Under the pieces are notes generated by a model that had not been told where the DNA came from, searched no databases, and worked only from the letters and a program-made list of their open reading frames with translations. A DNA stretch of 63,952 bases, the filler included, from Perkinsus olseni (taxonomy: Eukaryota): the NCBI GenBank assembly GCA_013115125.1. It is 5 parts of 5 records of this genome, joined end to end, with 100 filler letters (N's around TTAATTAATTAA, not from the genome) between each part and the next. Parts side by side here need not be neighbours in the genome. Positions count along the whole stretch, not along the records: positions 41,045 to 54,462 come from JABANN010000758.1; 4 more parts are not named here. One strand, 5' to 3'. Within the stretch, counting starts at the first letter, position 1; each line of letters begins with the position of its first letter. Position numbers and translations under genes: made by a program. Shown one piece after another: positions 1-63,952 of the stretch.

Positions 1-72
1 AAGAAGAAGAAGAAGAAGAAGAAGAAGAAGAAGAAGAAGAAGAAGAAGAAGAAGAAGAAGAAGAAGAAGAAG
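1..72. repeat. (AAG)n microsatellite at window start
   Basis: About 24 perfect AAG units. Confidence 0.95.
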
Positions 73-833
73 AGAAGAGGTTTATGCTGACGTTCCACGA
101 AGACATGGCGGGCCGTTCGAATCCCATAGCTAGAACCTCCTTCTGTCTTGCTGGGAAATCTGTCTTCTTCTGGTACTTCGCCATCGAGTAAGTTTCAGCG
201 GGAGCATGGAATGCGTGTGATCGTGGCCACTCGTTCGGCCCTAGTGGATCCTCGTGGCCCGTGCTGGACACCACTTGGATTGTCGTCGCTCTGTTATGAG
301 TTTTGATCATCGATCCGCCATCACATTGCCTGCTCTGTTCAGTTATGATTCCAACCCACCATATCTTAGCATCGAGTCTAGTTATTCTGGTGGAAATACC
401 ACAATCGAGATTCGCGAGAATGTGAAAAAAGCTCTCTCTCACTTCGCCAGCGTCATTCCCCTTTCTCACTTGAAGGCGGATTTCTACATGGAACTGAAAA
501 GAAACCTGCCAATATTGAGGATAGCCGTGATAGATGCGCCAAGGCCTACGCTCCCTTGGCTAAGTACCCTCCACAGGGTTATGAAAGGGGAATTCCATGG
601 TTTAAGGATTTCCATATTAAAGCAACCAGGTCGATTGCTTACCGTATTGATTCTTGGAAAATGAATTAGACGAAGAGGTTATAGCAGACGTATGTGTGGA
701 TTCAATCTTGGTGTGTTCATGACACGCCTGTGTGATGTTATCAGAGGACACTTGAGTTGCCAGTGGCACTAGATGAGTGGGTGTGCAGCGATGGCTTCTG
801 GGGTATTTTGAGGTTAACTTAGTAGCTGTCTTC

Positions 834-3800
834 ATGGCAGAGATTGCAGCTGCTGGTGCTGCCCTGGCCAGCGGGGCAGGATCGATATTCTCCTACAACA
901 AGGATGCGTTTGTTTTCGACCAGACGCTGCGGCAGAACAAGATCCATCAAATCCAAAATATGCGGCTACAGCAGGTAGGAACCTCCCCTCCCGCTTGTCC
1001 ATGACACGACATCGTCTGAACATCTCATTCCATTCAGTTTTCCGTGTAGGTTGGCCTGTACCGAGAGGACCTACGTGACCTTTTCGGTCTAACTATCACT
1101 AAGATGGATAACTACCTTGTGGTCAACACCCTCATGTTGGGCTTTTGTATAGCGCTATTCTACGACGGAGTGTTGCCGCCTGAGAATCCACCCTGGCTCT
1201 GGTGGATGTGGTACTAACGGCAACTCTGGGTGCATACTTCTTTGACCAGTCGGCGCTCATTGCTCGCAGGTGTCTGAATCTTTCGGGATCGACTATGTTC
1301 CTTCTGGTGTCCGTATGGCTCTCCTTGCATGCGTCTATTACTGCACAGGCCTTTGTTGTTCGCCTCCTCACACAGTGGCTGAGGTAGTGTCTGCCTACTC
1401 CGCGTCGAATCGGGTGTGAGTGATCTCCGCCCAGGTTACCAGTGCCGCGGACGGAAGAGATAGCTGCGGCCTCGGCAACGTTAAAGGTGAGTCATCGGTG
1501 ACCCCATTCCGTGCGTGGATTGGTTCTCTTGGCAGGAATATGAGGCGTCAGGAGTGGGCAGCTCAATTCTACGGATACCAGGATTGCATCGACTAGCGCC
1601 GAAGAGGTCTGAGGTGGACGCTACCATTGAGCGCAAGCAGAAAGAGATTCTGGATAAAATAGAGAGCGATGATGCTAGGGCGGAGGCGGACAGGATGTAG
1701 TGAGAGGAGATAGGGAATATACACCTCGGCGCGGTTGAGCTGGGCGTCACATGTTTGGGGCCATCAAATACTGACCGGATTTCGACTTGGAATCCTTATG
1801 CCGAAAGCAGCGCTCTTTGATTTGTGTACGCACCCGAGATCAGTAGCGAAGAGCCACTGTGTTTACTCGTCTACAATGTTTACCTCGGTAAATAGTGTTC
1901 TCACAAGGGGCACTCATCGGTGTGCAACTGATGCTGTTGGCTACTCTGTGTGTCGCTCCAGGTACCAGATCCACTTCAAGCTATTCCAGCATCTCCAAAC
2001 ATCATGGCAAGGCTATGATGCCTATGCTAGAGTTTGTATGGCGATGGGGACCAATCAGCTGCTCATGACTTTGGCGATCTTCGCTTTGGGGTAATGTGGG
2101 TACCTCTCCGTTGCTCGATGCATCACAAAGGGCCATCAACGCATTTTGTCGTCGTCTTGTATCAGGTCTACCATGATAGGAGATCGTCAGCCATGGGCGG
2201 CATGGGCCTTTGTTGTTGTCATGGCTACCACCGCTCTACTTCACTTCAAAATCAACATTATACTCACTCAGAGAGAGTCTATAGTTATGGCACTACTCAT
2301 CTACTGCGCACCTCTATCGGCTGGTGTAGCTGCTACGTTCGATTATGCGGGTCAGGATAGAATAGGTATGTTAGATCAGTGTCAGTCGAAGAAGATCCAA
2401 AGCTGTCGGTTTTGGTAGGAAGAGCCATAGCACTAGTGTCGTTCATATTGAATGCCCTCTGGGTCTCATTCGTACTTGTTCAAGCGATCGAGTCCAAAGG
2501 AGGTTTACCAGCCAAGTTCAGCACAGTGGGGATATCGTCAGGTAGTATCCGACCGACGCGGGTTCAATTCCGGCACGTGGAATGTTTCTAAAGTCAAATG
2601 TGTGCCGCTTAGCACTCGTGAAACATACTGGTATTTTCTCTCACGAGGCATTGTCGCAGTAAAGGAGATTTCCCATTCGCTGTGTACTCTCATCCTCACA
2701 GTAATCCTTGCGACGCCGTTCTCCTTTTTCTCAGAGGTCATCGGGGAGAATCAAGTGCACAACTTCATCCAGCATGAGCTCGCCGGGCTAGGCATCGATG
2801 TGAGGTGTTTGGAGTGTCTATCGAGAGACTTTTACGCCCTTCAGACTAAAAACGCCAGTGAGTTTCTGTGGGGTGACACGGATCGCGACACAACCGAAGA
2901 CAGCCCGCGGATGACGCAATTGGAGAAAGAATGCACAGCGGCTCAGAAGAAGCTTCACAAGCTCTTCCGGCGATATAGGCGGCATCAAGGGGAGCTCTCT
3001 AGGCTGCAGCAGGGAGAGATTGTTGGACTGAGAGACGAGTTCGAGAAAATTAGGTAGGAAGATAGCGGTCGAATTTCCGCTACGTCTTCTTAGCAGGAGG
3101 ATCAGCTAGAGCTCAATCGACTATTGTCAGGAATGGCCTGCATCTTTCTCTGGTCGAACTTGGCCGAGCTGGAGATGCTCAGTCGTCTGAGCTTTCCCAG
3201 AGGAAGTGGATAAAGCTCACCTACCTCGACGACAGCACGGGTAAGAGGTATATTTCATATTGGTGTTTCCGGCGAGCGAGTCGCTGTATACATGTTGACT
3301 CGTATGTTATGGCCGTGGCATTGTAAGAGCGTTTGCTCACGTCCGACCTTTCATCTCGGTGCGCTATAGATGTAGCGTGAACCTCTCCCCGTTCGATCAT
3401 CATGGATATTTTCGGGGCGTTCTATAAACCGTCCGCAAGTAGCTATTGACGTCGGAATGTGAATGGGCGGTCGTGCAATGTTGGCGAGGTATTTGCAAGT
3501 CGTTGAGAAGGGTGGAGTACAGAGAAGAAAGCCTATCCTCATTAGTCTTTGATTTTGGAGGCAGTGCTGCACTGCGCGTGGAGGAAATAGGAGCTGATGG
3601 AATTGCAGTCCCTTGGCTAGTTACTCTGTTTCGCGTTAGTTGTCTTCTCAGAGGCAAGATGATCTACACGATGGTTTTGATCTTCAGGCCACAGTGTCGA
3701 CTACTACCTAAACACTGAGACCGGGGACATACGCTGGCAGCCACCATTGCTAGATATAACGAAGACTCTAGTAGGAAAGCGCCGTGGGGTTCATAGCTGT

Positions 3801-5494
3801 CTACAGTATGTACTCTTGTGGTAGAGCCGAGCATTTTCGAGTAACGATTCTCTCGGGGACGCCCCTCCTCCCACACCTGGCGAGATCGCCACAGAGCTCA
3901 ATGAGTTTCACGAAGCGGTGCGGAAGTTCCAGGATGCTACTGGAACCGTGGACATCACGACGAAGGGCCCTCAAAGCAAGGAGAGCAGCGGATTGTAATG
4001 TATGATTCATCCATCCATCAATGTCACCGAGTTCTGCTGAGTGGGCCATCGTGTCGTCAAAGCGTTGCTCTGGAGTGGAGCTCCGTATATTTATTATGAA
4101 CTTATAATTATGATGATATGATGGCTATAAGTATAGTACAGAGATTAATAGTATAATTATGGGTATATAGATCTATGGAATAAACCTAATATATCATCAT
4201 ATTATGTCTTACTAATATCTATCATATCATATAGCCTATAATTATTATGACCATAACCATAAGTCGTCGAATGTTAGGTATGAACATGGGCACTCGGACA
4301 GAATATCGGCACAGTTGCTACAGACGGGTGAGGAGGCGAAACCATCACCGCTTCCTGAGGTCGACGAGCTGCCGAAAAACGTTGCGTAACGCTGGGGCCT
4401 TGCCTCGTCTGCCTTCCGTCGGCTCCGTCATTTTCGCCGTCGTTCCGCTATGGGTTTTTGTTGCTGTGTTTTTCGCGAGTTTTCCGGTTCAGTATGGCCG
4501 GGTATGTGAATTCTCCTTTGAGTTCTACCTACAGGTTTGCCTCAACTAGTGGGGACTTGTCCGAGGATGATGTGAAGAACGTGAAGCAGTACAAGACAGA
4601 CGGAGATGGTTCGAATAGTCAATTCATCAAATACTCGTCGAGGCCTTGGTCGATTTATAAGCAGGCTTCCAGCATTGTTGTTATAACCTGGACTGTGGGG
4701 TAAGTTAGTCTGGCCCAGCATGGCCGGAGTCCGCGAAGGTATCGCCATGCCTTGTCAGGCTCATCTGGGGTATATTGGATGTCTTAGAAGTGCCAACGGG
4801 CACTGGTCTGACCCTTTCCAGTACTCCGACGGCCAGTCAACGGCGTCTCGAATCTGGCGCCGAAATCTTCGCTCCGCTCGCGCCGTTCTTTACTCCGGTG
4901 GGACTGACCACTAAGGATGGGAGAGGCGAGACGCTTATTGCTACTGATGGTATCAGTATGTGGCCTGAGATCCCGGACAGTGAGTGTTTATCCCCCTTGA
5001 GTGGAGGTCAGGACGCTACGGACTTGACCTGGCTTGGAGACTCACTGCTCATCGCCTTCGGCAGTAATGATCTGCTCAACTGTACCTCGGGAGATCGGGT
5101 CGAATTTCCGATGGAAATAGTGAAACTTGAGTCGATCGGCTCCCGGCTGGTGGTGGCTACTACGGGCAATAGAATCTACATGTTGGACTCAAGCACAGAT
5201 GGGAGGTGGAGGAAACGAGCTCGAGTGGGTGAGTATGAGAAAAATTCTCTGTCTGTCACGGGTATCGCCCGACTGCGAGATTCGACAATCGTAGTGATGC
5301 TTGCGAACGGCACACTTCATCATTGGGATATCGAGAGAGGGTCCTTGATTGTGAGTGAGCTACCCCGTACTGAAGGCGTGCAGCGTTACACGGGACTCGC
5401 GGCGCTGGACGGGCAGATGGTGGTGGTGGCAGCTGTGATGGACGACCATACGGCTCAGCTTTTCGTCGTATCTGGGCCCGCCTCCAGCAAATGA
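834..5494 (+). CDS. Multi-exon polytopic membrane protein, uncharacterised; possible C-terminal beta-rich domain
   Basis: ATG at 834. Exon 834-974 splices (GT975..AG1049) in frame to VGLYREDLRDLFGLTITKMDNYLVVNTLMLGFCIALFYDG. Later exons carry several hydrophobic helices (e.g. WAAWAFVVVMATTALLHF). The last ORF 4775-5494 is assumed to belong to the same gene; internal exons not all resolved. Confidence 0.65.
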
Positions 5495-7664
5495 GATAAT
5501 TTTGTACTTGTGATGGCTGCTCATGCGCGCCGTCATGATGATCCATTGCGTATATTAAAGCCATTGTGATTAACTTACTGCATACTTCGCATGTTTGCTG
5601 ATATTTTTTTTTCAAACACTTCATAAGCCAGTTTAATCGTATACCGTCGCTGGTGTTGTTACATATCGATGTGGTTTAGTGACACTGCTGGGCCTCACCG
5701 AGAATTCAGGATGAGGATAGCTCTCACTTTCGTCTGACGAAAGGTAGTCGTCGCTGGCGCAGGAATTTTTTAGCTGAGCGATTTGGTGGCTAGAATACTA
5801 TTGGCGAGCTCCTCTTGCTGGTATATCGTGAAACGTATATGCATATGAAACGGTCAGAGGTCAACCTCTCTTAATTCATCCCAAGGATGTTGTGGACTGA
5901 TTTTCGCTACACCGTTGCTTTGTACAGCCAGCACAGTGCAACGATTATAGCTGATCGACTTGTTACGATGGGCGGCAGCCTACAAAACTACCCGGGCACT
6001 AACGCAGCTATTCGATACTGTCTCGTAACGACAGAAGATGATTTGGGAGGCGATTGATGCATCGGAGCACGTCTTCTTCTAATCGGTTTCCTTGACTGTG
6101 TATAGTGGCTATACTATAGTTGCACAACAATGCAGCAGGGCCGAAGTCGGAGGAGAACCTCTGCTGATTTCGGTTCTGCTGCAGTACCTACAGGTAAGTT
6201 GCAAAGGACTAGGCTCTCCCGGATGAGCGGCGAAGCTCACGTGATTGCCCGGCGATTGCCAAGGCCTACCCGGGAGCCTATTTCGCGAGGATTCCTAACC
6301 AGCTAGGATGGGGATGCTATTTCACATTAAGGGTTTTTGGAACCACTACAACCTATCCTCCGGCACTGCAATGCCAGACGGACATTGGCAGCTCGTTGCT
6401 GGAGAGTGATGTTCCGAAAACCGCAGGGTGGTCATAACATCTGATGCAAATGTAAAGCAAATGTAAATCTAAATGTAGAGGCGCGGGTGGTGACGAAAAA
6501 ACGACCGTAAGACACGACATGACGACCAGTGAACTGCGATGACTGTGAGTCGAGAGCACCGAAGAGAAGCGTGCTGGGCACGAAAGGGTTCCTCAGTTGA
6601 GATAGAAGCTTTAACGGGAACCTGACTGGAGATTGAAATGAGCTTACTTAAAATGAGGTCCTACTTGAAATGAGGCCTGGAAATGAGTTAGGCCTTGAAA
6701 TGGAGCTTGGGTACTTAGCGTCACTTGGTGATGGGAATGTGGGATGAGAGTCGTCTCACGAGACTCCGTGAGGCGCCGCCGTAACGGCTCGACCACCAGC
6801 TGTTGCGTGCCTGTACTACAGGCCCTGTATTGACTCCCAAATTGGGGGTCCCAACCGCGGAAAGCCTCTTAACGTATGCGTGCAACTATGCAGAGAGCAT
6901 AGCTAATGGCGAGACAGCGCAACTACAATCAATGGTGTAAGGATAGCCATTCTCAACCTCTCAGACCTAATAGTAAGTAAGCTAGCTAGGCTCACACTGG
7001 TGCACTCAGAGTGACTTAGCCTAAAGAGACACAAGGCCTAACTACAGCCTATAACACAGCCTCGTCGGGGACTGTCCCAGAGCAGAGAACGATGAGGGAG
7101 CTTCGACTGATGGTACTTGATGATATTAATTGGACTGTAGGTCTGATGGTTAAGGCGAGGTCTTCTGTCGCGACCTTTCCTGGATTTATGCCATTTGCAC
7201 TTTCTTTTACCCATCGTTCCCATCTTGCTACCCGAGGGTCTGCTCTTGTGTTTACTACTAGAGGAGCTCCCTTGAGCAGCATGGTGGCGACGGGGACAGT
7301 CATGGTGAGTCACCATTGGTGACCGTCACCAGGTGACGGAGTCACCGACGCCTGTAACACTCATGATGGCGCCAAGTCTGGTACTCGAGACGTGCATTCT
7401 TCCCGCCTCCACTGCTCTTCTACGTCTCGTGAAGAACGTCTCAATCACCCTTGAGATCTGCTCTCTGAATCGTGCCCTCCGGAATCCAACTCGGCTGCTG
7501 AATCGAAGAATGCTCGAGAGGGGACACATAAGACTGTCACTACCAAGGGACATTTTTATTCGGCTCCACGCCCACATGGCCAGTGTAGGAAATGAAGTGA
7601 ATCAACGAAACTGTGGAGAGGATATCGTTTATCAGACTTGTTACTATGACTTATTCCGTCCTAG

Positions 7665-8363
7665 TGCTGTCAGCTGGTCTACAGTTACATCAATCCCAGC
7701 ACCGAAGCCACCGGCGCAACTCAGTTCATTGCCGGGAGTTATCCTCTTAGGCCTGGGCCCGGTTCCAAATTCTTCATCGACTACAATGCGCGGACCGTAT
7801 TCCCTCGTCTGATTCGTGGCGGCAGCTTGTGCGATCAGATCAAAAAGGACTGTCCGGATTCTCAAGTTGCTGATGGGGACCTCACCACCATTACCTTTGC
7901 TACCAGAGACACCGTGATCATGATGCTCGGCAAGGAGATGGTGACCCTCAGTAGAACTGATGGGGATGCCGTCAATATTTACCGCCAGTCTGACCCCAAT
8001 GGATCGTATGAAATAGAGTACTTGGTGACCACTAATTCATTCCCGGCAGCCGACTCTTATTATGGATCCTTCAAGAAGCTCGAGATTACAGTGACATGCA
8101 TCCGCGCCTTGTCCCCCGTTCTGCTTACCGCAACTGTGAGTGAGTTTTTCACCTCCTTTGAATTCACGCAAGTTAAAGGCCACGCGGAGTTTCAGATCTC
8201 CGGTCTACCGGATCTCAATGCTCTCGTTGGCTTCAAGAATGAGGTTAAGAGCGTTTGTGCTGTCTCCGTTGATCCGGACGACTGGCACAGCTTCATCTTC
8301 GCTAGCCCTAGCACGATGTTAACTCAGTTCCAGGGGCGGAGTGTTGCCGGCCAGCTGGCTTAA
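7665..8363 (+). CDS. Hypothetical protein (3' exon or fragment) with two internal repeats of a Cys-containing beta-rich module
   Basis: Frame is open from ~7665 to TAA 8363. CPDSQVADGDLTTITFATRDTVI resembles CAVSVDPDDWHSFIFASPSTML. 5' end not found. Confidence 0.45.
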   Translation, partial: CCQLVYSYINPSTEATGATQFIAGSYPLRPGPGSKFFIDYNARTVFPRLIRGGSLCDQIKKDCPDSQVADGDLTTITFATRDTVIMMLGKEMVTLSRTDGDAVNIYRQSDPNGSYEIEYLVTTNSFPAADSYYGSFKKLEITVTCIRALSPVLLTATVSEFFTSFEFTQVKGHAEFQISGLPDLNALVGFKNEVKSVCAVSVDPDDWHSFIFASPSTMLTQFQGRSVAGQLA

Positions 8364-10276
8364 TCGCGCTCATTCTTATTCTTCAAGTGCTAACTTTCAC
8401 TTAGTAACTGTCAGTTACTACCTGATGCACCGTCATCAGGCGTGTGCCTTTCTCGCACATCCTCAACCTGTTTGCCCCCTTCTATAGTCAGGGGCTGTGA
8501 TACAGGGTACCATAGCAGCCTGCGTCCCAGGCCCTGCCTGCGATCGGCAGGCATTTTCTGTACGTGCGCGCAGAAATTGTGACGCGCTGTTTTTGTTTTT
8601 CGTTCGTTCATCCGTACATTTATAGAGGTAGCCGAATCCGTGAAGGAAAGTACCTGATGTTAGGGAATTCGTACTGCGGAAGACGGCGCATCAGGGCTTT
8701 CAGAAGAGCCTTTCTACCCTTCAGGTCCTGAAGTTCAGGACTACCGCGGCATCGAGTTTTGTAGTCGTTTAAGCATTCTTCGTACCCAACCCAAGACGAG
8801 TGCTGTAGGAAGTGGTCTGTTATTGGTCGTACCCAATTTCTCTCGACTATCCGCGGCTGAGCTTATCCTCCATCAGACTCTGATGATCAGAGGCGGGATG
8901 CTTAAAACGAGCTCGTTACTTCTGCTGCTCAATGAGGTCTTTTTGTTACGTCAAGGATACTGGGAAGTGATCAGAGTTTTAGTTGACAAAGAAATGGACG
9001 CGTGGACTACACAGGCTCCTCAGGTGCTCCTTACACTGGTTACAGGTTTTGTGATGAGAGATTGCATCGCTTTGCTGGTAGCCATGCTAAAGTTACGAAA
9101 TAGGAAATCATTGATGATGATGGTGTTGTGGGAGCTCGTGTACTGTAGGAAGCACGATGGCCTAATCGTCACCCAACTTGGGATTACCAAGTTGAGCAAT
9201 GGATTCTGATAGTGAGAACCGAGAGAGTGTGAGTAGCCAGGTCTTCAATTATGCATCAAGAGAGCCTTCTGTATTGGAATAGTACAGCATCATTGATACT
9301 ATCATGGCTCATGCGTTAGCTCGCTCGGCTTCATGCGTATTATCGGCGATTTCGATGCTAGCCTGTATACTTGAGCTCTGGAGGATCTTTTGTCAGAAAG
9401 TAGCCCAGGAGTCACTAAGGCTTACGTGCGTGAGCCCACGCGTCACGCAGTGACGCGGGTAGCGCCTGTTCATGTCGCTAGTCCCCTGTGGATCTCGCCA
9501 TGTCGAGCATCGCGGATGCTCGGCGTGGTGGTTTTCGAGCCCAGCCCGACCCGCCCGTCAGCCGGGGGTCAGCCATCGAGGCTCTCCATCCCCTGGGATG
9601 GTCCCGCCCCTCTGTCTGTGGAGCTTGCTTGCTTGCGTCGCTTCCCACTGTCTGGTTCGCGAGCTAGCGAGATCGTAGACCGAGTCTTATAACCGGTTAA
9701 CGCACTCTCTTGGGCCACATTCTGCACCCATGATCCTGCGGTCTTTCTTGCACCGGTGTTTCAGTGTTGTAGTATGTTACATATCGTTGTAAGGGGCGGA
9801 GCTGGAAAGGGAGGGCGTACCATCAAGGGTTCAATACCGAACTTTAGCCGATGTTGATGAACAGTGTTGTTAGACTATCGTGTGGTTAGTTGCTGATACT
9901 TCTCTTAGATCTTGCTTCATCTCACAGCGCTCTTCTTATCGGGTGGGATACGTGCTAAGATCTACCGAAAAACTTTTTGATTTATAACTTTTCTCAGAAG
10001 ACCTCAAGGTCGATAAATTGTGCTAGCAGACGAGGTAAGTGGCTCAGCGGGGTTGCTTGGTTAAAGTGGGATCTTTATATCACTAGTCATCGAACCTTCC
10101 TGCGATCATCATCCTGCAGCGGAGTTCGGGAACAGCAGGCGGCAGTCCGCCTACACGATGTAGACCTGCCCTCTCTTCACAAGCCCTTAACGCGATGTGT
10201 GAATTAGGGTCGCTTGGAACTGACGTTGACAAGAGCATTCCTGGCTAGAGGTAGGGTTCCGTTTTCCAGCTACCGG

Positions 10277-13118
10277 ATGACTACTATCGATCGCGACCAT
10301 CCCATGTGCCCCAACGTAGCTGCCTGGGCCACAGCTGCAGCCTCACTGCCCCTCATGATCATCTGTGGATCGGTGTATACCTTCGGTTTGTACTCCGAGC
10401 AGCTCAAGTTAGCCTTGGACCTGACCCAGGTACTACTATTGGGAGGGGGGAAGCGCTCACAGCTGCTCGTTTATTGTATGTTCTGTTGTTATAACAAATC
10501 GTGATAGTGTAGGAATTGTAATCTGCATTGTGAAGTTCTCGACTAGCGTATCGGACTAGTCTGGTAGAGGTAACAGACGCGGTTTGCTCTTCGTGTGCAG
10601 TCCCAATTGACCTACCTATCATTGGCCTTCAATGCTGGTAATGGTCTATCGGTGTTCGGAGGTCTATTCTGTGATAAGTACGGCCCTCGTCCAACTATAC
10701 TCATCGGTAATATTTTGGGGACGCGGCGCTGATAGCAATTAAGTAGCGCATGGGAGTATCGTGAGGCATGCAGGAATTGATGTCGCTCTCGTTTCATCTG
10801 CACCTCGCCATGATTCCGGTCGCAGGAAACTTTGTACGAGGCTGCCCCTCTTGCCATTCCCAGGTTCCGTACTAATCGCTGGTGGCTATATCCTAGTTTG
10901 GCTTCCCAGCAGGCTGGGCATATGGACCCCATTGCCACCAGTAATGAGCATAGCCATTCTGTATTCAGCTATGATGGGAGCTTAGATACTATGTTTCCTA
11001 TGTGTTGGGCAAGGAGTTGGATGGATGGATACCGCTCTTGTGTCGTCCAATACGAAGAACTTCCCTTGGCACCGAGGGAAGGTTGTTGGTATTGTAAAGG
11101 CGTTCTATGGGCTGAGTAATGACGGAAGGGAAATCCAATCCCGAGATCACGGGGTGTCAGGTGCGTCCTTCCTGGTATGTGTAACGGCGACTTTCCTATC
11201 GAGTAATTCTCTGGACTTCCTCCTTGCCGTGGGAGTAGCGGCGCCCATCATAGCGGCCATTGGCAGCCAGTTTATATTTGTTGTACATGAGGACGTCAGC
11301 GTGGAGTAAGTCGTGCAAGAGTTCGTCAGCCACGTACTGATGACGGTTTTCCAGGTACTACGCCTATCATAGATGCTTTGTTATATCGTACGGTATGCTT
11401 GTGATCTTGGCTGTAGTGCTAACAGTCTACTCGCTAGCCCCCAGCCTCATGCCGGGCATTGTAGCGTGAGTACGGGGATAGGGTCGTGGAATAAGTGAAC
11501 ACTGGATTCATCCAGTGAAGGAGCGCAGCATTGTTGCCAGGTTTACTCTATCGTTGCTTGTGCTGGTCCCAACTGTGCTCTACCTCCCATCAGCAGTCAA
11601 AACAGATGTGAGTCGAGTGGAGCTTCGTCGGAGAGTTACGTTTTTGAGATTATCATCTCCGCATCCGAAAAAATAAGACTCGGAATGGAGGTCCCAATTC
11701 TTGACTCGACTCACTCTGTCAAGAAGCACTACATAAATGATGCGATTCATTATACGTAGCTAGGGCGAGCTGCGAGTCAAATCTTAGCAGCTCGGCCGCT
11801 TTCTGCTCGCCTCGTAGTGGATGAGACGGGAATGTGTGAGCCAAGGGCCCTATTGCTTGTTCCATCAGGTCCGGTCCTTGAGTGACCCGAGAGCTAAGAG
11901 CGATCCTTTGCTGAAACAGGAGCCCCTAGAGGAGATACTTACCAGTGATAGACGCTGTTTTAAGCATATTGAGAATGTAATACTACCATTGATTGGAAAG
12001 GACGTTCGGGATGTTGTGGTAGGGCCCGGCAAGCATGCTCACTGGAGTTTTCTGGCTCTATTTCGTTGCTCTCCTCACCGGCTTCGGCGGTGGACTCACT
12101 GTCATTAACAACTCGGCCCAGATAGGGCTCGCCGCAGGGCTTAGCAAAGGGGCCGTTGCCAGTATGGTTAGTATGATATCGATTGGCAATGCTGCTGGTA
12201 CTGTGGGGGGATGGCTAATTGCGTTGCCAAAAATATGGAATATCGTTTAAGCATTTTAATGCAGAGAATCCTGCCGTTTCTACTTCGTGTTAAACTGCTT
12301 GTGAGGTTGCTGCTTCTAGGCTTACTCCGAAGGGTTTTCGGTCGCAGTCGTTGGGGCTTCCTATCGCTGTGAAGGTTCTCTCGTCTCAGGTCGTGTGATC
12401 AGTGGTAGGCTGTCGGATGCAATAGCAGTCCGTCCGTGGGCCCTCCTTTTCGGTCTGGTCCTGATGATTGTTGGCTACCTGATGGCGCTGCTTGGGTTGG
12501 TCTTCGCCGGTTGCGCTGTGGTTGGGATGGCTTATGGTAGGTTAACGTAATGGCTAGGTTACAGTGATGAATCCTCGCGAGGAGCACTATTCTCGTGTGT
12601 GCGAGAACCTTGTCATATATTTGGCGCGGTGCTCATGTTCTTTCGAGATCAGCACTTCTGCTTTCAAGGTACGTTCTGGTCACTGATGGCTGCTATCTGC
12701 GCCGAGCTGTATGGCCGAAGCCATCTAGCTGCCACGTACACTCTCATCCAGATAGCACAGGTGAACAGATGCATGGCCACGCAGGACTCGTCTACCGCCC
12801 CTCCCTTTCAGGTTACGGGGTCGTTTCTGCTAGCTTCGCTGCTCTTTGGCCGTCTTTACGATGCGGAATCTTTTTTCGATGGAAGTAGGGCTAAGTGCTT
12901 ATGCTTCGACCCATCTCAGCGTGTCAGGCAAGAAGGTCTGTGTGTCCTCCGACTGCTACTCTACCAGCTTCATCGTCAACATCGGTTGTCTTCTGGTCGG
13001 CTGCCTTTCAACGCTATGGATGGTCAAACTCACCAGCGGTTTCTATAAGGTCCTCCACATGACGAAGCCAGTGTTGCCAACCAATCCTGCTTCAGCCAGG
13101 ATGCTGCCTTCCCCGTGA
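10277..13118 (+). CDS. MFS transporter, Nodulin-like (NFD4/Mch1-type), multi-exon
   Basis: Motifs GSVYTFGLYSEQLK, GLFCDKYGPR, NFPWHRGKVVGIVKAFYGLS, GGGLTVINNSAQI, SIGNAAG, ELYGRSH; many TM segments; TGA at 13118. Confidence 0.85.
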
Positions 13119-13441
13119 CCGTAACCCGCCAATCGTCGGGTGTTGTTGCTAGTCGTCTCAGCAGTGACTCAGGCCAGGAAGTCTTTCCGTGGTATATTCG
13201 TTAGCGCAGCGAAGCAGCGAGATTAAACTTTTTTTACTAAAAATGCCGTGAAAGGGGTGCGGTAGCCGAGTGGTAGTTGACGTATCTTTAGATTCTGTCG
13301 AGTGCGATGCACTCTAGTATAGTGAGAGATTATTGTTAGCATGTCGGAGCGCCCCTTGAACGTTTCGGTTTCTAATGGTCTTAGTGAGTTGAGGCCTTGT
13401 GTTCAGCCCCACGGCTAAATCCAGCCCGTAATACACCATTT

Positions 13442-13599
13442 CCAGACCTACTTAGTAAAACCCCAGAGCAATTTAATAAAGCCCAGACCTACTTAGTAAA
13501 ACCCCAGAGCAATTTAATAAAGCCCAGACCCAATTAGTAAAACCCCAGAGCAATTTAATAAAGCCCAGACCCAATTAGTAAAACCCCAGAGCAATTTAG
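13442..13599. repeat. 41-bp tandem minisatellite, ~3.9 copies
   Basis: Unit CCAGACCTACTTAGTAAAACCCCAGAGCAATTTAATAAAGC starting at 13442, 13483, 13524 and 13565; lies just before an assembly gap. Confidence 0.9.
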
Positions 13600-13621
13600 T
13601 CGGCTCGCGAGATCGGCATCC

Positions 13622-13721
13622 NNNNNNNNNNNNNNNNNNNNNNNNNNNNNNNNNNNNNNNNNNNNTTAATTAATTAANNNNNNNNNNNNNNNNNNNNNNN
13701 NNNNNNNNNNNNNNNNNNNNN
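13622..13721. other. Assembly gap with artificial TTAATTAATTAA linker (also 27288-27387, 40945-41044, 54463-54562; plain N gap 27505-27603)
   Basis: N-runs with a central linker that gives stops in all six frames. Confidence 0.95.
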
Positions 13722-14829
13722 CCTCAAGTTCGTCACCTAGAACCTTTGTATACTTTGACGGCAAAGAGTCTTGAGTTGTCTCAATTCCGTCATACAACTA
13801 CGCGACTATCACGGCCACAGCGGTCGTCAAGAGACACAACTCTCATGGGTAGGCAAGGCCAGCGTTGTCGTCATCGTCAACAACAACATCCCAGAGCTAA
13901 ACAATGGGCAATTGAGCTACATGCAAATGGTTCCACGAGGAGTAGTCGCCTCTGTTGCAGGCGATGAGGGTACGGTTCGGTACAACTACGAACCCGAGTT
14001 ATGAATAGAGGCTGAAACGATATCCCAGCATGCATAGTGCTGCTCGAGATTCAACACTATGGCATTTACCTCGTATTCATGATTGATAACTTCATGTCCA
14101 GGCAGCGAATGAGCGAGCATCATCTGGGGGATAGCAACCCAAACAACCTATTCCTAGTCCGGTCATGCGCTTACGAAGAGTGATCCTCGCGAGCCTCTAT
14201 CCGGTGGCAGTGGAATTGTTACAACTCAGTTCCTCACAATGGAAAAATGCTCGCTCGTCGCTTGGTCACGTACGAAGTATACTCACCCAACCCTGGCGAG
14301 AAGTGGGCTAGATGCCCCGAGTTGTGGGCTCATGAGCAGCATCTGTGATTAAGCATCTGGTGTTCCGAAGACATCCGTTGGGGATCAGAAGGCCGCCGTC
14401 ACCGATTATGACATGAACATGGAATGATCCCGGTTGCACGACGCAAGCTTACATATTCCGCCTCGAGCGGCATTTCCGGGCCAAATTTCGAGCTAACACA
14501 TATTTCCAGGGATGGGGCGGGGGATTGCGCGCTGATTGTTGGTAGGCCGAGAAAGTATAAGCGCTTCTTGTGATTGCATTGTTCAACCTGATGTTGTGAT
14601 GAGCGCGAGCCAAGGACTATCGTCGTGTCACCGGTCTGCGATAGACAGTTTTGAGAAGTTCGAGAGACTCACCGGTGAATCGTGAACCGCGAGATCCAGC
14701 ATCTCGCTTGCTCAGCAAGGTGCTGGTCTCCTAGGGTTTGCTAGGTTTCGCCCTAATGTGATTCCGGTAGCCCATATTGTGACCATACTGTTGTTTCCCT
14801 ACCTCCAGTCGGCAGGTTGTCTTTTCCGT

Positions 14830-15927
14830 ATGACGAAGTCGAGCTTACTGCTTATTGCGGTCATAGCTTCGCTCGACATTATACGAGGCGAAGGCGTGTA
14901 CTGCTACGAGGATGATCAGTTCACATTGTGTGCAAGCGTCATTCCAAAGGGAGAGGAACATATTCTGAAGTTCAGGGCAAAACCGTTCTCTGAAGGTCCG
15001 AAAATCAAATTCGTTACAGGAGACATACCCTTCGCGAAGCAGCGAGGCGAAGGTCAGTGCTGGGTTCCAAAACGACCAGTGTCCGCCAAACACGAAAAGG
15101 ACTCCTACGGTTTGAGCGAAATTATCGGACTTTCGTGGTTCGCTACCGAGAAGATCAAGATCTGTCCTGGGGAAGATATCATAACGATAATCGATACGAC
15201 TGATGACAATAATAGACTTGTCTTGACCAACGTCCGCTCAGCTATGTGGAAGCGCCAGAAGAGGAGAGCGCTTGATCCTCCCCGGCCCAATAAGAGGATT
15301 CCGCCGCAACTGTTGGCAAAGATGAGAACTCCTCTCCCAAGCGGTGATCCCTATGTTCGACAAGGCATCTCTCACGGCAGAAGCACGGTCTCAAGTGGCC
15401 GTACTCTCGTCCAAGAGGGCATATCTCATGACAGAAACACGGTCTCAAGTGACCGTCCTCACGCTCCTGAGAGCACGTCTCATGGGATGCGCATGGGGAA
15501 GTTTTGTAATGCTGAGCCCATTAGTAGTCTGGATAACCTTTGGGTGGATCTGAGGGAGGGTGGTGGATTGGTAAAGGCCTCATTCTTCTTTGTAAGCCCT
15601 GTGAATTTCTTCGAGACTGGCTCCAAGAAGGTGTATGCTACCGGTTTTCTGCCGCTGTCACGATCCTCTCTGGTGCCCGGGGGGCCAGGGCTCTCGCTAT
15701 GGAGCGTTGAGCGGGGCTCCATGGATCCTGCCACTAGAGAGTCACTGGATAAGGCGCTCGAGTTTGTTGGCAAAACAACGGGTATACCATCACTCGCCAC
15801 TGACAGTGTTCATATCCTTTTCGACGAAGATAGGAGGAACATGACGGCTCTCATCGGGGATTCTCTAGGAACCCCGGCGCTGTGGATTGCCCTCACCGAT
15901 CTGGCCTGTGGGATTCCAGCCCTGTGA
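14830..15927 (+). CDS. Intronless secreted hypothetical protein with an internal repeat
   Basis: Long ORF. MTKSSLLLIAVIASLDIIRG resembles a signal peptide. Repeat QGISHGRSTVSSGR / EGISHDRNTVSSDR / ESTSHG. Confidence 0.7.
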   Translation: MTKSSLLLIAVIASLDIIRGEGVYCYEDDQFTLCASVIPKGEEHILKFRAKPFSEGPKIKFVTGDIPFAKQRGEGQCWVPKRPVSAKHEKDSYGLSEIIGLSWFATEKIKICPGEDIITIIDTTDDNNRLVLTNVRSAMWKRQKRRALDPPRPNKRIPPQLLAKMRTPLPSGDPYVRQGISHGRSTVSSGRTLVQEGISHDRNTVSSDRPHAPESTSHGMRMGKFCNAEPISSLDNLWVDLREGGGLVKASFFFVSPVNFFETGSKKVYATGFLPLSRSSLVPGGPGLSLWSVERGSMDPATRESLDKALEFVGKTTGIPSLATDSVHILFDEDRRNMTALIGDSLGTPALWIALTDLACGIPAL

Positions 15928-17164
15928 TATGGCCTCCCGCCGAGGGACTAGTGCTCCAACTATATCCTAGGAGTCTCTTGAGGCGGGCCGCTCTGTCAAC
16001 AAGAAACCCTGTTCATGTCCAAAAATTCCTTTATTTTACTCTTCTATAGTGCCCCTCTGTCAATATATATGATACGATGTTGTTGTTGCACCAGAGCCAA
16101 TCTCGTGTTCCAAGCTTCAATGATAGCGCGAAAGATTTCTGGGCAAGTTCCATATCGATTCGCAGTTGAGTTAGTGAGAGAGGGGCGTGTTCTTATAGAG
16201 CTCCATTGCTGAGCGGAATCATCCTTCCAGAGCAGGGCGAATGATATCACCATTCAGATTCGCATACAGTATGCTGTGTATTCCCTGTATATGATATGCA
16301 GGTTGGTCTAAGAAATGAGCCACCCCGGCAATTTATGATGAATTGTGAATATGAAGGTGTGAAAAGTACCATAGGAAAGCTCTCGCTTTGCTTTCTGTGA
16401 AAGTGTTCGGAGCGTTCTATCATTTCCATCGTGTCCCGACTTTTAGCTGTACGAAAAAGTTCGAACGAGGAAAGGTGCTCGCAGAATCATATGAAGTTTG
16501 CAAAATGCCCTTCACTCGGCGAGGGAGACCGCTATTCTCGCTCAAAGAACAACTCTCAAGAGAGGGTTAGCAGTTCGTACAACGCCGCAGCCGCGGCACC
16601 AAGAATACCTCACGCTTTACCACTTTCTCTTTTCACTCGCCTTTTCCTTTTTTGGTCAAGGGGAGACTTGTTAGACGTCATTTGAGATGCATCCGCCGAG
16701 TGAAAGCCGCTAGCGAAAACTACATCGCGCACTTCACTTCGCGACAAATTGCGAGAAAAAAGCAAACATCGAAAACCGTTAGGTTTTCGGCCCGTAACTC
16801 TATCGGCGTTAATCGAAGCGACGGCGTGGTCGAATCTGCAACCTCTGGGCGGCAGGCGGTAATTCCTTGTGGTTCCGCCGAGTTGGTAGAACCGTTTTCG
16901 TATATTCGCGCTCTCTCCAAGAGTGGCCCTCGGAAAAAAGGAACAGTGCCAGACTCAGGCCACGAGTTACTGGCCGCCGACCTGTGCTGTAACCACTTGG
17001 ATTAACACTACCGCCACAGGCCTTGTGTGGTAAAAGAACCTTACTATATTTCTATAGCTAATGCAAAAGCAGCCAGAGTAGTCAATGCACTGCATATAGT
17101 AGATCTTATAGTCCTGGGCCTCAGTACTAATGACTGTAAGCAGTGGAGATTGGTTACATCATTC

Positions 17165-22550
<5,386 letters not shown>

Positions 22551-24899
22551 TGATTATGAAACAGCCTGTGAACACATGCGTATGTCTCCGTAAATCGCTC
22601 GTGAGAAACCCTGTTTGAGTTCACTGGGTGAAGTTCACTCATCAATCTAGTGAGCTTGTCGGAACGGTGAATGTGCCAAACTGTGTTACATTTTGTGGCG
22701 GAGTGAAACCTGGGGATAATGATGCTCAGCCATACAGATAAGATGCATCATATAAAAATAATTAAGTTGAAGGATATCCGATAACTTATACGCGATAAGT
22801 TTTCTGAAACTGCGGTCGGAAGGTTTGTATGTGCCGCATCTTTTTCGCTGCAACATTGTGGTTCTTCTAGTGAGACGTTATCCCATGTAGATTATCTACA
22901 GTAGATGAGGACTTCATGGAACCTACGACTCGTAGGCTACGAGGTTCCCTGGATGATACAGGCTAGATCAGCGCTTTTCACTCCGTCCGTAGAGCGCAGC
23001 TTTGGAGAGGATGGATATTTTTACCATTCTGGTCAATGGTAGTGTCGCTAAGGATAGTGTCACAGCCACGTTCTGGCGGAATGTTTTTTCCTGCCATCGA
23101 TGCTGAAGGTAACTGTTTTCATCAAGCCGTATTTGATGACCGAGATGCGGAACCCACAGAGTAGAACCGCGTTCGTGATGAATAAGTGACCGCTTAGAGG
23201 TAGAGTCATTTCCACGGGAGTACGACTTTGTATGATGTCACGATATTGTTGCAGACAGTTTTGTTCGAAATGCCGCTGCGGGCCACGACTCGTGGCCTTA
23301 ATAAGGCCACGAGTCGTGGCCATAAGGCCGCCTTATGTTGAGGGCTCCACGGTGAAGCCTTTACCGACTCGGTGAAGGGTGTGACGGTGAGACGAGGGTG
23401 ACACCGAGGGTTCCCTTGTCGTCTTTGGAGGTTTCCACGAAGTTCCTGCTCGACTGGCTAGACTAGCAATGATTCTACACGAGATGATATATATGCTGGT
23501 CGGTGATCACAACAAGGCTAACGATTATGTCAATGGAATGACAATCGTTCTAGTTGCAACCTTTCGTATGAATCTGATGGTCAAAACCAGTACTAGTCAG
23601 ATTTTCGCTATCAACCCTCATTCTACAGCACCTGCCGCTCACCCACTGATTCAGAGTCTGAATTAAATTCAGGGGCGAACATCAATCCAGTGAATATCAG
23701 ACTTCGCCTACGACAAAGCACAAAGTTCAAGGGTGCACCTTACTGAAAGTGTCGAAATCTATACAGATCCCCCAAGTTGGATCGAACGCAACACTTTTTA
23801 CGAGGCCTCACCAGACGGCGTCACTCGCATTTATTGCAATGCAATTGGCTCCATCGAGTCAATGGCTTCAGTCTTTTTGGTCGTCTACCGACTGGAAGAT
23901 CACCAAAGACGTGACCTCGTACGGTAACACAGAGTGCCAGGAATCGCTTCTCGATGTCTTCTTGCTGTTCGGAGCAGCCTGTTCCTCGCCTTTGGGAGGA
24001 GCTTGCGGCATGTTTCGAACGCATCTTGATGGGCATCGTGAACACAGACTCTTGTCACCGCGGTTCATGACTATGAACCCGAAGACTTCGGGCCGAAGCC
24101 TGGAGCCGAAGTCCCTCCGCTGAGCAGGGCGCAGAATTTTTTCATTTTGCCGCAAAATTTTTGCGCCACTGGACCAGTGGCACTGGTCATGGACCACGGC
24201 TGTCGAGCCTGAGTTTCACCTCCTGTGGTCCGCGTCTACTCAATGTAATGCAGTAAATGTATGCAATCTCGGTCTACCTTGATGTTATGGCCTCGCGGCC
24301 CACGAGCCGCGGGCCCTCAATGAGGGCCCTTCGTTTATGGGGCCTCATTACTGCCTCTCCTCCTCTCCTTTGAGGTTCCTCTGGTGCTTTGAAAGCACTG
24401 CTTTCTTTCATAGCGTGTAATCGTTGTAGGCTGATGTTCCGCACCTTCCGTACATAGCCACAGAGCCTTATAACGGTAGCGGGAAAGACATCATGAGCAA
24501 AGTATGTGCAGAAGATGAAGCTCGATAATAGAGTGTACTTGCCGAGATGTCAAATTCGTCCCTATGAGGAAAGCTTCAATTGGAGTTCGCTAACACGTTC
24601 TCCAATCATGTGGGTTCCATTCCGGGTCCACATCGGGCGTTTGTGAACGGAAGGAAGAAGCGAAGGCTAACGATCGAATCAGAGTTACATCAGATTCAGG
24701 ATAACCGCGAAGCGTTTCCGGGTATGCAGTGCATGGCATGCAGTAGTGTAACGCCGGGAGTCAAACTGGTGCATTAGACGTGGCTAACTACTCGGTTGAA
24801 ATGCACGAAGTCATAGGTCCCTATGACATAGGACTCTTCGTTCCGGCGACTTGTTGGAGGAAGTTTTCGGCGACTTGGAGGACTACCCATCATGTATCG

Positions 24900-26570
24900 G
24901 TCGTAAGAGATGCAAAAAACTGAGAATTCATTATCTTCATAGACGTCCGGTGTGCGCCAGTCTGGTGCCTCCAGCGGCACGGGCCCAAAGCCGCGCTCGG
25001 ATGGTCCGCAGGGGTATAGTGGACGGTGGTGGATCTAATGGAATATTTCGTGCACTCCTCAAACCCTGCTTCAATAGCATGTTCAGGTTTGAAAAGACTT
25101 CCTGGATATCAACGAGAACAGTTGCACAGATCTGCAATTCTCTCCACAGCGACATCATAGCTGAAACTTTTCCTGAGGCCGTATTCAGTCAGCTGGTGGT
25201 TAATAACTGTGTCACTCTACTCTTAGATAGTTATGAGCTGCTCAAAAGCGGCGAAGCAGCTCCTCTGGTATGCACGGCTATCTGTTACGCTCTATCGTCC
25301 AAGCATGGCCAACAAGTCTATCGCGGTCGGCGGTCGGTGATTTTTGGAAGAGTCATAGTATACCCCGATGAGCGTTAAGCATCTCAATTATAACTTGTTC
25401 TAGACACCAACTTTCCAGCTGATGAGCTCTGCTCTTCCAACCGCCCTAACAAAAGTCACAAGGGGAGGACTCTCTGCTTCGACAATCAGTGCCTCGGAGG
25501 CGCTGCCTCCAAGCCTCTGGAGTTTCCCAAGAGGTTGCTGCGCACATCGTACATTCCAGGCTGATCCGCTCGCTCTATTTCAAGCCAGCCTTTGGTTCGA
25601 TGTCTTCGAGGGATAGTTCCTGACTACGGTAGGCCCGGCGGGAATCCCGCCGCGGGATCCGTGTCCTCAATATGCACGCAATCAAGTCGCAATTGTTATC
25701 TGGCGGGTGAGTCTCAAGTTGGGACTTTGAGTAATGATGGACTACTGGTGCCCACCTCGTCATGCAGTGCATATGATATCAGCATGCCTTGTGATCAAAT
25801 CACATGCGATCCTATTGAAAGGACGTGAGCTTCAACTCCGCAAGAGAGAAAAATCTGATTGCATCGCAGAGTTCTTGCGAGGAGGAGTGTATCAATCCAT
25901 TTGCTACGGGTGAGTCCATGTGAGTTCCGGAGATACTTCTTTGGCAGTGACTCTTGATTGAAAAGCCTTGCTTGTCATTAGGAGGTACACTCTGTACACT
26001 TCTTTCTGCACTGAAGGAGAAGTCCGAAAACTTCATGACGAAGTTCATATGCGAATAGAAGGGTGTACCACGATTCGCATACTGAAAACTCGTACATCTG
26101 AACGTCTCCACGGATGGCATTGCCGTCTGATTGGATTGAAAACAACTATCGTGGATGTTCCAAGGAAGTTAGGGATAGTGCTGTGCAAGCGTCGTTGATT
26201 CCAGTGGTTCCGAACCACTGGTTCGGGCGTGGGAGAGAGCGGCTACTTACCTCATAAATTATATCAAGGACTCTCCCGAGCAACCATTTGGTCCGGTGAA
26301 GAAGTTGTCGTGGAGTGGGACTTTCAAACCACTCAGGGCAACCTGCCTCACATCCAGGCCCTAGTATGGACAAGTGAAGACCCGGAATCGGATGCAGTCC
26401 GGAATAGGATAGCTGCCGCCTTGAAGCATAGTTTTCATGACTGGCACAGCTTCAGAGATGCTGGTCTCGTACAGGATTTCAACGACGTTGAAATTGACGG
26501 TTGCGGACCATTACACCGGCTGATCTTCCCGACCTCGAAAGGAGGGCCGAAAACATCAACACCAAAATGA
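24900..26570 (+). mobile_element. Degenerate Helitron-like rolling-circle Rep (HUH endonuclease) relic
   Basis: LVRAWERAATYLINYIKDSPEQPFGPVKK, then a frameshift to WDFQTTQGNLPHIQALVW, resembling Helitron Rep motif 2 (EfQxxGxPHxHxLxW). Many stops and frameshifts; boundaries uncertain. Confidence 0.5.
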
Positions 26571-27458
26571 GATGCCGTATCCTCCACACCAAACCACCAA
26601 GTTAGAAGGCTATAAGGTTCAGCAGGCCTACGGCGTACGATGGGAAGCGTGGCAGCTAGAATAACCGGCAGGCAACAGGGCGCAGTCATCATCCGAGTAT
26701 ACTCCACCGATGATGATCATCGGTGGAGTATACTCGGCTGTGTTACGAGCAACACTATGGTGGTGCTGCTACGCGATCGGCCCAAGAACCAGAGGTGATA
26801 TGCCGAGGATATGAAGGGGACCTGTTCCCTGGCCAATCGGTTTGCGTTGTCGAGCCTCGCGGGCGGAGTTATAGGAACCCTTGATGATAGTACGAAACTG
26901 ATGAGTCATCAGTGATGACCACAGCTGATCCTTTGTGCCGCATTCGGGTCTCCTTCTCTCTCTGCACCGGGTGCAGTGGAGTGTTGTGCGACGGACAAAT
27001 TGCACCTCCGAAGGCATGCGTATGTGAGACACATCATGTGTCTCAACCGGCCGTGCAACTCACAAGTGGATGGTGGAGTTGACCTGCAGCGCCGACGGAC
27101 TCAATCATCCATTCACCATCTGCAGTCACAAACTGTCATCCTCCTTCGTTGATTCAACTCACTTGCAGGGTAGCGGGGGGGGGCGCGGGGGGGGGGGGGG
27201 GCCCCCCCCCGCGCGGGCCTAGGGCGAGCGCGGGTGGCCACTGACACCGGGAACTATCTTACAAAATTGCAGCTGAAGCGAGCGATTNNNNNNNNNNNNN
27301 NNNNNNNNNNNNNNNNNNNNNNNNNNNNNNNTTAATTAATTAANNNNNNNNNNNNNNNNNNNNNNNNNNNNNNNNNNNNNNNNNNNNTTGCACGCACAAG
27401 GATCAACTCCCGGGCGCACCGCTATTTTACGCTACGCGCAACATGTTGCCCTACACAT

Positions 27459-27775
27459 GACGACCGGCTTAGTCATACTAGCACCGATGTATCTTGTTTC
27501 AAAGNNNNNNNNNNNNNNNNNNNNNNNNNNNNNNNNNNNNNNNNNNNNNNNNNNNNNNNNNNNNNNNNNNNNNNNNNNNNNNNNNNNNNNNNNNNNNNNN
27601 NNNGGACAGTGTGACGACCGGCTTAGTCATACTAGCACCGATGTATCTTGTTTCAAAGGACAGTGTGACGACCGGCTTAGTCATACTAGCACCGATGTAT
27701 CTTGTTTCAAAGGACAGTGTGACGACCGGCTCAGTCATACTAGCACCGATGTATCTTGTTTCAAAGGACAGTGTG
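27459..27775. repeat. 54-bp tandem repeat spanning a gap
   Basis: Unit GGACAGTGTGACGACCGGCTTAGTCATACTAGCACCGATGTATCTTGTTTCAAA; at least 4 near-identical head-to-tail copies with no spacers. Confidence 0.9.
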
Positions 27776-28486
27776 ATATCGATACGGAGATTCCGCGAGT
27801 GATCTCGAAGTGCATATGCCCCTTGTCAGGCTCTGTTCGTCAATCCATTGGCAGTAGCAGAAGAGATGTTGCCCTGGCATACAGGGAAGCTAGTCGTTGG
27901 TGGCGGCTCGAGTTGACGTCATTCAATGTTTCAACACGTATCAGTGCTCATTGCGTTATGCCGGAGTGGATGAATATTTTTTCCTTATAACTGCTCCGTC
28001 AGAAACACGTGAGCACCTATCTATCATGTACGGTCTTGAGCTAATATAAACAGTCGAGAGTGATCGGTACGCAGATTCATTTTGCGAAGGGAGGCGCCCG
28101 GATCGCAAGCCCGAGACCACTCAAGACCGCGTGGTCTCTGATCAGCCTTTCCCTCGTATCAGGTGGTGAAGAGGCGAATCTCTTCGGCTGCTGTCAACGT
28201 TATCACTCTTCCCCCTCGTAAATTGGGTTGTGCACGAATGGGGCACTTACTTTTGTTTCGCTCCGTCTATGTTTATGCGTGCAGAGAAGCCTGGGCATAA
28301 GCTATACTTCAAGATCCTTCTCACAAGCTCCCTTCGGCTTTGTGTTCCACGTATGAGTAAGAAAATCACAACAGATGGCACCACTAACACTATTGATACT
28401 GAACGCGACACACGGCGTTTCTCGATGATACTTGGTGTCTATGACCGCTTCGATTGGAAAGGCACCTTCTTCTCGTCCTTCGTTAC

Positions 28487-28983
28487 TCAGAACAAACCGC
28501 AACCGCCCGTCTGTTCCACTAGAGCCTGAGGAAAACGAGCTTGTTCTCATACCACACCATCGTGAGCATGATAGAATCCTGTCCAGGGAAGCAGACGACG
28601 TACATCAATCTCATCTTGGTCTTGCATGTCCAACTCTTGAGGGGTGCTGTCGCGGTTAATCCTCTCCCCATCATAAAGGAACCTCACACCGTCAGAAGGC
28701 AGCCCTTCCCTTGTACAGTACGCATCCATCAACTGATCATATATTTTTTGTGCCCACTACTAGAGGTAAATGCAGTGGTACCTTGCGCAATGGAGTTCCG
28801 CGCTTCAATTTGAACATAACCTCCTTTCCTTCGGCGTTTTTCACCTACAATTCACCCAATAACCAGGCTCAACCTACGCCGTGTCATTACCTTCAACTGC
28901 AAGGATTGGGGCTGATCTTGGTCCTTGTTCTCCTGCTGCTGCTCCTGCTCTCCGTTATGGTTATCAGCAGGGGTCTCAGACAT
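28487..28983 (-). CDS. SUMO: Small ubiquitin-like modifier, 4 exons
   Basis: Spliced translation MSETPADNHNGEQEQQQENKDQDQPQSLQLK|VKNAEGKEVMFKLKRGTPLRK|LMDAYCTREGLPSDGVRFLYDGERINRDSTPQELDMQDQDEID|ALVEQTGGCGLF*, with the QTGG motif. Confidence 0.95.
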
Positions 28984-29215
28984 TGGTGGACGGGAACAGT
29001 TCAATTATCCTGACAACCAGCTTCCTCGGACAGGGTGGGGATGGCAACAATTCTGATGATACGCTAAATTGCTGGTGGAAGTTGTGGATACTTGTACGCA
29101 ACACGAAAGAGTCTGATAATGGTGCGAAGCAGCATACACGAGTTTGCTCCTTAGAAACATATAGCAGCCGCATCATAACCCATCATCGACCCTCGTCGAC
29201 CGAAGTATCTCCGAT

Positions 29216-32200
29216 CTACAGAGGACGGAACTGGACACCGAGCACACCTGCAATGCAGAAGAGCTGAATACATTGGCCGACGCGAATGGTACTTACGGGC
29301 GCCGATCTCAGACAGCTGGCAAACATCACACAAACTCCCTGCATATTGCGCCTTGTAGTTGGCGTTGCAATAGGGGCAACGAACCAATGCCTCGCCTGAA
29401 GTGAGATCATCCCGACCCAATCTCGAAACTCATCCACGAAGATCGACACCATACACTTCCCGCATAAGCCGGAAGAGACGAACTTTCCCACTCGCCAGAG
29501 GGGCGGATGAGTTCACCGGCAACGTTGATTCGCATACGCGGGACGCACACAGTTACCACCAAAAGGGATTCCGTCACTTTTGGACGAGAATCGATCGAGG
29601 CCTCCAAAAAGATACTACCTCTGCTAGGGTTGATGACGGTCATCGTCCTAGAACAAATGATGAGCTTAGGGTCGGTATCATTGCTATCAAAGTTGATCTC
29701 GTGTGCATCAGTTCCTCTCTGTTCACATACTGCCAGTATCTTTCTGGCTTGGTTCACCACCTCGGGTGTCTTGCTTGCTCCGAAGTTACCCAACATAAGA
29801 CGGCCTGAGATTCCAGTTCAGCATAGACCCCGGATGGCAGGTCCAACAGATGTGTCTGAGAGACCCCCGCTTTGCAGAGACCTACGTGCCATATTAGCCG
29901 CCGTTAGATAGTTGTTGGCCTTGAAGTTCTGCGTCATCGCAGCCCTCAAGGTGAGAAGATGATGAGAAGGTTGGAGGTTAACACAGGTGAAGTAAGCGGA
30001 CAACTCCAACGACCGGGACACCTATCGGGTAACAATATTAAGACTCATGCTGCCACCCGCAAAGAGGAACAGGAACATCATTGCCATCGGAGGAGTGGCG
30101 GACGGTAAACACGTTCGAATGCACTCAGCGCGCGAGGAATGAGTGAAAATAAATCGGACAAGGCGCTCACACTGAGCGTTGATCGATAATACGCATAACA
30201 GGACCCAATCACCTGATCGGGTGGCAGCTCTCTTCTGTTGGTCTCCAATCGCATGCCTTGCACGTATCTAAACACGCACACTCGGCTCCTTGACTTGAAC
30301 ATAAAAGGCCATCCTCAACATACTGTGAGCAGACTTCGATGAACTCAGTGAGCTGTGCCTCCTCTTCACTGTTCGCTGCCGTCGCCATAGTACAGGCGTG
30401 GAGCACCTGCACAGCGGTAACAGACTCCTGTCACTACCTCCGGAACATAGTGCACAAGAACTAGCAGATCTATCCGTACGAGCAAACGAGTTCCGATATA
30501 ACCAGAAGCTTAGACTGACGAAAGATTCCCGTCATCTCATATTTCAACAGGAGCACGACCGGATTTTCCGATTTGACCCAACCCGACGTACATAGCGGAA
30601 CACATCAAGAGAGTCTCTGAATTTGCCCATGGTGGTCAGCTTGTGTCCTTCCCTGAGCTTCCCCAGTAAAAATTGGACCTGGTGCAGGAATCATACCACA
30701 ACTTCTTCAAATCATCACATGATACCGTGAATAGTCCTGCGGGTTCGATCTCCGCGCCGGGCACTCCGAGCTTGCTGCTGGGCGTGACCACAGGAAGGCC
30801 AATAGAAGGCTCCAGAGGTAACGCAGGTAAGCTAACAAGAGAGGAACGAAATGAAAATGATAAAATTCTCAAGTTGCGGGTGTGGCTATAACCTCTAGGT
30901 GAATGAATTTATCAGCAATCCTCTATTTAATACAATAATCTTATCATTTGTGATTCTGTATTACCTGCAGCGCGTAGCACTGTAGATCTCTTCAAAGAGG
31001 GGTTTCAGCGGAGCGGCGTTAATAAGGCCGATCCTGAATAGCACAGTTCATGCGAAGGGCGTTCCTCAACTCTGGACCACGAGTTACGCGTCGAGCACGA
31101 GGGCAGCCAAGGTGGGCAATACCACCAACGATCGCGGGAGATCCCTACCTTCTCTGCAGAGTCGCTAGCGCCTCGTCGAACTCTCCTGCAGCTATCAGGT
31201 CCGGAACGAGTTTACGGTTCCTCAACCACCGTCTTGCATAGCCCTCTCCTAACGCGAGTGAAGACAAGTTCAGAATAGTGAGTTGACACGATAATCAGCT
31301 TACCTGGCGTTACCACACTTTCGTCAACCGGCTGGGCTTCAGAGCTCGCAGCAGGCAAGTCGAGATCACCAAGGCCTGAGAGGCAGAAAATCGATTAACG
31401 AAGGCCAGCACACAACAAGAACGTTACCCAAGTCCTCATCAGAGCCCCAGGCGTTACCGACGTCTACTTCCTCGTCCGGAGAGGCAAGAGCGTCATCACC
31501 CCAAGCTGAGAGAATATACCGTGGACGCTTATGATCAAGCTTGGACATTATCGATTACCATCGAAGCCACCAGCATTAGGATCATTCTCTTCTTCTTCGT
31601 CATCAAACCCTGGCAAGAACGTCTGCTGCTGTTGATGTTCCTCATCAGCTGGTGCCGCCTCCTCGACGCCGGCCCATTTATTGTCGAAGATCTGCTCCAT
31701 GCTCATGAGCAGCGGCCAGTTGGTCGTAGCAGCCTTAGTGAGCGGGACTGGTGGCTGCAGCAGGGACGCCTTCTCACTGTGACCAGCATCTAATGATAGG
31801 GAGAATGATCAAACTGGCGAACTGCTTATCTTTCCGGAGCCGTACCCGGAACCGGCTGGTTGTTGCCCGCGCAGAGTTCAGAAAACAGGTCGTTCAAACC
31901 ATAAGTTTCTGAGAGGAAGCAACACCCCAACGTGCGTCGAGCAACGACGCCCTTCAATTGTAACACAGTGAACCGGATTCGAACCGACGACCTTCTGCTT
32001 ACTAGCCATGATGGTTGCCAAAGGCAGCTGGGCAGCCTCCGCGAGGACTCTGACACGTTCCTCAACATCGCCCAAAAACATTGCCGTGTTGAACCTATCA
32101 AGCGGGAACATCCGTTGTGGCCACCCAAAGTGAGACCGGAAGAGTCAAGTCAACTCTTAGAGCACGAAGAAAGAGGCAATACTCGTAGACCTCCCGCTGA

Positions 32201-35200
32201 GAGATCGAGAATCACGACTACTCTAATACTCGGTGGTTGTAAGGGCAGCATAACGATACTGCCAAGCATTACCTCTCCATCGGATCATTCCTCTTCTTAG
32301 CTATAGCCAGCATCTTCTTGAGTTTGTCACGGTTACCAGTAGACAAGTACAAGAATGACAAGCCCGACAGATTTCTGGTCTTCTGATAGACCATCTCCAC
32401 CATCTATATAACATTGGTATTACCACAGTCCACACCTGCAGTAGACTCACCTGCACATTCCCCTGCCGAAGTGCCTCCTTCCCCAAACGATTCCATACTT
32501 CCTGAAGAAATGCAGAGAAATGCCGACCGTTAGATTCGAACCAGGGACCTATTGAGTGGTTACCTTCTGATCAATTCTCTTAGCGCAGCTCAGGGCTTCA
32601 TCCAAGTGACCAAACTCTAGACTCAGATTGAAACGTGTGAGAGGGTCGTCAACGAACTGGAGGGCGACTTCTGGATATCCCTTCGACTTCAGGTATCTAA
32701 GGTTTACCCTATACGCTCAACGACAAGAAGGAATGAGCGACCGCAACAACCAATATTTCTCGTCTGCTGGACGCTTGAGGAGAGTCCAAGAAACAAGAAA
32801 TGAGAGCCCATGTTCCATCAGTGGCCATAGCCAGTCCACGACTCTATTATTACCCGATGCCGACGTTGCCGCAGATACGAGCTTGTTTGATCCACCTTTT
32901 AACATCGTCATATCTCTTTTGCCACAGCGCCATCTTGAAGCAGTATCTATTGTACCACAGTGCATTCGGAAGCCGATGGTCATTAACATCGTACTCAGCA
33001 TTATTGAAGGGTCGCTTGTGGATAGCATTCTCTCTATCAAGGTACACAACAGTTTGCTTGGACACTCGGCACAAGTAATACACATCCGACAGACCTGGCA
33101 ACGTACGAGTGAGGAGTACACTGCAGCTCTCTCTCTTACTGTTAATGATTCCATAGTCACCGTTGACGATGGTGTATTTGATATGTGATAATGTGGTGAA
33201 GACGAATACTCCAGGTTGGGTCTCATCCCATACCTGAGGGAAGACGATACTCGGCGAAAGAGGTTCAACTTCATGATACTTACACCCGACTTCACCCTGA
33301 CGTTCTCGTGTAGAGAATGCAAAAGCTCCAGGTTGCGGCCGTTGGCTAAGGTAATGTTATGCTTTCCCAAGAACGCCACGTAGCTGAAATAATAACAATA
33401 ATAATAATAATACAGGAGTAGTAAGATGTTAGAATTGAACCGGGGATCTCCCGATCAACAGGCGCTGAGTACCCCGAATTACTCCATATTCTTGCTCCAC
33501 ACGACATAGCGGACACCGCCGGCCACGGTGATCTCTCCAACCACACTCCTGGCGTTGAAGTCGAATAGTTGCACCACCTCTCCAGAGCGCAGTAGAACCT
33601 GAAGAGACCAGCAACATCAATTACAGGCTCCGTTGTTACCAGCTTCTGCATTTTTGCTGGACACGTTTTGATTTCTCATTTGCATGACCAACTCGTAGAC
33701 TAGCGACAGGCGATGGGGCACGACAGATAGACATTCACAGCAAAGACGAATCGGCAGTCGATTATCATAGTGTATTACCTTGTTATTCCCGCCTTGGTAA
33801 ATAGCTTCAACATTGCTCTGATTCTTCGGCACCGGTGGCTCGAACTTCTTCACCAACTCGTTGTTCAAGTTGTACAAGCCGAGTGTGTTGTCTCGGTGCA
33901 GCACCTGAGAGGAAAGCAGACTTCACATCCTCACCTTCCCCTTCACCACCACTACCGCCAGTCTATTCCTGCTGACGAAACAGGCGCCGTTACAAGAGGT
34001 CCCTTCCTTGGCCACCAGCGGATCTCGGAGTCCTTGAGCCAGCTGGGCATTAGTGCAGGAATACAGATCATATGAGCCTGGGAGAGAGAAGACATCAAGT
34101 AAGCCACGGCAAAGAACCGGTTCAGCCCGAACGAGCCGTCCTTGATGAATCAGTCATACAGAGAATTCGAAAAGTGTCGGATCTAGCACCGGGGAAAACG
34201 AGAGCTATGTGTATCTTCTTGTTGCATTCAAATCACAACAACCTGTCGATCCACTCGAGTGCAAGCTACCATTCCGACGACCCTCGCCGTCGTCTTACCG
34301 ACTCCTTGCTGATCAACATGCATCACAATAGCGTTCATGTCAGTGCTCGAGAATGGATTAACGATTAACGACCTCAGCGAGGACACCATTGCATTAGGTG
34401 GGCGTCTGAGAGTAGCCAGACTGGTTGACGGTGGGGTAACTGGCAACAACGGCAGCAGTGAATACAGGCAGTGTGGCTCCTGAGCAACACACACACTTAC
34501 TCTCAGTTGAGCCTGGCTGCTGCTGCTGCTGCTGGTGAGACCTGCTGCTGCTGGCTTGATCAATGTTCTGCACTGTAAGGTAGCCATCCTTAGCCAGGTA
34601 CAGAGACTGAGCAGGAGAGCCACTTGGAGGCGCTGGTGTTGATCAAAACCTCCCTTTCCTACCTGTCCGGCGTGGCCACTACCACTACCAAGAGCGAAGA
34701 CTGGTCTCTCTCGATCTAGTTTGAAAACTACCATACCAGAATCGTGTCCTGCAACAATGAGCGAATGAGATCATCATCATCATCTGTAAGGAGGATGCAC
34801 ACACCTGCTGCGATGAGACTGTTGGTGGGATGCACGGCTAGTATCCAGAAGCGGTCATTCTCGCGCCTGGAAAAAAGAGCAGCGGACAGCTCCTCCTCGC
34901 CGCAGCAGTGGCAGAGCGCCCCCACCTGAACGTATGTATGGCGACCCTCTTGGTGGCGTCCCATACTCTAATGGTACGATCTTCGGAGTCAGAGATGATG
35001 AGATCCTTCTTAGCTGAATAGCAAATCAATGACTACCACGCCCAACGCTAGAGCGGAGAGCAATACAGCTCTGACGAGAGAACTAAGACCTACGCACGGC
35101 AGTGTGAAGCAGGAACGCCCTCTAGCAAAGATAAGGGTATGAGCCTTGTTCCCAGAGAACACTTACTGGAGAAAAATACAGCCGAGACGTTATTAAAGTG

Positions 35201-37008
35201 GCCTCTGAGCGTATCCACTTCCCACGCCTTGCCGTCACCCATTCGCCATATCTTGATTAACCGATCATCAGAACCTACCATACTCCATTGACTCCAACTT
35301 CCGAGAGCGGCGTGGATTACCGGAGACAATAAGAGGCATTGTGGGGTGGAAGGATGCCCAGTTGACACCGCGCTCGTGACCTTCGAGTACGTACCTGGCC
35401 ATCATACAACTCTCTGTGATAAAGCGATAAGACTACTATGGTAGAAAGAAAAAGAAAAAGAAAATTGATTGATCCAATACTAGAGCGAACAGTTTGGCGC
35501 GTGTGCATCATGATCGTTCACAGTACCGCCCCGGAAGCAAAACTATGACGACAATTCTGCTGCGGTGATCAGAAGATCCGAGTGAACGTAAAATGTGAGG
35601 GTACTCAGTATCATTATTACTAGCTCTGTGACGGCTATCAAAATAAGGGTAAAAATGATCAGTACGAACAGAGAGTGAATCCGATCTGGTCATCCTCACG
35701 ACCAATACTGTGCGCTGTATTCGTCAGAACTACGTGTAGTAGTAGGGCACCTCTCCCGATATTATCATTGCAATTAAACTGCTCTTTTGTGGCGATTTTA
35801 CCGCAAGACGAGCCCTATTTAATTCCCGGAGTGGAGCCACCTCGACCCCGGAGTAATGAGTTCAGACGTGCCCTTTCCGAGGGAGAGGAATATATTAGCT
35901 GGAATGAATCCTATTATTACTTAACGACAGCATCAGTCGTTCCGAACATGTCCGCTCCGCTGCCTAGCGAGCCACCGGCACCACCTCTGTTACCCGCACC
36001 GAGTCCTGAGGCAAAGATGGATCAGAATGATTCCATTGGAGAGGGTTATAACCTCCCATAGGACCCATCATGTTCCCTCCGCCGCCCATCGACCCAATTG
36101 ACACGGTCTTATCTCTGAGACAGGATCCGATGCAACGGCAGCAGTTGTTGTTGTTGTTGTTGCTGAAGATGTTTGCCCTCTGGGGGCGCGAGACTACCTC
36201 AATCCTGTTGTGTCCCAAACCCGGATGGTCTGATCCAAACTAGCACTGACTACAAGGTCTTGAGTGGGATGGAATTGAGCACACATAACATAGTGATTAT
36301 GACCTGACTCTGAGTCATGGAAAGAGGACACGTGTAATGCACGGACGCACCGGTCAGGACTGCAATGCACGATCTAGACTGCCAGTTCCAAATCCTCACA
36401 GTCTGGTCATCTGATGCAGAGACAATCCACGGATACCTGCCAAAACCGAAGCTTGAGATAACGTAGCTGAGTGTATTGCCTACTCATTATGGAACTGCAC
36501 GGTTCTAATGTAGTCCAGGTGCCCCAATAATGTGAAGATACAGCGTCTCAGGCGGTAATTCCAAACCTAAGGAAGAAGCACTCAATCACCTTTCGGAACT
36601 TCTGCGGGGAGTTCAACGGCAGCTGCCGCTGTGGAGTCTCACCTTGATCTTGTAGTCATCCCCTCCCGAAACAAATAAAGGCTGCGTACGATGGAAGCAT
36701 ACACCCCTTACGGGACCATCATGCTCCTCAAATTTGTCGATAAGTGTTCCCAGCCTGAGGGCAATACCCGCGTTAACCACGTGTTCATATTATTCAACGC
36801 AGGAAGAAAAGCGGTGAGGCGTTTGATACCCTCTCGAGCGTGGATGCTAGTATTAGATGATGATACGTAAAGTGACTTCTCCGTCATGCTACCGATAGTC
36901 CCAAAGTTGGATTGAACCATTGTGGAGGGAGGCGAGAATCCATGTCTGCTTCGGGTGGAATGATAGACCCTTCACTCTGTTCGATTTCGTCTCGCACTTG
37001 ACCAACAT
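29216..37008 (-). CDS. COPA: Coatomer subunit alpha (COPI), many exons
   Basis: N-terminus [41 protein letters not shown]40 exons [16 protein letters not shown] and [29 protein letters not shown]-terminal CPYC...[10 protein letters not shown]. Confidence 0.95.
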
Positions 37009-40000
37009 TAAACTCTTCACAGTGATGCCGGTAAAAAATGAACGAAGCAGAACTGGTGATAATCGGAGGTTGTCGAAGAGTAGTGCAAGACAATCCCGAC
37101 AATCGAAAAACAACTAGAAAAGGAGACATCGCGCACGGTATCAAGTTCATGTCAAAAACTATGAAGCGAGCCTTCGTTCAGATTCTGGACTCTAGACGTT
37201 CGATAGAATATTTCGACGGGCGCGGGTAATTATCGATTAGACGGGAGCGCGCCAGTACGAACCGGGCTACACCCGAATTTACCCAAACCCGGATTTAACC
37301 AACCCGAAAGAGCACGCCCAAATAATCGATAAATTAATCGTTGGGCATTTATTTGCCCAATCGCTGTTTTGTCCAATTTGATGTTTGTCTGTAACGTTCG
37401 GGTGCAAATGCCGAAGTTAGTTTCCAGAGGATGTGTGGTGTTGTGGACAGTGTTCGTGGGGGTCCATCGGAAGGTAGAGGGTTCGATACTTGGACTTGTC
37501 GTATAATCCGTGGGCTATCTTGCTTTTTTCGCTGTACTTCGTGCAGTCTGACTGACGATTCAGATATTTACTGGCAGTTTCAAATTATTCCTTCCGCTAA
37601 CTTAACTCCGCTTACGGCGCTAGGTTTTACTCTTATTACTACCGTAATGATTGATATTATCATTATCAACTTGAAAATGATTTATTTGCGTATGCTACCG
37701 AAGTTCAGTCAGCCTGCAGAGGGCCTTGCGTCCGGTGGTGGCCTCGTAGCTAAGGCAAAGACGGCTTGGATATTCGGCCAGACGATAGGTACTCGGATAG
37801 ACCAACTACCTGAGATTGACGGTAATATCACCATCAATAGCTGGGTAACCGTACTAGGATCGAGGATTGTATGGTACGGAGAACGTTCCAGACTGACCAC
37901 CTAGTACGGGTACAGAGGAATACTACGGAAGTGTATTTAATGTAGTAACTTTTTGGGCTAAATGGGCGTAGAGATTGAAGGTTTTAGGAAATACGTGCGA
38001 CGTAACCTATAGTCGTGCGAGAGGCGCTGGGTTCTAATGAATGGGTAGAATCATAATTCATGTGGTCTATTCTTTGCATGGCGCCGTTGCTCATTAGAAA
38101 GGCATCAGGTTGTGGCTAGAGTACTGTAAGACGTATTTCACCGTACTAGGGAACGGCTACGACGGGTACTACCCGTCGGGTAACACGGTTACGGAGTCGT
38201 ACAGTACGAGTCGTACTCGTACTCGTACCCATACCGTATACCGTACTAAACGGTATCGGTACCGTCGGCTACTTTATATCAAGATCTTTCATGATCTCAC
38301 GTCACGTCATCGAAGTACTACAGTCGTCGGATGATTTTCAGAAAATCTTCCGACGACTATTTAAATACTAAAATCTGAAAACTAATACGACTAATACGAG
38401 AAAATCATTTTCTCCTGCTCGGGCGTCTCTCTGGGGTCTCTGACTCCATGGGGAGAGCAGCGTCAATAACAGATTTGGAGGAGACTTGGTGCCGGTGGCT
38501 CGCTAGGTAGCGGAGTGGGGCACACTCAGTGGGCGGGTTTGAAACGACCGATGCCGTCGTTAAGGGATAATAGGATTTAACGTAGCGCCTTTTTCGTTAA
38601 CATCCTTGGGAGAGGAATCCTATAAGTTTCCGATTCATCCTTTGAGTTGAGCAGGCTTCATTTGCTAAAGTATATAGTACTACTCTACTAGAGTCGATTG
38701 AGTTAGTTTCCGGACGAGAATGCCGGCCAGGGTTCCGGCGGTCCTGGGAACTCAGACGAGAGTCGGGCGAAAAGTGAATCGGGCGGAGAGTGGACCGTAG
38801 TGGACTTCGGCGAGAGCAATGAGCAAAGGGTCGTTAGAACGACTGGGAAGTGTCAAACTTGCAACCTTACCAATAACATTTTCGCTGTTGTTGAGCCAAA
38901 GTTCCCCGGCAGCGATTTTACACTTTTCCGAGCCATCACTGAGTCCTGTACGATTTTACAAGTAGTCGAATGTACTCTGGAAATCCGCTGCGAGGAATGC
39001 CATAAAGCAATCCAGGCCCGGCATCTACGGTCTGGCTACCGTAAGCAGGACAATTGCCACGAGAAGATGAACCTGGGCGAATAATCGGAAAATGTTGGAA
39101 AATTTACCCTTGAAATATTGACGCGTTGAGTCTTATACCCGAGCGTTGGTACGGCAGAGATCGAAAGGATCGGGAAGTATTGAGTATCCTTTGTTTTCTG
39201 GGCCCCGATCCTCGATAATCAAGTACCATGAACGCCTCTTTCTAGTCTATGATAGACTGTTTATCCACGGTACTGAAATGTGAGGCTCCAAATGTACGCT
39301 ATGAACCATAGCCTACGAGGATGAATCAAAAATAACGCGTATACATGCAGTGATCTTGTGCGACAACTAGATCAGTTATCCATCGCCTGCTGACGACAAC
39401 ACGACGCAGAAATGGAGCCCCCTTCACTCTCGTGTACGCTAACGTTAAGAGTCAACTTCCCCGGCCTCTCGGATGTACAAACATGGCAGCCAGTTGTAGC
39501 ATTGCGTTAGAGTGTTCGTTCCATCCCTGATCTGTGAGATCGCATAATGATGTGGGATGATGTGAGATTAGCAGTGAGATTAACTCGGTAAGATTCGCGG
39601 TGAGATTGTGTAATCCAGGGAACACAATACCCAGATATGGGAGAGGTTAATCTCAATTGATTATCCAATCTCAATCAATCATTCACAGTTGAATAATAGA
39701 TCACTTAAGCCTAGCAGTAGACAATATCACAATACATTGCGTGGCGAGCGACAGCCGACACGACAACATCCCCCTCCCCCGGAAGAGAACTTATCACAGA
39801 GGAAAGAGTATGAACCAGAAGTAAACAAGTGATGATAGCAACGAAGATGGCTATTGACTACGGACTTCAACCATTAGTATTGATATGAGCAGACCGCTGA
39901 CAGTAGTTAACATATGATTATCACGCTGAAGACCTTCAGCATCACGGCTCGTAATCCATAAAGCAGTGGCAGCCAATTCACCAGAAGACCAGAAAGAACT

Positions 40001-41044
40001 GCCGTAAAGAACCATATCAATAGTAGACCGAAAGCACTGATGCGCTGGCGAAGACGCAGGACTCAAGTCTCAACCAAACCCAGGTGTTAAATTGAGAGCG
40101 CTAGTCACCAAAAGAAAATTCGCCCAAGATCATCCACAGCCCACATGACAACATAGAATAGCAACCGTATCAACATCCATTCGCCGAGGAACTGATGCGC
40201 TGGTGAAACCAAAAAACATATGACCCAAGTCTCAAGCAAACCAGGTTTTGCGTTGAGAGCGCTAGCCAAACAAAATGCTTCACCCAAGATCATCCACTGA
40301 GCTGAAACCTCTGAGTGTGGGGAGGGGGAGTGGGGCGTGCGAGCACCGGAACCTGAGGCAAGCGCAGTTCCGTGAGAGAGCTCTCGGAACCGCCGAAACC
40401 CAAGCGATCACGACTTCGTGCCGGCTTGGATTACCTGAGGCGGGTAGAGGTTCACTCGGAACTTTCGCGCTGATCCAGGACTTTGACCAACTTCAGCCAA
40501 CGCAGTATCATCTGAATATTGAAACCTCTGAGGAAGTTTCTCTCTGGAAGATCAACTCTTTATCTCCATTCGCGCAGAGCATTAGGGTTGCTTTAGTCAA
40601 GTACCTTTCTCGAGATATTTGTGACGTATAGAGGCTTCCCTTTCGTCTCTGCGACGCTCCATTCCGGCTACGAGGTCGACCACACGTGGAAACGGCCCAG
40701 TGCTGCCGACTCTAATCGAGACAGGGCTGGTATCGAATGAGAATGCTGCGAAAACAGCTCGTGGATCATCTTGAAGCCATCCTCATATTGTACAGCTTAC
40801 ACGCCCCGGAATTCTTTGATAGCAGCTTCCTTCGTATACCTCGGAACATCTCGGCCTCCTGCTCCTCTCGGCGCATCTCTAAATCGTCAATCCTCCGCTT
40901 GATCCTGCCCACATCTGTAGCAATTGGTGGCATCATCCTCACAGNNNNNNNNNNNNNNNNNNNNNNNNNNNNNNNNNNNNNNNNNNNNTTAATTAATTAA
41001 NNNNNNNNNNNNNNNNNNNNNNNNNNNNNNNNNNNNNNNNNNNN

Positions 41045-41115
<71 letters not shown>
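41045..41115. repeat. (AGT)n microsatellite at contig start
   Basis: About 23 perfect AGT units directly after the gap. Confidence 0.95.
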
Positions 41116-41240
41116 CACGCGTCGCTAGATGGCGTTGTGTGCTCTGTCCCCGGGGCCTTCGTGTGTACTGAAGATGATGGTAGAGCAGCGCGGGCACAGC
41201 GTAACTGATGAACCTAACTCGTACCGACTGAGGATGGCAG

Positions 41241-41620
41241 GTACGCTACTCTGCCCAACTTGATGAAGGCTAAGAAGAAGCCGATCGAAGTTATACCGGC
41301 CGAGAGCCTAGGCGTTGACCTTCAGTCTCATCTTCAAGTAAGGCTCAGTCCGTACAGTACGCCAGGACTTAGGGATGGACACAAGCAGCCATCCAGTGTG
41401 GGCCGCTATCTGTCGGCTGGACGCCGCTCAGCATTGATAGAAACCAGTGGTGCTTGTCTTGGATCGATCTTTAGTCGAACTGACATGCTCATCCTGGGTC
41501 GTCAGCATGATGGTTCAGGTGACCTCGGTGGAGGAGCCCCCAGCCCGGAAGGCGGGTGTGATCTTGAGCGATGTTGATGAACTCGTCGACAAGCTTAAGA
41601 ACGAGGCTAAGGTCCTCTAG
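41241..41620 (+). CDS. ETFB: Electron transfer flavoprotein beta subunit, last two exons (5' part lost in gap)
   Basis: [32 protein letters not shown] (41241-41337), GT..AG intron, then [33 protein letters not shown] (41519-41620). Confidence 0.9.
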
Positions 41621-41845
41621 GATAATTTCGTGGCGCGCGGTCATGCCTCCCAGAAGGTTACAGCCGTATGATCAACAGTTTTTATTACTATGCAGAGTTA
41701 CTGAGTGTGGCTGGCGTTTTCGAAGTGGTCCTCACAGACGTTGTCGTGTTCAATGCGTACGCGTGCACGTCACGCTTGACATTCAACGATCGGTGTCTTC
41801 CATGCCTTTAAGTTGAGATTCTTCTCGTGTTGTTCTCTATTCCTC

Positions 41846-43360
41846 ATGATGACTAATTTTTACGAAGAACCGGTTGCTGGTGGTGCGAGTGAGGGGTTAT
41901 GGAAGGCTAATCAAGACCTCGCCCTTATGAGTCTGCATCATCCCTTCGTCCAAGGCCTTGGTGATGGCACCCTCGACCCCGCTGCCTTCACTACTTATAT
42001 GGCTCAGGATACGCTATACTTGAACGGTTACCTCCGGGCTCTCTCCTACTGCATCGCTAAGAGCGACGTGACAGCGACGGGGAAGGAGCTGCTGGCGTTA
42101 CTGGATGGCGTTGGAGATGAGCTGAAGGCTTGCCATCAGCACTACATTGACAACCCTGATGCCACTGGTCCGGAGGGTGCTTGCCGTAAATATGTCAACT
42201 TCTTGCTCACCATCGGTCAGGCTGATCTCGGACCATCAGTCATGGTAGCCGCTGTTATACCCTGTGCTAGGTTGTACGCTTGGATCGGCAGGGAGCTGAC
42301 GGCTGGTCGGGAGGTCCCAGAGGACCATCCCTTCCGCAGATGGCTGGTCAGCTACGCCGATAAGCCCATCAACGACTCGGCTAAGACCCTCGAAGCCCTC
42401 CTCGATAAGCAGATTGAGCCGGGCGAGTATGAGGAGGTCGCGAAGGCCTATAGACGTGCTATGGAGCTCGAGTACGACTTCTTCGATTCCTTTGGAGGCT
42501 GCTTGGGTCGGTCTGCTGATGCAGCCATCACGGTCCCTACAGTGTTGGTTGTTAGCGGTAGCGACTCTGGTGGAGGAGCAGGCCATCAGGCTGACTTGAA
42601 GGCCTTGGAGGCCCTGGGAGTCTACTCTACCTCAGCGTTGACATCGATAACTGCGCAGAACACTAAAGGCGTTCATCGAGTGCAAGTGGTTGATGATGAG
42701 ATTTTTGCGGGCCAGATCGATTCGGTTATCAGCGACTTCAAGGTCTCTGTTGTGAAGCTTGGATTGGTGCCTTGCGCTAGCCAGCTAGAGATGATAGCTA
42801 AGAAGGTGGGACACTTGCCGATGGTGGTGGACCCTGTCTTGGTGGCAACCAGCGGAGACGATCTTGTCGCTCAGAAGAACGCCGAGGATGTTTTGGCGAC
42901 CTACAAGGAACGCATTTTCCCGCGCGCCACAATAATCACTCCGAATCTCCCGGAAGCGCAGCGCCTGCTCGGTAGGAAGGAGATCACAGGTGTCTACGAG
43001 GCCAGGGCTGCCGCACAGGCGTTGGCTCAGTACGGGTCCAAGTTTGTCCTGGTGAAGGGTGGCCATGATGAGTCCGACCCCGACACCTGCCGCGATGTCC
43101 TCTACGATCGGGAGAAGGACCACTTCTACGAGTTTACCAATAAGCGTATCGCCACGACCAACACCCATGGTACGGGCTGCACTCTTGCCAGCGCCATCTC
43201 TGGCTTCATGGCTCGCGGTTACTCTGTCCCACAGGCTGTCGAGAATGCCATCGGCTACCTTCATCAAGTGATAGTCCGCTCCTGTGGAGTCCCGTTAGGA
43301 CAGGGCACCAACAGGCCCCTAGTCCACTCATCCAACAGCATTTGGGCCAACTACTGTTAA
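41846..43360 (+). CDS. tenA-thiD: TenA (thiaminase II/aminopyrimidine aminohydrolase)-ThiD (HMP/HMP-P kinase) fusion, intronless
   Basis: TenA motifs HPFVQGLGDGTL, YMAQDTLYL, catalytic-Cys motif VIPCARLY, ELEYDFF. ThiD motifs GSDSGGGAGHQADLK, DPVLVATSG, TPNLPEA, KGGH, THGTGCTLASA. Confidence 0.95.
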   Translation: MMTNFYEEPVAGGASEGLWKANQDLALMSLHHPFVQGLGDGTLDPAAFTTYMAQDTLYLNGYLRALSYCIAKSDVTATGKELLALLDGVGDELKACHQHYIDNPDATGPEGACRKYVNFLLTIGQADLGPSVMVAAVIPCARLYAWIGRELTAGREVPEDHPFRRWLVSYADKPINDSAKTLEALLDKQIEPGEYEEVAKAYRRAMELEYDFFDSFGGCLGRSADAAITVPTVLVVSGSDSGGGAGHQADLKALEALGVYSTSALTSITAQNTKGVHRVQVVDDEIFAGQIDSVISDFKVSVVKLGLVPCASQLEMIAKKVGHLPMVVDPVLVATSGDDLVAQKNAEDVLATYKERIFPRATIITPNLPEAQRLLGRKEITGVYEARAAAQALAQYGSKFVLVKGGHDESDPDTCRDVLYDREKDHFYEFTNKRIATTNTHGTGCTLASAISGFMARGYSVPQAVENAIGYLHQVIVRSCGVPLGQGTNRPLVHSSNSIWANYC

Positions 43361-43458
43361 TATCTCCCTTAGGCTTGGTGATTTATTGTTTTCCCTCGGC
43401 AGTAGTGTAGTGTTGATAGCATTGTCCCGAATCTCGTACGAGTTAGCTTTTTATTGGT

Positions 43459-44943
43459 ATGTCATCGGAGCTCTATAAAGTGTACGCTTGTACGAACGGC
43501 AAGTTCAGCCTGGAACTGCCCCGCATGGTGGCGTCTGCCATTGCCGGCGGTGCCACTTGTGTTCAGCTCAGATTGAAGGATGTCAGTACTGGTGACTACA
43601 TCAAGTTGGCCAAGGAGACCAAGAAGGCCATGCCAAGCCACGTCCCTCTGATCATCGATGATCGTGTTGATGTGTGTCTGGCTAGCGGTGCTGATGGCGT
43701 TCATGTTGGTGACTCCGACATGCCTGTTAAGGACGCTCGGTCTATCATTGGCCCTGATAAGATCCTCGGAGTATCGACCTATGGGCGCAGAGAAGACGCT
43801 ATCGCGGCCATCCAGGACGGCGCTGATTACATTGCCACTGGTGCGGTATACCCAACAGTCACTAAGCCTGGTGCGGTTGCTAAGGGGTTGGACCAGATAG
43901 ACGTCCTTAAGGAGGCTTTGAAGGCTACAGGGAAGACTCTGCCAATCGTGGCTATCGGTGGCATATCTCCCGTTACGGCCATCGACTGCGTCCAGAGAGG
44001 CGCTGATGGTGTATGTGCTGTGAGCCAAATCTTCGACTCTTGGGAGTCACCGGAGTCGCGCGCCAGGAAATTCCTCAAGTCCTACTGTTCTGGCATGGAG
44101 ATCAGGTCGAAGTTGAGTACACACGGTCGCTACGACGGTGGAAGGGTGGCGGGCCTCTGGGCGAAGCTGGCTCAAGCCGGCCCCCTCACCCAATGTATCA
44201 CCAACTACGTCTCGATGAACTTCATGGCCAATGCTTTATTGGCCGCTGGTGCCTCTCCGGCCATGGCCCACGCTAAGGAAGAGGCCCCGCAGTTCCTGGA
44301 GATGGCCGGTGCTCTCAACGTTAACATCGGCACTTTGTCTAGCAATTGGGTCGATTCCATGCGGGCGTGCGCTAAGAAGGCGACGGAGACCGGCAAGCCG
44401 TGGGTTCTGGACCCGGTAGCCGCTGGAGCGACGACATTCCGGACAGGTGTTGCGACAGAGCTGCTCAGCTACAAGCCTACCATTCTCAGAGGAAATGGCG
44501 GTGAGATCCTCGCCTTGGCTGGGGAGACTGGCGCTGTGAAGGGCGTTGATTCGACCGTGGGCAGCGATGCTGCTTTGGAAGCTGCTAAGCACATCGCAAG
44601 GAAGTTTGGTAGCGTCGTGTGCATCTCCGGTGCGACTGACTTCGTCACGGATGGCAACAGAGTGATTGAGGTTTGCCATGATGTGCCGATGTTGCCGTCA
44701 ATCACGGCCACTGGCTGCACACTCAGCGCCCTCATGACCTCCTTTTGCGTTGTCGCTGAGGATCCGATCGATGCTGCTGTAGCGGCCTGCGCTGGATGGT
44801 CTTTGGCTGCCCAGGAAGCCTCGGTGAGAGCGGAGGGCCCGGGAAGTCTGGCCGTGGAGTTGCTCAACACCCTTCCCAAGCTGAGAGATCCGGCTTGGCC
44901 AGCATGGAGCAGACTTGTTATTTTTGAACATAATCGTCAATAG
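43459..44943 (+). CDS. thiE-thiM: ThiE (thiamine-phosphate synthase)-ThiM (hydroxyethylthiazole kinase) fusion, THI6-like, intronless
   Basis: ThiE motifs GATCVQLRLK, IIDDRVD, GVHVGDSD, YPTVTK, VAIGGI. ThiM motifs ITNYVSMNFMANALLAAGASPAM, NIGTL, VLDPVAAGAT, RGNGGEI, ITATGC. Confidence 0.95.
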   Translation: MSSELYKVYACTNGKFSLELPRMVASAIAGGATCVQLRLKDVSTGDYIKLAKETKKAMPSHVPLIIDDRVDVCLASGADGVHVGDSDMPVKDARSIIGPDKILGVSTYGRREDAIAAIQDGADYIATGAVYPTVTKPGAVAKGLDQIDVLKEALKATGKTLPIVAIGGISPVTAIDCVQRGADGVCAVSQIFDSWESPESRARKFLKSYCSGMEIRSKLSTHGRYDGGRVAGLWAKLAQAGPLTQCITNYVSMNFMANALLAAGASPAMAHAKEEAPQFLEMAGALNVNIGTLSSNWVDSMRACAKKATETGKPWVLDPVAAGATTFRTGVATELLSYKPTILRGNGGEILALAGETGAVKGVDSTVGSDAALEAAKHIARKFGSVVCISGATDFVTDGNRVIEVCHDVPMLPSITATGCTLSALMTSFCVVAEDPIDAAVAACAGWSLAAQEASVRAEGPGSLAVELLNTLPKLRDPAWPAWSRLVIFEHNRQ

Positions 44944-45616
44944 GCGAACGGCGTTCATTTCCTTTCCGACTCTGATTGGTCTTGTGTGTTTGAATTCGAG
45001 TGGGTGATGATTTTTGTAGAAGTCGCAGAGGTGTCTGTATGATAGCGTGTAAAGGACTGGTCTCCCTTAACTCCTCCACCCTCGCTCTGCCGATAATACC
45101 GCGTCTACGGTCGGGCATCAGGGGCTCAGAGTCGACTCACGTGGAATCAATATCTCCTCTAGGGTGGAAGTCTACTCATAATGTTGACAGGATGGGAGGA
45201 ATGACTCCTGCGTGACGCGAGTAGCGGAGATGATGGTATTCATCACTACCGTGCACGCATGCACAGCGTCGCTAGCAGCCGCGGACAGCATCAACAGATG
45301 CATCAAAGGTCGGTCAGAGTGATGAGAGAAATCTTAGTCTGCTCATGTGTCGTGTTCACTCTCCGTTGAACGGAGTCCGTTCATCAGGGCGGCTGCATCC
45401 CTTCCGTTTGGGGTTGGAATACTGAACAATATTATGGCTCGCCGTTTCCGTGTCACAGCCTCTGCGGACTCTGCTGGGAAGACTGAGGGCGACACACTAC
45501 GGGGGACTTTCTCGTCGATATTCCATCCATCCTGTCCAACACCATGGGCGCCTCTCCTAATCGGGGTTGATCCTCTTTAAGATTTCCACATATATCTCAG
45601 CTTTGCCGTCTAGCTG

Positions 45617-47373
45617 ATGCTCCTCAAATCGTGCTTCCTCGTGGCCGTTCTCGGTACTGTGTTGCCGGGCCTCACCGCCGAGATCGTCGAATTCCGCTTG
45701 GACGGGCTGAGTCACTCCAGCGATGGAATCAAGAAGGCTGTCACTGAAGAAGGTATGTATTTCGGCAAGGAGAGTATCTTGGCCACACGTTGACGACCAC
45801 GCAGATGTGCGGTATCTTCGAATGCCTTCAACTTTTCAGGGGCCTTCCTTATCGCTGGGCTCTCCAACGAGTTCACGGAGGCCTACAGAGGCATCGCGAC
45901 CGGATTGCCGGAATGCTCAGAAGCTGATGCTGACGGCGTTGACACTTTAGACGATGGCACCGTCCGTATCACTTTCGCCCAACGTACGAGGGTTCGCTGG
46001 CATCTTCCCGCTCAGATTGGAGCAGGCCATGAGGATTCGTTGCGAGATTAAGTGTACAGGTTCTCTAGATGGAGAGACCTCGGGGTTCATGGCCCGAGGG
46101 AGTTGCCCGATGAATCTCGCCGAGAATATGAAGGAGATGAGTGCCGATCTTGACTACATTGGAAGGGAAGTTGCGGTTGAGCTGACTGATGTAAGTCTTA
46201 ATCTCGGTGAGCCCCATTTGGGTGAATAAGATGATTTCAACAGCGCTCGTAGTGTAACGGTATCATACAAGCTTCCCATGCTTGTGTCCCGGGTTCGACT
46301 CCCGGCGGGCGCAGTTTATTACGATCAGGCCCTTTCACCCAGCGTCCATCATCCGGACCTGCCTTCCATCATAGACATCCTCGAGAAAGGCCGTGAATAT
46401 CATCTCGATCACGTCCACATCTACCAAAACCGTAACAATAGTGCGGTTGGAGCCCACAAGGTAGGAGGGTAGCTTCTCGTCGATCGTCTCTCTACCGCTA
46501 TTCGTTACCACCGACGGCATCGTTACGTATCTCTGGTTGCTTCCAGGACTCCTCAACACCCACCCTCACTTGGCACACCGACCAAGGGGCATTCTTGCTC
46601 CTTGTACTCCCACCAGGAGATCAGAGCTTCCACTATAAGGATAGTCAAGGCGAGGAGGTAACAGGACCCCAGCCTCGCGCTCTTCCCGAGGTTTCACTGC
46701 CAGACTACACTCAGCATCCCTAACAACGGTGAAGTCAGAGTCCTCGTGGTGATGGGTAACGCTCTGCGCAGCAACTTCTTCGGTGAGGTGGCGAACGGCG
46801 CTCGATCGTGCCGGGATCCCCTCTGTTGGCTTCGGAATCTCAGAAACTACTCCGCCCATCCGCCCACTCCCCCACTCGGTTTATCTGAAGAGCCTTTCGC
46901 CTGGCGACCCTCGCGTCGTCATCGGCAGAATGTTCCTGCCCCCCGCGGACATCAGAGATTCCCAAACGGGTCTCACGTACGAGGCCTGGAGTAAGCAAGC
47001 CATGATCCCCAATCCCGTCTTCGACACCGAAGAGGTCATTGCTGAGAAGAGGCGGCTACGTAAGATGCTTATAGGGTGACAATACAGGCTAGCATCATTT
47101 TCTTGATCAGAGACTAGTTGCAACTCGAGCAGTATTCAATGCTGGATGAGATGTATGGAGAACACTTGCTCGGCTGGGCAGACGGCAGTATGCTGGAATA
47201 AAGCTACCCAAACTGCATGCCCTATCGACAAAAAGATGCGTCCGGAGTGCAGCGTCGGGTGTCTAGGCTCTTCAGGGACCACTACAAAGGCGCCGAGGTC
47301 CGCGGCTACCAGTAATGTCGTCACCAAGGCGGTGGCCGCTATGGTAGCCCTGCTCGGGTTGGTCAACTTTTAG
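45617..47373 (+). CDS. Signal-peptide 2OG-Fe(II) oxygenase-like protein with Cys-rich, hydrophobic C-terminus; multi-exon
   Basis: MLLKSCFLVAVLGTVLPGLTA signal; HLDHVHIY; TWHTDQGAFLLL (HxD); PLPHSV...RVVIGRMFLPP (distal His, then Arg); ends AAMVALLGLVNF*. Confidence 0.65.
46243..46313 (+). tRNA. tRNA-Gly(CCC), located inside an intron
   Basis: Acceptor stem GCGCTCG/CGGGCGC plus discriminator A; anticodon arm CAAGC-TTCCCAT-GCTTG; T arm CCGGG-TTCGACT-CCCGG; 71 nt. Confidence 0.93.
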
Positions 47374-47731
47374 TGACCGATCTTAGTTCGAACATGTGGT
47401 TTAGTCATTTCTGAGCCGTACAATTACGATGGAGTGCCGGCTGGAGTAGGTCGCCTCTCCGGTAGATATTGTCGCCGACACTCATGTCAAGTCCTCGGCT
47501 GTCAATCGACTTTTTCTCCACACGCTCTGGCTGTTCGGGTTCACATCACACGCATGGTACGGCTGGCGCACGGCGTCGAGGCATCAATGATTCATCTCTT
47601 GGGAAATCACGGCGGGGCGAGAGTTCACGCAACGCGGAGGCTTGTCTATAGTCGGCGTCATCTCATCACTACTCAACGTGGTGGTGAAGGATCCATAAAT
47701 TAGTTCCTCTCTTGCTGCAGCTCAGTTTCCA

Positions 47732-47848
47732 ATGCCCCCCCTTCGCCCGCTGCTGGTAGTGTCGATCATCCTATCATCACAGCATGTGATGAACAGAATC
47801 CAATCTCAGCTCCGGTGGAGCATCTATTCCTCTGCCCTGAGGCGTTCA
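47732..47848 (+). pseudogene. Truncated 5' fragment of the LicD-family gene (duplicate of ~51120-51270)
   Basis: Aligns by eye with the 51120 gene start (GAACAGAATCCxATCTCAGCTCCGG...TATTCCTCTGCCCT) with indels, then diverges. Confidence 0.75.
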
Positions 47849-48359
47849 GGCAAATAAGAACATGCTAGCTTAAAGCCGGTTCGCCACACGAACAGTCCTT
47901 TGCTTCTTCCCGACATGAAAGGCCCTGGCACCGGTTTTTTGAGGCTCTTCAGTGGTTGTTCAATGAGATAGAGAGGATCCAATTTCAGTCGAGTGCGACA
48001 TCTTTCCGTTCACGATGAGCTTCTCCAATTGCCGTCGACTGGACAACGTAACTCGTGCTCGCTGAAAGGTTACGAGGGGCGGGCTCTTCGAAGTGACCAT
48101 CTGGTTGTTCCCAGGATCCCATCGAAAAGACCCGATGCACCCACTCACCACTTTTCCGATTATTTACCACAGAACACCTGTGACAGAGCTTACTACTCAG
48201 ATAAATAGCTCAAGCTGAACGGAAGTATTCAAGAACTCGACGTCGTAGGAGCCGCTCGTCCTGGAGACAGCTTTCCCATACCCTTCAAAAAGTTTCGATA
48301 TAAAAATTCTTCGACCACGAATAAGCATTCATAGGAATACTCAACAACGGGCTAAGATA

Positions 48360-49167
48360 TTAGTCACTCGCAATCATCCCGCAGACCAGACGAGCACCAG
48401 AGTTACCCGTAGCTCTCGAACCGACCGACCGACCGAGTGAGGGATGATGTCGGACCAAAGAGCAGGATCAGACTGTCGTAGAAGGAGCCCTTCGCCCTGC
48501 CTGATGCATCGGCTTTGATGTTGCCCATGTCACCAACGTGCCTGACTGTCATATTCAAACGGTCACCGTGGAACTTGTAGAAAGGGTTGTAGTGTCCCCC
48601 GGTGGAGGTGCAACCGTTGGAGAAGTCGGAGAACTCATGAACATGCACACCATGCTGGGCGAACGGCTCCAAGTTGTATACATCGTAGCTTATCTTGGTT
48701 TTTGCGTGGCTCTCCTGCTCGAAGTAAGATGTACCGCGGACCTGACTTCCGCTGCCCTGAGGCTCGAGCTTGGCCGAAGCTTTGATAGGGAATCTTGGGC
48801 CTCTTCTGTCGACTGAGAGGAGTACGGATTCGAACACCCCTTGCAGTACCCCTTACATGGTAGGACGTCATCACAACGTACCGGGTAGTATTCGTGGCAG
48901 TTCTTCTGGAAGGCCACCGAGCATGGAGTCGCGTTCGCGCTGTCGGCCGGCTTAATAAAATACCTGAAGCGCGATGGGATTCGTAGTGGCCATCCTTGAG
49001 ATGTGCCCTCACAGATCTTGGCATACGGGAGGCGGCGATTGATAGTCTTTGCAATAAGAGCCCTTGAAAGTGCATCCGGGGATAAGGCTGCAGAGATCGT
49101 CACATGCGTTCCCAGGTAGCTGGGCTGCGACGAAGGGGAGAAAGCCGATAGTCACGAGAAGCATCAT
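48360..49167 (-). pseudogene. Disabled duplicate of the secreted Cu/Zn SOD gene
   Basis: Near-identical to 52951-53799, but the VLHADQDDLGLGGNPG-coding segment is deleted at ~48423. This removes a Cu-ligand His and shifts the frame. Confidence 0.8.
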
Positions 49168-51119
49168 GATACAGGAATGCCTCTAGGTATACACTGAAGG
49201 CAGTTGGGATAAGAAGTTCTCACAACCATCTCCGGTGCTTGCTAAATACCAGTATCTAGTATCACTCAGCGCCTTGCAACGGCGTGCTAGATACGCTGCA
49301 GATAGTGCTATGAATCACATCACCGCTTCAACCCTCTCGAGTTTCACTCTCCTGTTCCTTTGGCTCCACCTTATATATTCACGCTGAGGCATAGCGCAGT
49401 ACGGGGAGCAACTCCTGAACTACAGTGACAACTTACTAACAATCAGAAACCCGTATCATTCTGAGCCTAGCGCTCGCGTGCATGAGCGTACGCTCTACAC
49501 GGTGTCCCACCATAAAGAACTGCACTGTAATGACAACATAGTGAGGGCTATACGTTATGTAGCAGCTCCCACCAGGTTCAGTGGTACTTAGCTGTTAGAC
49601 TATCACTCGCTGCAATCACCTTGACTGCTACTGCGCATCATTAGTCTCAGATAACCGTCTGACCTAATCCTGCGCCTTGCACTCGCGTGTATGAGTGTGC
49701 GTTCTAGATTACGCTGTAGATCATCTTGTCCCCTTTACTCCTCCCGAGGCAAGCGATGAACCTTCTTTTGAGCCCTGTCCCTAATGGTTAAGATATGAAG
49801 AACGTGGGGTAGTGGCTACCATATGCCGTGGAAATCTCGGAATTGAGCGCTCCTCGGGGTGAGCAGCAAATCTCGCCACCCCGAGCGTTTCATCGGATTC
49901 AGCTACGTCAGCAACTCCCGAGCGACACCAGCGCAACCTTCCTTCGATGTTACATCTCAATGGGAGCTAATTTCGCGATGGTTTCCGTACAGTGATGTCC
50001 AGTGTTGTTTGACCCAGCACTAAGAGATGCCCATAGAATGTGTACACCTCGAATAAAGTTACACATAGCTGCGGAGCGTTAACCACGGCCATGTGCTCGT
50101 ACTCCTCATTGTGCTGCGTCGCTGTTCAAATTGCGTCGCTGATCCAAGCGTGGCCCCAAGGGGCTTCTCCTCACAATGCCACCCAAAGTGTTCGGCTTAT
50201 CGATAGGAAGCTGCGTCTGAATTACAGCGTTGGGTTTACTTTTAGTGACTCATCTTAGTTCGAACATGTGGTTTAGTCATTATGATGCGCTTTTCTGAGC
50301 CGTACAATTACGATGGAGTACCGGCTGGAGTAGATCACCTCTCCGGTAGATATTGTCGCCGACACTCATGGCAACTCCTCCTCTGTCAATCGACTTTTTC
50401 TCCACACGCTCTGGTTGTTTGGGTTCGCCTCACACGCAGGGCCAGGCTGGCGCATGGCGTCGAGGCATCAAACGTCGACTATTACGAATCTCTCGCACCC
50501 TGTCAAAACCTATGCGCCATGTAAGAGGTCGACTAATTGCCGCAAGCGAGTGGGCACTGTGAGACCGCCGCTAGGCATTCAGGGAACGAACCTTCGAGGT
50601 TCGTTTGCCGAATCCCGGCGAGATTCAACCTTGAGAATCAACCCCAGAACATTGGAAAGGCTATTAAGAGCTCCTAGAGAACCTCAACCTCATCGAATGC
50701 GGAGGACACATCGCCGAGGACCAAGGTCAATCGACGGGCACCGTTCCGCAAGCTTTCTGCCTTCACTGTGCGGAAGATGCGCGGATGCATTCTCAGGGGA
50801 CAACCGACACAACCAGCAACTAGCACACCTCTGGTGCGATTTAGTCTGTGTTTTGAGTTCATCGTCTGGTGTGTAAGTCCGCTCAGCAACCTCCCTAACA
50901 CGTCGTATCGTATGAAGGAAAACAGAATGGTGGCCCAAACTGAGACGGGAGGTGCCTTACTGTCTCCTAAAACTGCAACTAGCTCACTACTAGCCAAAAT
51001 GCAAAACAGGGTGAGAGTCCACACAACGCGGAGGCTTGTCTTTTCTCGTCGGCGTTATACCAATGCTACTCTCTTAGAATCCATAAGTTAGTTCCTCCCT
51101 TGCTACTGTTCAATTCTCG

Positions 51120-52370
51120 ATGCTCCCCCTTCGTCTGCTGCTGCTGGTGTCGATCCTCCTTGTTCCCATAGAAGCATCATCATCGAGCCGCCATCCTTTT
51201 ATCAGAGTATATGACGAACAGAATCCTATCTCAGCTCCGGACGACCATTTATTCCTCTGCCCTCAGCCCTTCATAGATGAGCTGGACCTTTCTGATTGGC
51301 CTCGCCATGAAGTGACCATCAATGGTTCGGAGTGTATCAGCAGCGAGGAGCTCTTCGCCACCGAGGATAATGCCGTCTTCTTCGAGTGCCTTGCCACGAC
51401 TATCAACGCTACCACGCATGTCCTCAACTCTATCGGTATCGATGCGTCTATTTCTGATGGGACCTTGCTGGGTTGGTATCGTCATCATAAAGGCTTCATC
51501 CCATGGGACGTCGATGGGGATATGTCCATTATGAAGTCGGACTGTCGCAAATCTTTCGATAAGTATGCCTCGCCCGACCACAAGAACGTCGCTAGTCTGG
51601 TACAGGAGCTCATGCCTGACTACGAAGTGTACGGCATCAAACTTGGTGTTGGCTCTGGTCTGGAGGAAGATGAATGGGAGGGGTGCGAGAATCCTGAGTT
51701 CCGCGTGTATCATGTCCTCAATGGTACAGCGTGTCATGTCGACGTCTTCCAGCAGTTGCAGTCCACCGATCCAGAAGAGCCCTGCCAAGCATGCCCCGGT
51801 TATCTCGACGGTGAGGTGACCGTCTGCCGGTATCCAGAGGGGAAAGTCTGCGGCCTTCGCGATGATTTCCTCCCCATGACTTGGGACCATCTTTCTTGGG
51901 CCGATTGCAAGGTCCCTCGGCGGCCAAGTCACACGTTGGAGCCACAAGTCGGGGGTGCGCTCGAATTCAGGAATTTTCAGACTGTCCCTGGCAACTATAA
52001 GTACGGGGAGCAGATCCTGGTTGTGGGCCGACCAGTGGATGCCATGGGAAAAGACATCATCGCTCTTAGTCAAGACGATGAGGAGACGGTGGCTCCGGAT
52101 ATAACAGAGTCACCTGTCGTTCCAGTTACTCTGCCGAAGGTGAGATCTGATGATGACCGTGCGCAGTCCTACGATAAGACATTTATGAGCTACAGTGGAG
52201 CGCTCGAAGCTCACAGGTGGAGTGAAAGTTTTATATTGATTATCCTATTGGGTGCTCTTTGTTCCTTTTTCCTAATTTGGCTCTTCTGTAATTACCGGCA
52301 TCGTGCTGCTACCGGCAGTTCTAACCACCGAGCCGGTGATGACGTTGAAAATCGTGTTCTGATTGAGTAA
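51120..52370 (+). CDS. LicD/fukutin-family nucleotidyltransferase-fold protein, type I membrane topology, intronless
   Basis: DGTLLGWYRHHKGFIPWDVDGDMSI (LicD motif GTLLG..R....IPWDxDxD); HVDVF; N-terminal signal; C-terminal TM FILIILLGALCSFFLIWLF. Confidence 0.85.
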   Translation: MLPLRLLLLVSILLVPIEASSSSRHPFIRVYDEQNPISAPDDHLFLCPQPFIDELDLSDWPRHEVTINGSECISSEELFATEDNAVFFECLATTINATTHVLNSIGIDASISDGTLLGWYRHHKGFIPWDVDGDMSIMKSDCRKSFDKYASPDHKNVASLVQELMPDYEVYGIKLGVGSGLEEDEWEGCENPEFRVYHVLNGTACHVDVFQQLQSTDPEEPCQACPGYLDGEVTVCRYPEGKVCGLRDDFLPMTWDHLSWADCKVPRRPSHTLEPQVGGALEFRNFQTVPGNYKYGEQILVVGRPVDAMGKDIIALSQDDEETVAPDITESPVVPVTLPKVRSDDDRAQSYDKTFMSYSGALEAHRWSESFILIILLGALCSFFLIWLFCNYRHRAATGSSNHRAGDDVENRVLIE

Positions 52371-52950
52371 TGTCTGACGTGTACCAAGTCTAACAAAGAA
52401 TTTCTCCAGAAGTCCATCGTGGGTGTTGCGTCTTGGAGTGGCAGCTGTTTTTGGTCGACTTCGACGCTTTAACGTGAGAGCTTTGAGTACACTCAAGCAC
52501 TCCTGGGTGAACGCATCCACCTGAGCCTTTGTCGCTAGTCGTGGACAGGAGGGGCATATTCTAATTGTCAATTGCAATCGGAGGGACGATCCGGCCGAAC
52601 AACTCGACCGACCGGAGGATGGCGAGATATCCGAATCAAGAAGGAGCGTATCAGTGGCTTTCCGTCTGGAAGTTCGCGTTGCAGGAACCTGACGGCTCTT
52701 TAGTTTTTTCGATCTCATCAGAGAGGCCTGACGCCCACATTCACTACTTCTTGCGACTATTTACCATGGAACACCGACAACTTCTGACAACAGGGAATTA
52801 CTCTGACAATGAGCTTGAACTTGACGAATGTATCCAACGACTCGCCATCATAGGAGCCCCTTAGGCTAGAGACGGCTCTAATGATGACAGTCTTATTACA
52901 TTCTACTTACAACCAACTTTTGGTTTAAAAATTCTTATAACGGTAGCTCG

Positions 52951-53799
52951 TTAGTCACTCGCAATCTTCCCGCAGACCAGACGAGCACCAGAGTTACCCG
53001 TAGCTCTCGAACCCGGGTTACCACCCAGGCCTAGATCATCCTGATCGGCGTGTAGCACGACCGACCGAGTGAGGGATGATGTCGGACCAAAGAGCAGGAT
53101 AAGACTGTCGTAGAAGGAGCCCCTCGCCCTGCCTGATGCATCGGCTTTGATGTTGCCCATGTCACCAACGTGCCTGACTGTCATATTCAAACGGTCACCG
53201 TGGAACTTGTAGAAAGGGTTGTAGTGTCCCCCGGTGGAGGTGCAACCGTTGGAGAAGTCGGAGAACTCGTGAACGTGCACACCATGCTGGACGAACGGCT
53301 CCAAGTTGTATACATCGTAGCTTATCTTGGTTTTCGCGTGGCTCTCCTGCTCGAAGTAAAATGTACCGCGGACCTGACTTCCGCTGCCCTGAGGCTCGAG
53401 CTTGGCCGAAGCTTTGATAGGGAATCTTGGGCCTCTTCTGTCGACTGAGAGGAGTACGGATTCGACCACCCCTTGGAGTACCCCTTACATGGTAGGACGT
53501 CATCACAACGTACCGGGTAGACTTCTGGGCAGTTCTTCTGGAAGGCCACCGAGCACGGAGTCGCGTTCGCGCTGTCGGCCGTCTTAATAAAATACCTGAA
53601 GCGCGACGGGATTCGTAGTGGCCATCCTTGAGATGTGCCCTCACAGATTTTGGCATACGGGAGGCGGCGAAAGATTGTCTTTGCAATAAGAGCCCTTGAA
53701 AGAGCATCCGGGGATAAGGCTGCAAAGATCGTCACATGCGTTCCCAGGTAGCTGGCCTGCGACGAAGGGGAGAAAGCCGATTCTTAAGAGAAGCGCCAT
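52951..53799 (-). CDS. Secreted Cu/Zn superoxide dismutase with N-terminal Cys-rich module, 3 exons
   Basis: Spliced: MALLLRIGFLPFVAG-QLPGNACDDLCSLIPGCSFKGSYCKDNLSPPPVCQNL|YFIK...PCSVAFQKNCPEVYPVRCDDVLP|FDRRGPRF. SOD motifs GVHVHEF, GCTSTGGHYNP, RHVGDMGN, VVLHAD, GARLVCG. Confidence 0.9.
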
Positions 53800-55609
53800 G
53801 GGAGAGGAAGGCACCTGTGCGTGAACTGTTCGTGATGCAGAAGCGAAGATCGCGGGTGTTGGCTTATGGAGGTCTAAGACATCTTACTCAGCCACAAGGC
53901 CTATAGTCGGCTGATTCACTATAACTCAGTACAGTGTGGCTCCTCTAAACGGGGCTCAAAGAAAGCTACAGTCGGACTCGAGGGGACTTCAACGATGATC
54001 AGGATCTGTGACGTAATCTAGAAGTTCTAGACCACCACGCTGTTGAGCAATGAGTGCTTGATGTGACCCTTATAGTTAACGCAAGCCATCGTACATAGTC
54101 GTAGGTCTCAGTAGTTCTTCACAGTAAGAGTTCCAAAGACGTCTGAATCATATTGAGCTAACATTGAGACTGTTCTTGTTCTCTGCTAACAACTCAAGTC
54201 TTCGTAAGATGGTGTAAGGTAGGCTAGGCTAGTGATATCGGTGACGACTGATGACGGGTTCACAGCAGAGTGAACAAGAAAGGGATCAACAAAGCATCTT
54301 GTGAGCTCGGCGAGGCCTCGCTCGTTAGCTATGACACGGCGGAGCGAAGTAAAGCACGTTTCACAACTTTCCCACTTCCATCTCGGAGATGGGGCAAATT
54401 CATTTTCTCAAGGTTTTTGGGAAATTCTCAAGGTTGTAATCTCGCTCGCCCGGCGTGCTGGTNNNNNNNNNNNNNNNNNNNNNNNNNNNNNNNNNNNNNN
54501 NNNNNNTTAATTAATTAANNNNNNNNNNNNNNNNNNNNNNNNNNNNNNNNNNNNNNNNNNNNACTAATTACAGTGTGATACAGCCTGTGCATTCATGTTT
54601 GGCAGAGTGAAGTGATGAACCTCCCAGTTTAGTTTTTCCAGTGTCTCCTTAAATGCCTGACGAATAGAGATGCCGCATACGGGCTCAAATCTCGGCTGCC
54701 TTTCTCGTCATCGGCATACCCCCGCAGTATCCCCAATCCGCGCCATTTAAGCGATAGGTAAGCGACATTAAGCGTGTTGCGATAGGGTAAGCGATAGGCG
54801 CCAATATCAACTGCGCCGCGCAGTTGATATTATATCAATGATATATGCTCGGATCTCCCATGACCGAACGATGAATACTTGCAGACTGGAGAAAGTATGA
54901 GACTGTGAGGAGTAGGACTCAATTGTGAAATTCCGAATCGTGTCATATTTGACTGTATCTTCCTGCGAGGCCTGGAATCTGACAAGCGGAGTCAGAATGA
55001 AATTTGTTATGGCCACCAACAACCTAATCGTCCAGCATGACCAACTCCACACGCAGTTGCAGAAGATTTTGTTGAAGAAAGCCTTCCATGTAGCTCGGAT
55101 GGAGTGCGGCTCTCGAGGCTGACACTAGACGTGCTGATACTGAAAATGCCGTTTAGAAATCACGGCCAGGTCGAGGCAGCGGACTATGTACGATGGCGAA
55201 TCGCCAAACGTCTCTGAGAAAGAGTGTCACCAACTCCTCAGGGGAGCGGTCTACGCCTCAGACTCTGAGCCCGATCCAACGACGCCTCGAGTATGTATTA
55301 TGTGATGCCATACAAAACGGATCCGTGAAGAAGACGGATTTCACTGGCAATTTACAGAAAGAAATAAACGGTGCGTGCAGTTTCGCTACTGATAACGCGT
55401 TCTGATGCACAACGGCCATGACTCGGCTCGAGTGAAACGCCTGAGCCCAAGGCACAGTATCAAGTGCTGGCCCCAGGGGAGAACACACCATGAAAAGTGG
55501 CAGAAGACATGAAAATGACACGGCAATAGACGAATGTCGCCCAATGGCCATGTAGCAGGCTCCAAGCAGGACCGAATGGGCCCTATAGCCTCGCTCAGTA
55601 GGAAGGACT

Positions 55610-56430
55610 TCATCTTCTCACCTTAGCGACGCCGATTTTTGCACCAACGTAGTCAACAGAATAATAGTTGCCGACGAATGCGGGTAAACCAATGATCCAG
55701 TCTCCCAGGAAACCGATACCAACATTACATGCCGTCGGTAGGATCTCGACGACGTAAGCAGCAGGAGGTACCGCAATCGTAACATCATATTTACCCACTA
55801 GCCCTTGCATGGTGAATCTCATCGTCGGCAAGTGGTCCTTGTCATCACAATCTACGATGTAGATATTCCCGACTATCACAATATCTACTTCAGTTGTCCC
55901 GGTGGTCTTCAGTAGACTCGTGACTCCTGCTCGTAGCCTCTCAGGGAAATTTATGACAGAAGTCCCCGTGTCAAATATAACTGGCTGAACCTCTCGATGC
56001 ACCTTGCCCCCAATGTTGAATGACCGCAGAGTATTTCTTTGCCGGCCTTTGCCGGCCTTTGTCGGTCTTTGTGGGTGATTCCGAAGTACTCCAGATGACC
56101 CACATACTTGCTCGGATCATCCCCTCCAATTATGAGCTCACCTTTAGGGGCTCCTCCAGACGATAAGTACAGCGAGAAGACTCCGCTGTCGATCAGATGC
56201 TGGGATCGTAGCTGATCGACAAAGCGCTTATAGGGTGGTTCGATGCTTTGCGGCCCGAGGCCAATAGCCGCCCACGGCCCGTCTGAAGCCCCAGTGACCA
56301 AGGCGAGCTTTATGGCTTTGGCAGTTGCGCCGTCGAAATAGAAGTCTCCAAAATGTGGGAATACGGTCAACGTAGACCCATCAACATAATGGATACTCGT
56401 GGTGGTAGGACCCTTACTACAGGTGACTAC
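55610..56430 (-). pseudogene. Pepsin-like (A1) aspartic protease, 5'-truncated and frameshifted
   Basis: YVDGS, GELIIGG, IFDTGTS, WIIGLP present. Frameshift near the duplicated GCCGGCCTTT (~56040-56060). First DTG lobe and signal peptide absent. Confidence 0.8.
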
Positions 56431-57901
56431 CTTACCTTACTACGTTACGACAGTCACTGTACTACAGTGTACTCGGCAGCCTCCTGGCAGAAAGGGGGGC
56501 TTGTCATGGTGATGACAATGCCAGAGCGAGTCACCATTTCAAGATCGCTGTGAACATCTTGGCCAGTACTACTGGGCCAGTAGGGCCACATCAATGTCGA
56601 CGTCACAGGGCTCCCCTCCAAGCTCAGCCACTCGTTGGACTAGCGCCGCCCCCGCACAGCGAGACGCGCAACTGTCGATCATTTGGCTTGATAAGGCGTT
56701 TCTGTGCCTAGAGAATTCACACTCTGTCCAGAGGGTGCACTCCGTGAACATGGCAGAAATGCGTTAATATTAGGCTAGTACTAGTAGCAGGTCAACAGTT
56801 CAACCTTGGTCTCGGAATATTGCAGTGGAGTCTCTTTCTTTCGACCATCCACCTTGGTCTCCTCCAACCCAATGCTACTCGAAGAGTAAATTGCATCGTA
56901 ACTGTGTTTAGCTGCATCGGTGGCAGCTTGAACCCGCCGGTTTACCGTAGATCATGGAGGAACGTCTTGAGTAGAAAGACCGCAGCCCGGCCCCAAAGCA
57001 ATGCAGTTGGCAAGGGAAGTCGCGAGGGAAAAGCGACTGATGCTTTCACAGTGGAAGTTCCACTAACACCCGGCCCGCTTGATGAGGTACGCTAGGAATT
57101 CGGCTGATTTCCTGATTCAGGATTCCTGAATACTGTCTCGGTGGAACCGAGGTCTTCCTGGCCAGAGAAGGCCGTTACCGAGATTACTCATTTGCTGGTA
57201 CCACAGGTGTTGGCCCACAGCCATGTCAAGAAGACATGTATTTGCCAGAATGTTGTAGAAGTAGTGAGTCCTGCACATGACCGCCCTGTCGTCGCCTCGA
57301 CCATCAACCTAACCGCCCATTCATTATGAGCGTGATCAGTCTCAACCCGATAACAGCACGGGAGCTGAAAATAAACCGCCCGGGACTAAACTCAGTGGCA
57401 TGAGGATCTCAGGAAAAAGGCGAACTTGACTATGTGTAAGTGGGGACGAGTAGAACTCCGATGATCGTACTATTTGAATGAATACAGGCAAGGTTGAGCG
57501 AATATACCGGACAGAAAATCAGGAGCTTTTCGACAGACTGGTAAACGGCCATCGCCCGGCCAGGGCAAAACACGCGTGCGCCACAGCAGCGCCCGCACAC
57601 ACGGAGTGTTGCAGAAAACAGACTCATATTGGTCATCGTCGCACAGCCTATGCCCACGAACGATCATCTACAACGAATAGCTGATCATTCGTGAGCTGTG
57701 ACAGCGGGCTCGATGCACGAAGGTATGTGAAGAGATGATATCGATAGGAGCAGAGTTTGCCACCGCCCCAAGGGAAACGTGTTTACCAGTAGGAGGAGCG
57801 CGCCAGGCTCCTAGTAGCAGATCTCGAAACATGACGGGAGAAAAGATGAATGATATTTCGGAGGTGACCTTGTTGTTATCGACCCTCACTCGAGCCTTCA
57901 A

Positions 57902-58911
57902 TTATTCCTTCACCTTGGCGACACCTATGCGAGCTCCAGCCCAATCGAAGGAGTAGTAGTGACCGACAAATGCTGGTAACCCAAGAATCCACCCTTCATC
58001 GAAATGAATGTGTATGATACATGCCTCAGGCTCGGGTGATACGAGGTATGCTTCGGGAGATATCGCAATCGTAACATCAGTTTCGATTCCTTGCAAAATG
58101 AAACTAATCGTCGGCAAGTAGTCGACATCTTTGCAGTCGACGCTGTAGACTTCACCTTCTTTAGTAACCTCCACCTTCTTCGTGCCGGCGGTGCTGAGAA
58201 GGTCTAAGACTTGCGAACGAAGCCGCTCAGGGAAGCTTATAAAAGAGGAGCCTGTGTCGAAGACAACTGGCTGAAGCTCCTCTTGCCACTCATTTCCGAA
58301 GCCGAATATTCGTAGTTTGCTGGTGTGATGCTGTTTGTCTATAATATCAATGTACCTCAGAGGATCGCCATGTTTACTAGGATCGTCACCACCAATGATA
58401 AGCTCCCCTGATGGGGAGCTCCCAGACGGTAAATAGACCGCAAGAACAGGACTGTCGATGCGTAACTCATCATGAGTTCCGCATCGACTAGCTGATCAAC
58501 AAAGCGCGGGAACGGCGGGCTGGTGGCCTGTGGCCCGAGGCCGAGAGCTGCCCAGGGGCCGTCTGAGGCATCCATCACCACCCCGAAGACAATGTCCTCG
58601 ACAGTCACACCGTAGAAGTAGAAGTCGGCAATCGGCGATGGGTTGCAGCCGTAGCACTTGTAGAAGAGCTCGTCGCACCGTCTCTCGGGCGAACTTTCGT
58701 ACCATTTTTTCCATATCAACTGAGTGTACGGACTTCCAGTATCAATGACGGCGTAGAGATCTTGAGTGTCGACCTTCAAAGGAGTTACGATGCGTCTCCA
58801 AGGCGCCCAGGGTTTAGTTTGCTGTGTGAATATCTTCATCCTGATCACCTCACCACCACAGGAGGTCACGAGGAACACTGCGATACAGACGAGGGAGGCA
58901 GGGAGGTTCAT
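57902..58911 (-). pseudogene. Pepsin-like (A1) aspartic protease with frameshift and flap-region deletion
   Basis: Signal peptide, VIDTGSP, VFDTGSS, WILGLP. Frameshift at ~58460. The YVDGS flap segment seen in the paralog is missing. Confidence 0.8.
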
Positions 58912-60562
58912 GACTGTTTAAAAGAAGGTCACCGCTGCAAAACTGGCACCAAGTCGACCGAATGAAACCCAAGGCACTGGGGAAACTCTCAACACCATAC
59001 CAAACGGGTTGGTCCAACCCTCGTGAGCGGTTCCACCGCTAGGGTTGGCAGTGCCAACCCCAGTGCCAACTCGGCACTGTCAGATCCTTGTGAACCACAA
59101 GTTGTGATTCAGCATTAACACCGGCGGACTTCCCAGCAACACGAGGAGGCACAGGATGACGCATAAATTGATAAGACAATGAGAATCATGATCTCATGAT
59201 TGGGCAATGGACCGCAGCGTAAAGCACGCATGCGCATAGCGTTCCTCTCGGATTGTTTCTTTTACGGGGACACCTGTCGGACAGGTCCTGTCCGGTGCGG
59301 AGAGATGCAATGATATGTTGTGCGTAAAAGGGAAACCTCGTGTGACAGAGTCGTGTCCCAGTTGGGCTTCTCACGCTAGCACGCTAACCATAGAGTACAG
59401 TACGCGCCAATCTAAAGAGACAGTTTCGTGTCACCGGCACAACTTTTCCTCTGGCGGCGCTAGGCTAGTCTAGCTCTAAGACCTAATATGGACCTGAGTT
59501 CGGGTATTTCAGCTATGAGCTCTCCAAAAATTGTTATATCGTTTAAACGTGTCACGGATTTGTATCTTCTCTATTTGATCGCGAACTGGCCTAATTAGTA
59601 ATTAGTGATGAACCGTCTGACTTCAAGGAAATCAGCGGAAATATATTCTTGCAATCAGCAGCCGCAGCGCCCTCCCCCCTGTACGGTGACCGTAGAATCG
59701 TAGTGATGGACCAAACCCAAGTCGTTCTCAATCTACTTCCGCAGGAGGGTTATCCATTTAGCCGTAAGTCCCTGCGTTCCCTCAGTGAGTCACTGCTGCC
59801 ATTACTGTGTACGTTCTATGTGCACTGATCGTCAGCGGCGAGTCACCGGGCGGTGCCTCATATCGCGCGATAGACAGGCTTCTCCGCCTCAACCGTCAAT
59901 CGAACGACTGGGTATATACATTCGCAGCCCTCAGACTCTGGAGTTCAGAGCTAGTTACTCCTCATTCGAGAAGCGCGAACTATGACTGCTCCTTCAATAC
60001 AGTTGTTGTGGCTCCCGCCGGACTGGAGGCAGGGGAAATCCAACTCGGATTATCCAAGGACCGACCTCCACTGCAATTTTCTTTGAAGGACCTTCGGAGA
60101 AAGACTCCGCTTCCTGGTCGCCAGGATAATTGGGCCTACAGCGCGCGCAATCTAAGGAGGAGTTTTCGTGTCACCGGCACAACTTTGTGCCTTTGTGAGT
60201 TCTAGAGCTCATACGAACCTAAAATTCCGTCTATAGCCTCTCCTAACACTGTTATATCTTTTAAATATGTCACCACTCAAATTCTCGACAAAAAAAAATT
60301 CCTTAACTTGCCCCCCATGGCGTTATCCATTAACCGTCGAAAGGGACAGAGAACACGACTGGATCCGCCGACTTAGGAGCAAACTAGCTTCCTTGACACA
60401 GGCCCTGTCACCACGAGTGGTCAGCCGCCATCGCTAGCGAAATTTTGTGTTTCCGACAAGAAGAACTCCCATGGGAGTAGAAGATACCTCAGCAGTCAGT
60501 CAAGAGTTTGCGCAGTCTCACTCCTGAGGCTCAGGGCCTGAGCTCAACCAGCTCATTACGTG

Positions 60563-61506
60563 CTGGGTAGGTATGCGGATCCTGATCCACGGCTGATCCT
60601 GAGAAAAAAAATCAGACGGATGGATCAGGTCTTGATTCTTTCCACTATTTTCCTAAGTTTTGTCTCGAGTACCGTTTACCACGATCAAGTGGGTGATCCA
60701 CGTATCCGAATCACTATCCGTGGATCAGATCGCACGTGGATCTCATATTTGAGGATCAGAATACTTGTTTATGACTCAGCTGAGGGAGTTGACGGATCAG
60801 GTCCCGCGGATCGGAGCACGTAGGCCTTAGAATTGGGCACGGTTAGGTAAAATGCGAGTGTGGCTCTCTTGGCTCATTCGTCGCGTTTCGAACGGGGTCC
60901 GGCTAAACAGCCCGGCAGGTTAGGTCGTCGGACTGACAAGCAAACATTCCGGGTTCTATCCTCAGCGTTGACAATTTAAATTACTGATCTAAGACCCAGG
61001 GAGATCAAGGATCAGATCAACTTGAGGGTACCGCTAAGGAATGGCGCCGTAACAGGATCGGGCCTCTGTAACACGGTAAAACAGAGTGATTCTGTGCGTG
61101 ATACGATTTTCGGATCATGCATTCGTGCCTTTGAATGATTCGTTAACCTACGTTGATCCACTGAGCTAGTGGATCATGGATCACCGAAATTTCTCAACGA
61201 GGCCGAGAATTTCTCAGATCCGCGATCCACGGATCACGGATCACGAATTTGTCTCACGGATCAAGGATCAGAATCAAAAATGTGGATCACGCGCGATCTG
61301 GATCACGAATCGCGTATCAGGATCGTGGATCAAGATTCTGGCTCATGAATCAAGGTTCAAGATCAAGAATCACGGATCAGAATCGTCATTGCGGGATCTG
61401 GATCGGGCTTTTCGGATCTCGGTATGATCTGGTTCACGGAGCCGGATAAATGGTGCCCCCGGATCATCGTCCAGATCCGTGGATCAGGATCCGCATACCT
61501 ACCCTG
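60563..61506. mobile_element. Non-autonomous TIR DNA element (hAT-like ends) with GATC-rich subterminal arrays
   Basis: 28-bp perfect TIR GGGTAGGTATGCGGATCCTGATCCACGG at 60565-60592, with its reverse complement at 61477-61504. No transposase ORF. Confidence 0.75.
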
Positions 61507-61597
61507 GTTGCGGGCTCGCGGTCAGTATGACTCATACTATGGTGTGCGCGTATCCTGATCCACGGCTGATCTTCAGAAAAAAACCTGACGTCTCGAT

Positions 61598-62160
61598 CAG
61601 GGTAGGTATGCGGATCCTGATTCACGGATCTGCGCGATGATCCGGGAGCACTATTGATCCGGCTCCGTGAACCAGATCACACCAAGATCCGAAAAGTCTG
61701 ATCCAGATACCGCGATAACGATCATGATCCGTGATTCCTGATCCTGAACCTTGATGCATGAGCCGGAATCTTGATCCACGATCCTGATACGCGATTCGTG
61801 ATCCAGATGACGCCTGATCCAGATTCTTGATTCCGATCTTTGATCCGTGTACGGATACTAACCGACAATATAACTGAAAGAGGACTATAGCAAAGACCCA
61901 TTGACACGCGAACCCAACTCAGTGGCTCAGTGGATCAAGGTAGGTGATCCGGATCATCCCAAGGTACGACGCCATGATCCGACAATCGTCTCACCCACAG
62001 AATCACTCTCTTGTAACATGTTAAAGAGGCCCGATCCTGTTGCGGCGGCACTCCTTAGCGGTACCCTCAAGTTGATCTGATCCTTGATCCCCCTGGGTCC
62101 TTGGACAATAATTCAAATTGCCCACGGTGAGAATGGAACCTGTATCGCCTGATTGTCGAA
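61598..62160. mobile_element. Second, inverted partial copy of the same TIR element
   Basis: Begins CAGGGTAGGTATGCGGATCCTGAT and mirrors ~60960-61506 (e.g. CTTAGCGGTACCCTCAAGTTGATCTGATCCTTGATC). Confidence 0.75.
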
Positions 62161-63952
62161 CATATCAATGAATCCAGCTTCCCAAAGGAGCGATCTCGGC
62201 CTGGGGCCTACAACGTGGCGTCGTCATCATTCTCAGCCATAACGTGAGACTTAAAACGGTCTTTTACCAGGAGGGGTATTAAAGATAGATGTGGGAGAGG
62301 CAAAAGGAAGCAGAGTTTTGGCTCCAAGGGAACCGTGAGTGCCGGAAGCAGCGGCACGCCAAACGCTGAGGGGTAAAGGGTGTGGGAAAGTAGATATCAA
62401 ACGCATGAGAAGACGCGTGCGCCCGAGTCAGGCGATATCAGGGAGAAGCTCTCCGACTGATGTTTCGTGTACGGAAAAGCCCCATTCGCTTTTCCTCCGA
62501 TTCATAGTAGGCTAGCACTGCTAGCTGCTCAATGACTCGACGCTCTCCGAATATTGCAGTGGGGCTTCTTACTTTCGACCACCCATCTGGGTGACCAAGA
62601 CTTGGTCTACTCGAACTATCTGTTGATCCAGATTGTGAAAGTAAGTAGTTCTCCGATGAATGGAGTCCTGCGCACGACGACCATGTCCTCGTCTCGAACA
62701 TCAAGTTGATGTCATCAACCTGACTGTTTATGTGTAATGGGCGCAGGGTAGCGGAAATGGGGAACTCTAGCCTTCCCTCCTAGGGCGAAGTTCCCCGGCA
62801 TTCCCGGGAAATTCCCGGGAATGCCCGTAAAAATACAGTAAAAACGCCTCTGCAGGCAATCGAATCTGCTCTATTCGAGGAGCGGATTTTGAGCCACTAG
62901 GGGGGGCCACCCCTAGAAGTTTTAGGCGGGCAAGTGCTCGTGAACTTCACGAGCCTCCTCGGTTACCGGCGGCTTCCCTGTAGGACGCAAAACCATCTCA
63001 CTTTTCTGGCCAGGCAGATGCACTATTCGACTCGCTCACACCACATGTGTTCACCGTATGCATGTGGTGACCGGGTTCCGGTCAAAATGGAAGGTAATAC
63101 TCTTACTGAACCATCCAGATTGGTACAGCCAGTCAAGCATGGTCGGAGCCAGTCTACTTTTTCAGCGATGTTTGGCCCGACTCAGAGATCGAAGACGAGA
63201 GGGAGGGGTTGACGACGAACGGGAAGATGAAATTGACGATCAAAAATGAGAAACTGGCGAATGAATAATTCATCGATCCCCGACTTCGTGGACATATGAG
63301 AGCTTCAAGTTGAAGAATCGACTATCACTGTGTCACAGTGACTGTGATACTCCTGTGGAAATGTGTCGAATCAGAAAGCCTCAAAAACAACTAAGATTAC
63401 TAAATCTTCTAATCGATTAGGACGCGCATACTTCATGGGAATTCCCACGTCCGGGGGAAACCCGGTAAGGAGCGCCGCACCATTCCCGTTCCGGAAATTC
63501 ATCAGTCTCACCGCGATAACGATCCGGGAGCTCGAAAGCAAACGCCTAATTATGAGGCCCTCATACATCGTAGGAGGCTGTGGAGCCTCTCGTGTTTCTG
63601 CATAGTCCGATGACGGCAGCGTCGGCTCAGTAATGGACGCTCATCGTGGTGGTGGGGCCCCCACCGTGGGGGTACTCGCCCGGGACTGAAGGTCAGTAAC
63701 TTAACTCAGTGCCATCAAGGTGTCGAGAAAAGTGCTGTCTGGGCTTGATCTCGTGACATTGAAGTGTAAATCGGGACACAGCTGATGATCGAGTCATTCT
63801 AGCGAGTAGTACAACGAAGAGAAAATAGGGACTTCTTCGATACACCCCTTCCCGAGAATTGACTAGTGAAACGGCCATTGCCGGGTGACCAATTATTTTT
63901 AACACCATCATTCTTAACACATGGAGAATTTCATCACAAGGGTGGTTAGTGC

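Follow-up and report, generated by a model that had tools for sequence, protein, structure and literature searches.

A pair of adjacent TenA–ThiD and ThiE–ThiM fusion genes for predicted thiamine salvage in Perkinsus

Two neighbouring open reading frames, here called ORF1 and ORF2 (Table 1), are very probably two ordinary nuclear genes of a parasite of the Perkinsus olseni type, which code for salvage enzymes of thiamine as predicted from their families and which have been inherited as a pair within Perkinsus. The gene pair is real, expressed and already contained in public annotation, and it is fairly ordinary. The whole stretch of DNA that we analysed (the window, 63,952 nucleotides) is a pseudomolecule of five pieces joined by linkers, and therefore any argument which relies on two genes sharing a contig must respect these linkers.

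Table 1. Features of the thiamine locus, its flanks and the gene pairs on other Perkinsus contigs. Ends of 3′ untranslated regions are approximate, as RNA contigs do not define ends.
Feature	Position	Strand	Evidence or remark
Artificial linker (44 N, TTAATTAATTAA, 44 N)	40945..41044	.	left end of real contig
Further copies of the 44 N-TTAATTAATTAA-44 N linker	13622-13721, 27288-27387, 54463-54562
Real contig carrying both thiamine genes	41045..54462, 13,418 bp	.	linker positions; protein record P0249, identical to ORF1 in every letter, is on a contig of 13,418 bp
ETFB exon	41239..41337	+	RNA contig records 3 and 10; loose letters before 41239, so the upstream exon joins there
ETFB intron, 181 nt, GT..AG	41338..41518	+	runs X9 and X8 both have contigs with the joint 41337>41519
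Last ETFB coding exon including stop codon	41519..41620	+	RNA contigs and structure match
5′ UTR of ORF1, 42 nt	41804..41845	+	spliced-leader letters CTTGGCTCAAG abut 41804 (X9, X8)
ORF1, TenA–ThiD gene, 504 aa	41846..43360	+	ORF scan, Pfam, NCBIfam, solved structures
TenA domain of ORF1	~41912-42490	+
ThiD domain of ORF1	~42563-43294	+
3′ UTR of ORF1, short	43361..43394	+	RNA contigs stop at 43391 (X8) / 43394 (X9)
Spacer without RNA contig cover	43395..43444	+
AG acceptor (43445-43446), then 12-nt 5′ UTR of ORF2	43445..43458	+	CTTGGCTCA abuts 43445 (X8)
ORF2, ThiE–ThiM gene, 494 aa	43459..44943	+	ORF scan, Pfam, NCBIfam, solved structures
ThiE domain of ORF2	~43483-44031	+
ThiM domain of ORF2	~44164-44883	+
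3′ UTR of ORF2, short	44944..44962	+	X9 contig stops at 44962
P. marinus EER05669 + EER05668	one contig, 1,800,699 bp		adjacent pair
P. marinus EER11963 + EER11964	one contig, 786,501 bp		adjacent pair
P. olseni FOZ60_017206 + FOZ60_017207	one contig, 145,728 bp		adjacent pair

Two fused genes and their predicted activities

The open frame of ORF1 starts with a TTG (41813..43360), has its first ATG at 41846 and ends with the stop codon at 43358–43360. Its N-terminal part matches the Pfam family TENA_THI-4 (PF03070, aa 23–215, E 1.6e-21) with a score of 77.5, above the family level of 22, and its C-terminal part matches Phos_pyr_kin (PF08543, aa 240–483, model positions 1–239 of 246, E 1.8e-79). 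The ThiD domain also passes the NCBIfam model HMP-P_kinase (TIGR00097, 251.1 at a cut-off of 204.95) and has 7r8y as its best solved match (E 3.6e-63). The TenA domain matches solved TenA chains (3ibx, E 2e-13) and scores 0.89 in the ESM Atlas, which we take as a lead only; with the NCBIfam equivalog of thiaminase II, salvage_TenA (TIGR04306), it reaches 73.6 and stays below the cut-off of 130. The alignment to solved TenA proteins places the cysteine of the "PC" motif (AAVIPCARLY in ORF1, AALLPCYWLY in 1to9, AAVLSCGWSY in 3ibx), a QD..YL stretch (QDTLYL in ORF1, QDSYYL and QDYLYL in the solved proteins) and an E.EY stretch (ELEYDFF in ORF1, EYEYLFW in 3ibx) in register. We take the catalytic residues of Bacillus subtilis TenA to be the active-site cysteine, an aspartate and a glutamate, and candidates for all three are present in ORF1.

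ORF2 follows on the same strand, its ATG being 98 bp from the stop codon of ORF1. It matches TMP-TENI (PF02581, aa 9–191, model positions 2–180 of 180, E 1.1e-50) and HK (PF02110, aa 236–475, E 1.8e-77). Its ThiE domain passes the NCBIfam model thiE (TIGR00693, 166.3 at a cut-off of 145.1) and matches the solved ThiE 1g4t (E 2.5e-31), and its ThiM domain passes thiM (TIGR00694, 263.6 at a cut-off of 256.4) as well as NF006830 (295.9 against 180), with 3hpd as the best solved match (E 9.5e-57). The ORFs, the Pfam matches and RNA contigs free of joints thus confirm what had been read from the sequence before, namely four enzyme domains in this order, no introns and a gap of 98 bp.

TenA family enzymes convert aminopyrimidine breakdown products to HMP, and ThiD family enzymes phosphorylate HMP via HMP-P to HMP-PP. 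Hydroxyethylthiazole is phosphorylated by the ThiM family, and ThiE couples the product to HMP-PP to give thiamine monophosphate. Judged by its families, ORF1, a TenA thiaminase II fused to a ThiD kinase, would carry aminopyrimidine products through HMP and HMP-P to HMP-PP, and ORF2 would phosphorylate the thiazole and then join it to HMP-PP. The locus had been described as encoding a complete pathway. This holds as far as thiamine monophosphate, but the active cofactor TPP requires a phosphatase and TPK in addition, and neither was found at the thiamine locus.

A nuclear locus shared by Perkinsus species

Upstream of ORF1 lies the gene of ETFB with its stop codon at 41618–41620, which agrees with the distance of 225 bp to the ATG of ORF1 in the original prediction. 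The translated nucleotides 41513–41617 resemble residues 220–248 of the ETFB chain 1efp_B (E 2.5e-4), and ETFB mRNA contigs extend to 41693 (run X9) or 41730 (run X8). The original prediction had also argued against contamination from a contig shared with a 2OG gene. That argument does not hold, since the window was put together from separate pieces with linkers; moreover, neither the 28 and 64 ORFs of the region 41045–54462 nor 13 long ORFs outside it gave a Pfam match to 2OG.

A bacterial contaminant, or a chimeric join made in assembly, is suggested by the intronless, bacterial-looking ORF1 and ORF2 and by the artificial joins of the window. However, these joins are all located outside 41045–54462, and a DNA contig of 5,180 nt (X1) spans 41130–45630 with 0 differences, although it is not independent because it is possibly derived from the source data. 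In addition, the contig has an ETFB intron that is spliced out, both mRNAs bear the spliced leader (see below), and four other Perkinsus contigs have the same pair, with adjacent orthologues in P. marinus and P. olseni; these findings support the eukaryotic origin that had been claimed for the locus. We therefore consider contamination or a chimera to be extremely improbable.

The encoded proteins are 98% identical to P. olseni proteins (ORF1 and ORF2) and 83% (ORF1) and 90% (ORF2) identical to those of P. marinus. The genes are linked in the sister species too: P. marinus has two such adjacent pairs, other P. olseni assemblies have the pair as well, and the window's own pair is present a second time on a contig of 42,823 bp. 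We suggest that the fusion pair was inherited within Perkinsus.

Outside the genus, the metagenome contig L002 carries a ThiE–ThiM gene (2242–3988, with an intron-like gap) followed on the same strand by a TenA–ThiD ORF (4454–6415). The two genes are ∼0.5 kb apart and in the opposite order of that in Perkinsus, and the identities to the Perkinsus proteins are ∼42% for ThiE–ThiM and 27–29% for TenA–ThiD. Another contig (L001) was taken at first for a second locus with ThiE–ThiM and ThiD, but is a bacterial operon of 66% GC comprising a permease, thiE, thiM, an AIRS-family (ThiL-type) gene and thiD. Since at least one distant eukaryote has the same two fusions side by side, their linkage probably dates far back or has been selected. 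It could also be that the adjacency has no functional meaning and that tight packing of genes was simply inherited in the genus. The unrelated ETFB gene is packed equally tightly against ORF1, ordinary synteny predicts conservation between two congeners, and the distant linkage is known from this one contig only, where the gene order is different. Nevertheless, that contig again has both fusions as same-strand neighbours, which is unlikely to occur by chance for two specific genes, and we regard mere packing as a possible but rather doubtful explanation of the linkage.

Separate trans-spliced mRNAs

The transcript data are assembled RNA contigs of the runs X9 and X8, in which rare forms are dropped and absence is unprovable. 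Two contigs of X9 (records 11 and 12) match 41804–43394 and 43445–44962 without a single difference or joint; both genes are intronless because they are colinear with these contigs. The 5′ letters CTTGGCTCAAG and CTTGGCTCA of the contigs are the 3′ end of PmaSL1, ACCGTAGCCATCTTGGCTCAAG, as given in the accessible part of PMC3101222. As the 3′ end of the spliced leader is found on a separate mRNA contig of each gene, ORF1 and ORF2 each give rise to their own mRNA by spliced-leader trans-splicing. The genome letters directly before the junction at 41804 are AT, not AG, and the 5′ UTR of ORF1 has no upstream ATG.

It had been proposed that the two genes might be co-transcribed and then resolved by trans-splicing. 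The trans-splicing part of this proposal is confirmed for both mRNAs, but contigs bridging the spacer 43395–43444 were present in neither of the two RNA runs (assembled contigs of X9 and X8). A further run with raw reads (X24) gave 0 reads at the locus among ∼12.9 million records, or ∼4 in 100 of the run, and therefore has no bearing on co-transcription. An operon-like unit would place ETFB, TenA–ThiD and ThiE–ThiM on one precursor, which would be cut into mRNAs by 3′-end formation coupled to trans-splicing. Consistent with such a unit, all three genes are on the plus strand, the spliced leader is present on the mRNAs of the two downstream genes, whose 5′ UTRs have just 42 and 12 nt, and the approximate distances from the contig ends to the next trans-splice site are 74–111 nt (from 41693/41730 to 41804) and ∼50 nt (from 43391/43394 to 43445). 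Three marks of such a unit are thus found here: the genes lie on one strand, the spacer between them is short, and the downstream gene has a trans-splice site. On the contrary, neither spacer is bridged in the contigs of the two runs, bearing in mind that contigs cannot prove absence, and the contig depths differ ∼3-fold in X9 (31.8 vs 10.9) and ∼2.6- to 4-fold in X8 (∼800 vs 206–319). Moreover, a spliced leader does not by itself mark a Perkinsus gene as part of an operon; a partial spliced leader was reported on >14% of the P. marinus ESTs (in the accessible part of PMC2868825). The term "polycistronic" does not occur in the available portions of PMC3101222 and PMC2868825, and in that of PMC9399869 it is used generically only. 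On balance we hold an operon-like unit for conceivable but somewhat unlikely. The still stronger proposal that the thiamine fusion pair is a selected eukaryotic cluster which predates Perkinsus and is, in addition, expressed there through a polycistronic precursor from ETFB to ThiE–ThiM resolved by the spliced leader appears unlikely to us.

A TPP riboswitch was detected neither at the gathering score in the whole window nor at E values up to 10 in the region 41045–54462, where the only matches were to a tRNA gene at 46243–46313. Such a riboswitch has been reported in P. marinus (McRose et al. 2014, PMC4260697, as far as this source is accessible), which may have a bearing on the regulation of the thiamine pathway.

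Relatives of the fusions and meaning for Perkinsus

Both fusions have counterparts in other organisms. The fungal THI6 protein, a bifunctional thiamine-phosphate synthase and hydroxyethylthiazole kinase (solved as 3nl2 and 3nm1), has the same domains in the same ThiE-then-ThiM order as ORF2. ORF2 is colinear with 3nl2 (residues 22–481 vs 29–530, E 6.8e-53), and its nearest ESM-Atlas clusters are fungal THI6 (score 0.96). However, the two do not appear to share a common descent. In the ThiM tree fungal THI6 sits with bacterial ThiM–ThiE fusions (support 97*), whereas Perkinsus joins unnamed ThiE–ThiM sequences (94), a set which in turn joins plants and green algae (83). Likewise, the ThiE grouping (FastTree alone) unites Perkinsus with unnamed ThiE–ThiM proteins apart from THI6; unlike these relatives, the Perkinsus protein is devoid of an N-terminal extension. 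A single clade of all ThiE–ThiM sequences is rejected (lnL −38, p-AU 0.0029), the group for this test having been named post hoc after inspection of the tree. Because the domains group apart from THI6 and the single clade is rejected, the fusion in Perkinsus looks convergent to the fungal one, and it probably belongs to a protist lineage distinct from THI6. It should be noted that the domain trees are without named dinoflagellate, chromerid or apicomplexan sequences and that the nearest ThiE–ThiM relatives are unnamed.

The two domains of ORF1 are also joined in one polypeptide in yeast THI20/THI21 (solved as 3rm5) and in actinobacterial fusions, which have the order ThiD–TenA, whereas TenA comes first in ORF1. 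When the TenA tree is limited to fused proteins, a branch with support 99* splits the two orders. The order of ORF1 is found in oomycetes (Saprolegnia, Achlya, Aphanomyces, Pythium and Lagenidium; 560–668 aa), whose proteins are 31–36% (TenA) and 43–46% (ThiD, best segment) identical to ORF1 and have a linker which is 130–190 aa longer. The TenA–ThiD order is common to Perkinsus and these oomycetes. An oomycete ThiE–ThiM protein was not among the best 120 matches of ORF2, and Phytophthora is reported, in the accessible part of PMC10499793, to be without THI6 and THI20.

The original prediction considered a horizontal acquisition of the pair, and a bacterial thiamine operon could indeed have been captured and its genes fused later. 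Many metagenome loci read thiM-thiE-thiD(-tenA); among 51 loci with the ThiM–ThiE order, ThiD is nearby in 28 and TenA in 13. The gene set of PMC2766623, as far as it is accessible, has the same four activities side by side on one strand as Perkinsus. Compared with loci of this type, Perkinsus has two fused genes, separate spliced-leader-capped mRNAs, another domain order and no TPP riboswitch that we could find. There is also a precedent in a eukaryotic parasite: in the cyst nematode Globodera rostochiensis, thiD, thiE, thiM and tenA are consecutively numbered (GROS_g07352 to g07355) and listed as horizontally transferred in the part of PMC4901422 available. In contrast to Perkinsus with its two fusions and no support for a transfer in the trees, these are four separate genes. 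In addition, the highest TenA identities outside Perkinsus are to free-standing bacterial TenA (39–44%, vs 31–36% for oomycete TenA).

The domain trees do not bear out such an acquisition, as none of the four places Perkinsus within a named clade of bacteria. In the ThiD tree its companions are plants, green algae, oomycetes and unnamed sequences (support 93 and 81), named bacteria being on the other side, and its ThiM falls together with that of plants and green algae. Its TenA groups with oomycete TenA–ThiD and free-standing bacterial TenA, and the order of these three is not separated by the tree; uniting Perkinsus and oomycete TenA in one clade is not rejected and even fits a little better than leaving the tree free (lnL +3.7, p-AU 0.61). 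Furthermore, the domain order is ThiE–ThiM here and ThiM–ThiE in the bacterial-type fusions, the homologues on the metagenome contig L002 have introns, and the GC content of the gene pair (0.56–0.57) is close to that of its contig (0.53). Capture of a bacterial operon thus seems quite unlikely to us, and from the trees we do not read the pair as a recent bacterial import.

Our literature search, which covered open papers, found no paper describing a thiamine pathway of Perkinsus.

Perkinsus is a serious parasite of oysters and clams. To our knowledge, animals do not possess the TenA, ThiD, ThiE and ThiM salvage enzymes, and because of this we infer that it is reasonable to think of them as drug targets, an idea which is not new in kind. 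For the organization of genes, the locus offers a test case of whether eukaryotic vitamin-salvage genes are held together by selection. It is likewise a clean and small test case for co-transcription and spliced-leader resolution of closely packed same-strand genes in Perkinsus; if both the cluster and the polycistronic precursor were true, operon-like transcription in Perkinsozoa would be directly attested. If the enzymes act like their families, Perkinsus would be able to make the monophosphate of vitamin B1 from pyrimidine and thiazole fragments without intact thiamine, and this predicted salvage would bear on the nutrition of the parasite both in its host and in culture.

Domain content and genomic context of the two genes

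The original prediction of four enzyme domains in two ORFs on the same strand, a TenA-ThiD gene (ORF1) and, 98 bp downstream, a ThiE-ThiM gene (ORF2), is borne out by Pfam (see the table), by NCBIfam and by solved structures. ThiD (251.1 vs 204.95), ThiE (166.3 vs 145.1) and ThiM (263.6 vs 256.4) score above the curated NCBIfam cut-offs, whereas TenA stays below (73.6 vs 130). The TenA part of ORF1 is matched by solved TenA chains (3ibx, E 2e-13), with which its PC-motif Cys aligns, as do its QD..YL and its E.EY stretch; we take these to be the catalytic residues. The ThiD part is matched by 7r8y (E 3.6e-63), and ORF2 aligns end to end with the solved THI6 3nl2 (residues 22–481 against 29–530, E 6.8e-53).

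Both genes were already present in public annotation at the gene level, as ORF1 shares 98% identity with a partial protein of P. olseni and 83% with one of P. marinus that carries the annotation "phosphomethylpyrimidine kinase, putative". For ORF2, the P. marinus protein with 90% identity is entered as "4-methyl-5-beta-hydroxyethylthiazole kinase, putative". In the open literature we found no description of a Perkinsus thiamine pathway.

The window contains four linkers of 100 bases and therefore consists of five artificially joined pieces of ~13.5 kb, so that arguments from a shared contig are void across the linkers. A protein identical to that of ORF1 (P0249) is recorded independently on a 13,418-bp contig. 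Bacterial contamination had been argued against on the grounds that an ETFB gene and a 2OG gene share the contig of the thiamine genes. The ETFB part of this argument holds, as ETFB exons lie within the real piece. The 2OG part has to be dropped, since neither the 28 + 64 ORFs taken from this piece nor 13 long ORFs from the rest of the window gave a 2OG domain. The (AGT)n microsatellite at the left end is probably the reason why the assembly broke inside ETFB. In sequencing run X8, a contig of 1,677 nt begins at 45284, preceded by nothing but adapter and lacking a spliced leader; the stretch covered by it has no Pfam match in any ORF.

Features of the window and of related loci
Feature	Position	Strand	Details
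Artificial linkers	13622-13721, 27288-27387, 40945-41044, 54463-54562		100 bases each: 44 N, TTAATTAATTAA, 44 N
Plain run of N	27505-27603		99 N
Real piece with both thiamine genes	41045-54462		13,418 bp
(AGT)n microsatellite	41045-41117		left end of real contig
Final ETFB exon	41519-41620		last ETFB exons on real piece; translated 41513-41617 matches ETFB chain 1efp_B, E 2.5e-4
ORF1	41846-43360	+	504 aa from first ATG; ORF 41813-43360 with TTG start
ORF1 TENA_THI-4	aa 23-215		Pfam E 1.6e-21
ORF1 Phos_pyr_kin	aa 240-483		Pfam E 1.8e-79
ORF2	43459-44943	+	494 aa
ORF2 TMP-TENI	aa 9-191		Pfam E 1.1e-50
ORF2 HK	aa 236-475		Pfam E 1.8e-77
tRNA-Gly(CCC)	46243-46313	+
Cu/Zn superoxide dismutase ORF	48406-48852	-	Pfam E 6.8e-27
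427-codon ORF	51087-52367	+	short LicD match (E 2.2e-9); between both superoxide dismutase ORFs
Cu/Zn superoxide dismutase ORF	52954-53484	-	Pfam E 1.6e-38
P. marinus EER05669 (TenA-ThiD), EER05668 (ThiE-ThiM)	single 1,800,699-bp contig		adjacent
P. marinus EER11963, EER11964	single 786,501-bp contig		adjacent
P. olseni FOZ60_017206, FOZ60_017207	single 145,728-bp contig		adjacent
Window's own ORF1 and ORF2 proteins	also on 42,823-bp contig		adjacent
Metagenome locus L001	3-4181		cytosine/purine/thiamine-type permease, thiE, thiM, AIR-synthase-family (ThiL-type) gene, thiD in a row
Metagenome locus L002	2041-6415		ThiE-ThiM with N-terminal extension, then TenA-ThiD

Separate trans-spliced mRNAs

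Four sequencing runs were compared with 41130–45630, three of them (X9, X8 and the DNA run X1) as assembled contigs; run X9 is recorded as RNA and X8 is RNA by guess. From the raw-read RNA run X24 no reads were placed here among ~12.9 million records (~4% of that run), a result that carries no weight either way. Contigs of both runs are transcripts, as the ETFB intron (41338–41518, GT..AG) is spliced out in them. The X9 contigs span 41804–43394 and 43445–44962 with zero differences and zero joints and thus confirm that both thiamine genes are intronless. Ahead of 41804 the X9 and X8 contigs carry the loose letters CTTGGCTCAAG; ahead of 43445 the letters CTTGGCTCA are found in X8, and the genomic AG at 43445–43446 completes the motif. 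At both sites the loose letters are the 3′ end of the spliced leader (SL) PmaSL1, reported as ACCGTAGCCATCTTGGCTCAAG (PMC3101222, PMC9399869). Thus, ORF1 and ORF2 each yield their own SL-trans-spliced mRNA. The 5′ UTRs of 42 nt (ORF1) and 12 nt (ORF2) are devoid of upstream ATGs, and the 3′ UTRs measure ~31–34 nt and ~19 nt, respectively, the contig ends being approximate only. Because the mRNAs are separate and each SL-capped, we argue that P0254 (FOZ63_014351, P. olseni, 656 aa), a public gene model fusing the C-terminal ThiD part with ThiE-ThiM, is a mis-join.

It had been suggested that the two genes are co-transcribed and then resolved by SL trans-splicing. The leader on both mRNAs agrees with the second step, but for the first no contig bridging 43395–43444 was found among the assembled RNA contigs of X9 and X8. 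In addition, a partial SL is reported on >14% of P. marinus ESTs (PMC2868825), and therefore the leader alone is no proof of an operon. Contig depth differs ~3-fold in X9 and ~2.6- to 4-fold in X8. The packing of ETFB against ORF1 resembles that of ORF1 against ORF2: ETFB RNA stops at 41693 or 41730, and 41804 is the SL site that follows. Contigs of both X9 and X8 place the ORF1 junction at 41803/41804, yet the two bases directly before it are AT rather than AG, both in the genome and in a contig of the DNA run X1; the ORF2 site has an ordinary AG. A strain difference in the outron could account for this AT, as could a non-canonical acceptor.

Linkage, domain order and ancestry

The two genes are also linked in the sister species P. 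marinus, where two adjacent pairs are found, so that the objection raised at the outset, that they might be unlinked there, does not hold. P. olseni has two more TenA-ThiD paralogues (P0261 and P0263, 67–70% identity to ORF1). Their locus tags, FOZ60_001676 and FOZ60_001677, are consecutive on a single 123,647-bp contig, so they form a tandem pair, which lies apart from ThiE-ThiM; the best 120 matches of ORF1 include no counterpart from P. marinus.

Metagenome contigs were scanned with an alignment of nine ThiE-ThiM proteins, and the 80 loci kept were sorted by tblastn with the four domains. The ThiM-ThiE order is present in 51/80, with ThiD near in 28 and TenA near in 13 of the 51; these are bacterial-type operons. 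The others have ThiM only (14/80), ThiE only (10/80) or the ThiE-ThiM order by best segment (5/80). In the last class L006 is too short for an assignment, and L024 and L035 are ambiguous. L001 was rejected as a fusion locus, because its genes are separate and form a bacterial operon of 66% GC; a serpin gene, which is on the opposite strand, and a CheB gene follow it. The eukaryote-like contig L002 (45–54% GC) has a ThiE-ThiM gene with an intron-like gap and, ~0.5 kb further along the same strand, a 654-codon TenA-ThiD ORF. In this single case the fusions adjoin in the gene order opposite to Perkinsus, and their identities to the Perkinsus proteins are ~42% (ThiE-ThiM) and 27–29% (TenA-ThiD). 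The L002 TenA contains an acidic insertion, and ThiD similarity ends after ~residue 551, probably at another intron. The remaining two long ORFs of L002 (661 and 479 codons) are without a Pfam match.

The TenA-ThiD order occurs in Perkinsus, oomycetes and a few unnamed proteins, and the ThiD-TenA order in Mucoromycota and Actinobacteria. ThiE-ThiM is the order in Perkinsus, fungi and an unnamed set which has N-terminal extensions that Perkinsus lacks; bacterial-type fusions are ThiM-ThiE. For the trees, partial Perkinsus duplicates, rows with <60–80% domain cover and one synthetic construct were left out, and reduced sets were hand-picked (ThiD 58/120 rows, ThiM 52/114, free-standing TenA 29 of 120 listed matches). 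In the ThiD FastTree (120 rows) Perkinsus falls in a 44-row set (98*) with named plants, green algae, Mucoromycota and oomycetes. A quick tree under a mixture model (58 rows) groups it with plants, green algae and oomycetes as well as unnamed rows (93, 81), and has named bacteria and Mucoromycota on the opposite side (88). In the ThiM tree the partners of Perkinsus are the unnamed ThiE-ThiM rows (94), and the set so formed groups next with plants and green algae (83). Fungal THI6 is placed amid bacterial ThiM-ThiE fusions (97*). FastTree concurs with these placements. Forcing all 12 ThiE-ThiM rows into a single ThiM clade costs 38 log-likelihood units (AU test, p-AU 0.0029), for a group named after the tree was seen. 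The ThiE tree (FastTree only, 38 fused rows) gives the same partners as the ThiM tree.

As no tree nests Perkinsus within a bacterial clade, the proposed horizontal acquisition is unsupported in the form of a recent bacterial transfer, in trees whose only named alveolate rows are those of Perkinsus. TenA, or the whole cluster, could nevertheless stem from an old bacterial source. Free-standing bacterial TenA (Cyanobium, Reyranella, Enhydrobacter, Acidimicrobiales) shares 39–44% identity with the Perkinsus domain, and oomycete TenA 31–36%. With fused proteins only, a 99* branch parts the TenA-ThiD from the ThiD-TenA order. Upon addition of the 29 free-standing proteins, Perkinsus (99*), oomycetes (88) and a bacterial set (89) form a group (83) in which the branching order of the three is not separated; a Perkinsus–oomycete clade is not rejected and scores slightly above the free tree (lnL +3.7, p-AU 0.61).

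Predicted route and known arrangements

Judged by their family roles, the four domains would lead from pyrimidine breakdown products and hydroxyethylthiazole to thiamine monophosphate (PMC2766623), where the route predicted for ORF1 and ORF2 would end. Eukaryotes such as yeast and Plasmodium are reported to need dephosphorylation and TPK thereafter (PMC2766623). The predicted salvage pathway, originally called complete, would extend to thiamine monophosphate; neither TPK nor a dephosphorylating enzyme is found at the ORF1–ORF2 locus. No TPP riboswitch was found in the window; one is reported in P. marinus (PMC4260697).

ORF2 is predicted to work like fungal THI6 but stands outside its lineage, and ORF1 has a THI20-like domain pairing in reversed order. 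The order of ORF1 is that of oomycete TenA-ThiD, whose linker, however, is 130–190 aa longer. The side-by-side arrangement recalls bacterial tenA-thiM-thiD-thiE operons and is reminiscent of the consecutive thiD, thiE, thiM and tenA genes of cyst nematodes, reported to be gained by horizontal gene transfer (PMC4901422). The Perkinsus thiamine gene pair is real and is a variant on known arrangements, and the most testable question it raises is the co-transcription of the tightly packed, SL-capped ORF1 and ORF2.

Follow-up and report, generated by a model that had tools for sequence, protein, structure and literature searches.

The locus described here is a protein-coding gene of Perkinsus olseni that runs from ATG to stop on the + strand at 45617..47373 of the window (the whole stretch of DNA analysed, 63952 bases) and carries a tRNA gene in its third intron. 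The gene was delimited by a tblastn search of P0001, an annotated Perkinsus olseni protein, against the window and by the joints present in contigs of RNA-type sequencing runs. Its eight exons, all on the + strand, are located at 45617-45752 (exon 1), 45840-45983 (exon 2), 46060-46190 (exon 3), 46329-46460 (exon 4), 46547-46657 (exon 5), 46704-46782 (exon 6), 46844-47059 (exon 7) and 47111-47373 (exon 8). A script applied to the sequence gave lengths of 87, 76, 138, 86, 46, 61 and 51 nt for introns 1 to 7, and all seven have GT..AG ends. When joined, the exons form a coding sequence of 1212 nt, with 403 codons and one terminal stop, and the 403-aa product is identical to P0001 at 389 of 403 residues (96.5%).

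P0001 was recognised by a homology search with a 47-aa piece of exon 4. NCBI lists it as 'hypothetical protein FOZ63_026310 [Perkinsus olseni]' and UniRef as 'Fe2OG dioxygenase domain-containing'. The dioxygenase name is the label of its source and is not reproduced by the Pfam and PDB searches, since full P0001 returned no Pfam family at E<=0.1 and no match in a PDB sequence search at E<=1. Pfam also gave no useful match for 11 individual ORF pieces near the tRNA, and the eight matches of the exon-3 peptide in a representative protein library, mostly to repeated stretches in long proteins, were not informative on the junction. A paralogue of the host gene was sought within the window and was not found there.

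Intron 3 (46191..46328, + strand) is 138 nt long and lies in phase 0, after codon 137. The sequence reads GAT/GTAAGT at 46188-46196 and ATCAG/GCC at 46324-46331, which places the donor GTAAGT at 46191-46196 and the acceptor CAG at 46326-46328. A joint from 46190 to 46329 ('skips 138, GT..AG') occurs in contigs of all three RNA-type runs (X7, X15 and X8, from three studies), of which X15 alone is recorded as RNA and the type of the other two was guessed. The joint has zero extra letters and 130 letters on its shorter side, and it is absent from X17, the one DNA run compared. The other six GT..AG introns are likewise removed in the RNA-type contigs, with joint 2 seen in two of the three runs. 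Splicing of intron 3 joins ..AVELTD to ALSPSV.., and P0001, which was annotated independently, reads ..EVAVELTDALSPSVHHPDLPS.. across the junction. The intron and its splicing are directly supported by these data, and we conclude that it is a genuine, spliced spliceosomal intron of the U2-type GT..AG class.

A preliminary description of this DNA, made from the sequence, had set the donor at 46191 and the acceptor at 46328 and had proposed that AVELTD is joined in frame across them. Both proposals hold: the splice sites agree with the sequence and with the joint in the three RNA-type runs, and the in-frame joining agrees with phase 0, with the 403-aa product and with P0001, which reads through. 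RNA contigs do contain the 46190/46329 joint, contrary to the outcome that the same description had named as refuting it. The suggestion that a Pol III unit competes with host splicing did not fare as well, since the fully spliced form is found in three of three RNA-type runs with no sign of competition, in contigs of standard libraries, which are blind to splicing efficiency as well as to transcript starts, ends and levels. The unique parts of intron 3 are covered by none of the contigs of these three runs, and this lack of cover says nothing on retention.

The tRNA gene is directly supported by two programs. ARAGORN identified one tRNA only in the window, a tRNA-Gly with anticodon CCC at 46243..46313 on the + strand, and Rfam RF00005 matched the same 71 nt over its full model (1-71) with 60.8 bits, where the gathering score is 29 (E = 7.5e-12 for the 4.5 kb searched and 1.1e-10 for the whole window). 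It was the sole RNA gene above threshold when Rfam was run over the entire window. The cloverleaf is full, the anticodon (46275-46277, tRNA position 33) stands in the loop TTCCCAT, and the last base is A, followed by GTT rather than by an encoded CCA. An A73 discriminator is typical of eukaryotic tRNA-Gly. The model score, a 7-nt loop with a glycine anticodon, the discriminator and the lack of CCA are those of a tRNA and of a eukaryotic cytosolic tRNA-Gly. A single intron of its Pol II host encloses the gene completely, and the gene is sense to that host, as had been described from the outset for an intact tRNA-Gly(CCC) filling half of a 138-nt intron (51% by our count). This sense orientation is the one that a Pol II route needs, and it counts against a Pol III reading.

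The layout of the intron is 52 nt, followed by the 71-nt tRNA and by 15 nt, which confirms that the cloverleaf ends 15 nt before the acceptor. The 5' part (46191..46242, + strand) is 52 nt of unique sequence, and its last 5-7 nt (TTCAACA) are common to the 5' flanks of some other copies of the tRNA. Without the tRNA, intron 3 would measure 67 nt, within the 46-87 nt range of the other six introns of the gene. A scan for the YTNAY branch-site motif in the last 45 nt found it in three of the seven host introns. The motif of intron 3 is TTTAT, whose A precedes the last base of the intron by 10 nt. Within the 15-nt tail, only TTTAT and, immediately behind it, TTAC resemble a branch site, and the TTTATT at 46315-46320 overlaps them. 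Four AG dinucleotides (46242, 46251, 46270 and 46313) are present from the tRNA start onwards, ahead of the used acceptor; in light of the first-AG rule for 3' splice site choice, these earlier AGs favour a branch site within the tail (46314-46328), and the 15 nt left after the tRNA still bear 3' splice signals. When the whole intron is folded to its minimum free energy, three arms of the tRNA (acceptor, anticodon and T) form, and the fold energy is ordinary (z = -1.19, with 28 of 200 shuffles folding as well), giving no evidence of extra structure. The splicing of a 138-nt intron that is half tRNA, with 15 nt to its acceptor, shows that the spliceosome of this early-branching alveolate tolerates a stable cloverleaf next to the 3' signals.

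The tRNA carries both internal Pol III elements. The A-box region (tRNA positions 8-18; 46250..46260, + strand) is approximate, agreeing with six of the nine specified positions of the consensus TRGCNNAGTGG, and the B box GGTTCGACTCC (tRNA positions 50-60; 46292..46302, + strand) is a full match to the consensus GGTTCGANNCC. A type-2 Pol III gene is expected to have a run of at least four T shortly 3' of the gene, and here GTTTATT adjoins the 3' end instead. On the + strand, the first run of at least four T lies 784 nt downstream of the tRNA, at 47098, and the first of at least five T lies at 1197 nt. Neighbouring T4 runs are 1265 nt apart at this place, a spacing that falls within the longest 5% for the window. 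The stretch of 784 nt lacking T4 counts against a Pol III reading. The preliminary description, which had noted only GTTTATT and no T run of four behind the tRNA, was right about the run, but TTTATT (46315..46320, + strand), which begins 2 nt past the tRNA 3' end, is a T3AT2 element and belongs to a class of non-canonical terminators known for human Pol III.

Such 'interrupted T5' motifs, T3VT2 and T2VT3, terminate human Pol III, with T3VT2-class elements ranging from sub-optimal to strong, and a natural T3AT2 (TRNAL12) was termed a strong non-canonical terminator (Orioli et al. 2011, PMC3141230). The human tRNA genes reported there to have non-canonical terminators resemble the Perkinsus gene in having no nearby T>=4 and a T3AT2-type interrupted T5 directly 3'. 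Termination at T3AT2 was demonstrated for human Pol III, whereas in Perkinsus the element is a candidate terminator. The A and B boxes together with this plausible terminator indicate that a complete Pol III unit fits inside intron 3.

The genome contains many copies of the tRNA, with unrelated flanks, and both this multi-copy nature and the presence of the intronic copy in a second strain are supported directly by X17, a DNA run of a strain that is ~2% divergent. Intron 3 and the tRNA are both kept in X17: record 9 (46176-46268) starts in exon 3, crosses the 5' intron part and ends 26 nt into the tRNA, and record 10 (46257-47517) comprises the final 57 nt of the tRNA and continues across the tail into exon 4. 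The X17 word depth reaches 2560 in the bin 46214-46287, against ~28 on the flanks, with 54 contigs, and loose ends start at 46236, 46238, 46239 and 46242 on the 5' side and at 46314-46316 on the 3' side. In P. marinus, hundreds of copies of some tRNAs are reported, including 116 of tRNA-Gly-GGA (PMC3706591). X17 agrees with the window at every position of 46243-46268 (record 9) and differs from it at one position at most in 46257-46313 (record 10). At the local divergence of 2-4%, ~1.6-2.7 differences would be expected, which is no significant sign of constraint.

Both visible 3' flanks of other tRNA copies also lack T4, so the absence of T4 is not peculiar to the intronic copy. A contig of the RNA-type run X7 has the same tRNA joined to a different 163-nt 5' flank. 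It is thus possible that one or more further copies are part of a long transcript, with DNA carry-over as an alternative source of this contig. The X7 contig with its foreign leader also counts against a Pol III reading. Parts of the tRNA, used as exact patterns in two scans of metagenome contigs, gave 0 matches.

Processing from a Pol II intron and transcription as a Pol III unit, the two origins weighed in the preliminary description, are the right pair of alternatives for this tRNA. We consider it probable that the intact, cytosolic-type tRNA-Gly(CCC), which lies in sense orientation within a spliced intron, is an autonomous Pol III gene and a tolerated passenger. The tRNA would be transcribed by Pol III from its internal A and B boxes, and transcription would end at the T3AT2 element 2 nt past its 3' end, a motif tested with human Pol III only. 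It would sit in the intron as a passenger, with splicing tolerating the cloverleaf through 3' signals contained in the 15-nt tail. Since the host pre-mRNA necessarily includes the tRNA in sense, some release from the intron is possible: RNase P and RNase Z may free some tRNA in this way, as a by-product of a system whose main route would be Pol III.

Passengers of this kind have been reported in other eukaryotes. In C. elegans, 44% of 609 tRNA genes are described as intronic, no more than expected by chance (Sagi et al. 2016, PMC4999229), and 56% of the intronic ones are sense; these genes are viewed there as Pol III units on which the host gene has an influence (PMC4999229). The sup-7 gene, in intron 3 of C03B1.2, is like the Perkinsus case a canonical tRNA wholly within the intron of a Pol II gene. 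The Perkinsus case differs from those of the worm in that it belongs to an alveolate parasite, occupies a very small intron and is known here from sequence and contigs. The same source gives a Pol III occupancy for sense intronic tRNAs that is below that of antisense ones (PMC4999229). In Arabidopsis, canonical sense intronic tRNAs are reported to leave host splicing unchanged and to be spliced out normally (Plewka et al. 2018, PMC6152437), and the tRNA-Arg(CCG) in At3g12587, a sense-nested canonical tRNA, is a close known case (PMC6152437). The absence of effect on splicing was tested in Arabidopsis by deletion of the tRNA, whereas the Perkinsus intron is known from spliced contigs alone.

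Among the papers listed by a non-exhaustive literature search on Perkinsus, none dealt with nuclear tRNA genes in introns, and PMC3101222 mentions tRNA just for mitochondrial frameshifts. As tRNA genes in introns are well known in worms, flies and plants, the Perkinsus case is neat but ordinary, and no new kind of system is revealed by it. It provides a clean, RNA-supported case of a full tRNA gene in a very short spliceosomal intron. The locus is, in addition, a concrete place to ask which polymerase, Pol III, Pol II or the two together, makes sense intronic tRNAs, a question raised in worms and trypanosomes.

The tRNA copy could instead be silent or barely used, as a recent duplicate that yields little tRNA by either route and persists in the intron because splicing is undisturbed. 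We regard this as possible but unlikely. The many other copies, evident in the X17 depth and in the hundreds reported for some tRNAs of P. marinus (PMC3706591), are compatible with such a copy, as are the lower Pol III occupancy of C. elegans intronic tRNAs, lowest in the sense ones (PMC4999229), and the zero to at most one window-X17 differences, which show no significant constraint. On the other hand, neither the cloverleaf nor the B box is damaged in either of two divergent strains, and the tRNA bears no pseudogene mark.

It is also rather unlikely that the tRNA is made mainly from the host Pol II transcript, with RNase P and RNase Z cutting it out of the 138-nt intron during splicing or afterwards, in a manner resembling intronic snoRNAs, mirtrons, the T. 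brucei tRNASec and the Arabidopsis GUT15 tRNA-like RNA. A mirtron-like or Pol II origin of intronic tRNAs was proposed earlier (Aeby et al. 2010, PMC2943599; Sagi et al. 2016, PMC4999229), and Pol II-made tRNAs and tRNA-like RNAs are documented (PMC2943599, PMC6152437). The sense position wholly inside a spliced intron and the T4-free stretch downstream fit this route. So do the second copy behind a 163-nt leader in an RNA-type contig and the good representation of the host mRNA in RNA-type runs, where the spliced X7 contig has a word depth of 295, a value that is no measure of expression. A single sense case is nevertheless uninformative, because about half of passenger insertions would be sense (56% in C. 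elegans, PMC4999229).

The internal promoter also argues against a mainly Pol II origin. Like the Perkinsus tRNA, tRNASec (Aeby et al. 2010, PMC2943599) and GUT15 (PMC6152437) stand in sense orientation in a Pol II unit, but the B box of tRNASec is deficient and GUT15 has no autonomous transcription and is not transcribable by Pol III, whereas the B box of the Perkinsus tRNA is a full match, with an approximate A box. A Pol II-derived tRNA is expected to depend on the host Pol II unit for its expression and to have no functional internal Pol III promoter, and the full B-box match in the Perkinsus sequence departs from this. GUT15 moreover inhibits the splicing of its own intron, and no such sign is present in the Perkinsus contigs. 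The T3AT2 element directly 3' of the tRNA, and the lack of T4 also behind other copies with unrelated flanks, are further points in favour of the Pol III gene.

A bolder form of the Pol II route can be proposed, in which the sense tRNA comes chiefly from the host transcript through RNase P/RNase Z release from the excised intron and a ~93-nt leader-tRNA-trailer unit is a spreading module that supplied the branch site and acceptor of the intron. We hold this to be quite doubtful. The 15-nt tail of intron 3 and the 5' flank of another tRNA-Gly copy both have GTTT and the 8-mer ACGATCAG, and that copy also has the 7-nt leader; this sharing and the copy behind the 163-nt leader in an RNA-type contig are two hints for the proposal. 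If true, multi-copy tRNA units would reshape introns and ride in mRNAs in the Perkinsus lineage. Finally, an intergenic tRNA flanked by ORFs and splice-like motifs by chance, a view to which the Pfam-less ORF pieces and the lack of Pfam or PDB matches for P0001 might lend themselves, has practically no chance of being correct and is refuted by the spliced contigs of three of three RNA-type runs, from which precisely 46191-46328 is missing, along with the other six GT..AG introns, and by the open frame of 403 codons with 96.5% identity to an annotated Perkinsus protein. For the annotation of Perkinsus genomes, the locus teaches that coding genes may contain tRNA genes and stay unbroken.

Analysis of the window with ARAGORN indicates only one tRNA in its 63952 bases, a plus-strand tRNA-Gly (anticodon CCC) at 46243-46313. 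The Rfam tRNA model matched the same interval over its full length (1-71 of 71) with 60.8 bits, where the gathering score is 29 (E = 7.5e-12 with 4.5 kb searched, 1.1e-10 with the whole window searched), and no further RNA family was above the Rfam threshold in the whole window. The two programs agree on the coordinates, and the tRNA is intact as first described. When compared with the consensus sequences that we assumed for the internal promoter, the B box (GGTTCGACTCC, 46292-46302) matched at every position, and the A box is approximate, with 6 of the 9 specified positions matched.

To describe the host gene, we used a 47-residue piece 3' of the acceptor as query, which found a single protein, P0001, 98% identical over the piece. 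This 403-aa protein is named 'hypothetical protein FOZ63_026310 [Perkinsus olseni]' at NCBI and 'Fe2OG dioxygenase domain-containing' in UniRef. Its tblastn search gave eight blocks on the window, from 45617 to 47370, and setting their ends to GT..AG resulted in eight plus-strand exons at 45617-45752, 45840-45983, 46060-46190, 46329-46460, 46547-46657, 46704-46782, 46844-47059 and 47111-47373. Joined, they span 1212 nt and 403 codons with a single stop at the end, and 389 of the 403 residues are identical to P0001. This match places the window in Perkinsus olseni or a species very near to it (Alveolata, Perkinsozoa). The tRNA lies in intron 3 (46191-46328), which has phase 0, follows codon 137 and shows the donor GAT|GTAAGT (46188-46196) and the acceptor ATCAG|GCC (46324-46331) that the preliminary description had read from the sequence. 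P0001 continues as ..EVAVELTDALSPSVHHPDLPS.. over the proposed junction, and the in-frame joining claimed there is confirmed.

Public runs were sought with 45500-47500 and their contigs compared over 45400-47600, which covered three RNA-type runs from three studies (X7, X8 and X15) and one DNA run from a divergent strain (X17). X15 is on record as RNA; X7 and X8 were taken as RNA by guess only, a guess supported by their contigs, since these are without all seven introns. The joint from 46190 to 46329 (138 letters skipped, GT..AG), whose absence from RNA would have refuted the preliminary description, was present in the contigs of all three RNA-type runs, with 130 letters on the shorter side and no other letters; being contigs and not reads, these data show joints but carry no information on how efficient splicing is, on retained introns, on the ends of transcripts or on RNA level. 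The other six introns (87, 76, 86, 46, 61 and 51 nt) were also removed in the same contigs, that of 76 nt in two of the three runs, as the X15 contig breaks there. None of the joints appeared in the DNA run, where the introns are read through. Intron 3 is real.

Intron 3 is laid out as 52 nt, the 71-nt tRNA (51% of the 138 nt) and a tail of 15 nt. Without the tRNA it would measure 67 nt, the other six introns having 46-87 nt, and its last 15 nt hold 8 pyrimidines by manual count, against 5-11 in the others. In the minimum-free-energy structure predicted for the full intron the arms of the tRNA are present, and this structure is not more stable than those of shuffled sequences (z = -1.19). From the tRNA start on, four AG dinucleotides precede the used acceptor and, since the first AG after the branch is normally the one used, a branch site within the 15-nt tail is predicted, where the sole candidates are TTTAT and TTAC. 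The motif YTNAY occurs in three of the seven intron tails of the host gene.

This organism carries tRNA-Gly(CCC)-like sequences in very many copies, since the summed word depth of X17 reached 2560 over the bin 46214-46287, compared with about 28 on single-copy flanks, and 54 of its contigs fell on the studied stretch. The contig parts that depart from the window (loose ends) are unrelated sequences that start between 46236 and 46242 ahead of the tRNA and between 46314 and 46316 behind it, so the repeated part is essentially the tRNA alone. This agrees with Perkinsus marinus, where some tRNA genes are reported to number in the hundreds, such as tRNA-Gly-GGA with 116 copies and tRNA-Leu-CTT with 349, and tRNA genes are targets of Dada transposons (Kojima and Jurka 2013, PMC3706591). 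In an X7 contig the tRNA (46238-46313) is preceded by 163 nt that differ from its 5' flank in the window, with a word depth of about 35 over the tRNA bin; this contig could come from another tRNA-Gly locus transcribed as part of a long RNA, or from DNA carried over into the library.

The tRNA is kept in place in the divergent strain, whose gene sequence is about 2% divergent from that of the window (1261 positions compared, 46257-47517, with 27 other letters). One X17 alignment (record 10) begins inside the tRNA, at 46257, crosses the tail and continues into exon 4 and downstream of it; another (record 9) starts in exon 3, crosses the 5' part of the intron and reaches 26 nt into the tRNA, short of the 31 letters needed to count as a bridge. 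The two strains differ at two positions in the first 52 nt of the intron; over 46243-46268 they are identical, and 46257-46313 has one difference at most. These counts are no significant sign of constraint on the tRNA.

The preliminary description saw no run of four or more T behind the tRNA. This is correct: the nearest T4 run starts at 47098, 784 nt downstream, and the T4-to-T4 gap in which the tRNA lies (1265 nt) ranks with the longest 5% of such gaps in the window. However, 46315-46320 reads TTTATT, a candidate T3AT2 terminator. In a study of human genes, many tRNA genes are described as without T>=4 within 50 bp, interrupted-T5 motifs (T3VT2, T2VT3) are shown to terminate Pol III both in cells and in vitro, and one natural T3AT2 is classed as a strong non-canonical terminator (Orioli et al. 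2011, PMC3141230). No T4 run was found in the two visible 3' flanks of other copies (30 letters each, three more loose ends not being shown), so its absence is not special to the intronic copy. With a full B box, an approximate A box and a plausible terminator, a complete Pol III unit thus fits inside intron 3.

The intact internal promoter, the plausible terminator, the multi-copy family with unrelated flanks and the normal intron size after subtraction of the tRNA together suggest that this is probably an autonomous Pol III gene, nested in the intron as a tolerated passenger; we see a much smaller chance that this copy is barely used, and a slightly slimmer one that it is matured from the Pol II intron of the host. 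Maturation from the intron would suit the sense orientation, the lack of a strong terminator and the X7 contig with the 163-nt flank, if that is a long transcript and not DNA carry-over, but the documented tRNAs made by Pol II are without a working Pol III promoter: the tRNASec of T. brucei has a deficient B box (PMC2943599) and the tRNA-like RNA of GUT15 is described as not autonomously transcribable (PMC6152437). The interpretation in the preliminary description is partly supported: of its two routes the Pol III unit is the more likely, and the supposed competition with splicing is unsupported, as the RNA-type contigs show only spliced forms and an Arabidopsis host intron was spliced unchanged after a canonical tRNA was deleted from it (PMC6152437).

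Intronic tRNA genes are common. In Caenorhabditis elegans, 44% of 609 tRNA genes are reported as intronic, no different from chance, with 56% of these in sense; Pol III occupancy is lower on intronic copies and lowest on sense copies, and a mirtron-like route is explicitly named as possible (PMC4999229). Intron-encoded tRNAs of worms and flies have been described with the suggestion of Pol II transcription (Aeby et al. 2010, PMC2943599), 19 Arabidopsis genes are listed as overlapping sense tRNAs, the context being plain 'intron' for nine (PMC6152437), and nuclear copies of mitochondrial tRNAs within human introns reportedly influence splicing (PMC7722341). The observation and its two-way interpretation are therefore not new, both having been published for other organisms. 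Particular to this case are the lineage and the compactness, with 51% of the intron occupied and 15 nt left to the acceptor. A non-exhaustive literature search found no published report of an intronic tRNA in Perkinsus.

Another genomic tRNA-Gly copy, seen in the X17 loose ends, has the same 7 nt ahead of the tRNA (TTCAACA, window 46236-46242), and its further 5' flank ends in a stretch that has GTTT and the 8-mer ACGATCAG in common with the intron tail (46314-46328). For a 30-mer taken at random from the window, the probability of having any 8-mer in common with this tail is 0.0013, about 1% overall for the eight loose ends shown, and GATCAG, which also ends intron 7, is over-represented in the window (37 and 33 occurrences versus 15.6 expected). 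This similarity could reflect common flank signals, duplication of a leader-tRNA-trailer block, or chance.

The dioxygenase label of P0001 was not reproduced by Pfam (none at E<=0.1) or by a PDB sequence search (none at E<=1), and Pfam gave no match on the ORF pieces around the tRNA. By eye, P0001 shows an H-T-D motif, and both of its termini are hydrophobic. The exon-3 peptide (46060-46190) matches repeated stretches in long unnamed proteins, for example 12 in P0002 (1417 aa) and 9 in P0005 (1099 aa), and this exon may encode a repeat-type module.

Directly upstream of the host, on the same strand, an intronless open frame of 498 aa (43447-44943) has thiamine monophosphate synthase (PF02581, 1.1e-50) and hydroxyethylthiazole kinase (PF02110, 1.8e-77) domains and is, by these matches, a fused THI6-like thiamine biosynthesis gene. 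The X8 and X15 contigs start at 45599 and 45608, 9-18 nt ahead of the ATG at 45617, with no spliced-leader sequence visible at contig starts. The spliced X7 contig is continuous over 45400-45750 and has 139 letters further upstream of 45400, which suggests either that the 5' UTR has a long alternative form or that transcription reads through from the THI6-like gene. Downstream of the host, on the minus strand, an open frame at 48403-48852 has a Cu/Zn superoxide dismutase domain (PF00080, 6.8e-27).
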